From the IMG/VR virus record IMGVR_UViG_2919730853_000001, positions 1 through 62,284 of that record: 62,284 bases of DNA, one strand, 5' to 3'. Under the pieces are notes generated by a model. It was not told the origin of the DNA and made no database searches. It saw only the letters and a list, made by a program, of their open reading frames with translations. The translations under genes were made by a program, and so were the position numbers. This document shows, piece by piece, positions 1 to 62,284 of the stretch (positions are counted from its first letter, which is position 1; each line of letters starts with the position of its first letter). The stretch comes from a virus.

Positions 1-95
1 CCCCCATATAATACCCCCTATATAGCACCCCCTATATGTACCCCTACCTATATACCAGTAGTAGTAGTGGTAGTAGTACCCATACCAGTACACCA
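1..95. repeat. Terminal direct repeat, copy A (identical to 62190..62284)
   Basis: The first 95 nt of the window match the last 95 nt letter for letter. Confidence 0.9.
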
Positions 96-330
96 GCACC
101 AGCACACAGGCAAGGCAGTGAGGCAAGGCAGTAGACAGACAGGCAGGGCACACCATACCCACTACCCATACCCCATACCCATGCACACATACACTTCCAC
201 AACTCAAGACATGTGAAAGTGAAAGCGAAACAGCGAAACAACAACATCAATTCACTTCCAAAAGTGTCACCACAATACACCCACATATCCACCCCCATAC
301 ACCCCATATATACCTAGTGATAACGCTGGA
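1..330 (+). repeat. Non-coding C/A-rich mosaic of short tandem repeats (continues from 62100..62284)
   Basis: CCCC(C)TATAT units about every 13 nt; (AGT)n at 57-78; GGCAAGGCAGT x2 at 109-132; ATACCC-type units at 155-180; GTGAAA/GCGAAACA units at 213-246. No RBS-led ORF. Confidence 0.7.
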
Positions 331-538
331 ATAGAAACTAGAATGCAAGAAGGGGTACAACAGGGGAGGCACACCCCCTACACCCCCCGGACTGATCCCT
401 GCAAAATATTTATACAATTTTTGAAACTATTGATACCAGTTACTTCCAGTAGGGTAAGGGGTACTTACTGAAAACACTGCTGCTTAATAGTGCGGCCCTG
501 TAAAAAAATTTTTGCGAAATTTTTCTAATTCTTTTCCG

Positions 539-566
539 TGTCCTAAAAGTAGATCAGCTTGCAAGT
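539..566 (+). promoter_or_regulatory. Phage-specific bipartite promoter-like motif TGTCCT-N16-GCAAGT (copy 1)
   Basis: Exact motif and spacing, 22 nt upstream of the ATG at 588. Confidence 0.6.
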
Positions 567-587
567 CTCCACACGGAGGCGATAAAA

Positions 588-1334
588 ATGAATGAAATTA
601 TTGAAACTATCAAATACGGAATTGAACCATACGAAATTAAGAAAGAACTTAAATTTGAGTTATTGACTGAACCAACAGAGATTCCAAAGGGTTCAGGGCT
701 ATACATGATTATGTCCGGTGACAAAGTGCTTTACATTGGAGAGTCTTCAGTTTTGCGTCGAAGAGTACATGCACATATGAGAGGGTCTGACGTTACTGAA
801 AAGTTCATGGAAGAGTGGACACATATTCTAATCACTAAATCGGAAATGAATAAGAATGTACGCACTTTAGCTGAATCACTTCTTATTGAAAAGTACAGCC
901 CTAAATACAACACGTCGGACACTAAGCGTTTAATCGATAAGTACGGAAGTATGGAAGTAGTTATGGATTTAGTCTACTACTTACGTGTAGTTGGCTTAGA
1001 GTTTGCGTATGTTGCTGAAGAGTTCAATATAACAAGAAATGCCGTTGAGAACATAGCTAAGAAAGCTACTGCTAGTAATATAGAAGTTCCTATGGATTAT
1101 GTTCCTACAAAGAAACTGGATATGACAAGAACAAGGGCTATGCGGTCTACCATTACTAAGAGTCTTTTCTATACGGCTTATGATTATCTTCAAAAGGATG
1201 GAATTGTTCAAAGGGACTTAACACGCCTGTACGGAATTCCTGAAGGCACTATTAACGCTATTAAAAAAGCGTCCACAGAAAAATATAAACGTTGGTTAAA
1301 AGAAAGAGAAGAAAGCGAACTTACCACTGTCTAA
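588..1334 (+). CDS. GIY-YIG family endonuclease-like protein with two C-terminal HTH-like repeats
   Basis: 248 aa. Motifs GLYMI, VLYIGES, RRRVHAH and LIEKYSPKYN. RBS GGAGG lies 8 nt before the ATG. Repeated segments NITRNAVENIAKKA and IPEGTINAIKKA. Confidence 0.7.
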   Translation: MNEIIETIKYGIEPYEIKKELKFELLTEPTEIPKGSGLYMIMSGDKVLYIGESSVLRRRVHAHMRGSDVTEKFMEEWTHILITKSEMNKNVRTLAESLLIEKYSPKYNTSDTKRLIDKYGSMEVVMDLVYYLRVVGLEFAYVAEEFNITRNAVENIAKKATASNIEVPMDYVPTKKLDMTRTRAMRSTITKSLFYTAYDYLQKDGIVQRDLTRLYGIPEGTINAIKKASTEKYKRWLKEREESELTTV

Positions 1335-1354
1335 TGACGGTGGTATTTTTTTTT
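1324..1354 (+). terminator. Rho-independent terminator
   Basis: Stem CCACTGTC/GACGGTGG followed by a T9 run. Confidence 0.7.
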
Positions 1355-1376
1355 GGAATTAATTTAGTGTAAGGTA

Positions 1377-1405
1377 TTGTAATTCACAGTCATGTAGTGT
1401 AATAT
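1377..1405 (+). promoter_or_regulatory. Sigma-A-like early promoter TTGTAA-N17-TAATAT, with a GTAAGG leader at 1413-1418
   Basis: The hexamers and spacing were read directly. The leader resembles those of the early cassettes at 56-60 kb. Confidence 0.5.
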
Positions 1406-1450
1406 ACTAAGAGTAAGGAATACGAATTAAATAAACGGAGGGGACACACA

Positions 1451-1630
1451 ATGAAATCCTTTGAACAGTTAATGGCTACACAGCCGGACACGGGATTGGA
1501 CAAGCTGGATGAATTACTGGTCAAGCACATCGAGATCATGAACGCATTCAGAGAAAATCTAAGTGAAATAGTTGATTACGCTAATGAAGCAGTAATGGAA
1601 AGATATAATGAAAGAGGTAATGGACAATGA
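1451..1630 (+). CDS. Hypothetical protein (59 aa)
   Basis: Below the ORF-track length cutoff. RBS ACGGAGGGG is upstream. The stop overlaps the next start (ATGA at 1627-1630). Confidence 0.5.
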   Translation: MKSFEQLMATQPDTGLDKLDELLVKHIEIMNAFRENLSEIVDYANEAVMERYNERGNGQ

Positions 1631-2175
1631 CAACTGAAAAAGTAACTAAGAAAAAGAAATCAATCTTCAAACGCTGGTGGTTTTGGGTGGTACTAGTTAT
1701 CCTTATTGGGGCGGTTGCTTCAGGAGGAAGTGGCGACGATACGGATAAAATCACAGATGAAGGTTCTACCAGTGAAACAACTAAAGCAGATAAAGGTATC
1801 ACAAGCGAAGCAAGCACTGAACCGAAAGAGGAAGCACCAAAAGCTGAACCTACAAAAGTGTGGGAAGGTAACGGGGTTACAATCTACTTCAAGGAAGCTA
1901 ACGATGAAGGACTTAAATTCCTAGTAGAAAACACTAATGATAAGTCGGTAACAATCCAGGCTGATAGTGTATCATTGAATGGCTTCTCTTCAAATGACAT
2001 TATGATGTCTGACGACATTTCACCGAACTCTAAAGGATATGCAACTGCAATGACTTCTGAATTATCAGATGCAGGAACACCGGAAAAAGTAAGTGGTAAC
2101 TTAACAGTAATTGATTCAGATACATTTGATACAATCGCAAACGCACAGTTTACAGATGTACCAGTAAATAAGTAA
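1627..2175 (+). CDS. Membrane-anchored protein (N-terminal TM helix, S/T/E-rich linker, beta-rich C-terminal domain)
   Basis: 182-aa ORF. KKKKSIFKRWWFWVVLVILIGAV is a signal-anchor-type segment. Translationally coupled to the upstream ORF. Confidence 0.6.
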   Translation: MTTEKVTKKKKSIFKRWWFWVVLVILIGAVASGGSGDDTDKITDEGSTSETTKADKGITSEASTEPKEEAPKAEPTKVWEGNGVTIYFKEANDEGLKFLVENTNDKSVTIQADSVSLNGFSSNDIMMSDDISPNSKGYATAMTSELSDAGTPEKVSGNLTVIDSDTFDTIANAQFTDVPVNK

Positions 2176-2184
2176 AATAAGGGG

Positions 2185-2209
2185 TAGGGCTACGTGCCCT
2201 ATCTTTTTT
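2185..2209 (+). terminator. Rho-independent terminator
   Basis: Stem TAGGGC/GCCCTA followed by a T6 run. Confidence 0.6.
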
Positions 2210-2226
2210 ATTTAGGAGGAATAGTG

Positions 2227-2535
2227 ATGGAAGAGAAAGACCAAAAGGCTAGTAAGGATTTAATGGCGTTCGGAATATTGATACTAGGTTCAGGTGTTCT
2301 AACAATACTATTGTTCCTTATCTCCACGAAAAACCATGAGTTCGCAAGTATGGCTAGATTCATGTTCGCATTAACAAGTGCGTTCGGTGTCTCATTTATG
2401 ATATATATGAAAGAGTTTCGTTCTGTCGGTAACTGGTTCGAGTTGCCTATCGCATTTCGCTTCATTTGGTGGACTATCTTTGTTGGAAATACATTTAACT
2501 TTACAGAATACGCAATAACGACGTTTATCTTATAA
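2227..2535 (+). CDS. Small integral membrane protein
   Basis: RBS TAGGAGGA precedes the ATG at 2227. The track start at 2194 lies inside the terminator. Several hydrophobic helices. Confidence 0.55.
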   Translation: MEEKDQKASKDLMAFGILILGSGVLTILLFLISTKNHEFASMARFMFALTSAFGVSFMIYMKEFRSVGNWFELPIAFRFIWWTIFVGNTFNFTEYAITTFIL

Positions 2536-2556
2536 CGAGATAAGCGTCTTTTTTTT
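2520..2556 (+). terminator. Rho-independent terminator
   Basis: 10-bp stem GACGTTTATC/GATAAGCGTC followed by a T8 run. Confidence 0.7.
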
Positions 2557-2583
2557 GTCTCAAAAAGCCCCGAAACTGCAAGT
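2556..2583 (+). promoter_or_regulatory. Bipartite motif TGTCTC-N16-GCAAGT (copy 2)
   Basis: Lies directly after the terminator T-run, upstream of the methyltransferase gene. Confidence 0.55.
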
Positions 2584-2618
2584 AACCACCTGTAGCAAAA
2601 CTACAGGGAGGTTGTTAG

Positions 2619-3758
2619 ATGTATACAGTAAATTCATTTTTCTGCGGTGGCGGTGGGTTCGATTTAGGATTCATTAACGCTGGCTTTGAAGTGGTTGGGG
2701 CTTGGGACTTCGACAAATATGCAGTACAATCCTATGCACACAATATCGACACGTTAGTTAAAGAAGCAGACGTTAGTACAATGTCATGGAGAGACTTACG
2801 ACCAGCTTCAGTATGGTTGTTCGGGTTTCCGTGTCAGGATATAAGTATAGCTGGACTGAAAGCAGGAATGATTAAAGGAGAAACTAGAAGTGGTCTTTTC
2901 TATGAAATCATGCGATTGCTGCAAGAAGTTCGAACTGCTACCCCTGGATCTCTTCCTGAAATTATACTTGCCGAAAACGTCAAGGCAGTAAAGAAGTACT
3001 TACCTACGATTGAAGAAGAGTATGCCAAGGTGGGCTACAAGATGTACTACGTTCTGTACAATTCAAAGTATCAAGGTTTAGCCCAAAACAGGGAACGTTA
3101 TTTCATCTTGGGTGTTCGAGAGGATATTAAACAAACGTTTGTTTTTGAAGAACAACAGACTGAATTTGTGCCAAAACTGAAAGACTTTCTAGAAGATCAT
3201 GCCGACGAAAAGTTTTATGTAGAGGATATTAAAGCACTTCATATCATTGAAAAAGCTGAAGAAGGGCTTCGAGTAAAACAGGCTACCAAGAAAGGTTACG
3301 ATGTTGCAGTAGAGGGCGACATGATTAATGTTACCCGTCCTAATAGTAAAACAAGACGTGGCCGCATTGGAAAACAGATAGCACAAACGCTATTAACTGG
3401 TCATGAACAGGTTGTAGTTGAATCGTTACCTACTATCAATGTTCTAGGAATGTTGGACATTAACGGTCATGACAATATTCGTCGTGTCTATGATGTTGAC
3501 GGGTTAAGCCCAACACTCAATACCGGAGGCGGTGGAAATCGCCAACCTAAAATTTTGGACTACGATAGATTAAAGGTAAGGAAATTAACACCGAGAGAAT
3601 TTGCTAGGCTTCAGGGTTTTCCAGAGTCATACCAACAAGTAGTATCTAACGTTCAATTCTATAAGCAGATGGGGAATGCCGTATCTGTTCCTGTAGCTGA
3701 ATTCGTGGCAGGGCAGATTAAACAGTACCTTGAATATTTAGAAATGTGTTCTAATTAA
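2619..3758 (+). CDS. dcm: DNA (cytosine-5)-methyltransferase
   Basis: FCGGGGFDLGF (motif I), FPCQDIS (IV), ENV (VI), QNRERYFILG (VIII), TPREFARLQGFP, GNAVSVPV (X). Confidence 0.9.
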   Translation: MYTVNSFFCGGGGFDLGFINAGFEVVGAWDFDKYAVQSYAHNIDTLVKEADVSTMSWRDLRPASVWLFGFPCQDISIAGLKAGMIKGETRSGLFYEIMRLLQEVRTATPGSLPEIILAENVKAVKKYLPTIEEEYAKVGYKMYYVLYNSKYQGLAQNRERYFILGVREDIKQTFVFEEQQTEFVPKLKDFLEDHADEKFYVEDIKALHIIEKAEEGLRVKQATKKGYDVAVEGDMINVTRPNSKTRRGRIGKQIAQTLLTGHEQVVVESLPTINVLGMLDINGHDNIRRVYDVDGLSPTLNTGGGGNRQPKILDYDRLKVRKLTPREFARLQGFPESYQQVVSNVQFYKQMGNAVSVPVAEFVAGQIKQYLEYLEMCSN

Positions 3759-3770
3759 TCAATATATAGA

Positions 3771-3802
3771 CCTCACTATTAATTTAGTGGGGTTCTTTTT
3801 TT
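3771..3802 (+). terminator. Rho-independent terminator
   Basis: Stem CCTCACTA/TAGTGGGG followed by a T-run. Confidence 0.7.
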
Positions 3803-3829
3803 GTCCCATTTCGCCTGAACTTCGCAAGT
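3802..3829 (+). promoter_or_regulatory. Bipartite motif TGTCCC-N16-GCAAGT (copy 3)
   Basis: Exact spacing, abutting the terminator. Confidence 0.55.
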
Positions 3830-3854
3830 GTACACAAGAAGGGAGGGCGTTAGG

Positions 3855-4364
3855 ATGATAGGTCATAGACGCATTAAGGTATGGGAAGATAATGGAGACG
3901 TGAAGGAAACAGAGGTGTACTTGCCAAACATTCGAGATATTGTAGGGTTCTTGAATGGGACGTGGGATTTAAAAATGTACGATGATTGTTTCGACGGTAA
4001 GAATAAGATGGGTGATGTAGATGCATCTATAGAACTGTTCGGTCATACGCTGCTACTTGAATTCAAACGAGATAGAACAGCTTTGACTGCTGGACAGATA
4101 GTTAAAGCAATTCGCCAAGCTAGACATAGCAACATTACAACCATCTTTGTTTTTGGCGACACGAATAGACCTCATGAGTATTTGAGATTTTCGCCTAACT
4201 GCTTGGACGGTACTGGATTCATTAAGACTGACATTATAGGACTAAGTAAGGTATTGAGATCATGGCACAATTACGCCAAGAAAAACGCCCTTACTAAAAA
4301 GAGTGACCCCGATTGGAAAACAGCGAAGAGATATTTAGCTAGTGTTGGAGGCGGTAAGAAATGA
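3855..4364 (+). CDS. Hypothetical protein with a possible PD-(D/E)xK nuclease-like core
   Basis: RBS GGGAGGG precedes the ATG at 3855. GDVDASIELFGHTLLLEFKRD matches a D..ExK pattern. The product assignment is weak. Confidence 0.5.
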   Translation: MIGHRRIKVWEDNGDVKETEVYLPNIRDIVGFLNGTWDLKMYDDCFDGKNKMGDVDASIELFGHTLLLEFKRDRTALTAGQIVKAIRQARHSNITTIFVFGDTNRPHEYLRFSPNCLDGTGFIKTDIIGLSKVLRSWHNYAKKNALTKKSDPDWKTAKRYLASVGGGKK

Positions 4365-4561
4365 AGGCATTTTTGATTGTAATGTCAGTACTATGTGTAG
4401 CTGGAATAGCGTTATTGATTTATGCCATGATTCAGGAAACTAAAAGCTGTGAAGCTAGAGGCGGTAAGATGGAAGGGAACGGGCAACACTACACTGTTAT
4501 GTCTACAGTAAATAACGTTACTACTATTTATACGTATGAAGAAATGGAGTGTACAAAATGA
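4361..4561 (+). CDS. Small membrane protein (66 aa)
   Basis: ATGA overlap with the upstream ORF. N-terminal TM helix. Confidence 0.5.
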   Translation: MKAFLIVMSVLCVAGIALLIYAMIQETKSCEARGGKMEGNGQHYTVMSTVNNVTTIYTYEEMECTK

Positions 4562-4704
4562 CTAGAGAGGAAAAGATCAAATTTATTATAGATTGTATAT
4601 GGGAAATAGAAGAGGCAGCAGTTGGTCCAGCTTATTTTGAAGACTATACTGATGAACAGTTAGATAAAGAAGTAGTATGGTACGAATATCTGTTAACTAA
4701 GTAG
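4558..4704 (+). CDS. Hypothetical protein (48 aa, acidic)
   Basis: ATGA overlap at 4558-4561. Below the ORF-track cutoff. Confidence 0.4.
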   Translation: MTREEKIKFIIDCIWEIEEAAVGPAYFEDYTDEQLDKEVVWYEYLLTK

Positions 4705-4735
4705 GCGTGGGGCTAGTCCTCACGTCTTTTTTTTT
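4704..4735 (+). terminator. Rho-independent terminator
   Basis: 9-bp stem GGCGTGGGG/CCTCACGTC followed by a T9 run. Confidence 0.7.
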
Positions 4736-4820
4736 ATGCCCGAAAACCTGTATTTGGGCGGTGTTTCTTACACCTTTTAGTAGGACGTTGCATCGGCAAC
4801 AAATTACAGGAGGTGGCACG

Positions 4821-5509
4821 GTGAACCTGAAAGGAAAAGTAAAGGGAAAGTCTTATGAAGAGTGGATTAATCGCCTTCAGGAGATTGACAACTTTCTCGA
4901 TAGAGTAAAAGAAAAAGCACAGCAAGGCAAAGAAATGTCAAGAGAAGTACTAGAACGTGCTGTAATGCTAAAGAAGGAACGGGAACAGTGCGAACGTATC
5001 ACTAGATGTTGGGGCAGTACATTAGAGTACATGTATGAATATTTTTCGCATGACAAGAATCCTGAAAATGAAAATAATTTAATTCCCGAAGGCATAGGCA
5101 TTGAGGACGCACCAGCCTTTCATAGAGAGTTAACGGACTATTTGGATAGCTACCATTCAGACCCTACACAACGCATCGCATGGAGTGTCCCACGAAGCCA
5201 TGCGAAGTCCACATACCTTTCGAATATGTACCCACTGTACAATATTGTCTATAACTTACGGTCATTCATAGTCATAGTGTCTGAAACACAAGACGGTGCT
5301 AAACTGTTCGCTGACTACGTTAACAATCAACTAAAGCACAATGCAAAACTACGTGAAGATTTTGGCGAATTAATGGACGAAACTGGACGGGGAAACATTA
5401 AGGATAATGCAGAGAAGTTTGTAACAAAGAACAATATAATGGTAGCCATTGGTTCAACGCAGAAACAATTGCGAGGCATGAAGTTCCTCAACGCGAGACC
5501 TGACTTGAT
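4821..5509 (+). CDS. terL: Terminase large subunit, exon 1 (ATPase N-terminal part with Walker A)
   Basis: GTG at 4821 follows RBS AGGAGG. Walker A PRSHAKST is at 5190-5213. The frame ends ..RPDLI, then W and a stop, unless it is spliced. Confidence 0.75.
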
Positions 5510-5773
5510 TTGGTAAAACTGGTCACTTTTAGTAGAAATACTAATCGAACATCGGGCAATATCGGTAAACGCTGAAACGCCAATACCGAGATAAGGTAGA
5601 GGAGTAAAGACCTCTACCCATCGTAACGCATAGGTGGTGAAACTGCTTGCAGAATATAACCCACCCAAGAGTGTCCGACACCTAAACGTAAAGTCGTAGG
5701 TGAAAATGTATGCTGAACTATGACGAATACAAGTCATAGAAGTAAGGATAAAAAGCCTTGCGATAACATATTG
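5510..5773 (+). ncRNA. Group I-like self-splicing intron (ORF-less) within terL
   Basis: Removing it restores RPDLIILDDLES (Walker B). It starts after a U, ends in G, and contains multiple hairpins. Confidence 0.6.
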
Positions 5774-6806
5774 CATTTTAGATGATCTCGAATCGGAGAA
5801 GAACACAAACACGCCTGAACTAAGACAGAAGAACCTAACATGGTACACCAAAGTAATTAACCCACTTGGAGACCCACAACGTACCGGTTTCATTTACATG
5901 GGTACATTGGTGAACCCTAATGGACTGCTGCCATATGTAATGCAACGTGCTGATTTCAAAGCGAAAAGATATTCGGCTATCGTTTCCCCACCTGACAACG
6001 TTGAAATGTGGGAAGAGTATGAAAGAATTTATCGTGACGTTGAAGACCCTGACCGTAAAGATAATGCGGAACATTACTACTTTATGAATCAAGAAGAAAT
6101 GGATAAGGGCACGGAAGTATTATGGCAAGACAGAATGCCTTACTACAAACTCATTCAAGAGAAATGTAACGTTGGTACAAGGGCATTCAACAGTGAGTAC
6201 TTGAATCTACCATACAGTGACGAAGACGCTATTTTCAGACAAGAGTACTTCACATTCTATGACGACAAAGACCTGTACGATGATTCAGGGCGAATGATAC
6301 CATTGGAATATTATGGATTTTGGGATGTTGCCATTACAGGTAAGGGAGACTACAACGCTATCATTACACTTGGTAGAGACCGACGCACTGGCATCTTTTA
6401 CGTTGTAGATGCATGGGCGGCAAAGGTCAATGCACATGAGGCACTTAAAATGGCAGAGAATAAAATACTTGAATACAATCATCACACATTTGGAGTTGAA
6501 ACTATTCAGGCACAATGGTCTATGTTTCAACAGTTAAAAGTTAACCTCTCTAAACGTTCGTATTTCAGAACTAGGTTGAAAGCAGTTAACCCACGTACAA
6601 AGAAAGAGATTCGTATTGAGGCACTTGAACCACTTGTAGAAGCAGGACAGATACGTTTTAAACGACAACATAGGTTATTGCTGGAAATGTTGGAATTATT
6701 TCCACAACATGAACACGATGATCTACCCGATGCATTGGCATCTTGTGTAGACATGGCTGGCACACACCGCAAAAGAATGTTTCAAAATAAACCGAAAGGC
6801 TGGTAG
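5774..6806 (+). CDS. terL: Terminase large subunit, exon 2 (Walker B and nuclease domain)
   Basis: The frame is open from 5775 (ILDDLESEKN...) and is the same frame as the 5898..6806 ORF. The C-terminal part is typical of a terminase nuclease domain. Confidence 0.75.
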
Positions 6807-6845
6807 GAAACTACCGGTCTTTTTACTTTATAAGGAGGAAAAGAA

Positions 6846-8396
6846 ATGAATTTGCAAGACCTTTTCGTTAAAGGTGAATATTTCCCTTTGACTGACCATG
6901 AAATGCGTATTCAGAAATACCGACGTAATGAAAAGCTTGCTAGAGGAGATCATGAAGAAGTTTTCCCTGAATCGGCAGAAAAGAACGAAGCGTATCTTTC
7001 AGCCAATTTTTCGGGTTTAATTGTTCGCAAGTCGAGTGATTTTCTTTTTGGTGAAGTACCTACTATTTCAAGTGGTAAAGAATCACAATCACCGGAACAA
7101 AAAGCATTAGACCGTTTCACTGAAGAAAACAAGATGCATCGCCTTAACTATCAGCAAGCACTTATTGCTGCTACAAATGGAGACGCTTTCTACAAGGTAC
7201 GTTACGGTCAAGAGTATAATGGACTGTTCCCTGAAACGGCTGACCCTAAAAGACTTATCATCGAAGCGATTGACCCTAAAAAGGTGTACCCTCAAACGTC
7301 ACCATTCGATAAGTCAAAGATTGTTGTGTATCACGTTGCTGAACCTATCCTTATTGAAGGCACAAGCGATAAGTGGTTACTACATGTTGAATCACACTAT
7401 GCTGGTAAGATTGTTTACCGTCAATTCAAATTAGATATTTTCCGTACTGATAAATTCGGAAACATTCTATTATTCAAAATCGGTGACGAGTTACCGGAAG
7501 GTTACGACGAAGAAGTAACAGGAGTTCCACTTCCATTAGTGGTTCACGTTCCGAACTACAATGACGGTATCGATTGGCACGGGCAAGATGATATTTCAGA
7601 ACACATTAAATTGTTCGATGAAATCAATAACCGTATTTCACAGATAAGTGCAATACTGGACAAACATGCAGACCCTAGCATTGCAGTCCCTTCAGGTCTA
7701 TTACAAGTAGATGGTGATGGAAACACGTACTTCAATGTTGCTGCTAACAAAGTCTTTGAGGTTATGGGTAAAGAGGATATTATTCCTCAGTATATCACTA
7801 ATTCAAATCCACAACTTGCCGAAGCATTCAAGGAGTTAGAAATGCTTATTGAGTTCTTACTATCTACTACTGAAATTCCTCCTGTTGCAGTTGGACTTAA
7901 AGACAGTGGTACAAGTGGAAACTCAGGTCTTTCAATCAAATGGAGAATGAACAGCTTAATTGCAAAAATCAATCGTAAGCGTCAATTCTTTGATGAAGGC
8001 TTAAAGAAAGTGTACCTAATTGCACAGATGCTAGAAGCATATGCAAATCCTAGTATTGTTGACTATGAAGTTACAGTACCACAAATCGGATTCAAAGAAG
8101 GTCTTCCACAGGATGATGATAGCACTGCGTCTCGTATGGCTGTTTTAACGAATGGGAGTCAATTACTATCTCAGAAAACAGCTATCATGCAAGCCTTTGG
8201 TCTTACTGAAGAACAAGCTGAAGCTGAAATGGAACGCATTAAAGAAGAGAGAGAAGCAGCAATGGTTGCTGACCCTTCTGTATTTAATGAAGCTGGTCTT
8301 CCAGAGGATGCACCACAGAACCATGTAGATAACAAACAGAAACAAGAAGAAAAGCCTGGACAAAAAGAGGACAAGAAGAAGGAGGAAGATAAGTAA
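6846..8396 (+). CDS. Portal protein
   Basis: 516 aa, directly after terL. SPP1-type portal size and position, with an acidic/basic C-terminal tail. Confidence 0.8.
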   Translation: MNLQDLFVKGEYFPLTDHEMRIQKYRRNEKLARGDHEEVFPESAEKNEAYLSANFSGLIVRKSSDFLFGEVPTISSGKESQSPEQKALDRFTEENKMHRLNYQQALIAATNGDAFYKVRYGQEYNGLFPETADPKRLIIEAIDPKKVYPQTSPFDKSKIVVYHVAEPILIEGTSDKWLLHVESHYAGKIVYRQFKLDIFRTDKFGNILLFKIGDELPEGYDEEVTGVPLPLVVHVPNYNDGIDWHGQDDISEHIKLFDEINNRISQISAILDKHADPSIAVPSGLLQVDGDGNTYFNVAANKVFEVMGKEDIIPQYITNSNPQLAEAFKELEMLIEFLLSTTEIPPVAVGLKDSGTSGNSGLSIKWRMNSLIAKINRKRQFFDEGLKKVYLIAQMLEAYANPSIVDYEVTVPQIGFKEGLPQDDDSTASRMAVLTNGSQLLSQKTAIMQAFGLTEEQAEAEMERIKEEREAAMVADPSVFNEAGLPEDAPQNHVDNKQKQEEKPGQKEDKKKEEDK

Positions 8397-8758
8397 TGGC
8401 ACTAACTGAATTACAGAAAAAATGTGCAATGATTATGGTTGAACACCCTGAAATTACTCAGCAAGCTTTAGCTGACACTTTAGAAGTTCATCGTAATACT
8501 ATCGGTAACTGGAATAGAAGTAAGGAATTCATTTCATATAAAAATGAACTTGCTATGACAGTACATGAAAGCTTCCTTGCTGACACACTGAAATTACTTC
8601 GAATGAAAACGTTAGACCCTAATAGTCGTGGTCATTCACGCTATATGGAAATGGCACTTAAAACTTATGGTGTTATGACGGACAAATCGGAACAAACGGT
8701 TACTGTTAAGGAAGAGAAATCGGAAGAAGATTTACTGAAAGAATTATTAGCTGACTAA
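8396..8758 (+). CDS. HTH DNA-binding protein, terminase small-subunit-like
   Basis: N-terminal LTELQKKCAMIMVEHPEITQQALADTLEVHRNTIGNW resembles the TerS-type HTH. ATG overlaps the portal stop. Confidence 0.4.
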   Translation: MALTELQKKCAMIMVEHPEITQQALADTLEVHRNTIGNWNRSKEFISYKNELAMTVHESFLADTLKLLRMKTLDPNSRGHSRYMEMALKTYGVMTDKSEQTVTVKEEKSEEDLLKELLAD

Positions 8759-8771
8759 GGAGTGAGATAGG

Positions 8772-9674
8772 TTGAGTGAGTTTGAAAATACGGATTTTCC
8801 CCAATATGAAAGTGACCCTGAATCATTAGAAGTACTCTATGCTACTGCATGGTTGCTTACTGTGAGGGCGGTATTAAAACTACTTAGCCTTCCTCCATAT
8901 GCTTCTAATACTGTGATGTTACGGCATCAACAAACTGTAATTAATGAGTTATCAAAAATATTCAATGACTTACGAGTGGGTACGGTGAAAACCGTGCCCC
9001 TTTTAATTACAGAGGCTTATACAGAAGGAGTTAAGTATTCCCGTGAAGCTTTAGGGAATGCGGCCCAAGGAGATCAGTTAACCATTACTAACAAAACGAA
9101 GATGGAGAAAATGATTGCTGATACTCAAAGTGACTTACTCAAAGCTACTCATAATACGGAAGAAAACGTGAAGAAACTTGTACGTGCAACAGTAGCTAAA
9201 GAAATGAGTTCCACAGGTGGGCGTACCCTGAAATATTCTAATATGTCAAAACGAGTTCAGGACTCACTTAAAAAGAAGATGCTGCTAGAAGGTATTGAGG
9301 ATGCAAACAAAGCCATCGTAGATAAAGCTGGACGAACTTGGAAACTCAAAACTTATAGTTCGATGGCGGTAAAGACCAAAATGAATTCCGCATATATGAG
9401 TGCGATTCAAGATGAAGCATTAGCAAATGGTTCTGACTTGGCTATTATCTCAACTAAGCCTGACACAGTAGATGCATGTAAAAACTACGAAGGCATGATT
9501 ATCTCATTGAATGGACTAACTGCTGGCTATAAAACGTATGCAGAATTAAAAGCTAGTAAGAACATTTTTCATCCCAATTGCGGGCATTTCTGTCGCCCCG
9601 TTTCTAGTGAGGCAATGATTCCTCCTGCTTACTGGAAGAAACATAAGCAACAAATGGACAAGTTAAATAGTTAA
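8772..9674 (+). CDS. Head morphogenesis protein (SPP1 gp7 / Mu F-like)
   Basis: 300 aa after the portal gene. C-terminal HPNCGHFCRP resembles the HxNCRC signature. Confidence 0.7.
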   Translation: MSEFENTDFPQYESDPESLEVLYATAWLLTVRAVLKLLSLPPYASNTVMLRHQQTVINELSKIFNDLRVGTVKTVPLLITEAYTEGVKYSREALGNAAQGDQLTITNKTKMEKMIADTQSDLLKATHNTEENVKKLVRATVAKEMSSTGGRTLKYSNMSKRVQDSLKKKMLLEGIEDANKAIVDKAGRTWKLKTYSSMAVKTKMNSAYMSAIQDEALANGSDLAIISTKPDTVDACKNYEGMIISLNGLTAGYKTYAELKASKNIFHPNCGHFCRPVSSEAMIPPAYWKKHKQQMDKLNS

Positions 9675-9677
9675 AAC

Positions 9678-9707
9678 GAACAGGCGATTATCCGTCTGTT
9701 CTTTTTT
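9678..9707 (+). terminator. Rho-independent terminator
   Basis: Stem GAACAG../..CTGTTC followed by a T6 run. Confidence 0.65.
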
Positions 9708-9867
9708 ATTTTCACTACAAACACAATTAATTTTCGCTTTTGCGAAAAAAGTTTTACTTTGCACCTGTAATTTAGGGGGTGTTTGTAGACAGGTATAATA
9801 GGAAGGTTTATTTACTGTTCCTGACTGTACGTGATAGCAACTTCCAACACAGTCAGTGACAGTGCAT

Positions 9868-9943
9868 TGAAGTATAACTCAGTTGGTAGAGTGACGCACT
9901 GTTAATGCGTTTGTCGCTGGTTCGAATCCAGCTACTTCAGCCA
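9868..9943 (+). tRNA. tRNA-Asn (anticodon GTT) with encoded CCA
   Basis: Manual cloverleaf: acceptor TGAAGTA/TACTTCA, D stem ACTC/GAGT, anticodon stem ACGCA/TGCGT with loop CTGTTAA, T arm GCTGG-TTCGAAT-CCAGC. Confidence 0.85.
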
Positions 9944-10028
9944 TACGTGAGTCGGGGGCATGACCCTGACCTATGTTCCACACAAATACCTATCGTGTCG
10001 TTGCACGTTAATCACGTAATAGGAAAGG

Positions 10029-10583
10029 ATGTTTCAAATGGAAGAAGTAACACAAGCAACACCGGAAGCAGTTGAACCGGAAGTAAAAGAACCGGAAGCA
10101 AAGGCTGACCCGATGATTCCTAAATCACGTTTCGATGAGATCAATAGCAAGTATAAAGAAATGCTTGCAAAGATTGAGGCTTTTGAATCGGCTGACTTAA
10201 AACGTCAAGAAGAAGAAGCAGCACGTGAATTAGAACGCAAAAAAGAACAAGGCAAATTTGAAGAATTGTACCAAAGTTCTCAAAAGGAACTAGAAGCTTT
10301 CAAGAAATATGAAAGCCGTACACAAGAACTTGAATCAGTAATTAATGGAATGGTTGAAACAAAACTCAAATCAATTCCTGAAGATATGGTGGATTTAATT
10401 CCAGCAAACTTATCTGCTGAACAGACATTAGCATGGCTAGATAAAGCCGAGTCTAAAGGACTATTCGGCAAGCCTGAACCTAAAGAAGTTGGAAAACCTT
10501 CGAACAAATCAAACGAAGCACCAAAAATCGATAATGCAAACTTATCGCCTTTGGACAAGATTCTTGCAGGTTTAGGACGTTAA
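10029..10583 (+). CDS. Scaffolding protein
   Basis: Acidic, coiled-coil-rich 184 aa immediately upstream of the capsid gene. An alternative start at ATG 10038 fits the RBS better. Confidence 0.6.
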   Translation: MFQMEEVTQATPEAVEPEVKEPEAKADPMIPKSRFDEINSKYKEMLAKIEAFESADLKRQEEEAARELERKKEQGKFEELYQSSQKELEAFKKYESRTQELESVINGMVETKLKSIPEDMVDLIPANLSAEQTLAWLDKAESKGLFGKPEPKEVGKPSNKSNEAPKIDNANLSPLDKILAGLGR

Positions 10584-10623
10584 TAACAAATCATCTTAGA
10601 TTATTTATGGGGGTATTTTTTTA

Positions 10624-11517
10624 ATGGCACTTACATTAGTAGATGCACAGGTATTGTCCCACGATGTATTACAAGCTGGCGTAATTGAAACGATTGTAAA
10701 GGAAAGTTCAGTATTATCTGTATTGCCCTTCCAAACAATCGAAGGAAACGCTTACTCTTACAACGTAGAAAAGGCATTACCGACTGTTGCATTCCGACAA
10801 GTTAACGAAGCTTACACTGCTTCAGAGGCACAGTTCGAACAACGTAGCGAGAATTTGGTAATACTTGGAGGAGATGTCGAATTAGACCGTTTCATCATCC
10901 AGACGTTATCAAACGTGAACAGTCAAGTAGCTGTACAAATTGCAGAGAAAGCTAAAGCAATTGCTAACACATTCACTAAGACTTTCTTCAATGGTAGCAA
11001 GGCACAAAACGCTAAAGAGTTTGACGGTCTTGCAGTGCGTATTGCTGGTACTGAACAAGAAATCGACGGTAAATTATCTGCTGGTTTAGACAAAGCTGGT
11101 GAAGACCGTGAAATCGTAGACAAGCTTAACGAATTACTTGACGCTGTTCGTGGCGGTGCAGATGCATTATTCATGAACAAACGTACTCGTCGTCGTATCT
11201 TAGCTGTACTACAAAACTCTAACCACTACGTTGAACAAGGTTCTGACGCATTTGGTCGTCCTATTCAAATGTATGCTGGTGTTCCATTACTTGTAGTTGA
11301 AAATGAAATCCTTGCTGACACAGACGTTTACGCTGTTAAGTTTGGCGTTTACACGCATGTAACTGGTTTAACTAACGGAGGCGTACAAGTACGTTCTCTA
11401 GGTGAGACTTCAGCGAAAGCTGTTGAAGTAACTCGTATTGAGTTCTTCTGCGGTCTTGCAATGTACAACCCATACTCAGTAGGTCGTCTAAAGAACTTCG
11501 GTGTAGTTGGGGCGTAA
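10624..11517 (+). CDS. Major capsid protein
   Basis: 297 aa, positioned after the scaffold gene and followed by a strong terminator. Composition is typical of a capsid protein. Confidence 0.75.
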   Translation: MALTLVDAQVLSHDVLQAGVIETIVKESSVLSVLPFQTIEGNAYSYNVEKALPTVAFRQVNEAYTASEAQFEQRSENLVILGGDVELDRFIIQTLSNVNSQVAVQIAEKAKAIANTFTKTFFNGSKAQNAKEFDGLAVRIAGTEQEIDGKLSAGLDKAGEDREIVDKLNELLDAVRGGADALFMNKRTRRRILAVLQNSNHYVEQGSDAFGRPIQMYAGVPLLVVENEILADTDVYAVKFGVYTHVTGLTNGGVQVRSLGETSAKAVEVTRIEFFCGLAMYNPYSVGRLKNFGVVGA

Positions 11518-11537
11518 TTGAATAACGGTAATTCACT

Positions 11538-11573
11538 GTGAGGTAGGGCACTTTGCCTTGCCTCACTTTTTTT
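11538..11573 (+). terminator. Rho-independent terminator
   Basis: 13-bp stem followed by a T7 run. Confidence 0.75.
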
Positions 11574-11594
11574 ATGTATAAGGGGGTAAAATAA

Positions 11595-12002
11595 ATGGCT
11601 GACGCTTTACAATATGCACGTAATATCAAGATTGTTGGTTCTGATGTAATGCAACCTGTAGAAATTCAAGGACGCATTTCACAAGTGGTTCAAGCACAAA
11701 ACGCTGTTTCTGTTGCTGCTAACACTTGGAACAATAGTTCATTTATTGACTGTGCAGGATTCGATACAATCACAGTTAACGTAGTAGTTGATAACATTTC
11801 TGCTAATGCATTTGTTGAATGTGGGTGGTCAACTGATGGAGTGAACATTCACGGAAAATCATTACTATCTTCAGGCATGGGTGCTGCTTTACAAGGAACA
11901 TATGTTGTTCCGACGGGCTTACGTTATGCACGTATTCAAATCAAAAACCAAGATGCAACTAATGCACGTACTGTTTCTGCACTAGTGAATATGAAAGCGT
12001 AG
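11595..12002 (+). CDS. Hypothetical beta-rich protein, possible head decoration protein
   Basis: 135-aa ORF with RBS GGGGGT. The call rests on its position after the capsid gene. Confidence 0.4.
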   Translation: MADALQYARNIKIVGSDVMQPVEIQGRISQVVQAQNAVSVAANTWNNSSFIDCAGFDTITVNVVVDNISANAFVECGWSTDGVNIHGKSLLSSGMGAALQGTYVVPTGLRYARIQIKNQDATNARTVSALVNMKA

Positions 12003-12013
12003 GAGGAAATTAG

Positions 12014-12238
12014 ATGCAATACGAATATGGTTTAACAGAGGAACAAATTAAATTAATTCAAGAACGCTGCCAGGCTATTATTGATGCGTTTGTACCTGAC
12101 CAGAACTACGGTTCACCTAATACGATGTACGTAGTTTCAAAATATAATGAACAGTTTCCTAATGAGGTTATCGGTGGCAATATTTATGAATACGCTATGT
12201 CAATTTCATTTGAGGAACAACCACAAGAAGAGGCTTAA
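12014..12238 (+). CDS. Hypothetical protein (74 aa)
   Basis: ORF with RBS AGGAGGAAA. Confidence 0.5.
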   Translation: MQYEYGLTEEQIKLIQERCQAIIDAFVPDQNYGSPNTMYVVSKYNEQFPNEVIGGNIYEYAMSISFEEQPQEEA

Positions 12239-12252
12239 ACGCCTCTTTTTTT
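12230..12252 (+). terminator. Rho-independent terminator
   Basis: Stem GAGGC/GCCTC followed by a T7 run. Confidence 0.6.
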
Positions 12253-12277
12253 ATTTATCTAAAAGGAGGTAATTCTA

Positions 12278-14563
12278 TTGATCTTAAATTACAAAACGCC
12301 TAAGAAAATTAGAACAGGGAAGAACTTACTTCCTAACTTTAATAGCCCTGAGTGGTTCAGTGATGATTCATCTGTAGGTGGAACAATGGTTGTAGACCAA
12401 CAGAACCCACATAAAATGAGTCTTGTTCTTAGTCAATCGGCACAAGGAAGATTAATTCAAATTCCTGTAAAGGCTGGACAAGCATACACGATTTCATTTA
12501 AGACAATGACAGGTCTTTACCGATTATACAGAGGTAGAACAAAACACCACGATGTTGCTATCACTATTGTTCAAGATACTGTCCCTACTACATTCACGTT
12601 TGTAGCTGATGCTAGTTATGGTGGATATGTGACATTGCGATTAACACAAGGTCTAGCTGGTACATTTACTTTTGAGAACTTGCAAATAGAAGAGGGCTAT
12701 GCTAAGACAGCATTTGAACCTTACGAGGAAGTTAACAAGGTAGCTAAAGGTGTTCCACAATATAACCTAGTTCCTCCTTTCTCACAATGGAATAAGTCAA
12801 GTGCTTTCACTGTGAATTCAGATTCTAAAATTACTGCATCATTCAAAGCAGGAACAATAAACTCATGTGATGTAACCATTCCCGTAGTAAAGGGTAAATC
12901 GTACACAGTATCCGGTAAGATTAATGAAGCTGTTTCTCGTATTCGTGTAGGACGTAAATCTGATGGTGGATATATTGGTGTACAGGTGGGTGGTTCAATT
13001 ACCTTTACGGCTACTGAAAACTTCATACTGCTATCCATTGACAACAATATGGGTTCACCTGTCTATGGTGGAGTAGCTACTTTTGAGGACATTGTAATGG
13101 TGGAAGGTTCTGTGAAAGTTCCCTTTAAGCCTTACAAAGAAATCAGCAAGAAAGCTTCATTAGTTCCTAAGAAGAACTTAGTTCCTAAACTATCCGATAG
13201 TTGGACAAGAAACGGTAGTGTAGCCGAGTTAGTATATTCGGATGATTATGCCTTGGAAATAAACCCTACGGGAACGTATAGATATGTAGCTTACAAAAAT
13301 ATTCCTGTTGTTATTGGTAAAACCTATGTAGTTAGTGGAGAGATTGAAAATAACACTAGCACATCTGCTATTCGAGTGTTTAAATCTTCAGACCTTTCTT
13401 CTGGAAACATTATAGCAAGAAATGGACAATCATTTACTGTTGATTCTAGTTATGGTGGTGTGGTTTCTGTAGTACTTAGTAACGGTGAACAGCTTACTAA
13501 AACTAAGATAAAGAACTTCCAGCTAGAAGAAGGTTCTGTAGTTACCCCATTCGAATCATATAAATTGGCAACTAAGAAGCCTGGATCTTCTATCAAAAAA
13601 GCACCTTATCGTAACTATCCTTTCTTATTCAAACGTGAAAACGTAGAAGTATTTGAAGGTGTTCAGTATGGTATCAATAACCCACGAATTAAGAATGGTG
13701 GACTATTTCTTGAAGAATATACATTTAACTTACTTAGTGGAAAAACTTTTCTACCTAACAACCCTACAACGATTGTAGATAAAGGTGATTCTTATTTAGT
13801 AACTGCTGGTTCGACTAGTAACTTCCAAGGGGCGTACCTAACAGGAATTACAGTAAAGGCGGTAACTACTTATACTCTATCTGCGAAGATTGAAGAACTT
13901 GGTTCGGCAAAAGGTAAGATAGACTTTGTTATTGAACAAACTGGCGGTACTACTATTAGAAAAAAACCTGTTAAATTCGGTGACAGATATTACATCACAT
14001 TTACAACGGGTTCAGGTGTCACTAGAATTTCAACATGCTTCTACTTGGGTGGCGGTGTTATTGGTGACGCATTTACTTTAGGTAAAGATGTTCAATTAGA
14101 AGAAAGAGGCTATCCAACCTCACCTGCAAACGGTGTCCATAAAGCAGATGATTTACAGATTCCAGTTAAGTTTGATGTACAAGGCGGCAGCATTGAAATA
14201 GAGTTTGACTATCATTATAGTGAGGGGGCTACTCAATACCTATTTGATACAAACCCTGAAGAACGATGGTTAATCTACAAAGAAACATATAACTCTTGGA
14301 TTATCTACACTAATGGAGTAAGTAGAGGCTATCTGTCTAAACTACCTGTAGAGGGAAGGAACACGCTGAAACTTTCTTGGACTGCTACCAGTTTTGAATT
14401 AATTCTTAATGGTGAAAAAGTTGCAGGAAAAGCACACTCTATTGATGGACGACAAAATAAAATTTTCTTAGGTCAACGATACACAGTAGGAAGTCATTTA
14501 GACGATGTTATCTATTCTTGTGTTATCAAAGATCATAACGGAAATATCCAGTTTCAATTTTAA
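12278..14563 (+). CDS. Structural protein with four tandem carbohydrate-binding-module-like repeats and a C-terminal ConA/LamG-like domain
   Basis: 761 aa. TTG start after AAGGAGG. The repeats of about 145 aa each end with a (Q/M)(L/V)EEG..PF.PY motif. Confidence 0.55.
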   Translation: MILNYKTPKKIRTGKNLLPNFNSPEWFSDDSSVGGTMVVDQQNPHKMSLVLSQSAQGRLIQIPVKAGQAYTISFKTMTGLYRLYRGRTKHHDVAITIVQDTVPTTFTFVADASYGGYVTLRLTQGLAGTFTFENLQIEEGYAKTAFEPYEEVNKVAKGVPQYNLVPPFSQWNKSSAFTVNSDSKITASFKAGTINSCDVTIPVVKGKSYTVSGKINEAVSRIRVGRKSDGGYIGVQVGGSITFTATENFILLSIDNNMGSPVYGGVATFEDIVMVEGSVKVPFKPYKEISKKASLVPKKNLVPKLSDSWTRNGSVAELVYSDDYALEINPTGTYRYVAYKNIPVVIGKTYVVSGEIENNTSTSAIRVFKSSDLSSGNIIARNGQSFTVDSSYGGVVSVVLSNGEQLTKTKIKNFQLEEGSVVTPFESYKLATKKPGSSIKKAPYRNYPFLFKRENVEVFEGVQYGINNPRIKNGGLFLEEYTFNLLSGKTFLPNNPTTIVDKGDSYLVTAGSTSNFQGAYLTGITVKAVTTYTLSAKIEELGSAKGKIDFVIEQTGGTTIRKKPVKFGDRYYITFTTGSGVTRISTCFYLGGGVIGDAFTLGKDVQLEERGYPTSPANGVHKADDLQIPVKFDVQGGSIEIEFDYHYSEGATQYLFDTNPEERWLIYKETYNSWIIYTNGVSRGYLSKLPVEGRNTLKLSWTATSFELILNGEKVAGKAHSIDGRQNKIFLGQRYTVGSHLDDVIYSCVIKDHNGNIQFQF

Positions 14564-14591
14564 CGCTATGGCTTCGGCTGTAGCGTTTTTT
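14563..14591 (+). terminator. Rho-independent terminator
   Basis: Stem ACGCTA../..TAGCGT followed by a T-run. Confidence 0.65.
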
Positions 14592-14662
14592 CTTTTTATT
14601 TGTGCAAAGAACCTGTAATTAGTAGGCGTTTCCTGTGCCTGTATTATAGGGAGGTGTTATAG

Positions 14663-14896
14663 ATGGCAGTAGAAGTACACGTACCTAACAAGTCTTATAG
14701 TGGCGTACTTTCAGGTGTTCATTTTCACCGTGGCATTGGTGTTTTCGAAGACGAAGCTAAAGCCCGTGAATTAGCTGAACAGTTTGGTTTTGAGGTAATT
14801 GCTGCTGGCGGCCAAGAAGAAAAGGCTGAACCAGTAGAAGAGAAACCGAAGGCAAAAAGAAAGCCACGTAAGAAAGTCGTTAAGGAGGCTGAGTAA
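14663..14896 (+). CDS. Hypothetical protein with a Lys-rich C-terminus
   Basis: 77-aa ORF with RBS GGGAGG. Confidence 0.5.
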   Translation: MAVEVHVPNKSYSGVLSGVHFHRGIGVFEDEAKARELAEQFGFEVIAAGGQEEKAEPVEEKPKAKRKPRKKVVKEAE

Positions 14897-15336
14897 TGGA
14901 ATTCACGTTAGTAGATGAATACATTAAGTCCAATTTGTTCTTTACAGAACCTTGGGACGAACTCACGGCTAGAGACGACGCTGAAAGAATCAAACAAGTC
15001 ATTGTAAATAACGCTGAAGCAATTCTGAAGCGTGAACTACCTCACCACTTCGATAGAGGGGAAGAGATTCCTCTTGATGTTATGGCTGAACAATGTCTAC
15101 ACGTTATCACTCGTGATGATTCAACTAGACGTGCCGAACAGGGCGTTAGTTATTTCATGGCAAGTGGTCTTTACCTTTCATTTGATAAAAACTTCAAAGA
15201 TTGGGCTATCGCACCTACAATTCTAAGACGTTATCCACGTCGAAGAGTTGCTAGTTATGCTTACGGGCGTAGCGATACGTACCGCACTAAGACAATGCTT
15301 GACCGTCCTTATGACGGTAAAACGAGGTATGAATAA
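14896..15336 (+). CDS. Head-tail connector (gp6-like)
   Basis: The call rests on position and size. Start and stop overlap the neighbouring genes. Confidence 0.45.
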   Translation: MEFTLVDEYIKSNLFFTEPWDELTARDDAERIKQVIVNNAEAILKRELPHHFDRGEEIPLDVMAEQCLHVITRDDSTRRAEQGVSYFMASGLYLSFDKNFKDWAIAPTILRRYPRRRVASYAYGRSDTYRTKTMLDRPYDGKTRYE

Positions 15337-15659
15337 TGATTCCTTTGAATCAGAAGGTTAATGTTTATTTCTCAAATCAAGGAGAGGACGAATGGGGTTT
15401 ACCTATTCCTGCACCTTCTCCTGTTGTCTATAAGTGTCGATTAGACTTCAACGCTGAAGCACGAATTATTCAAAGTGATGATGGTAAAGAATACGTTTTC
15501 TCCGCAACTATCTATTTCAATAACGCTGTACCGATTGGTTACAACGATTTCATTGAATATGATTCAGGCGTAGATGGCATTAAGAAAGTCAATCCCCGTG
15601 TTATCTTCCCTATCACTGACCTTGCTGGCAAGGTACTGTACACGAAGGTAATTGTCTAA
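15336..15659 (+). CDS. Head closure / head-tail adaptor protein
   Basis: 107 aa, translationally coupled, in the synteny expected for a siphovirus. Confidence 0.45.
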   Translation: MIPLNQKVNVYFSNQGEDEWGLPIPAPSPVVYKCRLDFNAEARIIQSDDGKEYVFSATIYFNNAVPIGYNDFIEYDSGVDGIKKVNPRVIFPITDLAGKVLYTKVIV

Positions 15660-16084
15660 TGGCTATTGTAGTCAAAGGCTTACGTTCAAATAGTGCAAAG
15701 ATAAAAGGGATTGTACACGACATGGGATTGAAAGCCATGAAAGCTAATATGCAGGACTTAAACCGTGTCGCTTCAGAAGCAGCACCTTTAGACGAAGGTG
15801 TGCTAGAAATGAGTGGTACTAACTCTGCTACTAGTACTGGTACTAGGATTGTTGGCGAAGTTGGTTTTGAAGCTTATAACGAAGATTTCAACTACGCTAT
15901 TTGGACTCATGAAGAGACCTACAATCTTGGTGAACGGTCTGCTAAAAAGTCCGGTGGTTCAGGGCTTAGTGGTAAGTCTTACGAAGTTGGTAAGGGCTAT
16001 TTGATTCGACCTTTTGAGGGTGAAGCGAAAACCTACCGTGGGATTATTGAGAAGGAAATTAAAGACGGGCTGAAAAATGCTTAG
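15659..16084 (+). CDS. HK97 gp10-like tail-completion/neck protein
   Basis: 141 aa, in the expected synteny. Contains an ASEAAPLDEGVLEMSG-type segment. Confidence 0.45.
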   Translation: MAIVVKGLRSNSAKIKGIVHDMGLKAMKANMQDLNRVASEAAPLDEGVLEMSGTNSATSTGTRIVGEVGFEAYNEDFNYAIWTHEETYNLGERSAKKSGGSGLSGKSYEVGKGYLIRPFEGEAKTYRGIIEKEIKDGLKNA

Positions 16085-16095
16085 GAGGGTTTTAG

Positions 16096-16476
16096 GTGAT
16101 TTCACTAATTGATGTTGTGCGATTCCTTAAAGAAGAATTGCCCGAACTAAATATCTATCCTTTGGAGTTTCCTTTAAAGTCTCCTAACAATTCAGTCGTA
16201 GTTGACATGACGGGAAATCAAAGCCCTGTCGCTGGTCTCTTTCCTATCAATGTTCAAATCAAGGTAAGGGAAGATCATCCTACAAAAGCTGAAAATGTTT
16301 GTTACGAGATTAGAAATCTCTTAGGAAATACAAGGGGAATTACCCTTGGAACTACACAGGTAGTACTTATTCAAGCTGTGAATCCTGTTCCTTTATACAT
16401 GGGGAAAGACACAGAAAGTCGTTACCTGTATAGCAATAACTTTAGATTCATGATTAATGAGGGGGAACTTAAATAA
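16096..16476 (+). CDS. Tail terminator / tail completion protein
   Basis: 126 aa immediately upstream of the major tail protein gene. Confidence 0.45.
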   Translation: MISLIDVVRFLKEELPELNIYPLEFPLKSPNNSVVVDMTGNQSPVAGLFPINVQIKVREDHPTKAENVCYEIRNLLGNTRGITLGTTQVVLIQAVNPVPLYMGKDTESRYLYSNNFRFMINEGELK

Positions 16477-16880
16477 TGGCAACTGGTCAAAAAATTGCTG
16501 GTGTTGATGTCCTTGTTAAGATTGGTTCACCTGCTGCTGCTATCGGCGGTCAGTCAGGGGCTACACTAAACCGTAGTATGAACGTAATTGAAACAACTGA
16601 CAAAACTTCCAATGGCTGGGTTACAAAAATTGGTGGAACAAAAGAATGGTCTGTAGACATGGACGCATTCATGGTAGTGGGCGATGCAGGCTATACTGCA
16701 CTGTCAACTGCATTCAAAAACCGTACGGAGGTGGACGTTGAAATGGCTATCGGTAGCATTACTTACAAGGGTAAAGCCTTACTAAGTGATTTTCCGGTAG
16801 AAGCACCAGCAGATGATGCTGTAACATTCTCAATTACACTAGAGGGAACGGGCGAGTTGACGGAAACTCCCATCGCATGA
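16476..16880 (+). CDS. Major tail protein (TP901-1/phi13-like)
   Basis: 134 aa. GATLNRSMNVIETTDKTSNGW..KEWSVDMDAFMV is typical of the family. Ends in a tandem TGA TGA. Confidence 0.7.
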   Translation: MATGQKIAGVDVLVKIGSPAAAIGGQSGATLNRSMNVIETTDKTSNGWVTKIGGTKEWSVDMDAFMVVGDAGYTALSTAFKNRTEVDVEMAIGSITYKGKALLSDFPVEAPADDAVTFSITLEGTGELTETPIA

Positions 16881-16902
16881 TGAGTACCCTACTTCACCTT
16901 AC

Positions 16903-17160
16903 TTGACTTTAAGTAACGGTACTTGGTACTCACCTACTTTAGATGCGGTGGACAAAACGAAAGCAGTGATTCGATTATTTGCTGTTACTTCAGGAACGCA
17001 AGTTACTATTCAGAAAGCTTCTGATGCAGAGACTTGGACAAACGTAACAACGTTGTCGCCTCCTGTTAACCAATTCTATTACTTCGATTACAACGTAGAT
17101 ACGGATTACTTACGAATTGTAAGTACAAACGATTTACAAGTATCAGTAGTGTTTGAGTAA
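16903..17160 (+). CDS. Small beta-sandwich-like ORF, possibly a +1 frameshift extension of the major tail protein
   Basis: TTG start with no SD. The +1 frame is open from 16861 and overlaps the end of the major tail protein gene. Confidence 0.4.
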   Translation: MTLSNGTWYSPTLDAVDKTKAVIRLFAVTSGTQVTIQKASDAETWTNVTTLSPPVNQFYYFDYNVDTDYLRIVSTNDLQVSVVFE

Positions 17161-17173
17161 GGAGGAATAAGAC

Positions 17174-17791
17174 GTGGCTGATTTATATGCAAACTTTGAA
17201 GCATTGCGAAAAGCGAATGTTTATCAGACAGATTACAATATCCGTTTTGGGATGCGTAACTCTAAGATAACTTTCTTCGCTATTCATGGAGGCGGTATTG
17301 AGGCAGGCAGTTCTGAATTAGCTATTTATTCGGCTGGTACTGAACACTCTTACTATTGCTTTGAAGGATTCAAGGCTAGTAATAATACTGATCTTCACAT
17401 CACTAGTACTAATTTTGATGAACCTAACGGATTAGCAGTCGTGAGTCAAGGACATTATCTTGTCTCTTATCACGGCTATTCTAGTTCAACTAAGAACACC
17501 AAAATTGGTGGACTTGACTTAGCCTTAAAAAAGCTAATCCAAAATGAGTTAATCGCTGCTGGATATACATGCGAAATCGAACCTGACGATAGTTCTATCA
17601 CTGGTCAAGAACCTGATAACATCGTAAACATTGGACGCAGAGGCATGGGAGTTCAACTAGAAATTTCCACAGCACAGCGAAACGCATTCTTTGGAACTAA
17701 CACACGGGCACAACGTATGGCAACAATTAATGACGAATTCAAAAACTATGTTGCTTGCGTCATGCGTGCATTAGATAAATACGTACAGTAA
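17174..17791 (+). CDS. pghP: Poly-gamma-glutamate hydrolase (PghP / UPF0714 family)
   Basis: FAIHGGGIEAGSSELA, LHITSTNFDEP, VSYHGY and GMGVQLEIS motifs. GTG start after GGAGGA. Confidence 0.7.
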   Translation: MADLYANFEALRKANVYQTDYNIRFGMRNSKITFFAIHGGGIEAGSSELAIYSAGTEHSYYCFEGFKASNNTDLHITSTNFDEPNGLAVVSQGHYLVSYHGYSSSTKNTKIGGLDLALKKLIQNELIAAGYTCEIEPDDSSITGQEPDNIVNIGRRGMGVQLEISTAQRNAFFGTNTRAQRMATINDEFKNYVACVMRALDKYVQ

Positions 17792-17795
17792 GGTG

Positions 17796-17857
17796 AACTA
17801 AAGTTGACCTTGTTTTGTCATGTACATTACATCGCAAGACATTGCACGACTTTAGTT
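17796..17857 (+). other. Long intergenic hairpin (arms AACTAAAGT/ACTTTAGTT) with TGTACATTACA in the loop
   Basis: Read directly. A related element lies at 29235..29269. Confidence 0.5.
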
Positions 17858-17927
17858 TAACTTATTGCATATTAAGTTTAACTTAGTAGTCTTATAAATT
17901 AACTAAATTTCAGGAGGAAATACACCA

Positions 17928-18212
17928 ATGGCAAACGTAGAACGAGGACTTGTAACAATTACTTTAGACAAAGAGAGAACATTAAAATTCACTTTAAACA
18001 CATTAATTGATGTTGAGGATTCAATTGGATTTTCACTATCTAAGTTAGGTGACAACATTTCTATTCGTGTAATGCGTACTTTATTAACTGCTGGCTTACG
18101 CCACGAAGATAAAGACCTTACAGAAGAAATGGTAGGGGAGTACATTACTATGGATAACATGGAAGAGGTACAAGAAGCTTTAGCTAAGGCTATGGGCGAT
18201 ACAAAAAACTAA
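17928..18212 (+). CDS. Tail assembly chaperone (gpG-like)
   Basis: 94 aa directly upstream of the tape measure module. Ends at the slippery site A AAA AAC TAA. Confidence 0.7.
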   Translation: MANVERGLVTITLDKERTLKFTLNTLIDVEDSIGFSLSKLGDNISIRVMRTLLTAGLRHEDKDLTEEMVGEYITMDNMEEVQEALAKAMGDTKN

Positions 18213-18562
18213 AGTGGAGTGAGGTAAAGAATTTGGGTTATGGTCTTTTAGGACTTCTACCTGAACAGCTTTTCTCACTCACTATAGTTGAGTTTTGGGA
18301 CATGGTGAACGCTAAAATGCTTCACAACTATGTCATAGAAGATCGTGAAATGGAACGCCTTGCATGGCAGTCTTCATTACTTATGTCTGCTACAGGCAAC
18401 TTCGGTAAAAAAGGCGTTAAGCCTAAGAAGTTGTTTGAACGACACTTCGACGACATGGGTAATGTTATCAGTAAGAATGAGGGTCAAGGGGTATTTACCT
18501 CTATTGATAAAGAAGTTAAAGACAATAAGCTGAATGAGTTAATCGCAAAATTTAATAAGTAA
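17928..18562 (+). CDS. Tail assembly chaperone G-T fusion (made by a -1 frameshift at 18203..18209)
   Basis: Canonical siphovirus G/GT arrangement. The downstream ORF has only a TTG start and is in the -1 frame. Confidence 0.65.
18203..18209 (+). promoter_or_regulatory. Programmed -1 ribosomal frameshift slippery heptamer A AAA AAC
   Basis: The heptamer is in the correct phase. The -1 frame stays open from 18203 into the 18233..18562 ORF. Confidence 0.7.
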
Positions 18563-18635
18563 TTTCCTAGGGTGGCTAAAGTTGAATAATTCTACTTTGG
18601 TCACTCTTTTTTTCTTTATATAAAGGGGTGAAGAT

Positions 18636-21389
18636 ATGGCAAAACTGGCTGATATTTTGGTTTCGTTAACACTAGAAACTAAAGACTTCAATAGAAGATT
18701 AAACATTGTAGCAAAGAACATTGAGAAATTAAGTGCTTCAGTCGCTACAGCAACCACTACATTAGAGTCCACGGTACAAACCTCTACTGACGGAATGGCT
18801 ACGGGACTAGGAACTGTAGGTACTGCAATGGAACGCATGGAGTCTATTATTCAAGAAACTACGGGAACTGCTTCAGGTAGCTTTCAACGAATGGGCGAGT
18901 CCTCTAGTTCAATGACTAGGCGACTAGGGACAGATATGCAAAGCAGTTACAAGATACTTAAACAGGCAAACAAAGAATTCGAAAACTTCTCAATGGTGGG
19001 GCGAAGAGTTTCACAAGAGATTAAAGACGAATTCTCCGCATTACCTTCTCACTTACAAAGATACGTACAGACATTACGTGAGGCAGGAAAGTCTACACAA
19101 GGCTTTGCCGTATTGAACCAACAATACAGTCAAAGAATCATAGCTAGTATGAGTCAAGCAAATGATGTACTACAGGCAAAAACTACACAGTCTACAAAAT
19201 TGATGCAGTCATTTGCACAGAACACTAACCTAGCACCGTTAACAAACGGATTCTTAGCGTTGGGGAATCGAATGGAAGAGGCAGCGAAAAGGGGAACACT
19301 CCTTAATATTGCGTTGCAGCGAATTGGTCCGAACGCTTCACTGAAAGACCTGAACGACCAATTAAACTTCCTGTCACAAGGGCTTGCCCGTGCTAGAGGT
19401 GCTTTCCTTGTATTCGGTGTAGCTTCATTAGTTGCCTGGGGTGGAATGATTATGCTTGCATCTGCCGTAGATGAACGGGTAAATCCAGCCTTTGAAAGAA
19501 TGAAGAAGCATTTAATAGATGCATTTATGCCTTTCATTACTTCCTTTGCTACGGCAATGGTAGTCGTAATGAACTTTGTTACTCAATTAGCTGATATGAT
19601 TGGCAAATTCTCCGAAGCAAATCCATTGATCTTTCAGATGATTATGTGGATTGGAATGTTAACTACAGTGTTCGGGACTTTACTTGCACCATTGGCTTTC
19701 ACTGGTATAGCAGCAGAAGGTGTTGCTGCTTCATTCACAGCACTATGGGCAATCATCGGACCATTTGTTTTAGGCTTCCTAGCAGTAATCGGAATAGCTG
19801 TTGCGTGTGCTGCGGCCTTTGTTGGTTTATGGGTTGCTATTCAGCAATTATGGACTAACTCAACTACGTTTGCATCTGCATTTACGAATCTATGGAACGG
19901 CATCAAAGCAGCAGTAATGGATAATTTCCTTACTCCGGTTATGGGTGCTTTTGGAAATCTAAAGTTGGCATTTACAGATTTAGTTGCAAGCTTTACTGGT
20001 GGGTCAACTACTATGTCTAGCTTGTGGACGACGTTAGGGAATGCAATCGGATTAATAGTCGGAAATATCGCTGACGTGGTACTTCCATTATTCCGTTCAG
20101 CTATGACGAACCTAGGTAACGCAGTAGCTTCAGTAGTTAATGTAGTTACGGCTGGTGTTCAATGGATGGGTCAAGCGTGGCAAAATCACTCTTCTACTAT
20201 CCTACCAATCTTAACAACTATTTGGAATGCGGTACTTACAGCCTTCCAAGGAATTTCTAGTTTCATACAGTCAATCATGCCTCAAATTATTGACATTGCA
20301 TCAAACGGGTGGGACTTAATCAAGAGTGCAATTGACTTTACTATGAAGTACATTGCACCGGTTGTAGTTGCAGCATTTAAGATTATTTGGCAAATAATTC
20401 AATTCGTTATGCCTATGGTACTGTCAATAATTGTCGGTACATGGAATAATATTAAGTCTGTAATCACTTCAAGTATTGCAATTATTAACAATGTAATTCA
20501 GTTATTTTCCAATATCTTGAAAGGGAATTGGAAGGGTGCATGGGACAATGTAAAAAATATCCTGAAGAACGCCCTTATTCTAATTTGGAACTTAGTGCAA
20601 TTGTACATGCTTGGTAAACTCCTTGCACCACTACGAGGTTTTGCAAAGACAGGACTTTCACTAGTCAAGTCGGCATGGAACGGAATAAAGACAGCAATTT
20701 CGTCGGTTCTAAAATATCTGAAATCTTTCATAGTTAACGTATGGCAGGCGATAACTTCAAGTCTTCGAGGAAGCTTTACGGGTATCAAAAACCTTGCAAC
20801 CACAACGTTTAACGGATTGAAAACTGCCGTGATGAATGCCTTTAACGCAGTAAAGAGTGGGGCTACAAGAGTTTGGAATGCGGTAAAATCTGCCATCGAA
20901 AAACCAGTACAGAAGGCTAAGTCAACTGTCCTGAAAATCGTGAAGGAGATTGTAAGTGCCTTTGCTAGAATGAAGATTTCAATACCTAAATTCAAACTGC
21001 CACACGTTGATGTAGGGTCAAAGTCTTTCCTTGACGGTAAAGTAAAAGTACCTACATTCAAAGTTAGTTGGCACGCAAAAGGTGGTATCTTCAACGCTGC
21101 TACATTGTTAGGCGGTGGACAGCATGGCGTAGGTGAGGCTGGCAATGAAGCTGTAATGCCAATACAACACAAGCGTTATATGAAACCGTTTTCAGATGCA
21201 GTCGCTGAGAATCTTATGAAGAATGGACAGTCTTCTAAACAAAATGCTGGTGCGAACCAGTATATCATTCAGTTTAATGAACCTGTATATATCAGGGAAG
21301 AAGCTGATATTAACAAGATTGTCAAAGAAATGGAAAAGAAACAAAGAATCGCTGAACGTGCAAAAGGTACTTTCTCTTACGCTAAGTAA
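18636..21389 (+). CDS. Tape measure protein
   Basis: 917 aa. Helical N-terminus, central multi-TM hydrophobic block and repetitive helical C-terminus, in the expected position. Confidence 0.85.
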   Translation: MAKLADILVSLTLETKDFNRRLNIVAKNIEKLSASVATATTTLESTVQTSTDGMATGLGTVGTAMERMESIIQETTGTASGSFQRMGESSSSMTRRLGTDMQSSYKILKQANKEFENFSMVGRRVSQEIKDEFSALPSHLQRYVQTLREAGKSTQGFAVLNQQYSQRIIASMSQANDVLQAKTTQSTKLMQSFAQNTNLAPLTNGFLALGNRMEEAAKRGTLLNIALQRIGPNASLKDLNDQLNFLSQGLARARGAFLVFGVASLVAWGGMIMLASAVDERVNPAFERMKKHLIDAFMPFITSFATAMVVVMNFVTQLADMIGKFSEANPLIFQMIMWIGMLTTVFGTLLAPLAFTGIAAEGVAASFTALWAIIGPFVLGFLAVIGIAVACAAAFVGLWVAIQQLWTNSTTFASAFTNLWNGIKAAVMDNFLTPVMGAFGNLKLAFTDLVASFTGGSTTMSSLWTTLGNAIGLIVGNIADVVLPLFRSAMTNLGNAVASVVNVVTAGVQWMGQAWQNHSSTILPILTTIWNAVLTAFQGISSFIQSIMPQIIDIASNGWDLIKSAIDFTMKYIAPVVVAAFKIIWQIIQFVMPMVLSIIVGTWNNIKSVITSSIAIINNVIQLFSNILKGNWKGAWDNVKNILKNALILIWNLVQLYMLGKLLAPLRGFAKTGLSLVKSAWNGIKTAISSVLKYLKSFIVNVWQAITSSLRGSFTGIKNLATTTFNGLKTAVMNAFNAVKSGATRVWNAVKSAIEKPVQKAKSTVLKIVKEIVSAFARMKISIPKFKLPHVDVGSKSFLDGKVKVPTFKVSWHAKGGIFNAATLLGGGQHGVGEAGNEAVMPIQHKRYMKPFSDAVAENLMKNGQSSKQNAGANQYIIQFNEPVYIREEADINKIVKEMEKKQRIAERAKGTFSYAK

Positions 21390-21431
21390 GGGCGAGTGCC
21401 TTTTCTTTTTATCTAAGAAAGGGTGACTTGA

Positions 21432-22877
21432 ATGTTAAAATTCGCTGGCGTAGAAATGCCAAGCTATTTGAAATTAAATAAATTAACTTACTCTGTGCTA
21501 CCTACAATCGACCCAAAAACAGAAAAGGTTTACGGGCGAAACGGTGAGTATGACTTTGGTATTGAAGTTGGTACTAAAACTATTAAAGCTGAAGTTCAAC
21601 TTATCGGTGACGGTGGGAACGACATTATTACTAAGGCACGTGATCTAGCTTCATGGCTGTTCTATTCTGACTTACAACCGTTAATCATTGACGATGAACC
21701 GGACAAACAATACATGGCAAGAATCGTTAACGACACTGAAGTTGACGAGGTGTTTCGTGTTGGTACAACTACTTTAGAGTTCCTTGTTCCTAGTGGCATG
21801 GCTGAAGCTATTACTGATACTACATTTAGTATTAGTCCTAGTACTACAGACCCCTTTACAGTCACTAATAATGGTGGAGTTGATGCTTACCCTGTTATCG
21901 ATTTAACAATGAAACAGGACTCTACTTCTATTGCTTTAATTGCAGAAGACAAGTTTGTGCTGCTAGGTCAAAGTGCTGATGTAGAACGAACTTCTGTAGC
22001 TGTTGACCCTCTAGTTTTAACTGACACATTCTCTTCTTATAGTGGATGGAGTACAGCAAGTAACGTAGATGGGGGCGTAGTGACTGGTTCGTTCTCTTCA
22101 AACGGTTCTCGACTTTCGCAATCGGGTAATGATTTCGGCACTGGAACGACATGGAAGGGTGCAAGTGCTATCAAGTCCCTATCCCGTGCAATACAGGACT
22201 TTGAAGTAGAGACACTTGTAGGACTAGACAGTGATGCAGTATCACAGATAGGACGTGTTGAGGTTTACTTATTAGATGCGAACAACACACAACTGGGTAA
22301 GATTGCCATTAAGGACATGGCGAGTGAAGGTGAATATCCTATGGCAGAAGCACGTGCTGGTGCTTTAAGTGGGGGTAAATATTTCGTTCAATCTTATGGA
22401 GATAAGAAAGGCGTATATGCTAACTTCGCTGGAATGATGCGTATTTCTCGTAAAGGAAAAAGATGGAGTGCGTACTTTGCAAAAGTGGACACTAAAGGAA
22501 ATCACACTACACGTATGTACAAAGAATGGTACGACTCTTCTAGTCTATTCACTACCAAACTTGCAAAAATTCAGATACACATTGGTGCATTTAATGATAG
22601 AACACCTGTAAAAACTATGTATCTCGAAGACCTAAAAGTAAGAGAGTTAACAAGTGGCACGGTAGATAATTCGACGCAAGTTCCTATTATCTTCAAGTCG
22701 GGCGACGTTGTAACTATCGATAACGAAAAAGCTATCGTGCTAAAGAACGGTGAACCTATCTTCTATTACTTAGACCCGTCTTCTGACTTCCTTAGTCTAA
22801 AGAAAGGGGATAACGGTCTCATTCTTTCTCCTGCAATAGCTAACGTATCCATTCGATTTAGAAAAAGGTGGTTATAA
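21432..22877 (+). CDS. Distal tail protein (Dit, Sipho_tail-like) with a C-terminal extension
   Basis: 481 aa directly after the tape measure gene. The N-terminus MLKFAGVEMPSYLKLNKLTYSVLP is typical. Confidence 0.65.
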   Translation: MLKFAGVEMPSYLKLNKLTYSVLPTIDPKTEKVYGRNGEYDFGIEVGTKTIKAEVQLIGDGGNDIITKARDLASWLFYSDLQPLIIDDEPDKQYMARIVNDTEVDEVFRVGTTTLEFLVPSGMAEAITDTTFSISPSTTDPFTVTNNGGVDAYPVIDLTMKQDSTSIALIAEDKFVLLGQSADVERTSVAVDPLVLTDTFSSYSGWSTASNVDGGVVTGSFSSNGSRLSQSGNDFGTGTTWKGASAIKSLSRAIQDFEVETLVGLDSDAVSQIGRVEVYLLDANNTQLGKIAIKDMASEGEYPMAEARAGALSGGKYFVQSYGDKKGVYANFAGMMRISRKGKRWSAYFAKVDTKGNHTTRMYKEWYDSSSLFTTKLAKIQIHIGAFNDRTPVKTMYLEDLKVRELTSGTVDNSTQVPIIFKSGDVVTIDNEKAIVLKNGEPIFYYLDPSSDFLSLKKGDNGLILSPAIANVSIRFRKRWL

Positions 22878-22880
22878 TTA

Positions 22881-25800
22881 ATGATTTACATTTTAGATAG
22901 AACACAGACTACAGTAGGGGTTGCCAGTAATGGTAGCCCTCTTTCTATGCCCTATTTTGCAGATAAACACACGGAGTCTTTGGACGATGTAAGTACTTAT
23001 GAGTTTAGCGTTCCTTCTGACCATGAAACTGCTGACCTCCTGCAAGTTGAGGGACATATCATAATTAGGGACTTGGACGGGAATAACATCCTCTTCACTA
23101 TTAAGGAAGTTCAGGACGGAAGAGATTCAGGAAAGAAGATCAAGACAGTCTTTGCGGAAAACACTGCTGTTACTGAATTACTTAGCGACGTTCAGCGTCC
23201 TATGACAATGAACTCTACAACTGTAACTGCTGCCGTTAATGCGGTTATGGCTAACTCTGGAACATGGCAAGTTGGTACTATCGAAGACGACAACTTTAGT
23301 ATTGACTTTAGTATTGACGACCATACTACAGTCTTGGATGCATTACAACAAATCAGAACGGCATTTAACGTTGAAATGTATTACACAGTAGACTTAGTTG
23401 GAACTCAACTAGTGAATAAGAAAGTTCACTTTGTAGAAAAGCGTGGACTTGCTACAGGAGTACGGTTTGACTACTCATATGACTTAATCGGTGTAAGTCG
23501 TACTGAAAATAGTGAACAGATTGTAACCGCACTTGTAGCCGTGGGTAAAGGTGATGATGCTAGTACTCGTGTTGACCTTACTAGCCTGGGCGATTTTACG
23601 GAAGGTGAGTTTTACCACAACCAAGGAACGGACTGGATTGCCTCCACAATCGCATTAAATAATTGGGGCTTCAATGGTAAGCATAGATTCGGTGTGTTCA
23701 TCGATGATGAATCCGAAACGGTAGAACGATTGAAAGAAAGAACAATGAAGGAACTTGCAGACCGTTCACAACCTGTACTGACATATTCAGCAAGTGTAGC
23801 TAACTTGGAACGTATCACTGGATATGAAGCTAAGAAACTTCGACTAGGTGACACTATCATAGTTAATGATAAGTCATTCTCTACGCCTATCGTTGTCGAA
23901 GCTAGGGTGAAGCAACTAGTTCGTTCATACACAAATCCTTCAGACGACGAAGTGGATTTAGGGAACTATGTACCTCTTGAATTATGGGTAGACCCACGTA
24001 TTAAAGCATTGCAACAAAAGATCAGTATGAATGAGGCTTTATGGGGTTCTTCAGGTGAGTTAATTATTAAACAACCTACTCAACCTACGGGCACATTCAA
24101 TGACGGTCAATTATGGTTGAATACGGACACTAATGTAATGATGCGTTATAACGCTTCTACTGGTACTTGGGAGAAAGTAACCCGTGAAGACTTCGCTGAT
24201 TTAGCTGGACAAGCTACAGAAAGTCAAATCGCTAACGATGCAATTACCCGTGATAAGCTAATCGACGGTGCTGTGACGGGTTCGAAGCTAGGTAACGGTT
24301 CTGTAAGTGAGGTTAAAATTCGTGACCTTTCCGTGACTTCAGCTAAGATAGCACAAGCAGCGATTCAGGCGGCCCACATAGACCAATTAGCTGTAGGCAC
24401 TGCTGCTATTCAGGATGCGAGTATTACTCAGGCAAAGATAGGTAACTTGCAAGTAGGTACTGCACAGATAATGGATGCTGCTATCAACAATGCTAAAATT
24501 GCTACTGCTGCAATTGGTTCAGCTAACATCATTGACGGTAACATTACTAATGCGAAGATAGCTAATGCATCGGTGGACACTGCTAAGATAAAAGATGCTT
24601 CTATTACAAACGCTAAGATTGACCGTGCATCGGTGAACAAGCTTGTAGTAGACACTGCTGACATTAAAGACGCAAGTATTACTAATGCAAAAATTGCTAA
24701 CCTTGCCGTGTCTTCAGCACAGATACAAGATGCTAGTATCACAAATGCAAAGCTAGGAAACGCTTCGATAGACAATGCAAAGATTCAGAACGCTAGTATT
24801 TCCACTGCAAAGATTCAGACGGGTGCAATTGACACAGGTTTAATCAAAGACGGTGCGATTACTTCAGCTAAAATCATGGATGCTGCTATCGGAACAGCAC
24901 AAATTGCTGACGCTTCTATCGTGGATGCAAAAATCGGAAACATTTCAGCTAATAAGATTTCTACCGGAACTCTTGACGCTGACAAGGTAACGATTAAGAA
25001 CTTGAAAGCTGACTCTATTGTTGCTGGTGCGTTAACTATTGATGGTGTCAATTACATCAAGAATGCAAAGCTACTGAAACCTACGGGTTCGGATTGGTAT
25101 TTTGCAACTGGTGTTAGTGTTGATACTAGTACTACATTTGATGGCAATGCTAGTATTAAAAACATTCAGTCCGGTCTATCGGCTGATACTTGGACGAATG
25201 CAATTTACTACTACAAGAACACGCCAACCACGGAAGGGCAAGCTTGGGTAGCTTCTGTTTACACAATGACCGACGATGTATCATCGTTCGATAACGGGGC
25301 TAAAATGAACATCGATTTCATGGACGCTGGTGGTTATCGTATTGCAGGATTCCCAACAGTGCAAGTTGTTCCTTCTAAGAATAATGAATGGCAAAGATTC
25401 ATTCTAACGGGGATCGCACCAGCTAATACGGCTTATGTTCGTATTCAAGTCTACATCGTTCGTAACGGTAGATTATGGTTCGCTAAACCAATGTTACAGA
25501 AAGGGCAAATCGCTTCTGAATGGAAACCTTCTACTGATGAATTGATTTCTGATGGTGCTATCGATAACAGTAAGTTAGCTGACAATGCCGTGGATTCAGA
25601 TGTATTGCAAGATAACTCTGTATCGAATAGTAAGGTACAAAACCAAGCTATCGACACTGCGAAAATCAAAACTGCTGCTATCACGACTGCTTTAATCGCT
25701 GATGCTAGTATCACTAATGCTAAAATTATGGACTTGTCTGTTTCTAGTGCAAAGCTTATTGATGCAAGTATCACTACTGCGAAGGTGGGCGATGCACAGA

Positions 25801-27689
25801 TAACTAATGCGAAGATTGCTAACTTAGCCGTGGACAATGCAAAGATAGCTAACTTAGCTGTATCGACTGCAAAGATACAAGATTTAGCAGTAGACAATTC
25901 GAAGATAGCCAATGCAACTATCACTAGTGCAAAAATTGGTAATGCACAGATTACTAATGCACTTATAGCTGATTTAGCTGTGACCGATGCAAAGATAGCT
26001 AACGCTACAATTTCTAGTGCCAAGATAGCTTCATTAGATGCTGGTAAGATTACGACAGGCTTTTTAAGTTCTGACCGTATCGATGCTAACGCTATTACGG
26101 CTAGACAACTACTTATCGGAACATGGGAAAACTTATTCCAAAATCCTGACTTTGAAAAGGGTTCGGCTGGATGGAAGAGTGCTTCTATTTGGTCAGTAGT
26201 CAATGACTCTACTAAGGCGTATATCGGAAGTCAGTTTGCAAAAGGTACGTGGGGTTCTGCAAGTTCGGTGTCTTACTACAATGACACAACATTCCCTGTA
26301 CGTGCTGGTGAACAGTATTATATTGAAGGCTACTTTAAAACTGAAGTTAGTACTAGTACTGCTACCCGTACTATTCTTGTTAAGTATACGGATGGTGCTG
26401 GTAACGACACTTACTACTTACCTACGGAAACTCTTTCTACTACTTGGACTAAGTATAGTTATACGTTCACTATTCCGGCTGGTACAGTGTCTATGCAAAT
26501 TGGTTTATCTGTTAAGAGTGGAATGCCTTCGGGTAACGCTACTTATGTAGATAACCTATATTGTCGCAAGATGATTTCAGGGGAACTTCTTGTAGATGGT
26601 TCTGTCACTGCTAATACAATTAAGTCTCTAAATGGCTTGAATGTTGGTAACGGTCAATTCGTTGTAGATGCAAACGGAAACGTAACTCTTGGGGCTGGTG
26701 CTGTTTTAACTTCAGTAACTATCAAGACATCTACCTTTGAATCATTACGAGGTAACACATTCTATCTTGGTGATGATGGTGCAAAGATTGACTACTCTAT
26801 CGCTGGTACTATTAAGCGTACACGTTATGGAACGAACGACTTAACATACTTAGCGATTGACGATACGCCTGTATATAACTTTGTTATGAATGGTGCATTT
26901 GACGTAACACTGAAACCTTATGGTTCTCATTACGGATTGAAACTAGGTTCACCAATCATCAAAGGTCTTATGGGTACGGATGCTGTACAAATTCGTAACT
27001 ATAATGATACGGACTATGCGGATATTGCTGCTAAGAACGGAACTTTCACAAACTCTATTGACGTGTGGGGTGCTTCTTCTCTGAAAGGTGTAACTACTAT
27101 CTCTGCAAGTTCAGGCGGTATGCTGAAAATGGTAGGTACGGCTGACTCTTACATTGAGTTCTTCCCTGACGGTACAAGTGCTGGACGTAAGGGCTTTGTA
27201 GGTATGGAGAGTGCAACGGGCAATAACCTTGTACTTTCTTCTGATAGTGATGAAATCATTTTGCGTACTGATGTTAACCGTGTCAAAATCGACAACGGAG
27301 TTGTGGGTGTTTACTTCCGTAATGCTGCTGACTCTGCTTATGTTCCGATTTATGCGAGTGCGTTCACTGTTAACTCACTTCGAGACAGTAAGAAGGACAT
27401 TACACCGTTTGAAAAGACATTCATGGACAGAACTGCTTTAGATGAAATCTTAGATACAACTATCTATAACTATCGTCTAAATGAGGAAAACGAACATGAC
27501 CCTGTTCATATCGGCTTAATTTACGAAGAATCACCAATGGAAGTAGTTGATCTACGGGGCAAAGGTATCGATTCATACGCCATGATTGCAATGTCTTGGC
27601 AAGGACTGAAAGACCTTAATGCGAAGCTTGAAAACAAAGTGGCCGCCCTTGAAGAAAGACTAGCTAAACTAGAAGGAGGAACTGAATAA
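22881..27689 (+). CDS. Tail-associated protein / tail fibre (Prophage_tail-type N-terminus, two 11-residue repeat blocks, CBM-like domains, C-terminal S74 chaperone domain)
   Basis: 1602 aa. N-terminus MIYILDR.... Repeats of the DASITNAKIAN type. C-terminus IYNYRLNEE..HIGLIYEESP..LENKVAALEERLAKLE. Confidence 0.75.
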   Translation: MIYILDRTQTTVGVASNGSPLSMPYFADKHTESLDDVSTYEFSVPSDHETADLLQVEGHIIIRDLDGNNILFTIKEVQDGRDSGKKIKTVFAENTAVTELLSDVQRPMTMNSTTVTAAVNAVMANSGTWQVGTIEDDNFSIDFSIDDHTTVLDALQQIRTAFNVEMYYTVDLVGTQLVNKKVHFVEKRGLATGVRFDYSYDLIGVSRTENSEQIVTALVAVGKGDDASTRVDLTSLGDFTEGEFYHNQGTDWIASTIALNNWGFNGKHRFGVFIDDESETVERLKERTMKELADRSQPVLTYSASVANLERITGYEAKKLRLGDTIIVNDKSFSTPIVVEARVKQLVRSYTNPSDDEVDLGNYVPLELWVDPRIKALQQKISMNEALWGSSGELIIKQPTQPTGTFNDGQLWLNTDTNVMMRYNASTGTWEKVTREDFADLAGQATESQIANDAITRDKLIDGAVTGSKLGNGSVSEVKIRDLSVTSAKIAQAAIQAAHIDQLAVGTAAIQDASITQAKIGNLQVGTAQIMDAAINNAKIATAAIGSANIIDGNITNAKIANASVDTAKIKDASITNAKIDRASVNKLVVDTADIKDASITNAKIANLAVSSAQIQDASITNAKLGNASIDNAKIQNASISTAKIQTGAIDTGLIKDGAITSAKIMDAAIGTAQIADASIVDAKIGNISANKISTGTLDADKVTIKNLKADSIVAGALTIDGVNYIKNAKLLKPTGSDWYFATGVSVDTSTTFDGNASIKNIQSGLSADTWTNAIYYYKNTPTTEGQAWVASVYTMTDDVSSFDNGAKMNIDFMDAGGYRIAGFPTVQVVPSKNNEWQRFILTGIAPANTAYVRIQVYIVRNGRLWFAKPMLQKGQIASEWKPSTDELISDGAIDNSKLADNAVDSDVLQDNSVSNSKVQNQAIDTAKIKTAAITTALIADASITNAKIMDLSVSSAKLIDASITTAKVGDAQITNAKIANLAVDNAKIANLAVSTAKIQDLAVDNSKIANATITSAKIGNAQITNALIADLAVTDAKIANATISSAKIASLDAGKITTGFLSSDRIDANAITARQLLIGTWENLFQNPDFEKGSAGWKSASIWSVVNDSTKAYIGSQFAKGTWGSASSVSYYNDTTFPVRAGEQYYIEGYFKTEVSTSTATRTILVKYTDGAGNDTYYLPTETLSTTWTKYSYTFTIPAGTVSMQIGLSVKSGMPSGNATYVDNLYCRKMISGELLVDGSVTANTIKSLNGLNVGNGQFVVDANGNVTLGAGAVLTSVTIKTSTFESLRGNTFYLGDDGAKIDYSIAGTIKRTRYGTNDLTYLAIDDTPVYNFVMNGAFDVTLKPYGSHYGLKLGSPIIKGLMGTDAVQIRNYNDTDYADIAAKNGTFTNSIDVWGASSLKGVTTISASSGGMLKMVGTADSYIEFFPDGTSAGRKGFVGMESATGNNLVLSSDSDEIILRTDVNRVKIDNGVVGVYFRNAADSAYVPIYASAFTVNSLRDSKKDITPFEKTFMDRTALDEILDTTIYNYRLNEENEHDPVHIGLIYEESPMEVVDLRGKGIDSYAMIAMSWQGLKDLNAKLENKVAALEERLAKLEGGTE
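24225..25040 (+). repeat. Coding tandem repeat block 1 (about 33-nt / 11-aa units, xASIxxAKIxx)
   Basis: Read in the translation. It also generates long spurious antisense ORFs. Confidence 0.8.
25550..26110 (+). repeat. Coding tandem repeat block 2 (same 11-aa unit)
   Basis: Read in the translation. Confidence 0.8.
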
Positions 27690-27811
27690 TGGAAATGAAA
27701 ACAGAACAAATCCTTGCTGGTTATCAGCAAAAGGTTATGGAGTTAATGCATGAAGTAATTCTGCTTAAAGAATATATTCGTACCCTAGAAACTTCAAAGA
27801 CAAGTAAATAA
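27689..27811 (+). CDS. Hypothetical small coiled-coil protein (40 aa)
   Basis: TAATG overlap with the tail fibre stop. Below the ORF-track cutoff. Confidence 0.4.
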   Translation: MEMKTEQILAGYQQKVMELMHEVILLKEYIRTLETSKTSK

Positions 27812-27824
27812 TAGTAATTCACTT

Positions 27825-27851
27825 CCCCTACCTGTATTGGTGGGGGTTTTT
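27825..27851 (+). terminator. Rho-independent terminator
   Basis: Stem CCCCTACC/GGTGGGGG followed by a T5 run. Confidence 0.6.
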
Positions 27852-27901
27852 ACTTACATATAAGAGAAAGTACCTCAACGGGTAGGAGGTGAAAACATGC
27901 G

Positions 27902-28210
27902 ATGAATGAAATGGAATTGTTTCAGATGTTCGGAAAAGAAGGGGTAACTTTCTTAGCAATTATCCTTGTATATGTTCTGTTTGTACGTCCTAAAGACATG
28001 CAGATGGATAAGAAGGATGCACAAATTACTGAATTAGTCGAAACAAATAGATTGATTGTTGCGGAGAACAGTGAACAGCTTGGCAACATTTCAAGTACTT
28101 TAGAAAAAATCTCTACTGAAATGACTAGTCTATCGGAGAACCAAAAAAAGTTGAACGATGGACAGGACGAGTTGTGGAAAGAGATTGTTTATTTGAAGAA
28201 GGAGAGATAA
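27902..28210 (+). CDS. BhlA/UviB-like holin-like membrane protein (N-terminal TM plus coiled coil)
   Basis: 102 aa. RBS AGGAGGTG. Architecture matches the family, and the gene lies next to the endolysin gene. Confidence 0.45.
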   Translation: MNEMELFQMFGKEGVTFLAIILVYVLFVRPKDMQMDKKDAQITELVETNRLIVAENSEQLGNISSTLEKISTEMTSLSENQKKLNDGQDELWKEIVYLKKER

Positions 28211-28215
28211 AGGCA

Positions 28216-29211
28216 TTGGGTAAAATCGTTGATATTTCAAAATGGCAAGGCACTATTGATTTCGCTAAATTTGCTACTGAAGCAGATATGGCAATTGTTA
28301 GGGTGCAATATGGTTCTAGCACTGAAGATATTAAACACAAAGAATATGAAGCTGGTCTTAAAGCTAACGGTGTCCCTTTTGGTGCTTATGCTTACGCTAG
28401 ATTCGTGTCTGTTGCTGATGCGAAAGTGGAAGCCCAAGACTTTCTAGCACGTGCTGATGCTGCTACTAAATTTTATGTAGTTGACGTTGAGGAACTTACT
28501 TGTCCAGCTAGTGAAGTAGTTGCTGCTACTCAGGCGTTCATCGATGTATTGCGTAGTGCTGGCAAGAAAGCTGGATTATACACAGGTCATTCATTCTACA
28601 AGACTTATAACATGGGTGCTGTAGATGCTGATTTCGTATGGATTCCACGCTATCAAACAAATGACGACGGAACTATTCACCAATATGTACCGGACATGCC
28701 GTGTGATCTTTGGCAGTATAGCCAAAACGGACGCATTGCTGGCGTTGCTGGTGCGGTAGATTTAAACACACTTAACGGTGAAAAATCATTAGATTGGTTT
28801 ACTGGTAAGGTATCTGCTTCTATCACTGAACCTACTGCTGTAGGCGATGTGAAGGTATATCCGTATGTAAAAATTACTGCTGATGTATGGATGCACTCTA
28901 GTCCTGACTTTGAAGTTAGTACTAGAGTTAGAGTCTTAAAAGCTGGTGAGATTTATAAAAATTACGGAGAGAATAACGGTCTTATCGGCATCGGTGGTGG
29001 CTATGTATCTGCTAAGTATGTAGAGAATACAAATCAAGTTGCAACTACTACTAGTGATGTATGGACACATTCTACACCGGACACTGACGTGGCAAGCCGT
29101 GTGAAAGTATTATCGGCTGGCACTTCATGGAAAATCTACGCTGAAACTTCTAACAACATGTTCAAAGTTGGTGGCGAGTACGTGTCTAAGTCGTACATGA
29201 CTATCAACTAG
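28216..29211 (+). CDS. Endolysin: GH25 muramidase with two SH3b-like cell-wall-binding repeats
   Basis: TTG at 28216 follows GAAGGAGAG. GKIVDISKWQGTIDF is a GH25 N-terminus. Two C-terminal repeats: DVWMHSSPDF.. and DVWTHSTPDT... Confidence 0.8.
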   Translation: MGKIVDISKWQGTIDFAKFATEADMAIVRVQYGSSTEDIKHKEYEAGLKANGVPFGAYAYARFVSVADAKVEAQDFLARADAATKFYVVDVEELTCPASEVVAATQAFIDVLRSAGKKAGLYTGHSFYKTYNMGAVDADFVWIPRYQTNDDGTIHQYVPDMPCDLWQYSQNGRIAGVAGAVDLNTLNGEKSLDWFTGKVSASITEPTAVGDVKVYPYVKITADVWMHSSPDFEVSTRVRVLKAGEIYKNYGENNGLIGIGGGYVSAKYVENTNQVATTTSDVWTHSTPDTDVASRVKVLSAGTSWKIYAETSNNMFKVGGEYVSKSYMTIN

Positions 29212-29234
29212 TTCAACATAAGTTAAACTAATTC

Positions 29235-29269
29235 ACTATGACTTGTTGTACATTACAGTAAGTCATAGT
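29235..29269 (+). other. Intergenic hairpin (10-bp arms ACTATGACTT/AAGTCATAGT) with TGTACATTACA in the loop
   Basis: Read directly. Related to the element at 17796..17857. Confidence 0.5.
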
Positions 29270-29315
29270 TTAAGTTAATCTTTAGTTCAACTAAATCCTT
29301 TAAGGAGGTGAGATC

Positions 29316-29516
29316 ATGCTGAAGAAACTGGGTACACGTTTGAAAAACGGTAAAGTATTAATGTCTGTTATCTCAGGAATTATCTTAATTCTTGTTAACC
29401 TTGGCGTTATTGATGCTGAATTCGTTTCTCATTACGAAGTAACAATTAATACCATTCTTGGTATTCTTGTCGGATTGGGTGTCATTTCTGACCCTGAATC
29501 ACACTTGAAAAAATAA
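29316..29516 (+). CDS. Holin (two TM helices)
   Basis: 66 aa, basic N- and C-termini, RBS AAGGAGGTG, adjacent to the endolysin gene. Confidence 0.6.
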   Translation: MLKKLGTRLKNGKVLMSVISGIILILVNLGVIDAEFVSHYEVTINTILGILVGLGVISDPESHLKK

Positions 29517-29574
29517 TAGCAGCACACTATATGTAGTAGAGATCCACAGCTGTAGACATACTATATATAGACAA

Positions 29575-29612
29575 AACCCACTTATCATTATCGATAGGTG
29601 GGTTCTTTTTTT
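29575..29612 (+). terminator. Rho-independent terminator at the end of the late region
   Basis: 12-bp stem AACCCACTTATC/GATAGGTGGGTT followed by a T7 run. Confidence 0.8.
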
Positions 29613-29656
29613 GTGGTCATTTAGAACTAGTTTCTCTATAGGGAAATAAAAAATAG

Positions 29657-29685
29657 TTGCATTTTGTAGAATCTTAGTTTAATAT
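29657..29685 (+). promoter_or_regulatory. Sigma-A-like promoter TTGCAT-N17-TAATAT
   Basis: Hexamers and spacing were read directly. It is followed by a leader of about 250 nt before the ATG at 29939. Confidence 0.5.
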
Positions 29686-29938
29686 AGTTTTCAGGCAAAG
29701 AAAAAAGCACTTCCTGTAGTATGATAGCTGGCAGGCTATCAAAGGAAGCACTCTTTCGACACATTGATTTCGGCAAAGAAATCTTTTACATAATGTAGTT
29801 TAGTTCTTATTTAGTTAACACAGAAAATCTGTGCTGCTTATTTAAGTATGTCCTCATTTTACTACATAATTTCCGCAATATCAAGTCGAAACGTACTTTT
29901 TTCTTTCCTAAATTTAAACTTTTAGGAGAGATTATCCA

Positions 29939-30871
29939 ATGACAACTCAAACACAAGAAATTCAAGTACAAGCAGGATTTAGTATCAACTTTACAATGGT
30001 GCAAAATGAAGTGATGGACAGTATGGCTTTCGAGAAGCCTATTGACAAATTAGCTTATTACCACTTATTACGTTTTGCATTCGGTAAAGGATATGCGTTT
30101 CCTTCAGTGCCAAAACTAGCTTTAATGTGTTCAGTAACCTCACTAACTACTATGCGTTCATCACTGAAACGATTACAGAATATGGGACTGCTGACTATTG
30201 AACCACAGGAAAACGAAGACGGTTCTTCAGCACCTAACCTCTACACTATCTTTGAATTAACTACGGCTATGAAAGAGAATAGTGTATCAAATAAAGATTT
30301 ATTTAGTGAAGCGAAGAAAATTTTCAAGAAGGATAAAAAGAAGAAGGGGGGTCAAAAATTAGCCCCTACCGAAAACGATGAAAAGGAGGGTACAAAAAAT
30401 GACCCCCCTACCCCACAAAATTTGACGGGTGAGGGTACAAAAAATGACCCCAAAGAAAAAGAACTTAATAATATTAATCTTAATAATACTAAATCTCTCT
30501 TAGAACAACATGCGAGTGAGAGAGTTTTCAAATACATGCAAGACAAGTCTGAAGACCTTCAGGCTAATAAGGTAGATATGATTATTCTATGTGATTGGAT
30601 TATTAAAAATACCTCTATGTCTGACGATAATGTTATACATATTATTAATCAGCTTAAAGACTGTGTAGGTGGAGTAACTAATACTGGTGGACTAATTAAA
30701 TATCATGTAGAAAAACTATCTAGTGGACGCAAAGAAATGAATCCTGAATGGCTAGGAAAAGAAGGGGAAGTACTGCCTAAAGTAGAAACAGTAACAGGTG
30801 AAGTATTAACTGATGAAATGAAGGCTATTCTTAAAGCTGAACTGGATGAACTCTCAGGAGGTAAAAACTAA
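29939..30871 (+). CDS. Winged-helix replication initiator/organizer-like protein (paralog A)
   Basis: N-terminus NFTMVQNEVMDS..LAYYHLLRFA..FPSVPKLALMCSVTSLTTMRSSLKRLQNMGLL. Contains an internal EGTKNDP repeat. Confidence 0.5.
   Translation: MTTQTQEIQVQAGFSINFTMVQNEVMDSMAFEKPIDKLAYYHLLRFAFGKGYAFPSVPKLALMCSVTSLTTMRSSLKRLQNMGLLTIEPQENEDGSSAPNLYTIFELTTAMKENSVSNKDLFSEAKKIFKKDKKKKGGQKLAPTENDEKEGTKNDPPTPQNLTGEGTKNDPKEKELNNINLNNTKSLLEQHASERVFKYMQDKSEDLQANKVDMIILCDWIIKNTSMSDDNVIHIINQLKDCVGGVTNTGGLIKYHVEKLSSGRKEMNPEWLGKEGEVLPKVETVTGEVLTDEMKAILKAELDELSGGKN
30346..30451 (+). repeat. Iteron-like repeats inside the initiator gene (GAGGGTACAAAAAATGACCCC x2, 45 nt apart, plus a degenerate copy)
   Basis: Perfect 21-mers at 30386-30406 and 30431-30451. 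A related copy, GGGGGGTCAAAAATTAGCCCC, starts at 30346. Confidence 0.6.
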
Positions 30872-31128
30872 TGGAATTACTAGACCGTTATGTAAGACAA
30901 GCTAGAATATTGGAAAGCGTGGAGAGAAGACATTTACAAAGCAATTCCCCTACAGAGGTAAGGGTAGTTATGGCTGACTTCTTTTCATACTTCAAAGACA
31001 TAGATAAAATGAGTGAATCAGAATTAGATTCGTTTATTTTTAATGAGATTGTAGCCCTATGTGATGCAGAGATTAAGACCTCACTAGATGCTTATACGTT
31101 TTATCAAAAGGAATATAATCTTGAATAA
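30871..31128 (+). CDS. Hypothetical protein (85 aa)
   Basis: ORF whose start overlaps the upstream stop. Confidence 0.5.
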   Translation: MELLDRYVRQARILESVERRHLQSNSPTEVRVVMADFFSYFKDIDKMSESELDSFIFNEIVALCDAEIKTSLDAYTFYQKEYNLE

Positions 31129-31271
31129 AAACTAAAAATTTTGATCAAAATATAAATAAGCAAGCTGTCTATACACTTTCAGAGGTGTTAGCATATAGCA
31201 GTGGAAGGGCATTCCTGAAAATGGGATGTCCTTTTTTGCGTTCAATTTATTTTTATTAATCACAAATTTAA

Positions 31272-31299
31272 TGTCCCGAACGCTTAGTCGTTTGCAAGT
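31272..31299 (+). promoter_or_regulatory. Bipartite motif TGTCCC-N16-GCAAGT (copy 4)
   Basis: Exact motif upstream of 31326. Confidence 0.55.
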
Positions 31300-31325
31300 G
31301 TACCCATGTAACCACTAAAGAAAGG

Positions 31326-32198
31326 GTGTTAAATTTGGACAATATATTTTCAGTATCACATAACAAAGAAGTTGATTTAGGAAACGGAGAAGTTACTAGC
31401 AACGTCTTTGTACGAGTTTATACAAGCATGTTCACTACGGGCTTAGTCGCTAACATGGGGGCGAATAACTTCACTACTCTAATGGCACTTGCATCTTTCA
31501 TGGATGAACAGGGCGAATGTTATCCTACTCAACAACAACTAGCAGAACGAATTGGCGTTCATAAAAATACGATTAACAAATACGTGAATGAGTTACTTGA
31601 CTTTAGAGTTAATGACCAACCTATTGTCACTAGACAGAAAATCAATAAGGGACAAGGTAAGATTTTTAGTTTCTACAAAATCCATCCTTTAAGTCAACTA
31701 GCGAAGTTTCAAGGTTCAATATCACAAATTGAAAGTCCTTCATCTAGTGATTCGTTAATCACAAGTAAAGGCACAAACGCTAGTGCTGTAATAATACCTA
31801 AAAATAAGCAAGTAAATAATAATCAAGATAATAAGCTAACAGCAAATGACTTACTATCTGTTTTCCTAGACACATATAGAGAAGTATACAACGTTAACTA
31901 CGTGGTAGATAACTACCCTAAAACAATGACTATCTTACGTAGCAAGGTATTAAAACCTCATCCTACACTAGCATTACAAATAGTTGAAACTGCTGTTAGA
32001 GAATATGATAAACGATTCAAGAACGGGAATTTCCCACGTCCTAGCATTGGTATGTTTTCTTGGGCTGTAAATCAAATCGTACCTATCCTAGAGGAACAGC
32101 AAAAAATTAATGACCAGGCATCACAATCGGATGATTTAGAAAAAGAAGCAGCACAAAAGATGGCTGATAAGTTAGCGAAGCTTGGAGGCGGTATGTAA
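31326..32198 (+). CDS. Winged-helix replication initiator/organizer-like protein (paralog B)
   Basis: FTTLMALASFMDEQGECYPTQQQLAERIGVHKNTINKYVNELLDF. The start is uncertain (GTG 31326 or TTG 31335). Confidence 0.5.
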   Translation: MLNLDNIFSVSHNKEVDLGNGEVTSNVFVRVYTSMFTTGLVANMGANNFTTLMALASFMDEQGECYPTQQQLAERIGVHKNTINKYVNELLDFRVNDQPIVTRQKINKGQGKIFSFYKIHPLSQLAKFQGSISQIESPSSSDSLITSKGTNASAVIIPKNKQVNNNQDNKLTANDLLSVFLDTYREVYNVNYVVDNYPKTMTILRSKVLKPHPTLALQIVETAVREYDKRFKNGNFPRPSIGMFSWAVNQIVPILEEQQKINDQASQSDDLEKEAAQKMADKLAKLGGGM

Positions 32199-32974
32199 TG
32201 GAATTGATGAATAGCATATGTAAATTAGCCCCTCATTGCAAACATGCCGGTAAAGAGGGTATTTGTAATGCACTTTGTTCTCCATTCATGCTTTTACATG
32301 GTGAAGGCAATAGTGGGCTATGGAAGGCTACTAACGTGCCTCCTAAGTATCGAAACGTTACGTTCGAGACCTTACCTATTCAGAAGGACAATCCAACCGC
32401 ATACGGCTTCCTGAAGGCTTACAGAGGCAATGTAGTAGAGAACGCTAGAAACGGTATCGGATTATTCTTCTATTCCATCCCAAATAATTCTAACAAGTTC
32501 GGGACAGGGACAGGCAAGACAACCTCAGCTGTAGCTATACTTCACGCCTATTTACTAGAGAGAGTAAAAGAGGACTCTACCGGAGGGCAGAAGATTGACC
32601 AAAACCCTGCATTGTTCTACAAGGCATCGGAATTACAGACTTTGTATAACGCACAGTTTCGAGGCACACCGGACATGCAAGAGAAAGCAAGCTTACGATA
32701 TTACAAGATTAAGAAATTGCTTATGTCGGCTGAAATGGTTGTTCTGGACGACGTTGGAATTAGACAAAAAATCACTGATGCTTTTGAAAACGAATTGACT
32801 GAAATTATTGATTCAAGGGACTCCAAGGTTCTTATGACAATTTACACGTCAAACTTGCCAATCGATAAACTAGCTGAAACTTTAGGCGAACGAATTGCTA
32901 GTCGCATTGAGGGAATGACGGAACAAGTTGCATTCGTAGGTAAAGATCATAGACGTGGAGGCGTATTGAAATGA
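32198..32974 (+). CDS. DnaC/IstB-like AAA+ helicase loader
   Basis: Walker A GTGTGKTT, Walker B VVLDDVG, Cys-rich N-terminus. Confidence 0.7.
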   Translation: MELMNSICKLAPHCKHAGKEGICNALCSPFMLLHGEGNSGLWKATNVPPKYRNVTFETLPIQKDNPTAYGFLKAYRGNVVENARNGIGLFFYSIPNNSNKFGTGTGKTTSAVAILHAYLLERVKEDSTGGQKIDQNPALFYKASELQTLYNAQFRGTPDMQEKASLRYYKIKKLLMSAEMVVLDDVGIRQKITDAFENELTEIIDSRDSKVLMTIYTSNLPIDKLAETLGERIASRIEGMTEQVAFVGKDHRRGGVLK

Positions 32975-34221
32975 TTGAAGCAGAACTGCTTTCGAAAGTT
33001 ATAGACAACAATGAATTTTACACAATGAATAAGTACAACGTCACAGAAGCCGATTTTAGGACGTATCAGCACGTTTATCGTTACGTAAGGGAATATGTCT
33101 CGGAATACAACGAAACGCCCTCATATCGAAACGTCGTAGCTAAGTTTAAGGATTTTGACTACAAGCCGGAAGTAAACGACAACATTCGCTATCTTTGCCG
33201 TGAAATTAAAGCAAAGGCAACTAGACATGAATCAGTTAAACGACTAGCTAAAGTAAACGAGAACTTCAAAATGATGCATCCTGAAGAGTTTACAAAATGG
33301 CTGAAGGAAGAAGCTGAAGCACTAGAAGCTATTGCAAACTTTGGTGCATCTACAGTCACTAACTACGCTACTAACGGTACGGAACGTAAGGAATGGTATG
33401 TAGAGAGTAAAGAGAACCGTACACACAGTTACATTGCAACACCGTACCCTACTTTGACTAAGTGGCTTGGAGGTGGCTTTGAAGTAGGCGACTATATTTT
33501 ACTTCTTGCATATACCAATCGAGGAAAAAGCTGGTTAGGAAGTCACATTGGTAACAAGGCACATGAAGAGGGGTTCGGTGTTCTGCATTACAGTCCCGAA
33601 CTTTCAAAGAAGCAGCAAGTATTTAGAAACGATACTTTACGGGGGCACTTCGACAACGTTGCTATTCGTCGTGGGGAACTTAAAAACGAAGATCAGTACT
33701 ACGAATACCTTGACGAATTCAACGAAAACAAGGAAGTTCCTTACTACATCAAGACAATGGAAGACCTTCCGAAAGGCTTATCTACAGATGTAATTGAGGC
33801 AGATTTACAGGTTTATAAAGACGTGAAATTAATCATCATCGATGGCTTCAATTTGATGCAACATGAACGCATTGGACGTGATGGAATGTCTAGCACTTCA
33901 CGTAAACTTCGACAACTATTCGGACGTTATGGGGTTGCCGGTCTAGTAATTCACCAAACACCTACTGGTGCTGAAAAGGAACAGAAGGTAGACGAAGATG
34001 ATTTAGAGGTAGAAATTCCAGTACCACAAATTACAGATTACAGTGAAACAATTGCAGTTATTCAAGATGCTGCTACTGTACTTACATTCAATCAGAAGGA
34101 CGGTAGAGGACGGTTACATCTTGCGAAGTGCCGTGAACCAAACGTGGGTAAAATACTAGACTTGCGTTGTAACTTCAATTTAGGGTACATCACTGAAAGC
34201 ACAATCGTTGACCATTTTTAA
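32971..34221 (+). CDS. DnaB-like replicative helicase
   Basis: 416 aa. Walker A AYTNRGKS, Walker B LIIIDGFNLM. Overlaps the loader gene. Confidence 0.75.
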   Translation: MIEAELLSKVIDNNEFYTMNKYNVTEADFRTYQHVYRYVREYVSEYNETPSYRNVVAKFKDFDYKPEVNDNIRYLCREIKAKATRHESVKRLAKVNENFKMMHPEEFTKWLKEEAEALEAIANFGASTVTNYATNGTERKEWYVESKENRTHSYIATPYPTLTKWLGGGFEVGDYILLLAYTNRGKSWLGSHIGNKAHEEGFGVLHYSPELSKKQQVFRNDTLRGHFDNVAIRRGELKNEDQYYEYLDEFNENKEVPYYIKTMEDLPKGLSTDVIEADLQVYKDVKLIIIDGFNLMQHERIGRDGMSSTSRKLRQLFGRYGVAGLVIHQTPTGAEKEQKVDEDDLEVEIPVPQITDYSETIAVIQDAATVLTFNQKDGRGRLHLAKCREPNVGKILDLRCNFNLGYITESTIVDHF

Positions 34222-34285
34222 ACTAATGTTAGTACTAGTATCGGTATCGGTGCTAGTACTCAATTTAATACTAGGAGGGAAACTA

Positions 34286-34492
34286 ATGTCAGAGTTGGCA
34301 AAATTACAAGCAAAACTATTTAATCGTATTGGAATGAAAGTACTTCACGGAACTAAAAGAGGAATGATGTGTACATTCAATGTAGAACAGAAGGGCGAAG
34401 GATTGACAGTAAGCTATCTAGTCGATTTTGAAGACCATTATGAGTGGGTGAATGAATCGGAACTAGTTTTCATTAAGGGCACAGAAATATGA
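34286..34492 (+). CDS. Hypothetical protein (68 aa)
   Basis: RBS TAGGAGGGA precedes the ATG at 34286. The longer track ORF starts inside the helicase gene. Confidence 0.5.
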   Translation: MSELAKLQAKLFNRIGMKVLHGTKRGMMCTFNVEQKGEGLTVSYLVDFEDHYEWVNESELVFIKGTEI

Positions 34493-35445
34493 TTACTATT
34501 GTTCGTAATGGAATAAGCCATGAATTAGAGGTAGACGTTCTTGAAGAATTGCAACCTTTTGATTGGAGTAGGGGAAGAGTAAGGGTGGAGGAATTCACCG
34601 CCTGTTCTCCTTTTCGTGATGAAAGTTCACCTTCATTTTCAATCAATTTGATTTCCGGTCAATGGATAGATTTCGGGTCTAGTGACCATTACAGTAAAGG
34701 AAATCTTGTGACACTGCTATCTTACTTACATAATGATACACCGACAGAGGTAGAAACATATCTCCTTGAAAAATACGGTATTGATTTTATGGACACGGAT
34801 AGCTTGGAATTGAACTTCAATTTGTCACTGGAAGACCAAGTGGAAAAGAAGATCATAACACTGGAAGACTATAAACAATATAGTTACCGTCATAATTATT
34901 TGAATGGACGGGGCATTAATGAGAAGGTACAACGGGCATTTAAAATAGGGTACGACAAAAAAGGCAAAGCTATTGCTATTCCTTGGTTCGATAAAGACGG
35001 GAATATCATTAATGTAAAGTTTCGTTCTGTCAGTACAAAACGCTTTTACTATTTTCCGACAGGACAAGCTATAAAAAATCACCTGTATGGAATGCACTTT
35101 GTATTCAAGCTGAATCTAAAGAGGGTATTCATAGTAGAAAGTGAAATCGATGCTTTATATTTATGGAGTTGTGGCTTTCCTGCTATCGCCTTGGGTGGTT
35201 CAAATATAAGTGCGGCCCAGCAGCAATTAATCTTACGTTCACCGATTACTGATTTAGTTATCGCCACGGATAACGATGCAGTAGGAAGACAAATAAGAGA
35301 ACGCATCATAAGTAATTTCGTGGGCTACACAGAATTACATGATTTAAACCTGCCCCCAAACGTTAAAGACGTGAATGAACTTTCCCCGACACGCCTTACA
35401 GCTTTAGCAAAAAATACTAACGAAGTTAATATTAAGATAATATAG
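34489..35445 (+). CDS. DNA primase (TOPRIM, DnaG-like)
   Basis: IVESEIDALYLW..ALGGSN and ATDNDAVGRQ TOPRIM motifs. N-terminal CSPFRDESSPSFS-type segment. Confidence 0.75.
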   Translation: MITIVRNGISHELEVDVLEELQPFDWSRGRVRVEEFTACSPFRDESSPSFSINLISGQWIDFGSSDHYSKGNLVTLLSYLHNDTPTEVETYLLEKYGIDFMDTDSLELNFNLSLEDQVEKKIITLEDYKQYSYRHNYLNGRGINEKVQRAFKIGYDKKGKAIAIPWFDKDGNIINVKFRSVSTKRFYYFPTGQAIKNHLYGMHFVFKLNLKRVFIVESEIDALYLWSCGFPAIALGGSNISAAQQQLILRSPITDLVIATDNDAVGRQIRERIISNFVGYTELHDLNLPPNVKDVNELSPTRLTALAKNTNEVNIKII

Positions 35446-35447
35446 AA

Positions 35448-35479
35448 AACCCTGTCCGGTACATTGGACAGGGTTTTTT
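35448..35479 (+). terminator. Rho-independent terminator
   Basis: Perfect 10-bp stem AACCCTGTCC/GGACAGGGTT followed by a T-run. Confidence 0.85.
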
Positions 35480-35533
35480 ACCATATATACTAGTGCTAAA
35501 TAATCAATTTTGTTCATGGAAAATTCACACGTA

Positions 35534-35650
35534 AGAGGTCAGACCTCTAACAACGTGATAACCATGCGGTCTTTCGCTATCGACGAAATTGTTTATACAA
35601 TTTATCTAGCAAATCTTGGCATTGATTCGTGATATACACGATAGCGAAAG
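35534..35650. other. Structured non-coding segment: 15-nt palindrome AGAGGTCAGACCTCT plus a 12-bp long-range inverted repeat
   Basis: CTTTCGCTATCG at 35571-35582 pairs with CGATAGCGAAAG at 35639-35650. A nested hairpin AAATTGT/ACAATTT lies between them. Confidence 0.6.
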
Positions 35651-36016
35651 TATTGTATGATATACGTACGGCTTAGTGAGGTACACGGCAATGTACTTTT
35701 TCACTATTATTAAACACAAAATAACACAAAGTATACATATGGCATTCTTGCGTATCGCAGGGGTATAGATAGGTCGGCAAACTTCTCTATATCACTGTAC
35801 GCTTATTCGGCATTCTTAAAACTTTAAAAATCGTTTCAAGCTATTCAAGGGGATTTTTCTGCCCTTTTATAGTTTTATAGCCCCCGTCTGTCCTTTTTAC
35901 CGAACATTCGTTCGTAAAAAATAAGAACAGGTACGGTTTATTTGTCATGCCTTCTTTTAGTTTATACCCAAAGAAAGATGATTGAAACCTTTTTTTAAAA
36001 CTTTTTTTAAATTCCG

Positions 36017-36044
36017 TGTCCCAAAGCTAGGTCGTTTTGCAAGT
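36017..36044 (+). promoter_or_regulatory. Bipartite motif TGTCCC-N16-GCAAGT (copy 5)
   Basis: Exact motif upstream of 36092. Confidence 0.55.
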
Positions 36045-36091
36045 TACCACATGTATACGAAACAAAACAGACCTGAAGGTGGAATTTAAAA

Positions 36092-36838
36092 ATGAAAACT
36101 TACTATGAAATCGTTGGAACTAAAACTTATCGTCAATTAACTCTTGTTGAGAAAGAAGCTATTCAAGATCGTCAAACTGAATTAGTTCAGCTATGGCAAG
36201 ATGAATCACTTCCTGAAAAACAAGAATTAATCTTCGATGAACTTTACGATTCGTTTAAAGGACTAGTTAAGGCAATGGCTTACAAGAAGTCAGAACAAAG
36301 TTACACAGTAGATATGGATGATTTTGAAGGGCTAATTAATTTAACTCTTGTTGAATCACTACTATCTTTTGACCGAACTTTGAACAAGCCTTTCCAACCT
36401 GTATTCATTATGAATGTTAACAACGCTGTGAAAATGATGTATCGCCAAAAAGGTTATGACCTACACGATACAACTTATTCAAGTGCGAAGCAACGACTAG
36501 ATGCTGATGGGGGTCTACTATCAGATGGTTCTAAAGTAGATGTTTCCGAAAAGCAATTATCGTCGCAAGCGACTTTAACAGTTACTTCACAAGTGGACTT
36601 CACAATGGAAGTTGAACACTCGATGGTGACAGAGAAAATTCTATCGGGTCTCTTTGGCATGGACGAAATTAAGAAAACTATCGTTCACATGCATCTACAG
36701 GGCTTTAAACGTAATGAAATTGTTTCAGCGATTGCAGAGGAAGGTAAGTCTTCAGATTCCCTAGCAAAGAAGGTTAATAGAACCTTATCGAAATTTAAGG
36801 ATGCTTACGCTTTAGTGCATGAAAGTGCAATGGCGTAA
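36092..36838 (+). CDS. Sigma-70-family-like transcription factor (region 2-like and region 4-like segments)
   Basis: 248 aa. DDFEGLINLTLVESLLSF..VNNAVKMMYRQ, and a C-terminal HTH-like segment LQGFKRNEIVSAIAEEGKSSDSLAKKVNRTLSKF. Confidence 0.45.
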   Translation: MKTYYEIVGTKTYRQLTLVEKEAIQDRQTELVQLWQDESLPEKQELIFDELYDSFKGLVKAMAYKKSEQSYTVDMDDFEGLINLTLVESLLSFDRTLNKPFQPVFIMNVNNAVKMMYRQKGYDLHDTTYSSAKQRLDADGGLLSDGSKVDVSEKQLSSQATLTVTSQVDFTMEVEHSMVTEKILSGLFGMDEIKKTIVHMHLQGFKRNEIVSAIAEEGKSSDSLAKKVNRTLSKFKDAYALVHESAMA

Positions 36839-37028
36839 GTCACCCTGCATCACTTTACCTGACTTATGTAATATTAGCATGTATTTCCTCCTGTTCCAAG
36901 AGAACGCTTGTTCTGAAATAGACTTTTTTTACTATTAATTTGAAATTTTTGTATTGACCGATGGCATTAAGTCGAAAAACTGCTGACCTAAATTAATAGC
37001 TTAGAAAGCTTCAGGAGGAAAATACATT

Positions 37029-37715
37029 ATGACATTATTTACAGCAACAGGTGAAGAGGCAAAAAAATCAGCTTCAGCAAAGAACGTAGACCTTAAAACG
37101 GCTTACATTCGTCTGAAGGAAAATGAAGCAGTACGAGTACGAGTGTTGGGCTTAACTGATTACGTCGAATATCGTTCTCATGGAAACTATAACCTTGGCA
37201 TTTACAACCAACCATGCCGTGTGCCACTAGACGGAGAACTTGATCCCCTATGTGTCGCTGCTAAATCAGGCATCGAAGGTTTTGACCAATTAGTAGCTAA
37301 GAAACGTTATATTTTCGCACTTTACGATATTGATAAAAAAATGGTGCGTTTCTGGGACGCTTCAAAAAATCAGGCTACGAAGATGATTGCTGACATTGAA
37401 GAATACGCTGATAGCCTAGATGAAATCGCTTTCAACTTTAAGCGAACTGGAACAAAAACAGATACAGTTTACTCATTAAACCCAATCTTAAAACTAGATG
37501 CTTCAGGCAAAGAAGGCTTCGAAGCTGGTGCAGAAGAGAAGGTAGAATTAAGTCACTTTGAATCTGTATTAATTCCACGTACTGTAGAACAACAAATCGA
37601 AGCATTACGTCAAGCTGGTTTTCCAGTAGACGAGTACTTTGACGTTACGGGTAAAGAAGTTTCTGACGAAGAACTAGACTTAGAAGCTGACGAAAACCCA
37701 ATGGAAAACTTTTAA
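37029..37715 (+). CDS. Putative ssDNA-binding protein
   Basis: 228 aa between the regulator and polymerase genes. The acidic C-terminal tail ends in aromatic F (..DEELDLEADENPMENF). Confidence 0.45.
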   Translation: MTLFTATGEEAKKSASAKNVDLKTAYIRLKENEAVRVRVLGLTDYVEYRSHGNYNLGIYNQPCRVPLDGELDPLCVAAKSGIEGFDQLVAKKRYIFALYDIDKKMVRFWDASKNQATKMIADIEEYADSLDEIAFNFKRTGTKTDTVYSLNPILKLDASGKEGFEAGAEEKVELSHFESVLIPRTVEQQIEALRQAGFPVDEYFDVTGKEVSDEELDLEADENPMENF

Positions 37716-37801
37716 TTAATCGGGGGTTAATAGCCCCCACCTTTAACTTTAATACTAACTTTAATACTAAATATATTACTTATTAAATGGAGGAAACAAA
37801 C

Positions 37802-38125
37802 ATGTTAACAGGATTCGGAATTGGTTCAGGCATGAAAGCAGCACGTACAGGAGACCAAATCGATGCACAAGTAACTGCTGCACGTGGCTTACTTAACCAA
37901 GCATTAACAGCTTCAAATAACTTTGACAACATTGAAATGCAAATGCAACAAATTTCACAGATGCTAGGTCAAGTACAAGACCCTTCTATGCAAATGTTAG
38001 CTATGCAATTCCAAATGTTACAACAAAACATCGATGCTACACAGAAGCAAATTCAAGGGGCTTTAGGTCAACTATCTCCTATCATGCAAGAAATCGACAA
38101 CCTGACGAATAAAATCCAAGCATAA
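37802..38125 (+). CDS. Gln/Met-rich coiled-coil protein
   Basis: RBS GGAGGA precedes the ATG at 37802. Contains MQMQQISQMLGQVQDPSMQMLAMQFQMLQQ. Confidence 0.55.
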   Translation: MLTGFGIGSGMKAARTGDQIDAQVTAARGLLNQALTASNNFDNIEMQMQQISQMLGQVQDPSMQMLAMQFQMLQQNIDATQKQIQGALGQLSPIMQEIDNLTNKIQA

Positions 38126-38148
38126 TTAAATAACTCATTCAGCTTAAA

Positions 38149-38184
38149 AGGACATACCAAAAAACGGTGTGTCCTTTTTCTTTT
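38149..38184 (+). terminator. Rho-independent terminator whose 3' arm overlaps the next promoter box
   Basis: Stem AGGACATA/TGTGTCCT followed by a T-run. Confidence 0.6.
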
Positions 38185-38197
38185 CTAAATCGCAAGT
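38170..38197 (+). promoter_or_regulatory. Bipartite motif TGTCCT-N16-GCAAGT (copy 6)
   Basis: Exact motif upstream of the polymerase gene. Confidence 0.55.
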
Positions 38198-38218
38198 GTT
38201 CCCATGAGGTGAAGACAT

Positions 38219-40519
38219 ATGGAACTAAATTTCAATTTAGAAATGTTCGATGAAGAGAAAGAAAAGATTGCACGTGTTAAAGAAGCAGAAAGAAAGAAGG
38301 CACTTAAAGAATACCAACCTACTGATGATGAATTATGGTACACGGGATATGACACTCATACGGGTAGACGAAAAGCTGGTATCTTTCAAACAAAGATTTC
38401 TGACGCTGATCTACGCAAGCTGGAAGCAGTAAAGCAAGCTATCGATAGTGGAGAACTTGGCAAGGGCGTAGACGATATGAAGAAGTTTACTAAATCACAC
38501 GCCCTACGATTATACCAAGTCCTTTTAAAAATCCGTCGTGAATCAATGATTAAACACATGATTGAAACGAAACCGGATAACTACATTTTAGTTCAAACCC
38601 CTGGGCAATTAACAAAGGTATGTTCTCAACTAGATAGAGAAGCACGGGCACGTGGAATTATCAGCTTAGATACTGAGACAACCGGTTTAAATATCCACGG
38701 TATCGGTGGAGAGGAATATTCGAAAATTGTAGGGTTCGTTATCACTATTCCATCTTACGATGTTAATTATTATATTCCTTTCGGTCACATCACAGGTGAA
38801 ATGATGTTACCGGAACACATTGTAGTACCAGCATTGAAACCATTTCTTGAAGCTGAAGGGCTAAAGAAGGTCTTGCATAATGCAAAATATGACATTCATA
38901 TGATGCGAAATCATGGTATCGAAATGGGAGGATTTTACTTCGACACGATGGTTGCTATGTCGCTGCTAAATGAAAATGAAATGTCATTCGCTTTGAAAAA
39001 TCTTGCTAATAGATATGGACGTTTCTTTGGTTATGAAGATAGCAGCAGTACTTATGAAGAGTTGTTCGGCAAGGGTGGATTCGAGGGCACACCGTTAGAT
39101 ATCGGAACGGTCTACGCTTGTAAAGATGGTCATTTAACTTGGATGTTTTATCAATTTATTATGGAACAGTTTGAGAAACAGCCTGAATTAAAGGACTACT
39201 ATTTCAACATAGAACAACCTATTACGCTAGTGTCTTGTGAAATGGAAAAGAACGGTTTCCTCATTGATATGGATTATGCGGAGAAATACGCTGATGAATT
39301 ACAAAAGGACGTAGACAAGCTAGAAGAGGAATTGAAGAAATACTTCGGAGACATTAACGTGAATTCTCCAAAACAATTATCTGAAACTCTTTACGATAAG
39401 TTGGGACTTCCTGACCTATCCAAGAAAAGATCAACGGACGCAAACACGCTGAAGAAGCTTGCTAGAGAAAACGAAGGTTGTAAAGTCCTTCTTGAATACA
39501 GGGATTTAAACAAACTTCTTTCTACTTATGTAATTCCACTACCACAGAAGGTAGATAAGAACGGACGTTTACATGGTCAATTTAAACAGAGTGGAACGGT
39601 TACGGGGCGTTTTTCAAGTTCAGAACCTAACTTACAGAACCTACCGAAAAAGGCTAGAAAGTTAATCAAAGCTGGTGACGGTAAATTAATCATCGGTATT
39701 GACTTCTCACAAATTGAACCACGTGTATTAGCAAGTATGAGTAAAGATGAAGTCTTTAAAGTTCCTTATGCTACTGGACAAGACTTGTATTCTTCAATCG
39801 GTTCACGTGTATTTAACAAGCCTTTAGAAGAGTGCGGAGACGGTTCACCGGAACGAAAAGCCTCAAAAGTTATTCTCCTTGGAGTAATGTATGGCATGTC
39901 ACCAAAAGCACTTGCAGATATGTTGAAAATTCCACAATACGAGGCAGAGTCATTTATTACAGACTTCTTTAATTCGTATGACGGTGTTAGTGACTTTGTT
40001 GCATTACAAAGCAAGTTAGCAGATAGACAAGGATTCGTTAAAACGTTGTTCGGACGTAAACGCAGATTCATCGGGCATCAACAAGTAGCTGAAGCTTATT
40101 ACAGAATGTGTACAAAGATTGAGGCTAAATATGGTGAAGTACCTACTGACATATGGGGTTCAGATATGGACTACAAAGATAAGGCAAGTTTTTGGAAGGT
40201 TGCTAAACCGTATGGAGTAGTAAAACGTCAATCAGTAAATGCAGTGATCCAGGGGACTGCTGCTGAAATTATGAAAATCGCAATGATTAAGTTATGGAGA
40301 CATTGTTTAAAGATGGGCTATAAAATGCTGGCGACGGTGCATGACGAAATCTTAATCGAAGTTCCTGAGAACATCACATTAGAAGAGGTTAACGCATTGG
40401 AAGAAATCATGTGTAATGCAGTTTCTTTAGATGGTGTTCCCATCAAAGTAGATACAGCAATGATGAAAGTATGGGGAGAAGAAACAGGAAAAAATGAATG
40501 GTTTAAGGAGGCAGTATAA
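38219..40519 (+). CDS. polA: Family A DNA polymerase with a 3'-5' exonuclease domain
   Basis: SLDTETTGL (Exo I), HNAKYD, DFSQIEPRVLA (motif A), RKASKVILLGVMYGMS (B), VHDEILIE (C). Confidence 0.9.
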   Translation: MELNFNLEMFDEEKEKIARVKEAERKKALKEYQPTDDELWYTGYDTHTGRRKAGIFQTKISDADLRKLEAVKQAIDSGELGKGVDDMKKFTKSHALRLYQVLLKIRRESMIKHMIETKPDNYILVQTPGQLTKVCSQLDREARARGIISLDTETTGLNIHGIGGEEYSKIVGFVITIPSYDVNYYIPFGHITGEMMLPEHIVVPALKPFLEAEGLKKVLHNAKYDIHMMRNHGIEMGGFYFDTMVAMSLLNENEMSFALKNLANRYGRFFGYEDSSSTYEELFGKGGFEGTPLDIGTVYACKDGHLTWMFYQFIMEQFEKQPELKDYYFNIEQPITLVSCEMEKNGFLIDMDYAEKYADELQKDVDKLEEELKKYFGDINVNSPKQLSETLYDKLGLPDLSKKRSTDANTLKKLARENEGCKVLLEYRDLNKLLSTYVIPLPQKVDKNGRLHGQFKQSGTVTGRFSSSEPNLQNLPKKARKLIKAGDGKLIIGIDFSQIEPRVLASMSKDEVFKVPYATGQDLYSSIGSRVFNKPLEECGDGSPERKASKVILLGVMYGMSPKALADMLKIPQYEAESFITDFFNSYDGVSDFVALQSKLADRQGFVKTLFGRKRRFIGHQQVAEAYYRMCTKIEAKYGEVPTDIWGSDMDYKDKASFWKVAKPYGVVKRQSVNAVIQGTAAEIMKIAMIKLWRHCLKMGYKMLATVHDEILIEVPENITLEEVNALEEIMCNAVSLDGVPIKVDTAMMKVWGEETGKNEWFKEAV

Positions 40520-41416
40520 ATGAGTTTAGTTTCAAAACCGACTGACCTACGGGACAGGGTTTTAAATAAGAAGAAAAGTGAGAAGCGTGGAGATAAACTT
40601 GTCCACGCTTTTTCTGAACATATAAATGCAATTAACAGTATCGATTATTTTAATGTCCTATCGGTGGAAGAGTTACTATTGAAGGAACATGCTTTCATGA
40701 TTGAGAAATTAAAATCACGTCCAAACTTCCCAAAAGGCTTAACAAGGTTCTCGCCTTCTAGTGCGGCCAAATGCGAACGGGAGTTATTTTTCAAGGCTAT
40801 TAAGGCAGAACAAGACGAAAAAACGGGGCATCCTTTTCAGCGACGTTGGACTAGAAATAGTACCGCAGTACACGGTGCAGTACAGAAACAGCTATTAGAA
40901 GCTGAAGTATTATTAGACAAGCCAAAATTTAGAGTGATGCGTCTTGCGAATGACCTTCCAGCATGGGAAAAGAACATCGAAAAAACAAAGATCATAAAGC
41001 ACGGGGGCGTGGAATTCTGTATCTTTGGAATGTGCGATGGTGTTCTGGAATATGAAGACGGTACTAAAATTGGATTCGAATTTAAGACGAAGAGTAATAG
41101 TGTAGCCCAAATTAAACAGGTGAAAGATATTAAACAGTATCAGCACCAGCTAACAGCATATTCTATTTTGTTCGGTATCAATGAATGGTTAGTAATGGTT
41201 GAGGCGGTAGCAAAAGATAAGTGGTCAACTGGCAGCATTGCAAGGGATGATTTTAAACTCTTCTATCATAAGGTATCTGAAGCAGACAGAAAGGCACTAC
41301 TAGATAAATGGGCTAGAGTTGCTATGAATGTGCAGGATGGAGAGATTAGCAAACCCGAATACAGTAAATGCCTTTTCTGCCCCTTCAAAGGAATTTGTCA
41401 AGAGGTGGGATTGTGA
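40520..41416 (+). CDS. PD-(D/E)xK exonuclease, Cas4/RecB-like with a Cys cluster
   Basis: MCDGVLEYEDGTKIGFEFKTK core. Cys at AAKCERE plus the C-terminal CLFCPFKGIC. Confidence 0.65.
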   Translation: MSLVSKPTDLRDRVLNKKKSEKRGDKLVHAFSEHINAINSIDYFNVLSVEELLLKEHAFMIEKLKSRPNFPKGLTRFSPSSAAKCERELFFKAIKAEQDEKTGHPFQRRWTRNSTAVHGAVQKQLLEAEVLLDKPKFRVMRLANDLPAWEKNIEKTKIIKHGGVEFCIFGMCDGVLEYEDGTKIGFEFKTKSNSVAQIKQVKDIKQYQHQLTAYSILFGINEWLVMVEAVAKDKWSTGSIARDDFKLFYHKVSEADRKALLDKWARVAMNVQDGEISKPEYSKCLFCPFKGICQEVGL

Positions 41417-41892
41417 GTAAGATTATACTTTCACTAGACCTCTCTTTGGCGTGTCCAGCCTTTGCAGTCCTAAAAGTAACCGATGGAAAAGTCAAGGTGA
41501 TTGAAGTTTCCCATGTGAAAACGAAAGCCAAGGATTCGACTGGACAACGCCTTTTCATTATTGCCAATCATCTGCAAGATATACTAGATAGATATGAATT
41601 CGATGCATATGTAATGGAAAAAGGTTTCAGCAAATTTCCAGTAGCTACCCAACAACTACAAAGAGTAGTAGGAGTTACACTTGTTACCCTATACCGAAAT
41701 GGTGTTATAAATGTAGGCGAATTATCTCCTACTACAGTAAAGAAAGGTATCACAGGTTCAGGTAAAGCAAGTAAAGAGGAATTAGCAACTTGTCTACATG
41801 ATTATGTAGGAGACGTTAAATATAAAACTGATGATGAATCAGATGCGGTGGGCGTAGGTATCGCCTTTGCAAAATCTAAAGGGTGGATTTAA
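41413..41892 (+). CDS. RuvC-like Holliday junction resolvase
   Basis: GTG at 41413 overlaps the upstream stop. IILSLDLS, YVMEKGF and DESDAVGVG carry the acidic catalytic residues. Confidence 0.6.
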   Translation: MSKIILSLDLSLACPAFAVLKVTDGKVKVIEVSHVKTKAKDSTGQRLFIIANHLQDILDRYEFDAYVMEKGFSKFPVATQQLQRVVGVTLVTLYRNGVINVGELSPTTVKKGITGSGKASKEELATCLHDYVGDVKYKTDDESDAVGVGIAFAKSKGWI

Positions 41893-41907
41893 TTCCACTC
41901 TTTTTTT
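41883..41907 (+). terminator. Rho-independent terminator
   Basis: Stem GTGGA/TCCAC followed by a T7 run. Confidence 0.6.
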
Positions 41908-41915
41908 ATTTTACC

Positions 41916-41943
41916 TGTCCTAAAGTTTCAGGTACTTGCAAGT
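41916..41943 (+). promoter_or_regulatory. Bipartite motif TGTCCT-N16-GCAAGT (copy 7)
   Basis: Exact motif. Confidence 0.55.
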
Positions 41944-41988
41944 GTCCACATGTAACGACCAATAACTTATAAAAAGGTGGAAATAAAA

Positions 41989-42366
41989 ATGACAGGTTTA
42001 ACTAAAAAATTAGAAGTAAATAAAGATGTAAAATTAGCACTGGATTCTGTAGCAGATTCTTCTTCATGGACAAAAGGCGAAATCATCCAAAAATCAATTG
42101 AAAAAACATGGACAACGCCACTAAGAAAACCATTAAACGAAATGAAGCTAGACGACCTTATTCAAGCACTTTATGACGGGTATGTTCGAAAAGACATTAT
42201 CATGCAAACTGGTTCACGTCCTAACCAAGAAAAGTTAGATGAACTAGTAACTTCTTATAATAAACATAAGATGGCACAGTCATATACTTACGAGGACGGA
42301 ATTTCTGACGGCATCCAATTCGCCCTTTCAAAACTGAATATTAACATTGAAGGAATTAACCTTTAA
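41989..42366 (+). CDS. Hypothetical protein (125 aa)
   Basis: RBS AAAGGTGGAAA precedes the ATG at 41989. Confidence 0.6.
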   Translation: MTGLTKKLEVNKDVKLALDSVADSSSWTKGEIIQKSIEKTWTTPLRKPLNEMKLDDLIQALYDGYVRKDIIMQTGSRPNQEKLDELVTSYNKHKMAQSYTYEDGISDGIQFALSKLNINIEGINL

Positions 42367-42376
42367 TAATTACCAA

Positions 42377-42406
42377 GGGACTAGTCAAACGGCTGGTCTC
42401 TTTTTT
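42377..42406 (+). terminator. Rho-independent terminator
   Basis: 10-bp stem (with G.U pairs) followed by a T6 run. Confidence 0.6.
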
Positions 42407-42416
42407 ATTTTTTCCT

Positions 42417-42444
42417 TGTCCTAAAGAAGATCCATTCTGCAAGT
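42417..42444 (+). promoter_or_regulatory. Bipartite motif TGTCCT-N16-GCAAGT (copy 8)
   Basis: Exact motif. Confidence 0.55.
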
Positions 42445-42478
42445 TACAAACTGAGAACAGAATAAGGAGGAAAACAAA

Positions 42479-43012
42479 ATGTTAACTGTAATTGCAGGGG
42501 GCATGTTTGCTGAAAAAAGTACCGAACTTCAAAGACGTGGTAAACGATTAACCCGTGCTGGTAAAAATGTTGTCTATTTCAAACCTGAATTTGATAACCG
42601 ATACAGTGAAACGGAAATCGTAACCCACGATGGACAGAAGGTAAAAGCCGGTAACGTTCCGACTGATACACCGGAAACTATTTTCATGGCACTACCTAAA
42701 TTTACAGACGTGATTTTAATTGATGAAATTCAATTCTTTAACGCTGGAATTATTGCAGTAATTAATCATCTTTTGAAGGATGGCTATTCTGTAATTGTTG
42801 CTGGACTAGATATGGATTCAGATGCAAAACCGTTTGATGTTACAGCTACTTTGATGGCACTTGCGGAAGAGGTTGTAAAACTGAAAGCCGTTTGTAGTAG
42901 ATGCGGTGACGATGCTTGGGTTACATACAACGATAACAAAATCAATCGTATTGAACTTGGCACGGATGAATACACACCGATGTGTAGATATTGCTACGAC
43001 ACTATAAATTAA
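42479..43012 (+). CDS. tdk: Thymidine kinase
   Basis: GGMFAEKSTEL P-loop, IDEIQFF, CSRCG..., YTPMCRYCY zinc ribbon. Confidence 0.85.
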   Translation: MLTVIAGGMFAEKSTELQRRGKRLTRAGKNVVYFKPEFDNRYSETEIVTHDGQKVKAGNVPTDTPETIFMALPKFTDVILIDEIQFFNAGIIAVINHLLKDGYSVIVAGLDMDSDAKPFDVTATLMALAEEVVKLKAVCSRCGDDAWVTYNDNKINRIELGTDEYTPMCRYCYDTIN

Positions 43013-43025
43013 TGGGGGATTTTGA

Positions 43026-43223
43026 ATGGCACAAAATTATATTTCATTAGAGGATTTAGACACTTTAATCGTTAAATTAGACGAACTTTTTCCTTTACCA
43101 GTAGAGGCAGCAAAGGAAGAAAAAGTATTCAAATGTGAACTTGAAGGTATGAAGTTTGAAGGTACACCAAGTCAGTTTGAAGCATTCATGAAAACATTAA
43201 CTATTTATATGAAAAAGTTTTAA
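43026..43223 (+). CDS. Hypothetical protein (65 aa)
   Basis: ORF with an RBS. Confidence 0.5.
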   Translation: MAQNYISLEDLDTLIVKLDELFPLPVEAAKEEKVFKCELEGMKFEGTPSQFEAFMKTLTIYMKKF

Positions 43224-43241
43224 GGGAGTGGGGAGGTAGAA

Positions 43242-44129
43242 ATGAAAGTGATTACTGTTGCTGGAATGATTAGTGCAGGGAAAAGCACATTAACTGAGTT
43301 GATAAGTGAGAAGTATAACTCTTTAGCTAAGTATGAACAGATTCCTGAAATCTTAGCTAAATGGTACGGTGATGCACGGGTTGTGACGGATGGTGAACGT
43401 ATTCCATTCTTAACTCAACTAACATTCTTAAATAGCCGTATGAATATGCTACGTTCTTGCATGACTGATAAAAGAAGTGGCTTTGCAGTTTTAGACAGAA
43501 GTATCTACGAGGATAAATTGTTCGCCCAAATTGCTTGGGAAGATGGAGGCATTAGTGACGCTGAGTGGGAAGTTTACTGTAGCTTACTAGATACAATGTG
43601 GGCTGAACTAGATATGATTCCTAAAAAAGCACCTGACTTAACTATCTATATTCGTATCAGTTTTGAAACGTTTATGGAACGTCTTATTAAACGTGGTCGA
43701 GATATTGAAGTTAATAACCTTGAAGCAAATAAGGATTACTTCTATAAACTATGGTCTCGTTATGACGATTTTATGTTTAACCAATATACTCAATCAAGAG
43801 TACTAGTTATTAATGGGGATGAACTTGACTTTGTTGAAAGTCTTGAAGATAGAGAAGTAGTCTTAAATATGATTCACGAAGCTTTAATGGAAGAAGGAGT
43901 TATTGAAGCACCTAAAACAAAGGCTTTTCCTTCATGGGCTGTTGGGAAGAAAGTTCTTGTTAAAGCTTCATGGTACTTAGAACAAGGATTCAAAGAGGGT
44001 ACGGTTGTTGAGGTTTTTCGTTCTCATGACGGGCAATGGATTCTTAATTGTAAAGTCGAAGGGCGTACAAATCAAATCACTTTATGTGGTGAAGAACAGT
44101 ATCAACTATTAGAGAAATTCCCTAACTAA
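43242..44129 (+). CDS. Deoxynucleoside kinase (dCK/dGK family) with an extra C-terminal domain of about 80 aa
   Basis: VAGMISAGKSTL P-loop, LDRSIYEDKLFA, LIKRGRDIE. Confidence 0.75.
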   Translation: MKVITVAGMISAGKSTLTELISEKYNSLAKYEQIPEILAKWYGDARVVTDGERIPFLTQLTFLNSRMNMLRSCMTDKRSGFAVLDRSIYEDKLFAQIAWEDGGISDAEWEVYCSLLDTMWAELDMIPKKAPDLTIYIRISFETFMERLIKRGRDIEVNNLEANKDYFYKLWSRYDDFMFNQYTQSRVLVINGDELDFVESLEDREVVLNMIHEALMEEGVIEAPKTKAFPSWAVGKKVLVKASWYLEQGFKEGTVVEVFRSHDGQWILNCKVEGRTNQITLCGEEQYQLLEKFPN

Positions 44130-44253
44130 TGTTAGTACCAGTATTGATAGTAGTACTATATGCAGTACTAGTAAGAAATTTATTCAAACGTTACGGGGCG
44201 TGACGTTAACCACGCCTACAAAAATAAAGTAAAACACGGGAGGAAATTATCAA

Positions 44254-44553
44254 ATGGATTTAGCACAATTTTTCAGCATGTTACAACTTATCGGTGGAGT
44301 TATCTTGTCAATCGGGTACATTCCTCAAATTATTAAAATGATTAAAACACGTTCGGTAGACGACTTTAGTAAAATTTATCTGGGTTCTATCTTCTTCGGT
44401 ATTGTATTAATGGAAATGTATGCTGTGTACATGTATCTTGTTTTAGGGATTCCTGAAATGCAATCATTCTTTATTACTAACACTGCTTCGACAATTCTTA
44501 GTGGTACGGAGTTCTGCTTGCTTATGGCTTACTCAACTAAAAACAAAAAATAA
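44254..44553 (+). CDS. PQ-loop / SemiSWEET-like 3-TM membrane protein
   Basis: 99 aa. LSIGYIPQIIKMIKTRSVDDFS is a PQ-loop motif. Three hydrophobic helices. Confidence 0.55.
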   Translation: MDLAQFFSMLQLIGGVILSIGYIPQIIKMIKTRSVDDFSKIYLGSIFFGIVLMEMYAVYMYLVLGIPEMQSFFITNTASTILSGTEFCLLMAYSTKNKK

Positions 44554-44567
44554 TATTAAAGGCAAAA

Positions 44568-44597
44568 GGCTGAGGATTTTTCCTCGGTCTTTTTTTT
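44568..44597 (+). terminator. Rho-independent terminator
   Basis: Stem GGCTGAGGA/TCCTCGGTC followed by a T8 run. Confidence 0.7.
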
Positions 44598-44605
44598 ATT
44601 TCATC

Positions 44606-44633
44606 TGTCCCAAAACAATACATAAGTGCAAGT
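44606..44633 (+). promoter_or_regulatory. Bipartite motif TGTCCC-N16-GCAAGT (copy 9)
   Basis: Exact motif. Confidence 0.55.
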
Positions 44634-44670
44634 GTAAACCTGAATCGACTAATTTAATGAGGTGTTAATC

Positions 44671-44883
44671 ATGAGAGAAGAAGTAGAAAATCCAATGGTA
44701 AAGTTCAATGCTAAAGACGTTATTCATAAAAGGGTAGGTGTTTCAAACTGCCATTATTGCGATATGCGTTTATTCGCTGATGAAAGATTCTTGTCATTCA
44801 ATGGCAATCATTTTTGCGACACAACTTGTCTCTTTGATAATTACGATATTGTGAAAATAAAAGGGAGTGAACTACTGGATTGA
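44671..44883 (+). CDS. Small Cys-rich (zinc-ribbon-like) protein
   Basis: RBS GAGGTG precedes the ATG at 44671. CHYC..(x)..FCDTTC. Confidence 0.5.
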   Translation: MREEVENPMVKFNAKDVIHKRVGVSNCHYCDMRLFADERFLSFNGNHFCDTTCLFDNYDIVKIKGSELLD

Positions 44884-45122
44884 AAAAACTTCTTTCATTC
44901 ATCTTAGTAGTATTTTTCTTTGCAATTATCTTAGCTTGCTTAGTGATCTACTATCTAGGAATTCCATATGCCTTCTATCTTGGATATACAAAACTGCATT
45001 ATGCGGTGTATTTATCTATATGGTTAGGTATTCATTTAATTAGAAGAATTATTCAAAACATCGTCTTAAAAAGACGTTTAAAACAATATGACCAAATTAA
45101 TAAAATCTTAGGAGGAAAATAA
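44880..45122 (+). CDS. Small membrane protein (80 aa)
   Basis: TTG start overlapping the upstream stop. Two hydrophobic helices. Confidence 0.5.
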   Translation: MKKLLSFILVVFFFAIILACLVIYYLGIPYAFYLGYTKLHYAVYLSIWLGIHLIRRIIQNIVLKRRLKQYDQINKILGGK

Positions 45123-45123
45123 T

Positions 45124-45483
45124 ATGCGTATCGTTTTTCAAGGTGCTGCTACACCACAACAAGTAGGAAAGGCTGTTCAAGAAATTTTGAACAACACATT
45201 AGAGAAGTTAGAAACAAAAGGAAAACGCCAACCTATTCAAAATGCTATTATCGAATTTACTCTAAACTTACAAGGGCACGAAGAACCTCAATTAATCGTA
45301 GTTGACGAAGGCACTAAAATGTTAACTATTCACACTGGAATTGAAAACGGTGAATTAACTGAATATGTTCCGGTTGACCGTACTGAGTTATTAGAGAAAT
45401 TTGACCGCATGGTTGAAGAGGGTAAGAAGGAAGAGGAAAAAGAAGACGACGTTATTGATGCTGAATTCACGGAGGTTGAATAA
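45124..45483 (+). CDS. Hypothetical protein with an acidic C-terminus
   Basis: 119-aa ORF with RBS AGGAGGAAA. Confidence 0.55.
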   Translation: MRIVFQGAATPQQVGKAVQEILNNTLEKLETKGKRQPIQNAIIEFTLNLQGHEEPQLIVVDEGTKMLTIHTGIENGELTEYVPVDRTELLEKFDRMVEEGKKEEEKEDDVIDAEFTEVE

Positions 45484-45633
45484 TTGCTTTTTCGTACACT
45501 TTCAGTAATTTTTATTATCGGTCTTTCATTATGTCTAGCAGTAGATATTATGCATAAAGACGCAATTCAAATCTGTATAGATGTATTCTTTCTATTATGG
45601 AATGGCTTATATTTAATTACAGATAAGAGTTAA
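45484..45633 (+). CDS. Small hydrophobic protein (49 aa)
   Basis: TTG start 7 nt after GGAGGT. Below the ORF-track cutoff. Confidence 0.4.
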   Translation: MLFRTLSVIFIIGLSLCLAVDIMHKDAIQICIDVFFLLWNGLYLITDKS

Positions 45634-45671
45634 AAAGAAACCCCCAAGCTTAAATGCCTGGGGGATTTTTT
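45632..45671. terminator. Bidirectional terminator between convergent genes
   Basis: Stem CCCCCA/TGGGGG flanked by an A-run and a T-run. Confidence 0.7.
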
Positions 45672-46086
45672 ATTGTTCTTTTTTAGTTTTTCTAGCTTCT
45701 CTTTCTTTCTCCAATATTGCCTTATTCTTTTCCATTCTTCTTTCCATATCTTGCGTCATTCCTAGCGATTCTTGTAAATGTCTTTCTGTCTTAAATTTAC
45801 GTCTAGTTTCCTCTTCCATTGTAAATCCATAGAGTTGTCTAATATCTGTAATTTTTAAAGCAGATGCAATAGCAGTTATATGTCCAACATTAATAGTCGA
45901 TTTTTTATGATTCATTATGAATGAAAGCGTAGATGTTCTTATTCCGGTAAGTAGGCTTAGTTCATCTAGTTTCAATCCTCTTTCCTCTAACAATTCAGCT
46001 AGTCTACATTCTAATCCAAAATCAGGATATTCCTGTAAAACATCACGTGTAGCACCATTAGTTTGTCCATTCAAAGTATGTGTCAT
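45670..46086 (-). CDS. XRE-family HTH transcriptional regulator (repressor-like)
   Basis: LAELLEERGLKLDELSLLTGIRTSTLSFIMN HTH. Lys/Glu-rich C-terminus. One of only three - strand genes. Confidence 0.75.
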   Translation of the reverse strand: MTHTLNGQTNGATRDVLQEYPDFGLECRLAELLEERGLKLDELSLLTGIRTSTLSFIMNHKKSTINVGHITAIASALKITDIRQLYGFTMEEETRRKFKTERHLQESLGMTQDMERRMEKNKAILEKEREARKTKKEQ

Positions 46087-46161
46087 TTTATTACCGCCTT
46101 ATAGTTAATTTCCTTACAGAACAAAATTATATACGCTATAGCGAAAAAAATCAACATTTTT

Positions 46162-46189
46162 TGTCCCAAAAGTTCACACATATGCAAGT
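46162..46189 (+). promoter_or_regulatory. Bipartite motif TGTCCC-N16-GCAAGT (copy 10)
   Basis: Exact motif in the divergent region between the XRE gene and 46231. Confidence 0.55.
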
Positions 46190-46230
46190 TACACACTGTA
46201 AGACAATGACAATCTAAAGAGGTGTAACTA

Positions 46231-46776
46231 ATGAAACAAATCAAAATCGCTGTAACAGGCGAAATAAGATCAGGCAAAGATACGGTGTGCGAATATATCA
46301 TGCGTAGGATTTACGACTGTGAAAAGCTTTATTTTGCTGAAGGTATTGAAAAAATTATTCGTGAGTTTTTCCCTGAAGCTTTTGCTAACGGAAAACCACG
46401 CAAACACTTTCAAGACATTGGAACATTTATGAGAACTATTAACGCTAATGTATGGGTTGAATATACAGCAAATAAATATTATCTCCACAATGAACTATCA
46501 TCACCTAACTTTATTTGTACTGACCTTCGACAACCTAATGAATATGAATGGTTAAAATCTGAAGGCTTTACAGTTATCAAAGTAGATGCAGATTTTGAAA
46601 TCAGAAAAGAACGTGCTTTAAAAGCTGGTGACAACTTCACTGAAGAGACATTTAATCATCCGGTGGAACAGGCTATTAGAAGTTTACCATATGACTACTT
46701 AATTACAAACAATACGACTTTAGAAGATTTATTCGAACAAGTTGATTATATATTACAGAAATTTGAGGGGAGTTGA
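46231..46776 (+). CDS. P-loop nucleotide kinase (dNMP kinase-like)
   Basis: IAVTGEIRSGKDTV P-loop. Size and downstream Arg/Asp pattern are typical of phage dNMP kinases. Confidence 0.55.
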   Translation: MKQIKIAVTGEIRSGKDTVCEYIMRRIYDCEKLYFAEGIEKIIREFFPEAFANGKPRKHFQDIGTFMRTINANVWVEYTANKYYLHNELSSPNFICTDLRQPNEYEWLKSEGFTVIKVDADFEIRKERALKAGDNFTEETFNHPVEQAIRSLPYDYLITNNTTLEDLFEQVDYILQKFEGS

Positions 46777-46783
46777 GTTTTTC

Positions 46784-47110
46784 ATGAACAAATATGAAAA
46801 CGCTTACAAATTAGAAACCGAGGCTGGTGTATCAGCTTTTTTAAATGATTATCACAAGATTGCAGAGGCACGATTTTATGCGAATGATTTAGCAATATCT
46901 GATATGCTGCTAGATTTTGAATTCGCAATGAGAAAGTGTCTAACAGAGAGACAAAGAGAGGTAGTGAAGCTTCGCTTCTTCAATGATCTACGACAGGTAG
47001 ACGTTGCCGATTTACTTAAATTGAATCAGCAAACTATTCAGGAACACATTCAGAAAGCAGTAAAAAACCTTGCATCTTATCACATGATTTTAAAGGCAAG
47101 AGGTGAGTAA
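46784..47110 (+). CDS. Sigma-70 region-4-type transcription regulator (ECF/RinA/ArpU-like)
   Basis: LTERQREVVKLRFFNDLRQVDVADLLKLNQQTIQEHIQKAVKNL. Confidence 0.6.
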   Translation: MNKYENAYKLETEAGVSAFLNDYHKIAEARFYANDLAISDMLLDFEFAMRKCLTERQREVVKLRFFNDLRQVDVADLLKLNQQTIQEHIQKAVKNLASYHMILKARGE

Positions 47111-47483
47111 GTTGAGTTTGAAATCACAATTTGAATCTGATGTAGAGTTACTTGTAAATACAAAAGAGTTGCTGCCATTAGAAATGCGTATTAAACAGGT
47201 GGAGGATTTAACAGAATGGTACTTCAAAATTGCTGGAAAGCATTATGAAGGAAGTTACTATTTAGATATGTTAGCTACATATATTTTAGCCGACACAATG
47301 AGAGATAAAGGAACTCATAAAGTACGCCATACTGAGTACCCTATTCTATCTCAATCACAACAAAAATTAAGAAATCGTAGGGAATCCCGTGTAGGTGATG
47401 ATAACCTAGATTTCATTAAATTAAGAGAAGTACACAATCATCCAAACGCATTTAAAACAGCGACGCAAAATAAGGAGGATTGA
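47103..47483 (+). CDS. Hypothetical protein (126 aa)
   Basis: ORF overlapping the upstream gene. Confidence 0.5.
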   Translation: MSKLSLKSQFESDVELLVNTKELLPLEMRIKQVEDLTEWYFKIAGKHYEGSYYLDMLATYILADTMRDKGTHKVRHTEYPILSQSQQKLRNRRESRVGDDNLDFIKLREVHNHPNAFKTATQNKED

Positions 47484-47485
47484 CA

Positions 47486-47563
47486 ATGGAGATATGGACT
47501 GCCTTATTTGCATTTGTACTATTCTTTGCATGGTTTATGAAACCTAGAGACGAGGACGAGTGA
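47486..47563 (+). CDS. 25-aa hydrophobic micropeptide
   Basis: Strong RBS TAAGGAGG lies 7 nt before the ATG. Sequence MEIWTALFAFVLFFAWFMKPRDEDE. Confidence 0.45.
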   Translation: MEIWTALFAFVLFFAWFMKPRDEDE

Positions 47564-47573
47564 GAAAATCACT

Positions 47574-47600
47574 TGTCCTTTTTTTCATTTTTTCGCAAGT
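47574..47600 (+). promoter_or_regulatory. Bipartite motif variant TGTCCT-N15-GCAAGT (copy 11)
   Basis: The spacer is one nt shorter than in the other ten copies. Confidence 0.4.
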
Positions 47601-47637
47601 ATACCAATGTAAAGATCATCACGAAGGGGGCTAGTTA

Positions 47638-47967
47638 TTGGATTATCTACTCTATATAAATCCTTGGATTAAGGGACTTAATTCTGATGAATATGTTTCT
47701 TATCTGAACAGGTTTTTAAAGCAACGTAAGAAACGGAGAATTGCTTATGCTTTATGCATTATTGGCGGTGGCTTGGGTTTTCATCGTTTTTATTTGGGGC
47801 GTTATGGCACTGGTCTGATGATGTTATTTTTAACTATCTTCACTTGTGGGATTGCGGCCCTTGCAGCACTATTTGATTTACAGAACATTGAAAGATACAT
47901 TCGAGAACATGACAACGAAATCAGTTTAAAAATCATAAAAGATATTAAAAGGAAAGAGGTATTATAA
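47638..47967 (+). CDS. TM2-domain membrane protein
   Basis: CIIGGGLGFHRFYLGRYGTGLMMLFLT. Confidence 0.65.
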   Translation: MDYLLYINPWIKGLNSDEYVSYLNRFLKQRKKRRIAYALCIIGGGLGFHRFYLGRYGTGLMMLFLTIFTCGIAALAALFDLQNIERYIREHDNEISLKIIKDIKRKEVL

Positions 47968-48396
47968 ATGGCAAAAATCTATTTAGCTTCACCGTTTTTT
48001 AATGAAAAGGAATTAGCACAGGTTGAGGAAGCAGAAGCACTTTTAAGAGACTTAGGACATACAGTTTTCAGTCCACGTGAAAACCAGTTACCAATGGTAG
48101 AATTCGGTTCATTTGAATGGAGAACTAATGTATTTAGAAATGATATTAAACACATCCATTGGGCTGATTATGTTTTTGGAATTATTGGTGATAACTACGA
48201 TGATACAGGAACAGCTATGGAACTAGGATATGCTTATGCAATTTCTAAACCTGTTTTGTTATTCAATCCTACAGGAAACATTATCAACTTAATGTTAACA
48301 GATAGCTTACACGCTTACTTCGAAGATTGGGGCGAGGTTGCTAGATATGATTTTGAAAACCTACCTATTCTTCCATATATGAAGGAGGTTAAATAA
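47968..48396 (+). CDS. Nucleoside 2-deoxyribosyltransferase
   Basis: KIYLASPFFNEKE and DTGTAMELGYA motifs. Confidence 0.75.
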   Translation: MAKIYLASPFFNEKELAQVEEAEALLRDLGHTVFSPRENQLPMVEFGSFEWRTNVFRNDIKHIHWADYVFGIIGDNYDDTGTAMELGYAYAISKPVLLFNPTGNIINLMLTDSLHAYFEDWGEVARYDFENLPILPYMKEVK

Positions 48397-48794
48397 TGGC
48401 TGAGAGACTTTACACATACGGTGAATTATTTATTCACGGAAAAGATAAAGAAGTTTACGAAGTTGCACATAGTCCATTAAGTAACTACGTTGGGAAACGT
48501 TTTGTAATTCGTGGTGCTATTCATGGGGGAAATACTTTAAAGCATGAAAGCATGTATGACAATGTTTCAGAAACGGCATTAGTTACACCTACTAGTGCTT
48601 TAACGGGTTCTAAATTTAAGAAGGTAGAAGCATATACAAAGATTACTCTATCAAATGCATTAGCACGAATTGAACGTGGCGACGAAGTTTATTTAGGTGC
48701 TGGAAAAACACGCATCGGACGTTATACCGATATTTCAGATACTTACATTGTAGACTTTGATGATTTATTCGAAGCAGATTTCTATATTAAGTAA
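48396..48794 (+). CDS. Hypothetical protein (132 aa)
   Basis: ORF translationally coupled to the upstream gene. Confidence 0.55.
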   Translation: MAERLYTYGELFIHGKDKEVYEVAHSPLSNYVGKRFVIRGAIHGGNTLKHESMYDNVSETALVTPTSALTGSKFKKVEAYTKITLSNALARIERGDEVYLGAGKTRIGRYTDISDTYIVDFDDLFEADFYIK

Positions 48795-48821
48795 CATTAC
48801 AATCATATTACAAAAGGAGTT

Positions 48822-49187
48822 TTGACCTGTAAAATGGGGGAGTTTTATAGAGTTATAGTTACAAGAGTTAAAGACGGGGATACGTTTGTAGGAACGCTTA
48901 TTATTCCCGTCCCTACTCTTCAAATGAAGATGCATTTAGAGGAACAGGTATTCAGGTTAAATACGGCAGATACACCGGAACTAAGTAAACACGAACCTTT
49001 GGCTGAAGAGGCTAGAGACTATACAATTGAACATCTTTTAGATAAAGAAATTCTAGTCCAGTTTTCTAAAAAAGACGCATTCGGTAGATGGTTAACAGAT
49101 GTTTATTTAGACGGAGATTTAAACAATCGATTTAATGATCTTTTACTGAAAGAAGGTTTAGCACACATCTATAAAAAGGGAGAGTAA
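48822..49187 (+). CDS. Thermonuclease (SNase)-like nuclease
   Basis: VKDGDTF, RLNTADTPE, DAFGRWLTDVY. The start is uncertain (TTG 48822 or ATG 48834). Confidence 0.65.
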   Translation: MTCKMGEFYRVIVTRVKDGDTFVGTLIIPVPTLQMKMHLEEQVFRLNTADTPELSKHEPLAEEARDYTIEHLLDKEILVQFSKKDAFGRWLTDVYLDGDLNNRFNDLLLKEGLAHIYKKGE

Positions 49188-49193
49188 TTTATA

Positions 49194-49823
49194 ATGATTA
49201 AAAAAGTAACGGCACTAGCATTAGCTGGTGCTTTTGCTTTAGTAGGTTTTTCATCTACTTCAGCATTCGCATATGAGGCAAAAAGTGGAGACACTATGAA
49301 TAAAATCGCCCAACAAAATAATATGAGTTTACAAGAGTTAGCAAAGTTAAATCCAAGTATTAAGGATTTAAACAGAATTTATGTGGGTCAGAATATCATC
49401 ACGAATCAAAATAACACTACACAGGCATCTACTATTAGTACTAATGTTACTACTAATACTAGTGTGAGTGCTTACGAGAAAGACTTATTAGCCCGTCTAG
49501 TACGTGCTGAAGCTGAATCAGAACCTTATGCTGGTAAGGTTGCGGTAGCTACGGTTGTTTTGAATCGTGTCGATAATTCTTCATTTCCTAACTCTATTTC
49601 AGCAGTAATTAATCAATCTGGTCAATTCTCACCAGTAAGTAACGGAGAGATTAATAAACCAGCAGATAGTGAGTCAATCCGTGCCGTGAATGAGGCTTTA
49701 ACTTTAAATCGTTCACAAGGGGCAGGAAGTCTATTTTTCTATAATCCTAAAACTAGTACTAGTAGATGGTTAGATTCAAGACCAACCACTATTACAATTG
49801 GGAATCACGTTTTTAAAAAGTAA
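49194..49823 (+). CDS. Secreted LysM-domain cell-wall hydrolase, SleB (Hydrolase_2)-like
   Basis: Signal peptide. LysM segment GDTMNKIAQQNNMSLQELAKLNP. LLARLVRAEAESEPYAGKVAVATVVLNRV..GQFSPV. Confidence 0.75.
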   Translation: MIKKVTALALAGAFALVGFSSTSAFAYEAKSGDTMNKIAQQNNMSLQELAKLNPSIKDLNRIYVGQNIITNQNNTTQASTISTNVTTNTSVSAYEKDLLARLVRAEAESEPYAGKVAVATVVLNRVDNSSFPNSISAVINQSGQFSPVSNGEINKPADSESIRAVNEALTLNRSQGAGSLFFYNPKTSTSRWLDSRPTTITIGNHVFKK

Positions 49824-49876
49824 GCATATACTATACCGAGAATATACCTAGTTAACCTGAATACCTTAATGACTGC

Positions 49877-49915
49877 AAAAAGGACACGGCATTTAGCCAT
49901 GTCCTCTTTTTTTTT
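49877..49915. terminator. Bidirectional terminator between convergent genes
   Basis: Stem AGGACA-GGC/GCC-TGTCCT with an A-run upstream and a T9 run downstream. Confidence 0.7.
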
Positions 49916-51065
49916 ATTTACCTTCTACACGATTCTTTAATGAATTATAAACCGCAGAAATTCCAGCTTCTCCACCATTAAAGGCAAGAATACCATTAAT
50001 TTCACTTAAACGTCCACCGAAATTATACCAGTGTTTTGAATCCATTTCCCACTCTTCACTCTTAATTGCTGCCATTATATCTTTGTCGTCAATCTTGTTT
50101 AATTTAGCCCAATGAATGAACTTTGCAACACCTTTTAAAGCATAGTTTTTCTCTAACAAATACTTACCTTTGATGTGTAGATCGGTAGGAAGATTTTTAA
50201 AAACCATATCTAAAGTATTATCTACAATGGTTTTATAAAGTCCATAATTCTTAGAGTTTAGGAAATCAATATCTTTCTTATATTCTGACCAAAACAGTCT
50301 TTTAATAAATTCATAGACAGTAGTTAAAAGTATAAAGTTAGAGTTATTTCTTTGAATACTCATTTTATCCATCTCTACGCCATATCGTTTTAAATACATA
50401 TTTTGTTCTGTAAGTTCACGTGATAATTTTGCAATATAATCAGTCTGTGCAAGTCTGATAGTTGCTGAACGGCTTGGACGTTGGGCTTTTGCATTTGTAT
50501 CATAGAATAGTTGACTTTCTTCAATCTCATTTAATCCAGCAAATATAGTTAAAGGTATAACCATTTCTTCTAATTCTCTAATATAATCATTAATTTGTTG
50601 TCTAGTCGCCTGGTCTTTTGCTTTGTTACTTCTACCCTCTAATTCTCTTAAAGCTTCACACACGCCAAAGTGTCTATGTTGTCCATCATTTAATGAGAGT
50701 TTACTATTTTGAGTATCTATAGCTAATTGTTTTGAAGATTCATCATAGAATACATTACCTCTAGCTGTAGCTGTAACTGAAGGGAAAAAACGCATTGTAG
50801 ATTTATCTGTAACACCTGAAATAGTATAAGTTTTAATTTTAGAAACTTTTCTAGCTACTGTATTTCTTTGAACATTTGGGAAAACATCTAAAAAGGTTCT
50901 TAAATCTTTAAACTTAATTAAAGTTGTAAATATATCATTCCCGAACTGCTTGCCTTTTATACCACTAAGCGTGGCATATTGCTGAACCTTCATATCATGG
51001 TCACGTTTCGCTTTCAGCATTGCCTCTACTTCTTGCATTGGTTCGTTATAAAGTTGTTTTGCCAT
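49914..51065 (-). CDS. DGQHR-domain protein (DndB-like, ParB/Srx fold)
   Basis: LSLNDGQHRHFG and QLFYDTNAKAQRPS motifs. The start is probably ATG 51065 (RBS AAGGTAGG); the track ORF extends to TTG 51110. Confidence 0.75.
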   Translation of the reverse strand: MAKQLYNEPMQEVEAMLKAKRDHDMKVQQYATLSGIKGKQFGNDIFTTLIKFKDLRTFLDVFPNVQRNTVARKVSKIKTYTISGVTDKSTMRFFPSVTATARGNVFYDESSKQLAIDTQNSKLSLNDGQHRHFGVCEALRELEGRSNKAKDQATRQQINDYIRELEEMVIPLTIFAGLNEIEESQLFYDTNAKAQRPSRSATIRLAQTDYIAKLSRELTEQNMYLKRYGVEMDKMSIQRNNSNFILLTTVYEFIKRLFWSEYKKDIDFLNSKNYGLYKTIVDNTLDMVFKNLPTDLHIKGKYLLEKNYALKGVAKFIHWAKLNKIDDKDIMAAIKSEEWEMDSKHWYNFGGRLSEINGILAFNGGEAGISAVYNSLKNRVEGK

Positions 51066-51478
51066 TTGAATACCTACCTTTTCCATTAATTTAATTTGCT
51101 TACTAGTCAATTATACCCTATAAAGATGTTCTTATCTGTGTTAATTTATGTCAAATTTCGACACGAAAAAACCCCCATGCACTAGGCACAGGGGCTTTCT
51201 CTGTAAGGATGATACTTTCCGGTATCATTATCAAATTAAATTAACTTTCAAGGCGTAATGCATCTACCCAAAGGATTAGACCATTACTTTTTAGTTAAAA
51301 AAAAAACTAACTTTCAAGGTAAGTACAGTATAGCATTGTAATGTACTCGAAGTAAAGGAAAAATATTCACTGGAATTAACTTTCTTATTACAAACAGATT
51401 AAGTTGAATAAAAAAGATTGTACTACACAGAGTAGTTATTATATTATGTACTTATACGTGTAGGGAGAGTGAGAAATA

Positions 51479-51688
51479 GTGTCTAGCACAGGCAAACAAA
51501 AGAACTTAACCATAACCTTAAATAGAGAAGAAAATGAAGACTTGGAATTCTTAATTGATTATTTCCAAAGACAAAGTATTTCAACAGTTACAAAGACTGA
51601 CCTCATTAAATTCTTAATTAAACAAGCTAAATTTAATATAGAGAATGGCAATAAGCCTAAAATTTCTGAGATAATGGAAGCTGATTAA
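51479..51688 (+). CDS. Ribbon-helix-helix (CopG/Arc-like) small DNA-binding protein
   Basis: KNLTITLNREENEDLEFLIDYF fits a strand-helix pattern. GTG start after GGGAGAG. Confidence 0.45.
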   Translation: MSSTGKQKNLTITLNREENEDLEFLIDYFQRQSISTVTKTDLIKFLIKQAKFNIENGNKPKISEIMEAD

Positions 51689-51846
51689 GTTAACTTAACT
51701 TACTCTAATGAGTATTAAATTAAGTTAACTTAATTGTTTATATAGTACCTGAAATTTTACTCCAATAAGTAAAACAATTTTATTGAAATTTAATTTCAAT
51801 CATAAGAGGCGTGGTATATATGACCATGCCTCTTTTTCTATGTAAT

Positions 51847-51869
51847 GTTAGTACTAATACTAGTATTAA
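51847..51869. repeat. 23-nt double-palindrome GTTAGTACTAATACTAGTATTAA (copy 1)
   Basis: Identical to 58769..58791. Contains the palindromes TTAGTACTAA and ATACTAGTAT. Confidence 0.8.
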
Positions 51870-51889
51870 AATTAAATTCAAAATTAATA

Positions 51890-51918
51890 TTGACTTTAGA
51901 TAATCTTTCCTGTATAGT
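51890..51918 (+). promoter_or_regulatory. Sigma-A-like early promoter TTGACT-N17-TATAGT, GTAAGG at 51927
   Basis: Read directly. Lies upstream of parA. Confidence 0.55.
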
Positions 51919-51976
51919 TTGTAAATGTAAGGCAAAGATCATTGAAAATTAAATAACTTTAAAGGTGGAATTATTC

Positions 51977-52774
51977 ATGGAAATCATTTGTGTATCAAAC
52001 AACAAAGGCGGAATTCTTAAAACTACCACAGCTACAAACCTTGCTGGTGTATTGGCTAAACAAGGTAAGAAAGTTCTTATCATTGACGCTGATAATCAAA
52101 GCAATGTTCTCCTAACTTTTGACCTGAACCCCGACGAAATATCTGAAGGTATGTTCGAAGTCCTCACAGGTCAGTGTGACGTTAACGATGCCATCATTAA
52201 CGTATACGACAATATTGACGTAATTCCTTCTACGGACAATATGACGGGTTTTGAGTTCCGAATTCTTAGAAATAGAGAAGCTTATCCCGATGATAAAATC
52301 TTTGATATTATGAAAGATACCTTCGCAAATCTTGAAGAGAAATATGACTATGTTTTTATTGATACACCGCCATCTTTAGGGCTAATTGTAGGGAATGCTT
52401 TTAACTACGCTGATAAAGTTTTAATCCCATACGTACCGGAGAAATACGCACAACGTTCATTAACAAAGGTTATCGAAGAGATTAAAGAATTCGCTTTTGA
52501 TTCTAACCCTAAACTTGAAATTATGGGCGTAGTTGCTACATTAACTAGAATGCATACAAAGGTGCATAGACGTGTAATGTTAGAAACACAAGAATGGTGT
52601 AAAGTAATGAAGATACCATTATTTGACACGCAAATCCCTATGACTATCTCCTATGCTGATGCAGTGGACGATAAGCATTTACCAGCAGTATTAGACGAAA
52701 CTACTACTTCAGGTATTCATTATGAAATGTTATGGGAGGAAATTTGTAACTATGAGTATGAAACGAAACGCTAA
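51977..52774 (+). CDS. parA: ParA/Soj-family partition ATPase
   Basis: Deviant Walker A SNNKGGILKTT. IIDADNQ. RBS AAAGGTGGAA precedes the ATG at 51977. Confidence 0.85.
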   Translation: MEIICVSNNKGGILKTTTATNLAGVLAKQGKKVLIIDADNQSNVLLTFDLNPDEISEGMFEVLTGQCDVNDAIINVYDNIDVIPSTDNMTGFEFRILRNREAYPDDKIFDIMKDTFANLEEKYDYVFIDTPPSLGLIVGNAFNYADKVLIPYVPEKYAQRSLTKVIEEIKEFAFDSNPKLEIMGVVATLTRMHTKVHRRVMLETQEWCKVMKIPLFDTQIPMTISYADAVDDKHLPAVLDETTTSGIHYEMLWEEICNYEYETKR

Positions 52775-53117
52775 AAAACAATTAGAGGAAGTAAGGGAAT
52801 CTAACTTTAATAAGGTTGCTACACCTAGTACTGAAGTTAAAGAAGAGACTAAACCTAAAACTACTCGTAATACTAAATCTAAAAATAGTACTAAAAATGA
52901 AGTTAAAACTGATACTAATAATGAAACTGAAGTTAAAGTCGATTTAAGTAGTATTCTTAAACCTAAGAAAAAGCTTAAAAAGACACAGGTTTCAGTGTAT
53001 TTAGATGAAGAGGTTTTAAAGATTTATAATGCGTTCGGTGAACAGAATCCACGTGAGAAATCACGACTAGTCAATAAAGTTTTAAGACAAGTTTTTGGAC
53101 TACCGGAAGAGGATTAA
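52752..53117 (+). CDS. Small centromere-binding-like protein (ParG/RHH-type C-terminus, Lys/Thr-rich N-terminus)
   Basis: C-terminus KTQVSVYLDEEVLKIYNAFGEQNPREKSRLVNKVLRQVFG. Overlaps the end of parA. Confidence 0.5.
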   Translation: MSMKRNAKKQLEEVRESNFNKVATPSTEVKEETKPKTTRNTKSKNSTKNEVKTDTNNETEVKVDLSSILKPKKKLKKTQVSVYLDEEVLKIYNAFGEQNPREKSRLVNKVLRQVFGLPEED

Positions 53118-53121
53118 AATA

Positions 53122-53146
53122 GGACAGGCTTAGACCTGTCTTTTTT
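53122..53146 (+). terminator. Rho-independent terminator (GACAGG/CCTGTC family)
   Basis: Stem followed by a T6 run. Confidence 0.65.
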
Positions 53147-53168
53147 AGCATATAAGGAGGTTTTCTTA

Positions 53169-53477
53169 ATGGAGAAGATAAAAGCATATGAACTTTCTGA
53201 AATGGAATTTATCGAAGTTACGGGCGGTATAGAGAACGTACAGGATTTATATAAATGGTCAGGTTTTTTCTTTAGTCAAGGTGAAGGATTTAAAGGTAAA
53301 AAGTTATATTATGTGATTCATCATTTTTTAATCAATAATGATTTACCCCCTAAATACTTTCTAGTTACTAAGGATTTTATAGAAGAGATAGGCGAAATTA
53401 CTGAACACAAGAATAGTGAAATGATAAACGAATTAATGTTAACACTTTTACTTGAAAATGGAATTTTAAAAATTTAA
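53169..53477 (+). CDS. Hypothetical protein (102 aa)
   Basis: RBS block AAGGAGGTTTTCTTAATGGA, identical to that of the next gene. Confidence 0.55.
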   Translation: MEKIKAYELSEMEFIEVTGGIENVQDLYKWSGFFFSQGEGFKGKKLYYVIHHFLINNDLPPKYFLVTKDFIEEIGEITEHKNSEMINELMLTLLLENGILKI

Positions 53478-53490
53478 GGAGGTTTTCTTA

Positions 53491-53778
53491 ATGGAATATA
53501 AAGCTGTTAAATTGTCTTATAATGGTTACATGGAACGGGCAAAGAATGGTGTATCAATTCTGTTTGAATGGAAGGGCTACCGATTTGCAGAAGGAGATAA
53601 CTACGATAGAAAGGTGGAAACTTCTTTCTTTATATTTGACAATAAAGGAGACACTTATTTAATTAGTGAAAGTGATATGTTTCATTTTGTTAAAATAAAC
53701 TTTTGTTATAATCAAGAATATAAAGACGAAATGATGGATGATAAGTTAGATGAATTATTAGTATTATCTCAGCTATGA
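53491..53778 (+). CDS. Hypothetical protein (95 aa)
   Basis: Same 20-nt RBS/start block as 53169. Confidence 0.55.
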   Translation: MEYKAVKLSYNGYMERAKNGVSILFEWKGYRFAEGDNYDRKVETSFFIFDNKGDTYLISESDMFHFVKINFCYNQEYKDEMMDDKLDELLVLSQL

Positions 53779-53784
53779 AAAAAA

Positions 53785-53817
53785 AGAGGACGGGCTAAAA
53801 TGCCTGTCCTCTTTTTT
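53785..53817. terminator. Terminator between convergent genes
   Basis: 11-bp stem AGAGGACGGGC/GCCTGTCCTCT, with an A-run upstream and a T-run downstream. Confidence 0.7.
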
Positions 53818-53884
53818 ATACATTATATTTATTCGCAATACGCAATATAGGTTAAATAATATAGAGAAGATGGTTTATTTTAAA

Positions 53885-54580
53885 TTATTGTGGTTTACCG
53901 AACTGTTGTGTCCAATAAGAACCGTCTGAAACGTACCCTACACCGATTTCTGTAAAGTTAGGGCTTAAAATGTTTGCTTTATGACCTGAACTATTCATCC
54001 AAGCTTTCATGACCTCTGAAGGCGTTTTTTGCCCCATAGCAATGTTTTCACCAGCATATGAATATTTATATCCAAACTTAGTCATCATATCAAATGGAGA
54101 ACCATAAGTAGGTGAGTTGTGGTCAAAGTATTTCTTATCATGCATATCTTGGCTTTTAGCCTGTGCGGATTTAGTTAATGTAGAATTGATTGTAAGAGGT
54201 TTTAAACCAGCTTTCGCACGTTCCTGATTAACTAAAGTTACGACCTGTTTTGCATACGCTGAAACCGATGTGCTGCCTGCGGCCCCAGTAGCAGCAGAAG
54301 TGCCTGAACCCGTTGAGGCTGTAGGCGTTGACGGTTTTAATTGAATGATTGAACCGACTTTCATATTATAAGGATCAACGGAAGGATTAAGCTTCATAAG
54401 TTCTAAATAGTTTAATCCGTAACGTTTAGCGATAAAGAAAAATGTATCTCCTTTATCTACTTTATACGCCTGAAATGGTGGTTCTTTAAACATCTTAATT
54501 GTACTAGCATTTGCTGAAGTAACTCCGATACCACCGAGAATACTTAAAGCTAGTACAGAAGAAATAATTTGTTTCTTCAT
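53885..54580 (-). CDS. Secreted LysM plus CAP/SCP (YkwD-like) domain protein
   Basis: Signal peptide. LysM segment GDTFFFIAKRYGLNYLELMKLNP. CAP motifs LVNQERAKAGLKPL and GHKANILSPNFTEIGVGY. Confidence 0.75.
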   Translation of the reverse strand: MKKQIISSVLALSILGGIGVTSANASTIKMFKEPPFQAYKVDKGDTFFFIAKRYGLNYLELMKLNPSVDPYNMKVGSIIQLKPSTPTASTGSGTSAATGAAGSTSVSAYAKQVVTLVNQERAKAGLKPLTINSTLTKSAQAKSQDMHDKKYFDHNSPTYGSPFDMMTKFGYKYSYAGENIAMGQKTPSEVMKAWMNSSGHKANILSPNFTEIGVGYVSDGSYWTQQFGKPQ

Positions 54581-54812
54581 AGTAGCCTCCCTTGAAAGTT
54601 AATGGTGTGTGTGTTTTGTCTGTGTGCTTGTGTAAGTTGTTGTTGTTTTAATGTTCGATAGTTGATTTTAGTGTGTTACACGTTAGCACCTGTATAACTA
54701 TACTTTGCACACGAATAGTTTTAAAGAGGTATATTTTACCGAACTAACTAGTTTTCTATATTTTGTAAAACATATTTTTTTAAATCAATTGAAATTTATT
54801 TTAATATTTTTG

Positions 54813-54842
54813 TTGCAAAAGTGTAGACACATATGATAGTAT
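54813..54842 (+). promoter_or_regulatory. Sigma-A-like promoter TTGCAA-N18-(TGn)TAGTAT
   Basis: Read directly. Lies upstream of the recombinase gene. Confidence 0.4.
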
Positions 54843-54886
54843 TTTCTTATCAAATAAATTAACTTAAAACAAGCGAGGTTATTATA

Positions 54887-55717
54887 ATGACAACAACTGA
54901 AGGCACTATTTATGGATATGCACGTGTATCGACTCAACAACAAGATTTAACTTTACAAATTGAGTCACTTTTGAAAGCAGGAATTGAACATAAAAATATC
55001 TATACTGATAAGCAAACAGGGAAGAATATGGATAGAGAAAGTTTAAATGAATTACTTAAAAAGGTTCGACCAGGCGACATTATTTTAGTTAAAAAATTAG
55101 ACCGTCTTGGACGTTCCGTATCACAAGTAATTGCTTTACTTGAAAAATTATATGAACGAGATATTTATGTAAAATCTATAGATGATGGCGTGGACACGTC
55201 AAACAATTCTCCAATGGCACAAGCTATGGTTCACCTATTAGCCATGTTTGCTGAGATGGAGAGACGTTTTATAAAAGAGAGAACAGAACCGGCTATTGCA
55301 AGGGCACGTGCTGAAGGTAGACAATTTGGGCGTACTGAATCAAATAAAGGTTTATATGAACGTGCATTAGAGGAATTTTTAAGCCCTGAAAATAAGAAAA
55401 CTTTTAAAACGATTCAAGAGGAATACGGGAAAGATGATAATGGTAAATGGTTTCTAAGTCAAACAACCTTCTTTAGACGTGTCGCTGAACGTCGTGCGGT
55501 GGAAGCTTATTTAGAAGGTAAATTTCCAAGCGAGATAGAAGCAGTAGAAGATACTAAGGAAAATCAAAGAGAAGTTTATGATGCTGAGTCAGGGAAAAGT
55601 ATATGGGTGGATAACCAAGAATTAGGTGACTTCCGTTTATTCTTAAAAAACGAATACATGGGGTTAACGCCTAAACGTTTTCACCGTGTTCTGAAAGAGT
55701 TTAAAAAGAATAAGTAA
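54887..55717 (+). CDS. Small serine recombinase (resolvase/invertase family) with a C-terminal extension
   Basis: IYGYARVSTQQQDLTLQ and VKKLDRLGRS motifs. At 276 aa it is too short for a large serine integrase. Confidence 0.8.
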   Translation: MTTTEGTIYGYARVSTQQQDLTLQIESLLKAGIEHKNIYTDKQTGKNMDRESLNELLKKVRPGDIILVKKLDRLGRSVSQVIALLEKLYERDIYVKSIDDGVDTSNNSPMAQAMVHLLAMFAEMERRFIKERTEPAIARARAEGRQFGRTESNKGLYERALEEFLSPENKKTFKTIQEEYGKDDNGKWFLSQTTFFRRVAERRAVEAYLEGKFPSEIEAVEDTKENQREVYDAESGKSIWVDNQELGDFRLFLKNEYMGLTPKRFHRVLKEFKKNK

Positions 55718-55745
55718 TTAAAGATAATTTTATGATATAATATTT

Positions 55746-55772
55746 AGGCAGGTTAACTAACCTGTCTTTTTT
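55746..55772 (+). terminator. Rho-independent terminator (..AACCTGTCTTTTTT family)
   Basis: Stem AGGCAGGTT/AACCTGTCT followed by a T-run. Confidence 0.7.
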
Positions 55773-55788
55773 ATTTTGTCGAAACATG

Positions 55789-55818
55789 TAGACGATATAC
55801 ATGTTTTACCTGTATTAT
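55789..55818 (+). promoter_or_regulatory. Early promoter-like TAGACG-N18-TATTAT
   Basis: Read directly. Confidence 0.4.
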
Positions 55819-55889
55819 CGTTGTTACATAGTTTGTTACAATAGGTAAGTTCTACTATCCCCGATACATTTTTTAAAGGAGTGTTACCA

Positions 55890-56177
55890 ATGGCAAAAAA
55901 GGAATACACTGTGGTTGACCATAACCGTGAAGGCTATAAGCAACGTAATAACTTCACTGATTCAGACTATTTTAAAATTGTTTCTCTTTCTATGAAATTT
56001 TATAGGCAGGGAGTAGAATATGGTAAGGATATTGCTGGAAATGATTTAACAGAAGAAGAAATTAAAATCTGTGAAATCTTAATCGAAAAGATGAAGCGAG
56101 AAATGGCTATCACTAAAGAGGCTTTCGAGAAGAAAGAAGACGAAAGAGAAGAATGTGAAGAGTCAAAACAAAAATAA
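55890..56177 (+). CDS. Hypothetical early protein (95 aa)
   Basis: RBS AAGGAG precedes the ATG at 55890. Confidence 0.55.
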   Translation: MAKKEYTVVDHNREGYKQRNNFTDSDYFKIVSLSMKFYRQGVEYGKDIAGNDLTEEEIKICEILIEKMKREMAITKEAFEKKEDEREECEESKQK

Positions 56178-56199
56178 AGATCAGGAAATTTTTAGGTGA

Positions 56200-56226
56200 A
56201 GACAGGGGCTGAACCTGTCTTTTTTA
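56200..56226 (+). terminator. Rho-independent terminator (same family)
   Basis: Stem AGACAGG/CCTGTCT followed by a T-run. Confidence 0.65.
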
Positions 56227-56271
56227 TTGGTATTTTTTGACGTAGTGACAACCATAAATATATAGGATATT

Positions 56272-56598
56272 ATGGTTTTAAGCTTTAATGAATATGCTAC
56301 ACTGATAGGATTTTTTGGCTTTTGGAGGGGTAATGTTTTGAGTGATAATTTAGTCAAAGATTTTAATGAATTTCTATATAATTCACGCAAAGAGGCAGTA
56401 AATGAAGGGTATGGAAAATTTTCGTATCCTGAAATGGTTGAATGGTGGATTAAAATGCTGGTGCTAATAAGAGATGCAGAAGTCTTGCCGAATGGAGAGA
56501 AGACTACAGAGGAAGATAGAGAAAAGGCGAGAGAATCAATCCAAAGGCTAGAATTTGAGATAAATTTATATGTGATAGTTAATGAGGGACAGGACTAG
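56272..56598 (+). CDS. Hypothetical early protein
   Basis: The start is uncertain: TTG at 56338 follows GGAGGGG and is more plausible than ATG 56272. Confidence 0.45.
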   Translation: MVLSFNEYATLIGFFGFWRGNVLSDNLVKDFNEFLYNSRKEAVNEGYGKFSYPEMVEWWIKMLVLIRDAEVLPNGEKTTEEDREKARESIQRLEFEINLYVIVNEGQD

Positions 56599-56611
56599 AA
56601 CCTGTCTTTTT
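56588..56611 (+). terminator. Rho-independent terminator (same family)
   Basis: Stem GACAGG/CCTGTC followed by a T5 run. Confidence 0.6.
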
Positions 56612-56629
56612 ATTTTGTCTAAATAACTG

Positions 56630-56658
56630 TTGACTTTCGCAATAGAGTAATTTAAAAT
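56630..56658 (+). promoter_or_regulatory. Early promoter TTGACT-N17-TAAAAT, GTAAGG at 56667
   Basis: Read directly. Confidence 0.55.
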
Positions 56659-56728
56659 GAATTACTGTAAGGGACATTGATGTAAGGCAATGCACTTTAC
56701 AATACTTTCAAGGACGGTGTTTTTTTAG

Positions 56729-56956
56729 ATGAAGAAAAAACAAGTAAGAGTTAGAAAGAACTGGACAGCTAGACAGAAGACAGGTTTAATTATCTTGGCA
56801 TTTATCGAAGAGGTAACAAAGCTTTATCATCTTTTCAATAAACATTATGGGCTACGTAAAAAATCTGATAGAAGAATTATCTGGACGGTTTTAATATCTC
56901 TATCTACAATTGTATTTTTCTTGTGGCTATTCTTTATTAGAAAGTACGAAATCTAA
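56729..56956 (+). CDS. Small membrane protein (basic N-terminus, C-terminal TM)
   Basis: 75-aa ORF with RBS AAGGACGG. Confidence 0.5.
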   Translation: MKKKQVRVRKNWTARQKTGLIILAFIEEVTKLYHLFNKHYGLRKKSDRRIIWTVLISLSTIVFFLWLFFIRKYEI

Positions 56957-56968
56957 GAAACAAAAGAG

Positions 56969-56997
56969 GACTGGTGAACTTTCACCGGTCTTTTTTT
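56969..56997 (+). terminator. Rho-independent terminator
   Basis: Stem GACTGGTGAA/TTCACCGGTC followed by a T7 run. Confidence 0.7.
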
Positions 56998-57104
56998 ATG
57001 TTCATTTTCTTGTTATCTCTTTATGATCTACTATCATGCTGCCACTACAGCTGTAAATAAATTACAAAGAAATGCGGCCTTTGTCCCATCTTTTAAAAAA
57101 GTGA

Positions 57105-57133
57105 TTGACTTTCAAAAGTGTGTACAGTAAAGT
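57105..57133 (+). promoter_or_regulatory. Early promoter TTGACT-N17-TAAAGT
   Basis: TTGACTTTCAAAAGTGTGTACAGTAAAGT. Confidence 0.6.
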
Positions 57134-57166
57134 AAGTATCAGATAAACGAAACGAGGTTATGAGAA

Positions 57167-57307
57167 ATGAAAAAAGATATTCGTGATTTATACAGAACTT
57201 TCCGTTATACATATTTAATGATTAAGCGTAAACGCCTTTATATCAAGGCTTACAAGATTGTGTTCTATGCAATCGGTGTATTAACAATCATGGAAATGTT
57301 TAAATAA
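57167..57307 (+). CDS. Small basic membrane protein (46 aa)
   Basis: RBS GAGGT lies 8 nt before the ATG. Below the ORF-track cutoff. Confidence 0.4.
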   Translation: MKKDIRDLYRTFRYTYLMIKRKRLYIKAYKIVFYAIGVLTIMEMFK

Positions 57308-57327
57308 AAAAGTTTTAAAAAAAGGTA

Positions 57328-57356
57328 TTGACTTTCAAAAGTCTATACAGTAAAGT
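57328..57356 (+). promoter_or_regulatory. Early promoter TTGACT-N17-TAAAGT, GTAAGG at 57365
   Basis: TTGACTTTCAAAAGTCTATACAGTAAAGT. Confidence 0.6.
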
Positions 57357-57403
57357 AAGTAACTGTAAGGAACAAACAAATTAACTGAAATGAGGTACTA
57401 AAA

Positions 57404-57886
57404 ATGAGTGAACAATTATCATTATTCGGATTCGATGAAGTAGTAGAAGAGGTTGTAGAAGTTGTGGAAGTTGCCCCTGTAGTAGAGGAAGTTGTACCAG
57501 CTAAACCGGCTAAAAAGAAAGCTGTTAAAAAAGCACCAGCTAAAAAGAAAGCCCCTGCTAAAAAGGTAGCTTCTAAAAAGTCAGAACTTATAAAATCTCG
57601 TACTGCTAAAATGTCAAAACGTGGTATCTATATTCAAGATAAAGCTTTACTTGAAACTAGTTTCCAAGTTGGTACATACTTTGAAGTTAATATTGATACT
57701 AATATTGTCACTGTTTCTAGTACTAAAACTAAAGGTAAAAATACAGTTTCAAAACGTGCTATGAAATCATTCGTAAAGCCTGTTATTGATATTCGTCAAA
57801 AGGATGCATTAGCAACGTTTGAAGGATGTTCTGAATTAACTATCAATATCTATTCAGATAAAATTGAAATCGTGGGGGTTAAATAA
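57404..57886 (+). CDS. Early protein with an N-terminal QLSLF clamp-binding-type motif, an acidic V/E tract and a Lys/Ala-rich histone-H1-like tract
   Basis: MSEQLSLFGFDE..VVEEVVEVVEV..PAKPAKKKAVKKAPAKKKAPAKKVASKK, followed by a C-terminal domain of about 90 aa. Confidence 0.6.
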   Translation: MSEQLSLFGFDEVVEEVVEVVEVAPVVEEVVPAKPAKKKAVKKAPAKKKAPAKKVASKKSELIKSRTAKMSKRGIYIQDKALLETSFQVGTYFEVNIDTNIVTVSSTKTKGKNTVSKRAMKSFVKPVIDIRQKDALATFEGCSELTINIYSDKIEIVGVK

Positions 57887-57888
57887 TC

Positions 57889-58134
57889 ATGGATTTATTA
57901 AATAAGGAATTAGTAGCAAATGTTTTATACGCCCAATATGCAAGCGAAAATCATATGTATTGGGTGTTATCCAAGCAGTATATAAAGACATATGAAAAGG
58001 GGGATTATGCGGAGGCTTTAAGCATTAAAAAAGAAATTGATGCTGTGTATGCAAAGATACAGGCTATCAATGAAAGCAGGGTTCACCTTGGCATTAGTGA
58101 CCATTTATGGGATACGGTCAGTTTGAACTTCTAA
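57889..58134 (+). CDS. Hypothetical early protein (81 aa)
   Basis: ORF close-coupled to the upstream gene. Confidence 0.55.
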   Translation: MDLLNKELVANVLYAQYASENHMYWVLSKQYIKTYEKGDYAEALSIKKEIDAVYAKIQAINESRVHLGISDHLWDTVSLNF

Positions 58135-58166
58135 AAAAAGTTTTTAAAAAAAGTTTCAAAAATGTG

Positions 58167-58195
58167 TAGACATTTGAAAGTTTATAGTGTAAAGT
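58167..58195 (+). promoter_or_regulatory. Early promoter TAGACA-N17-TAAAGT, GTAAGG at 58207
   Basis: Read directly. Confidence 0.5.
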
Positions 58196-58255
58196 AATAA
58201 GTGTCGGTAAGGCGACAACAAATTAAATTAAATTAACTAAAAGGTGGAAATTAAA

Positions 58256-58741
58256 ATGACAAACGTATTAGAACTAAACTACTTAAATCTTGGAAATATG
58301 GACTTCGCAACATTAACTCTTCCGGCTTCAAATGAAGAAATCAATGAGTTCTTTGAAAAGCTTAATCCAATGGACACAGACGTTGAATTACAATGGGTTG
58401 AATCAGATTTTGAATCTAACTTGAATAACCTTTCATTATCACAATTAAAAATCATTGCAGACCTAGATAATGCTGAAGACTTTGATGCAGTATTCTCAGC
58501 GTGTGACGTGTTCAGTGAAGCAATTGAACATCTTGAAAATGGTACATATACAATCTTTGAAAATGTTGAAAATGATTATGACCTTGGGTGGGAACTTGCA
58601 GAACGAAACAACATTGTAGACCCTAACGACGATAGCATTTTAGCTAGATACTTCGACTATGAAAAGTATGGTCAAGATTGTCGCTTTGAAGGTGGTTTTC
58701 ACTGGATTAACTTTAACACAGTGGTAGAACTTCACAGATAA
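58256..58741 (+). CDS. ardA: ArdA-like anti-restriction protein (acidic DNA mimic)
   Basis: Highly acidic, 161 aa. The C-terminal YFDYEKYGQDCRFEGGFHWI resembles the ArdA motif Y.DY..YGRD....G.F. Confidence 0.55.
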   Translation: MTNVLELNYLNLGNMDFATLTLPASNEEINEFFEKLNPMDTDVELQWVESDFESNLNNLSLSQLKIIADLDNAEDFDAVFSACDVFSEAIEHLENGTYTIFENVENDYDLGWELAERNNIVDPNDDSILARYFDYEKYGQDCRFEGGFHWINFNTVVELHR

Positions 58742-58768
58742 AAACAAAGGGGTATTTTTTACCCCTTT

Positions 58769-58791
58769 GTTAGTACTAATACTAGTATTAA
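58769..58791. repeat. 23-nt double-palindrome GTTAGTACTAATACTAGTATTAA (copy 2)
   Basis: Identical to 51847..51869. Both copies are followed by AAATTAAATTCAAAAT and a TTGACT promoter. Confidence 0.8.
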
Positions 58792-58823
58792 GTTTAACTT
58801 TAAAATTAAATTCAAAATAAGTG

Positions 58824-58853
58824 TTGACTTTCAAAAGTGTACAGTGTTATGAT
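58824..58853 (+). promoter_or_regulatory. Early promoter TTGACT-N18-(TGn)TATGAT, GTAAGG at 58861
   Basis: Read directly. Confidence 0.55.
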
Positions 58854-58907
58854 AATTCTCGTAAGGAACAAACAAACAAATTAAATTGACAAAAGGTGGA
58901 AATCAAA

Positions 58908-59951
58908 ATGAACTCAATTACTTCTAAAAAACATTATCTAACTAACTCAATGACAGGCTTTAAAAATATCCTAGGTTCTAAAATTACTAGTGTTGTTAAC
59001 TACTGCAATGAACCTGAAATCTTATATATCAATATGTATATGAATCCTACGGTAGACCCATACACAAGCGTAGACAAAGTGGAAACAACTGTTATCTATA
59101 ACATGGCTACTGATTCTTTCAAAGTGAAGGTAACAGGAAAGGGTTCTCGTAAATATGGAAAAGCTGTAAAAGAAGACGCAACTATGATTATCAAACATCT
59201 AGTAAAAGAAGCTAACGACTTCTATAAAGGTGATGTTGCCGATGCGGTTTTCATGACTCAAATCTATGCACACGACGCTTTAAAAGAAGCTGGTTACAAC
59301 GTGGCAGTACTTAATGAAATCAATTGCAACATTTCTCATAATGAACTATCTGTAGAGGTTATTGTACCTATGGTAGAAGACTTAGTGGCAAAGAAAAATT
59401 ATCCAAGTATGTCAAGTGTGAAAAATAAAGATCATCGTCGCGGGACGAAAAAATTCTTCATGGCTACAGGGGTTAGTCCAATGGATAGCGACGACTTTTC
59501 TTGGGCTGAAAAAGGATGGATTTATGAAGGATATGAAACAACTAAGGAAGGTGTTTACAGTCTTGAAAATCCACTTGAAAGATTTTCATATGAAGAGTTT
59601 TTTAGAAGTGACCAGGTGAAAGAAATTAGTGAAGAGTTATACAACCATATTTACAAAATGAATTGTAAAGAGGAAGGATGGGGCGACGAAGAGACGGAGG
59701 AACTAGAAGAGATAATGAAAGAGGTTTTCAAAGAGGAAAACAAGCCCGTTAAAAAGACTCTAATTATTCCTGACATCGTAGCAAATCCAAGTTCTTACAT
59801 AAGCGATTGGCAACTTAAAACAGATAAGCTGTTAGAACCCATGAGAGGCTTAAAATACTATAGCTTTGATAGTTCAGGCTATAGAATCTATTTTGCCACT
59901 CAGAAGGCTTATGAGAAGCTTACAGACATGTACACAGTAGTGAAAGCATAA
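58908..59951 (+). CDS. Hypothetical early protein (347 aa)
   Basis: RBS AAAGGTGGAAA precedes the ATG at 58908. Confidence 0.6.
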   Translation: MNSITSKKHYLTNSMTGFKNILGSKITSVVNYCNEPEILYINMYMNPTVDPYTSVDKVETTVIYNMATDSFKVKVTGKGSRKYGKAVKEDATMIIKHLVKEANDFYKGDVADAVFMTQIYAHDALKEAGYNVAVLNEINCNISHNELSVEVIVPMVEDLVAKKNYPSMSSVKNKDHRRGTKKFFMATGVSPMDSDDFSWAEKGWIYEGYETTKEGVYSLENPLERFSYEEFFRSDQVKEISEELYNHIYKMNCKEEGWGDEETEELEEIMKEVFKEENKPVKKTLIIPDIVANPSSYISDWQLKTDKLLEPMRGLKYYSFDSSGYRIYFATQKAYEKLTDMYTVVKA

Positions 59952-60025
59952 GACAGTTATTCCACCTTTACAGACGGGGGTTTTTACCCCCTACCAAAAG
60001 AAAATAAAAAACTTTCAAAAATGTG

Positions 60026-60055
60026 TAGACAAGTGAAAGTATATCATGTTATATT
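60026..60055 (+). promoter_or_regulatory. Early promoter TAGACA-N18-(TGn)TATATT, GTAAGG at 60065
   Basis: Read directly. Confidence 0.5.
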
Positions 60056-60107
60056 TAAGAAGTCGTAAGGGACAAATCAAATTAACTGTAAAAAGGTGGA
60101 AAACATT

Positions 60108-60590
60108 ATGTCAAACTTATCAATCTTCAAAAACGAAACAATCAAAGCAGAAATCAATGGTCATGTAGTAGTAGGAAAGGTTTACGATTATAACGACCGT
60201 TACCTTCACATCGAAACTGAAAATGATTTTTATGTTATCGATGCTAGACAATCATTTGAAGTTATCAAGCCTGAAGTAAAAGGTATGACAGACCAAGAGT
60301 TTGCAGAAATGCAAATCGAAGCTTTCTTGGAAGAGAAAGGATATACTTGGGACTCTTACAGTGGTATGGGCGAGGTTGTCTATCACATTGAGGGCATTAC
60401 ATACAGCGTTATGTTGACTGTCTACGAGGATGGAGAATACCACATCGAAACTACTCACATTGAACGTGCTAGACGTGAAGAGGAAAAGCCATCTTGGGAA
60501 CAAGACCATAGTAAAGCGTGGGCTAACTCAGTAACACGTAAAACTATCCGTGGTGCTTTAAACTACACGCTGAAATACTTAGTAGCATAA
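60108..60590 (+). CDS. Hypothetical early protein (160 aa)
   Basis: RBS AAAGGTGGAAA precedes the ATG at 60108. Confidence 0.6.
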   Translation: MSNLSIFKNETIKAEINGHVVVGKVYDYNDRYLHIETENDFYVIDARQSFEVIKPEVKGMTDQEFAEMQIEAFLEEKGYTWDSYSGMGEVVYHIEGITYSVMLTVYEDGEYHIETTHIERARREEEKPSWEQDHSKAWANSVTRKTIRGALNYTLKYLVA

Positions 60591-60656
60591 GAGGGGGCTT
60601 TTCCCCTCACTTACATAAATAACCAAAACAAACTAATAAAAGGACGGTAACAAAAA

Positions 60657-60899
60657 ATGACAAATTACAATATTCATCCAATGTACAGATTCTTCGATTG
60701 CTATTTTAAATCACTAAAGGATATTGACCCAATTGAATTACAAGAGTGGTCACACAAGGAAACGCCACAACTACGATTCATCATTGTAGAAGAGGACGTT
60801 TATGATAATAACGTTGCGTTGTACCCTGAAACTATCGATTATGTTGCAAATGATATGACAGAGGCTAGAAGAGTGTTAAAAGAAGAATATAGCGAATAA
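60657..60899 (+). CDS. Hypothetical early protein (80 aa)
   Basis: ORF with RBS AAGGACGG. Confidence 0.55.
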   Translation: MTNYNIHPMYRFFDCYFKSLKDIDPIELQEWSHKETPQLRFIIVEEDVYDNNVALYPETIDYVANDMTEARRVLKEEYSE

Positions 60900-60922
60900 G
60901 AGGGCGAAAGCCTTCTTTTTTT
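60898..60922 (+). terminator. Rho-independent terminator
   Basis: Stem AAGAGGGC/GCCTTCTT followed by a T-run. Confidence 0.7.
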
Positions 60923-61253
60923 GTGTTCTCCAATAGTACATGCGTATGTGATTATAGTTTTGACGCTTCAGAATGCCTCAAATCACACGTGTATGTGTCT
61001 TTGAATACCAAAGTATAGGCACAAGGTAAAAGACCTTTAAAAAGGGACTATAAGCGTCTCACGTATATAGAGGGTGTTAATCACATAATTTGTTACTTTG
61101 CTGAACCCTTGGGAGAGTAAGGACGAAAAATTTGTGCATATTTTAGCCTGTAAAATGTATTAGTCCCATGTACTAGTAATAGAGAAAGAATAACGGTGAA
61201 TCTAACTAAACTAATACTTATCTATCTGTGTACTACACTATAAACAAATGGAC

Positions 61254-61283
61254 TTGCTAGACATTGCTATATTTTGCTATACT
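61254..61283 (+). promoter_or_regulatory. Sigma-A-like promoter TTGCTA-N18-(TGn)TATACT
   Basis: Read directly. Lies upstream of 61326. Confidence 0.5.
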
Positions 61284-61325
61284 CTACTAGAAATCAAATT
61301 AATTAATTTAAGAGGTGGTTAGAGT

Positions 61326-61544
61326 ATGGCACAAGCCAATTATACTAACATTAGTGTTAGGTTATCAGAAGAGGAAACAAAAGCATTAGAAGCAGTACAC
61401 CGTTATGAAAATAGAGGTATGGGAAAGGTATCTAAAGCACAAGTTATTAGATATTCATTCCTAGAGTACATCAAACAAAATCCTGCTTATAAAGACCTTA
61501 TAAAAGGGATTAACTTGGACGTAGTAGCAGAAGAGGAAGAATAA
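61326..61544 (+). CDS. Ribbon-helix-helix (CopG/Arc-like) small DNA-binding protein
   Basis: TNISVRLSEEETKALEAVHRYE fits a strand-helix pattern. Acidic C-terminus. RBS AGAGGTGG. Confidence 0.5.
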   Translation: MAQANYTNISVRLSEEETKALEAVHRYENRGMGKVSKAQVIRYSFLEYIKQNPAYKDLIKGINLDVVAEEEE

Positions 61545-61562
61545 TAGAATAGAGTTATACAT

Positions 61563-61598
61563 AGTGCCTTATCCGTTATTGGATAGGGTACTTTTTTT
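61563..61598 (+). terminator. Rho-independent terminator
   Basis: Stem AGTGCCTTATCC/GGATAGGGTACT followed by a T7 run. Confidence 0.7.
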
Positions 61599-62099
61599 AT
61601 GTACTTTTTTACTGATCTTTTATCGATGAAATGAAAACTTGACAGGAATCAAAATCTGTGTATATAGGTAGCAGCAAACACATATTTGACAAGATTAAGA
61701 AAGTGTGATATGAAGAGGGATTTTTTATGTACATTTGACAGAATGGAAAAAGTGTGCTTACACCTTGCAGCAATTACATTAATTAGGAGAAAAAGAGGTA
61801 ACTTGACAAAGGGATTTTTTTATGTATAGAGGTCTGATTTTAAGGAACTTGACAAGCTAGTTTTTTTATGTATTCAAGGTGAAAAAACAGTGATTTGACA
61901 AGATGGTTTTTTTATGTATTAGGTCAGAAAAAAGGGGTGTTTGACAAGTCACTTTTTTTATGGTATGCACAAGTGAATTTTTTTAAACAGTTATATAGAA
62001 GAAACTAGGAAAAAGGACTTTTTTTAATTAGGTTTTTTTGTGCAAATATCGCTTCCTTGCCTTTTTTACAGACCGCCTCCAAGAACTTTTTTTATGCAC
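61592..62099 (+). repeat. Array of promoter-like units: seven TTGACA boxes and about nine T7-ATG(T/C)A boxes
   Basis: TTGACA at 61639, 61686, 61735, 61803, 61849, 61895 and 61941. The last four units have a 46-nt period with invariant TTGACA-N6-TTTTTTT-ATG. Confidence 0.75.
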
Positions 62100-62284
62100 A
62101 ATTACAGGGCTTTAAATAACCCACCTATGCAATACCCCTCCCTATATAGAACGCCCCTATATGACCCCATATAACGCCCCTATGCAGTACCCCCATATAA
62201 TACCCCCTATATAGCACCCCCTATATGTACCCCTACCTATATACCAGTAGTAGTAGTGGTAGTAGTACCCATACCAGTACACCA
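62100..62284 (+). repeat. CCCC(C)TATAT-type 13-nt periodic repeats (C/A-rich region, left part)
   Basis: At least eight units between 62134 and 62245. Continues into 1..330. Confidence 0.7.
62190..62284. repeat. Terminal direct repeat, copy B (identical to 1..95)
   Basis: Direct comparison. Confidence 0.9.

Follow-up and report, generated by a model that had tools for sequence, protein, structure and literature searches.

A tandem array of sigma-A-type promoter-like units with incomplete -10 boxes beside a conserved non-coding junction in a Bacillaceae phage-plasmid

Background

Stacks of two or three promoters of the host type are well known in phages. In phage T7 (A1, A2 and A3) and phage phi29 (A2b and A2c), two to three fully consensus-like promoters are located ~100–125 bp apart and drive the early genes directly. 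Phage T7 also carries the phiOR promoter and a pause site at the concatemer junction, and transcription across this junction has been implicated in DNA maturation.

The locus described here contains seven promoter-like units on one strand, located in non-coding DNA of a 62,284 nt viral sequence (IMG/VR record IMGVR_UViG_2919730853_000001), the whole of which was analysed and is referred to as the window. We report the anatomy, the conservation pattern and the copy-number variation of this array, and propose that it probably represents an amplified promoter module.

Results

Nearly all genes in the window are on the plus strand. In the packaging and structural region, the large terminase is split into two ORFs, and the gene for an SPP1-type portal is followed by one for a TerS-like HTH protein (8396–8758) and then by structural genes. 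The replication module at 29.9–41 kb encodes two initiator-like proteins, a DnaC-like loader, a DnaB-like helicase, a primase and a Pol I-type polymerase. Lysogeny and maintenance are represented by a leftward gene for a CI-like repressor together with ParA and a small serine recombinase, with no integrase found in the gene content. The initiator-like genes (29939–32198) contain internal short repeats, and the ParA gene (51965–52774) has its own TAACTTTCAAGG repeats in the adjacent region at 51237–51390. Further genes encode ArdA, a DndB-like protein, a C5 methylase and a 108-aa sigma-70 region 4 protein (46784–47110; Pfam 5e-9, PHROG 'sigma factor' 6e-18). The other early promoters of the phage are of ordinary type, two examples being TTGACT-17-TAAAAT and a TG-containing TTGCTA-18-TATACT.

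Relatives of the element were reached via the portal protein, homologues of which (68–96% identical) were present on whole contigs of 57–63 kb from Priestia aryabhattai, P. megaterium, Bacillus subtilis, B. licheniformis, B. cereus and Neobacillus. Two of the portal-bearing relatives are closed circular plasmids in complete genomes, and the portal of the nearest isolated phages is just 44–52% identical, which together indicate that the element is a member of an uncharacterised Bacillaceae phage-plasmid family of ~57–63 kb. IMG/VR locus searches with the RHH-like protein encoded upstream of the array, a 351-aa protein and the GIY-YIG protein encoded downstream gave no relatives, and blastn of the array region against phage records gave no matches. 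The same search against plasmids gave matches limited to the conserved core described below, in two Bacillus plasmids, while searches with the exact unit pattern in viral, metagenome and genome collections returned single chance-level hits, with no further array among the matches listed.

A motif search of the window located seven perfect TTGACA hexamers on the plus strand at 61639, 61686, 61735, 61803, 61849, 61895 and 61941, in agreement with an earlier sequence-only reading of this DNA. Only 0.06 hexamers are expected by chance in the 308-bp span from 61639 to 61946 (Poisson P ~5e-13), and TTGACA is under-represented in the window as a whole (33 on both strands, compared with 50 ± 7 in shuffled sequences), with 12 plus-strand copies located outside the array. 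Unit spacings are 46, 46, 46, 47, 49 and 68 bp, and the successive distances of units 4–7, each with a T7-ATG box, are exactly 46 bp. These last four had been described as almost exact 46-nt repeats; the spacing is indeed exact, but pairwise identity among the 46-nt units is 60–77% over 43 nt, and the motif columns alone are exact.

The arrangement TTGACA-N12-TRTG is common to all seven units, with the spacers of units 1–3 being A-rich and ending in TGTG rather than T7ATG. Unit 1 (61626–61667), probably the ancestral one, consists of TTGACA (61639–61644), TGTG (61657–61660) and TATATA (61661–61666). In unit 2 (61673–61714), TTGACA at 61686 and TGTG at 61704–61707 are followed by A-TATGAA, and in unit 3 (61722–61763), with TTGACA at 61735 and TGTG at 61753–61756, CTTACA is found in place of TAT. 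The remaining units all have T7 and TATG after the hexamer. Unit 4 (61790–61831, TTGACA at 61803) has an A5 tract upstream and ends in TATAGA, unit 5 (61836–61877, TTGACA at 61849) ends in TATTCA, and unit 6 (61882–61923, TTGACA at 61895) has an upstream A6 tract and ends in TATTAG. Unit 7 (61928–61969, TTGACA at 61941) reads TATG-G-TATGCA, where the -10-like part and the first of the conserved ATGCACAA boxes in the downstream core overlap.

Beyond the last TTGACA, T7 boxes continue as had been claimed, at 61978, 62019, 62033 and 62087, with T runs reaching 62093. The interval 61590–62100 holds 9 of the 29 runs of at least seven T on the plus strand of the genome and 7 of its 11 T6ATG motifs, and its minus strand contains neither. 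None of the ORFs in the array region, small ones included, is conserved in frame or length across the relatives, which bears out the statement that no ORF accounts for this region. A promoter scan gave no minus-strand promoters in the array or junction, and an Rfam search for RNA genes at the gathering threshold returned one tRNA only. Readings of the repeats as sites for sporulation sigma factors, SPO1 gp28-type sigma factors, ComK (ComK box) or Spo0A (0A box) were rejected, as spacings or core bases, judged by eye, do not fit: the 0A box is TGNCGAA and the array has TGTCAAA, and the array has AGGAGA-N24-T7 where N17–18 is expected.

For a sequence logo, 20 units from three genomes (the window, the P. 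aryabhattai contig L364 and the closest relative L374) were aligned on TTGACA. The hexamer is present in 20/20 units and is always followed by two purines, after which positions +8 to +11 are unconstrained and essentially random, positions +12 to +16 are all-A or all-T, and T-R-T-G occupies positions +18 to +21 (20/20, 19/20, 20/20 and 19/20, respectively). The positions between TTGACARR and TRTG-TAT carry 0.07–0.7 bits. TAT follows TRTG in 18 of the 20 units, directly in 12 and after one base in six, and A is enriched upstream at -13 to -8 and also found at -2. The spacer comes in two variants, a T-run (the T7 tract) and an A-run, the latter present in three of the seven window units and in most L364 units.

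The distance from the -35 box to the TG is exactly 14 nt, which is the geometry of a promoter with a 17-bp spacer and TRTGn; TRTG is given as the B. subtilis -16 consensus in PMC6570832, where Voskuil & Chambliss 2002 is cited for it. Both the TTGACA expected of a sigma-A -35 box (20/20) and a TRTG 12 nt past it are present. The conserved columns, as judged from these alignments, are sigma-A promoter elements, and a spacer that is free to vary between orthologous units in which the -35 box, TRTG and TAT are kept is a pattern typical of promoters and not of iterons or operators. The suggestion that the units are promoters is thus supported in form by canonical sigma-A geometry, but does not extend to a complete -10 box, which was found in 0/20 units.

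The partial -10 boxes that had been pointed out in individual units proved to be systematic, and no unit of the array has A(-11) and T(-7) in a hexamer resembling TATAAT. In any register of 16–18 bp, A(-11) and T(-7) occur together in none of the 20 units; the chance of this combination at a random site is 25%, giving P ~0.003, or P ~0.02 when shared ancestry is allowed for (~11 independent units). Likewise, all 18 TAT-anchored hexamers have A or G as their sixth base, a position at which T is present in 29% of TATNNN genome-wide. No array unit was called in a consensus promoter scan, and the junction of L364, with twelve perfect TTGACA, gave one canonical promoter compared with 7.4 ± 2.7 in shuffled sequences. 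These counts are suggestive of a systematic avoidance of a complete -10 box. A B. subtilis promoter combining consensus -35 and -10 boxes with TRTG showed no detectable activity (PMC6570832), which offers a possible reason for the off-consensus -10 in the units, and by analogy a perfect -10 may be selected against where the -35 box and TRTG are perfect.

The rightward early region ends, upstream of the array, with a gene (61326–61544, plus strand) for a 72-aa protein that is possibly a ribbon-helix-helix (RHH) protein. Its Pfam match to DUF6290 is below the cut-off (E = 0.005), a single-sequence structure model has two helices at low confidence (pLDDT 51), and a PDB profile search gave no matches. 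Homologues are found at the same position in L374 (75% identity), L364 and the P. megaterium contig L366 (both ~30%). The sequence-only reading had placed an RHH gene and a terminator before the array; the terminator hairpin is clearly present, and the RHH label, which derives from the sub-threshold DUF6290 hit and the low-confidence model only, is plausible. The intrinsic terminator (61563–61598, plus strand) consists of a hairpin with a 13-pair stem (61563–61592) followed by a T7 tail (TTTTTTTATGT), and this tail doubles as the first T7ATG box. Relatives have a terminator hairpin of other sequence, with an identical T7ATG tail.

Directly downstream of the array is a family-wide non-coding core (61960–62101) with invariant columns in an alignment of eight genomes. 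Its elements are ATGCACAA at 61965 (plus strand), TTATATAGAAGAAAC at 61991–62005, the inverted copy TTGTGCA at 62038, CGCTT..TGCC, and T7-ATGCACAA at 62087–62101. For the core, RNAalifold showed an invariant inverted repeat and no covariation. A DnaA-box-like sequence is located near the array at 62092–62100: TTATGCACA, within T7-ATGCACAA, is one of two perfect matches to TTATNCACA in the window.

The next interval (62133–62284, plus strand) contains CCCCTATATA-type direct repeats of 13–14 bp (62140–62243) and the start of a C/A-rich, T-poor tract, which resumes at window position 96 and extends to ~400; both the repeats and the C/A-rich composition were found in all relatives. Positions 1–95 duplicate 62190–62284 as a circular-assembly overlap; another contig of this sequencing run, 62,219 bp long, continues across the closure point without a break. 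The 'genome junction' towards which the units had been said to point is therefore the closure point of a circular assembly, and not a mapped DNA end. The rest of the non-coding junction (96–587, plus strand) comprises the remainder of the C/A-rich tract, the motif GGGGAGGCAC (363–372), the invariant motifs TTTTTGAAAC (418–427) and AAATTTTTGCG (506–516), and the RBS of the gene that comes first after the array, which encodes a GIY-YIG nuclease-like protein (588–1334, plus strand; Pfam GIY-YIG 1.9e-6, above the cut-off). The array thus sits inside a 1,235-bp non-coding stretch ending at the GIY-YIG gene, and a consensus scan gave no canonical promoter between the array and this gene.

Placement of the virion ends by analogy with Paenibacillus phage Tripp, which has a mapped terminal repeat of 378 bp (PMC4706335), was also considered. 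Blastn of the junction against the Tripp terminal repeat was not significant, and the homologue of the Tripp TerS is here encoded after the portal gene, so that the position of the Tripp virion ends is not transferable to this element.

The number of units differs sharply between relatives, with seven in the window, one in L374 (portal 96% identical) and twelve in L364 (portal 83% identical), at spacings of 31–68 bp across the genomes. L364 has the same layout as the window, with a small RHH-like gene, a terminator, twelve TTGACA units and the same downstream blocks, and in L374 the lone unit is found at the same location. No TTGACA units were found in the P. megaterium, B. subtilis and B. cereus contigs, in the closed B. 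licheniformis and B. altitudinis plasmids, or in two IMG/VR contigs carrying the conserved core, and these array-less relatives still keep the downstream junction.

Window unit 1 has orthologues in the lone L374 unit and in L364 unit 1, with TG-TAT(A/G)TAGGT(A/T)GCAGCA kept and a different 12-nt spacer; unit 2 is orthologous to L364 unit 2, and unit 7 is identical to the last L364 unit. Between orthologous units of the window and L364, conservation covers the -35 box, TRTG, TAT and 15 nt beyond, and 7 of the 12 spacer bases differ, while the adjoining RHH-like proteins share only ~30% identity. The first and last units are thus orthologous and the number of units in the middle differs, which makes the array most likely a young, clade-restricted tandem amplification of one ancestral unit. 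One or twelve copies in close relatives and none in distant ones most likely reflect a recently multiplied entry site for RNA polymerase, and not protein-binding iterons.

Discussion

From the sequence comparisons we consider it probable that the array arose by lineage-specific amplification, in tandem, of a sigma-A-type promoter module. The holoenzyme of the host RNA polymerase would find four contacts in the right places in each unit, namely an A-rich UP-like tract ~8–13 nt 5′ of the -35 box, the consensus TTGACA, the geometry of a 17-bp spacer, and the -16 motif TRTG with TAT after it as the first half of a -10 box, whose second half is off-consensus in every case. The units would have been multiplied through unequal recombination, and would fire, or at least dock polymerase, rightward into the conserved junction with its TGCACAA core, CCCCTATATA repeats and C/A-rich tract, with transcription possibly proceeding into the accessory and packaging genes. 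Their location directly behind the early terminator and their co-orientation with nearly all genes suggest that polymerase is loaded rightward into the junction. An increase from one to seven to twelve copies may raise the chance of polymerase capture, and as neighbouring units at 46-bp spacing are not co-occupiable, the array would act as an antenna and not as seven independent promoters. The incomplete -10 box most likely prevents over-tight binding that blocks polymerase escape, or alternatively may make DNA melting the regulated step.

The resulting transcript could allow for expression of the accessory, methylase and packaging genes, an option because no other canonical promoter precedes those genes. 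It could also represent transcription across a cis-acting site, such as a packaging or terminal-repeat region or the DnaA-box-containing element, or a C-rich non-coding RNA ending in the C/A-rich, G-poor tract. Several observations speak against a promoter module: the units lack a complete -10 box and are not called in the consensus scan, the TG abuts TAT without the usual intervening base in 12 of the 20 units, ~600 nt of non-coding DNA separate the last unit from the next gene, and the C-rich, G-poor tract therein could stop transcription from the array; furthermore, distant family members manage without TTGACA units, and the other early promoters of the phage are of the ordinary type. A single unit in the closest relative is sensible for a promoter, and not for an iteron or centromere array.

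The missing T(-7) also allows for a different role, in which the units are docking sites for sigma-A holoenzyme that do not fire because melting is prevented, with the array functioning as a roadblock or insulator behind the early terminator, as a reservoir of polymerase at the junction, or as a sink for sigma-A on the multicopy replicating genome. The lack of a complete -10 box in all units (P ~0.003, or ~0.02 allowing for orthologous pairs), the single canonical promoter called in the L364 junction despite twelve TTGACA, a 46-bp spacing that is shorter than the polymerase footprint and the position directly behind a terminator are all consistent with this. However, the -10 statistics are weakened because units share ancestry, the retention of TAT with A(-11) in most units suggests that melting is wanted, and we know of no citable precedent for a non-firing docking array. 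With a lone unit in the closest relative and none in most family members, a sink or roadblock would moreover be dispensable, and we regard docking without firing as unlikely. A specific form of this idea, to which we give a similarly low probability, is that the units are 'half promoters', high-affinity docking sites selected to remain unable to melt, which hold or block host RNA polymerase beside the junction. Such sites would insulate the junction, and thereby packaging or replication, from early read-through, or would titrate sigma-A, with copy number tuned by unequal recombination.

It is also rather improbable that the units are binding sites for a phage protein (iterons, operators, a centromere or a packaging site), with a promoter appearance that is coincidental or secondary. 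Direct repeats on one strand beside a conserved cis-acting region would fit such sites, as would the near-palindrome CTTG-N-CAAG in TTGACAAG, and the grouping of the hexamers as 3 + 4 recalls the pac site of phage P1. Candidate binders are the sigma-region-4 protein (region 4 being the domain that recognises -35-type hexamers), the RHH-like protein, a partner of ParA, and the small terminase. However, conservation is confined to two short blocks 12 nt apart and does not cover a whole 17–22-bp repeat, the exact sigma-A distance of the TRTG would have to be put down to coincidence, spacings range between 31 and 68 bp, and copies number 0, 1, 7 or 12. In addition, the region 4 protein is 69% conserved in array-less plasmids, L366 has the RHH-like gene without the array, ParA is 9 kb away with repeats of its own, the initiator genes at 29.9–32.2 kb have internal repeats, and the TerS homologue is encoded after the portal gene. 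The region 4 protein is attractive as a reader of -35-like hexamers, but its conservation in array-less plasmids makes it more plausible that it serves a family-wide site, and the invariant TTTTTGAAAC (418–427), upstream of the first post-junction gene whichever gene that is, is a candidate that we offer as a lead.

The specific binding-site proposals of the sequence-only reading fared accordingly. Phased T tracts that bend DNA recur at multiples of ~10.5 bp, but the spacings here amount to 4.38 turns (46 bp), 4.48, 4.67 and 6.48 turns, and the T tract is swapped for A in many units. Origin iterons are expected as at least three whole-length repeats of 17–22 bp beside an initiator gene and retained with it; here repeats of this kind are absent, the initiator-like genes lie at 29939–32198, and the array varies between 0 and 12 copies and is absent from most relatives. 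An operator of the adjacent RHH-like protein should co-occur with its gene, but L366 has the gene without the array and L374 has it with one unit. A partition centromere should lie beside the par operon and be retained with it; such a site is unlikely here, as the ParA operon is 9 kb away and has adjacent repeats of its own, and relatives have 0–1 copies of the unit. We therefore find the iteron, centromere and RHH-operator readings disfavoured by these comparisons.

A neutral origin, in which replication slippage or unequal recombination produced the array as a by-product with no function beyond that of the single ancestral unit, appears very unlikely. Copy numbers that differ sharply between close relatives (1, 7 and 12), a surrounding junction rich in other short repeats and the absence of units from distant relatives are in line with such an origin. 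However, the units have diverged to 60–77% identity and all keep TTGACA and TRTG next to columns that are random, which indicates purifying selection on each copy, and conservation of the outermost units (first and last) extends across genomes in which the flanking gene is only ~30% identical.

A stack of 7–12 units with a perfect -35 box and -16 motif and an always incomplete -10 box is unusual. If the units of the amplified promoter module fire, they would represent a natural experiment on the extent to which a consensus -35 box and TRTG can substitute for the -10 box in Bacillota, and on the evolution of promoter dosage through tandem amplification; units that do no more than dock polymerase would constitute a new kind of cis-acting element. 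The array also marks the left edge of a family-wide 1.2-kb non-coding junction, which may be a packaging site, an origin or the source of a non-coding RNA and now has landmarks for experiments.

In comparison with known systems, the array resembles origin iterons and centromeres (parS/parC/parH) in consisting of same-strand direct repeats within the non-coding DNA of a prophage of plasmid-like type, with a DnaA-box-like sequence nearby. Unlike these, its conservation is split in two blocks, its spacing and copy number are variable, it is not located beside initiator or par genes, and it is missing from most relatives that have such genes. As with T7 phiOR, the array would read into a junction region rather than into a gene, although T7 uses a single promoter for its own polymerase, with no sequence similarity to the array. 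The early promoters T7 A1/A2/A3 and phi29 A2b/A2c are likewise tandem, of the host type, on one strand and non-coding, beside a region thought to hold the genome ends, while the array differs in having 7–12 units 46 bp apart, a defective -10 box, and ~600 nt of non-coding DNA thereafter. Finally, the units differ from B. subtilis sigma-A TRTGn promoters in a -10 box of TATNNR that never has T(-7), in a TG that abuts TAT in 12/20, and in being stacked 7–12-fold at 31–68 bp, but resemble them in TTGACA, the 14 nt to the TG, the T-R-T-G present in 19–20 of 20 units, the A/T-rich spacer and the upstream A tract.

The conserved core and repeats of the junction

The non-coding sequence at 61960-62101, directly downstream of the array of seven promoter-like TTGACA units, was conserved at the DNA level throughout this family of Bacillaceae phage-plasmids, even where identity of the portal protein was only ~70%. 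This core contains ATGCACAA on the + strand, the invariant TTATATAGAAGAAAC, TTGTGCA as an inverted copy, CGCTT..TGCC and a T7-ATGCACAA element. One of only two perfect matches in the window to the DnaA-box consensus TTATNCACA is located here (TTATGCACA, 62092-62100), and 61133-62100 contains a cluster of six sites that match it with no more than one mismatch.

Within 62133-62284, repeats of the CCCCTATATA type recur seven or eight times at a period of 13-14 bp. They are followed by a C/A-rich, T-poor tract of ~400 nt which continues from window position 96 to ~400 and displays strong strand asymmetry (A.34, C.34, G.15, T.17). Other short repeats inside this tract are AGT (seven copies), AGGCAAGGCAGTG (two copies) and CCATACC. 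Repeats and a C/A-rich tract of equivalent type were found at the identical location in all relatives, with the actual sequence being poorly conserved. Possible roles for this region are a terminase or terminal-repeat site, a Rho-loading tract or the template of a C-rich RNA. Positions 1-95 of the window are identical to 62190-62284; since a permuted contig of 62,219 bp from the same run is continuous across the window ends, this 95-bp overlap represents assembly closure, and not a demonstrated terminal repeat.

Candidate promoters and a sigma region 4 protein

In the Priestia aryabhattai relative with 12 units (L364), the junction (2150-3960) contained a single match to a canonical sigma-70-like promoter, versus 7.4 ± 2.7 in shuffled sequence, despite the presence of 12 perfect -35 boxes. 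In the window, TTTTTGAAAC lies at 418-427 and AAATTTTTGCG at 506-516; both blocks are invariant, and in every relative they precede the first gene past the junction by 60-170 nt, regardless of which gene this is. These two blocks together are a candidate family-wide promoter, possibly read by the phage's own sigma region 4 protein (46784-47110). Its 108 aa comprise a short N-terminal part and a region 4 domain of the sigma-70 type (5e-9 in Pfam, and 6e-18 for PHROG 'sigma factor'). The protein shows 69% conservation in the Bacillus plasmids of the family, and may be a late-gene regulator or one half of a split sigma factor.

Plasmid-prophage, replication and DNA modification genes

The window carries plasmid-prophage features between 45670 and 55717. 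A CI-like repressor is encoded on the - strand (45670-46086), ParA (51965-52774) has a small gene and TAACTTTCAAGG repeats (51237 and 51298) ahead of it, and a serine resolvase/invertase is located at 54887-55717. The window has no integrase, and two relatives, NZ_CP154900.1 and NZ_CP101507.1, are closed circular plasmids. Origins of the lambda-O type are usually located inside the initiator gene, and both initiator-like genes contain short 15-bp tandem repeats (30464-30492 and 31799-31834), which are therefore candidate replication origins, distant from the array. A C5 cytosine methylase (2619-3758), a DndB-like protein (49914-51110) and ArdA (58244-58741) make up a sizeable anti-restriction and DNA-modification kit.

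Terminase genes

The large terminase is encoded by two ORFs (4707-5516 and 5898-6806, within 4707-6806), separated by an ORF of 188 aa on the opposite strand which matched no known family, whereas the relatives have a single uninterrupted ORF (573-601 aa). The split could stem from a frameshift, or from an intron or other intervening element. A TerS-like helix-turn-helix (HTH) protein (8396-8758) is homologous (E = 4e-6) to the protein annotated as small terminase in Paenibacillus phage Tripp. The Tripp gene is located at the right genome end, beside a 378-bp terminal repeat (PMC4706335); the TerS-like gene of the window follows the portal gene.
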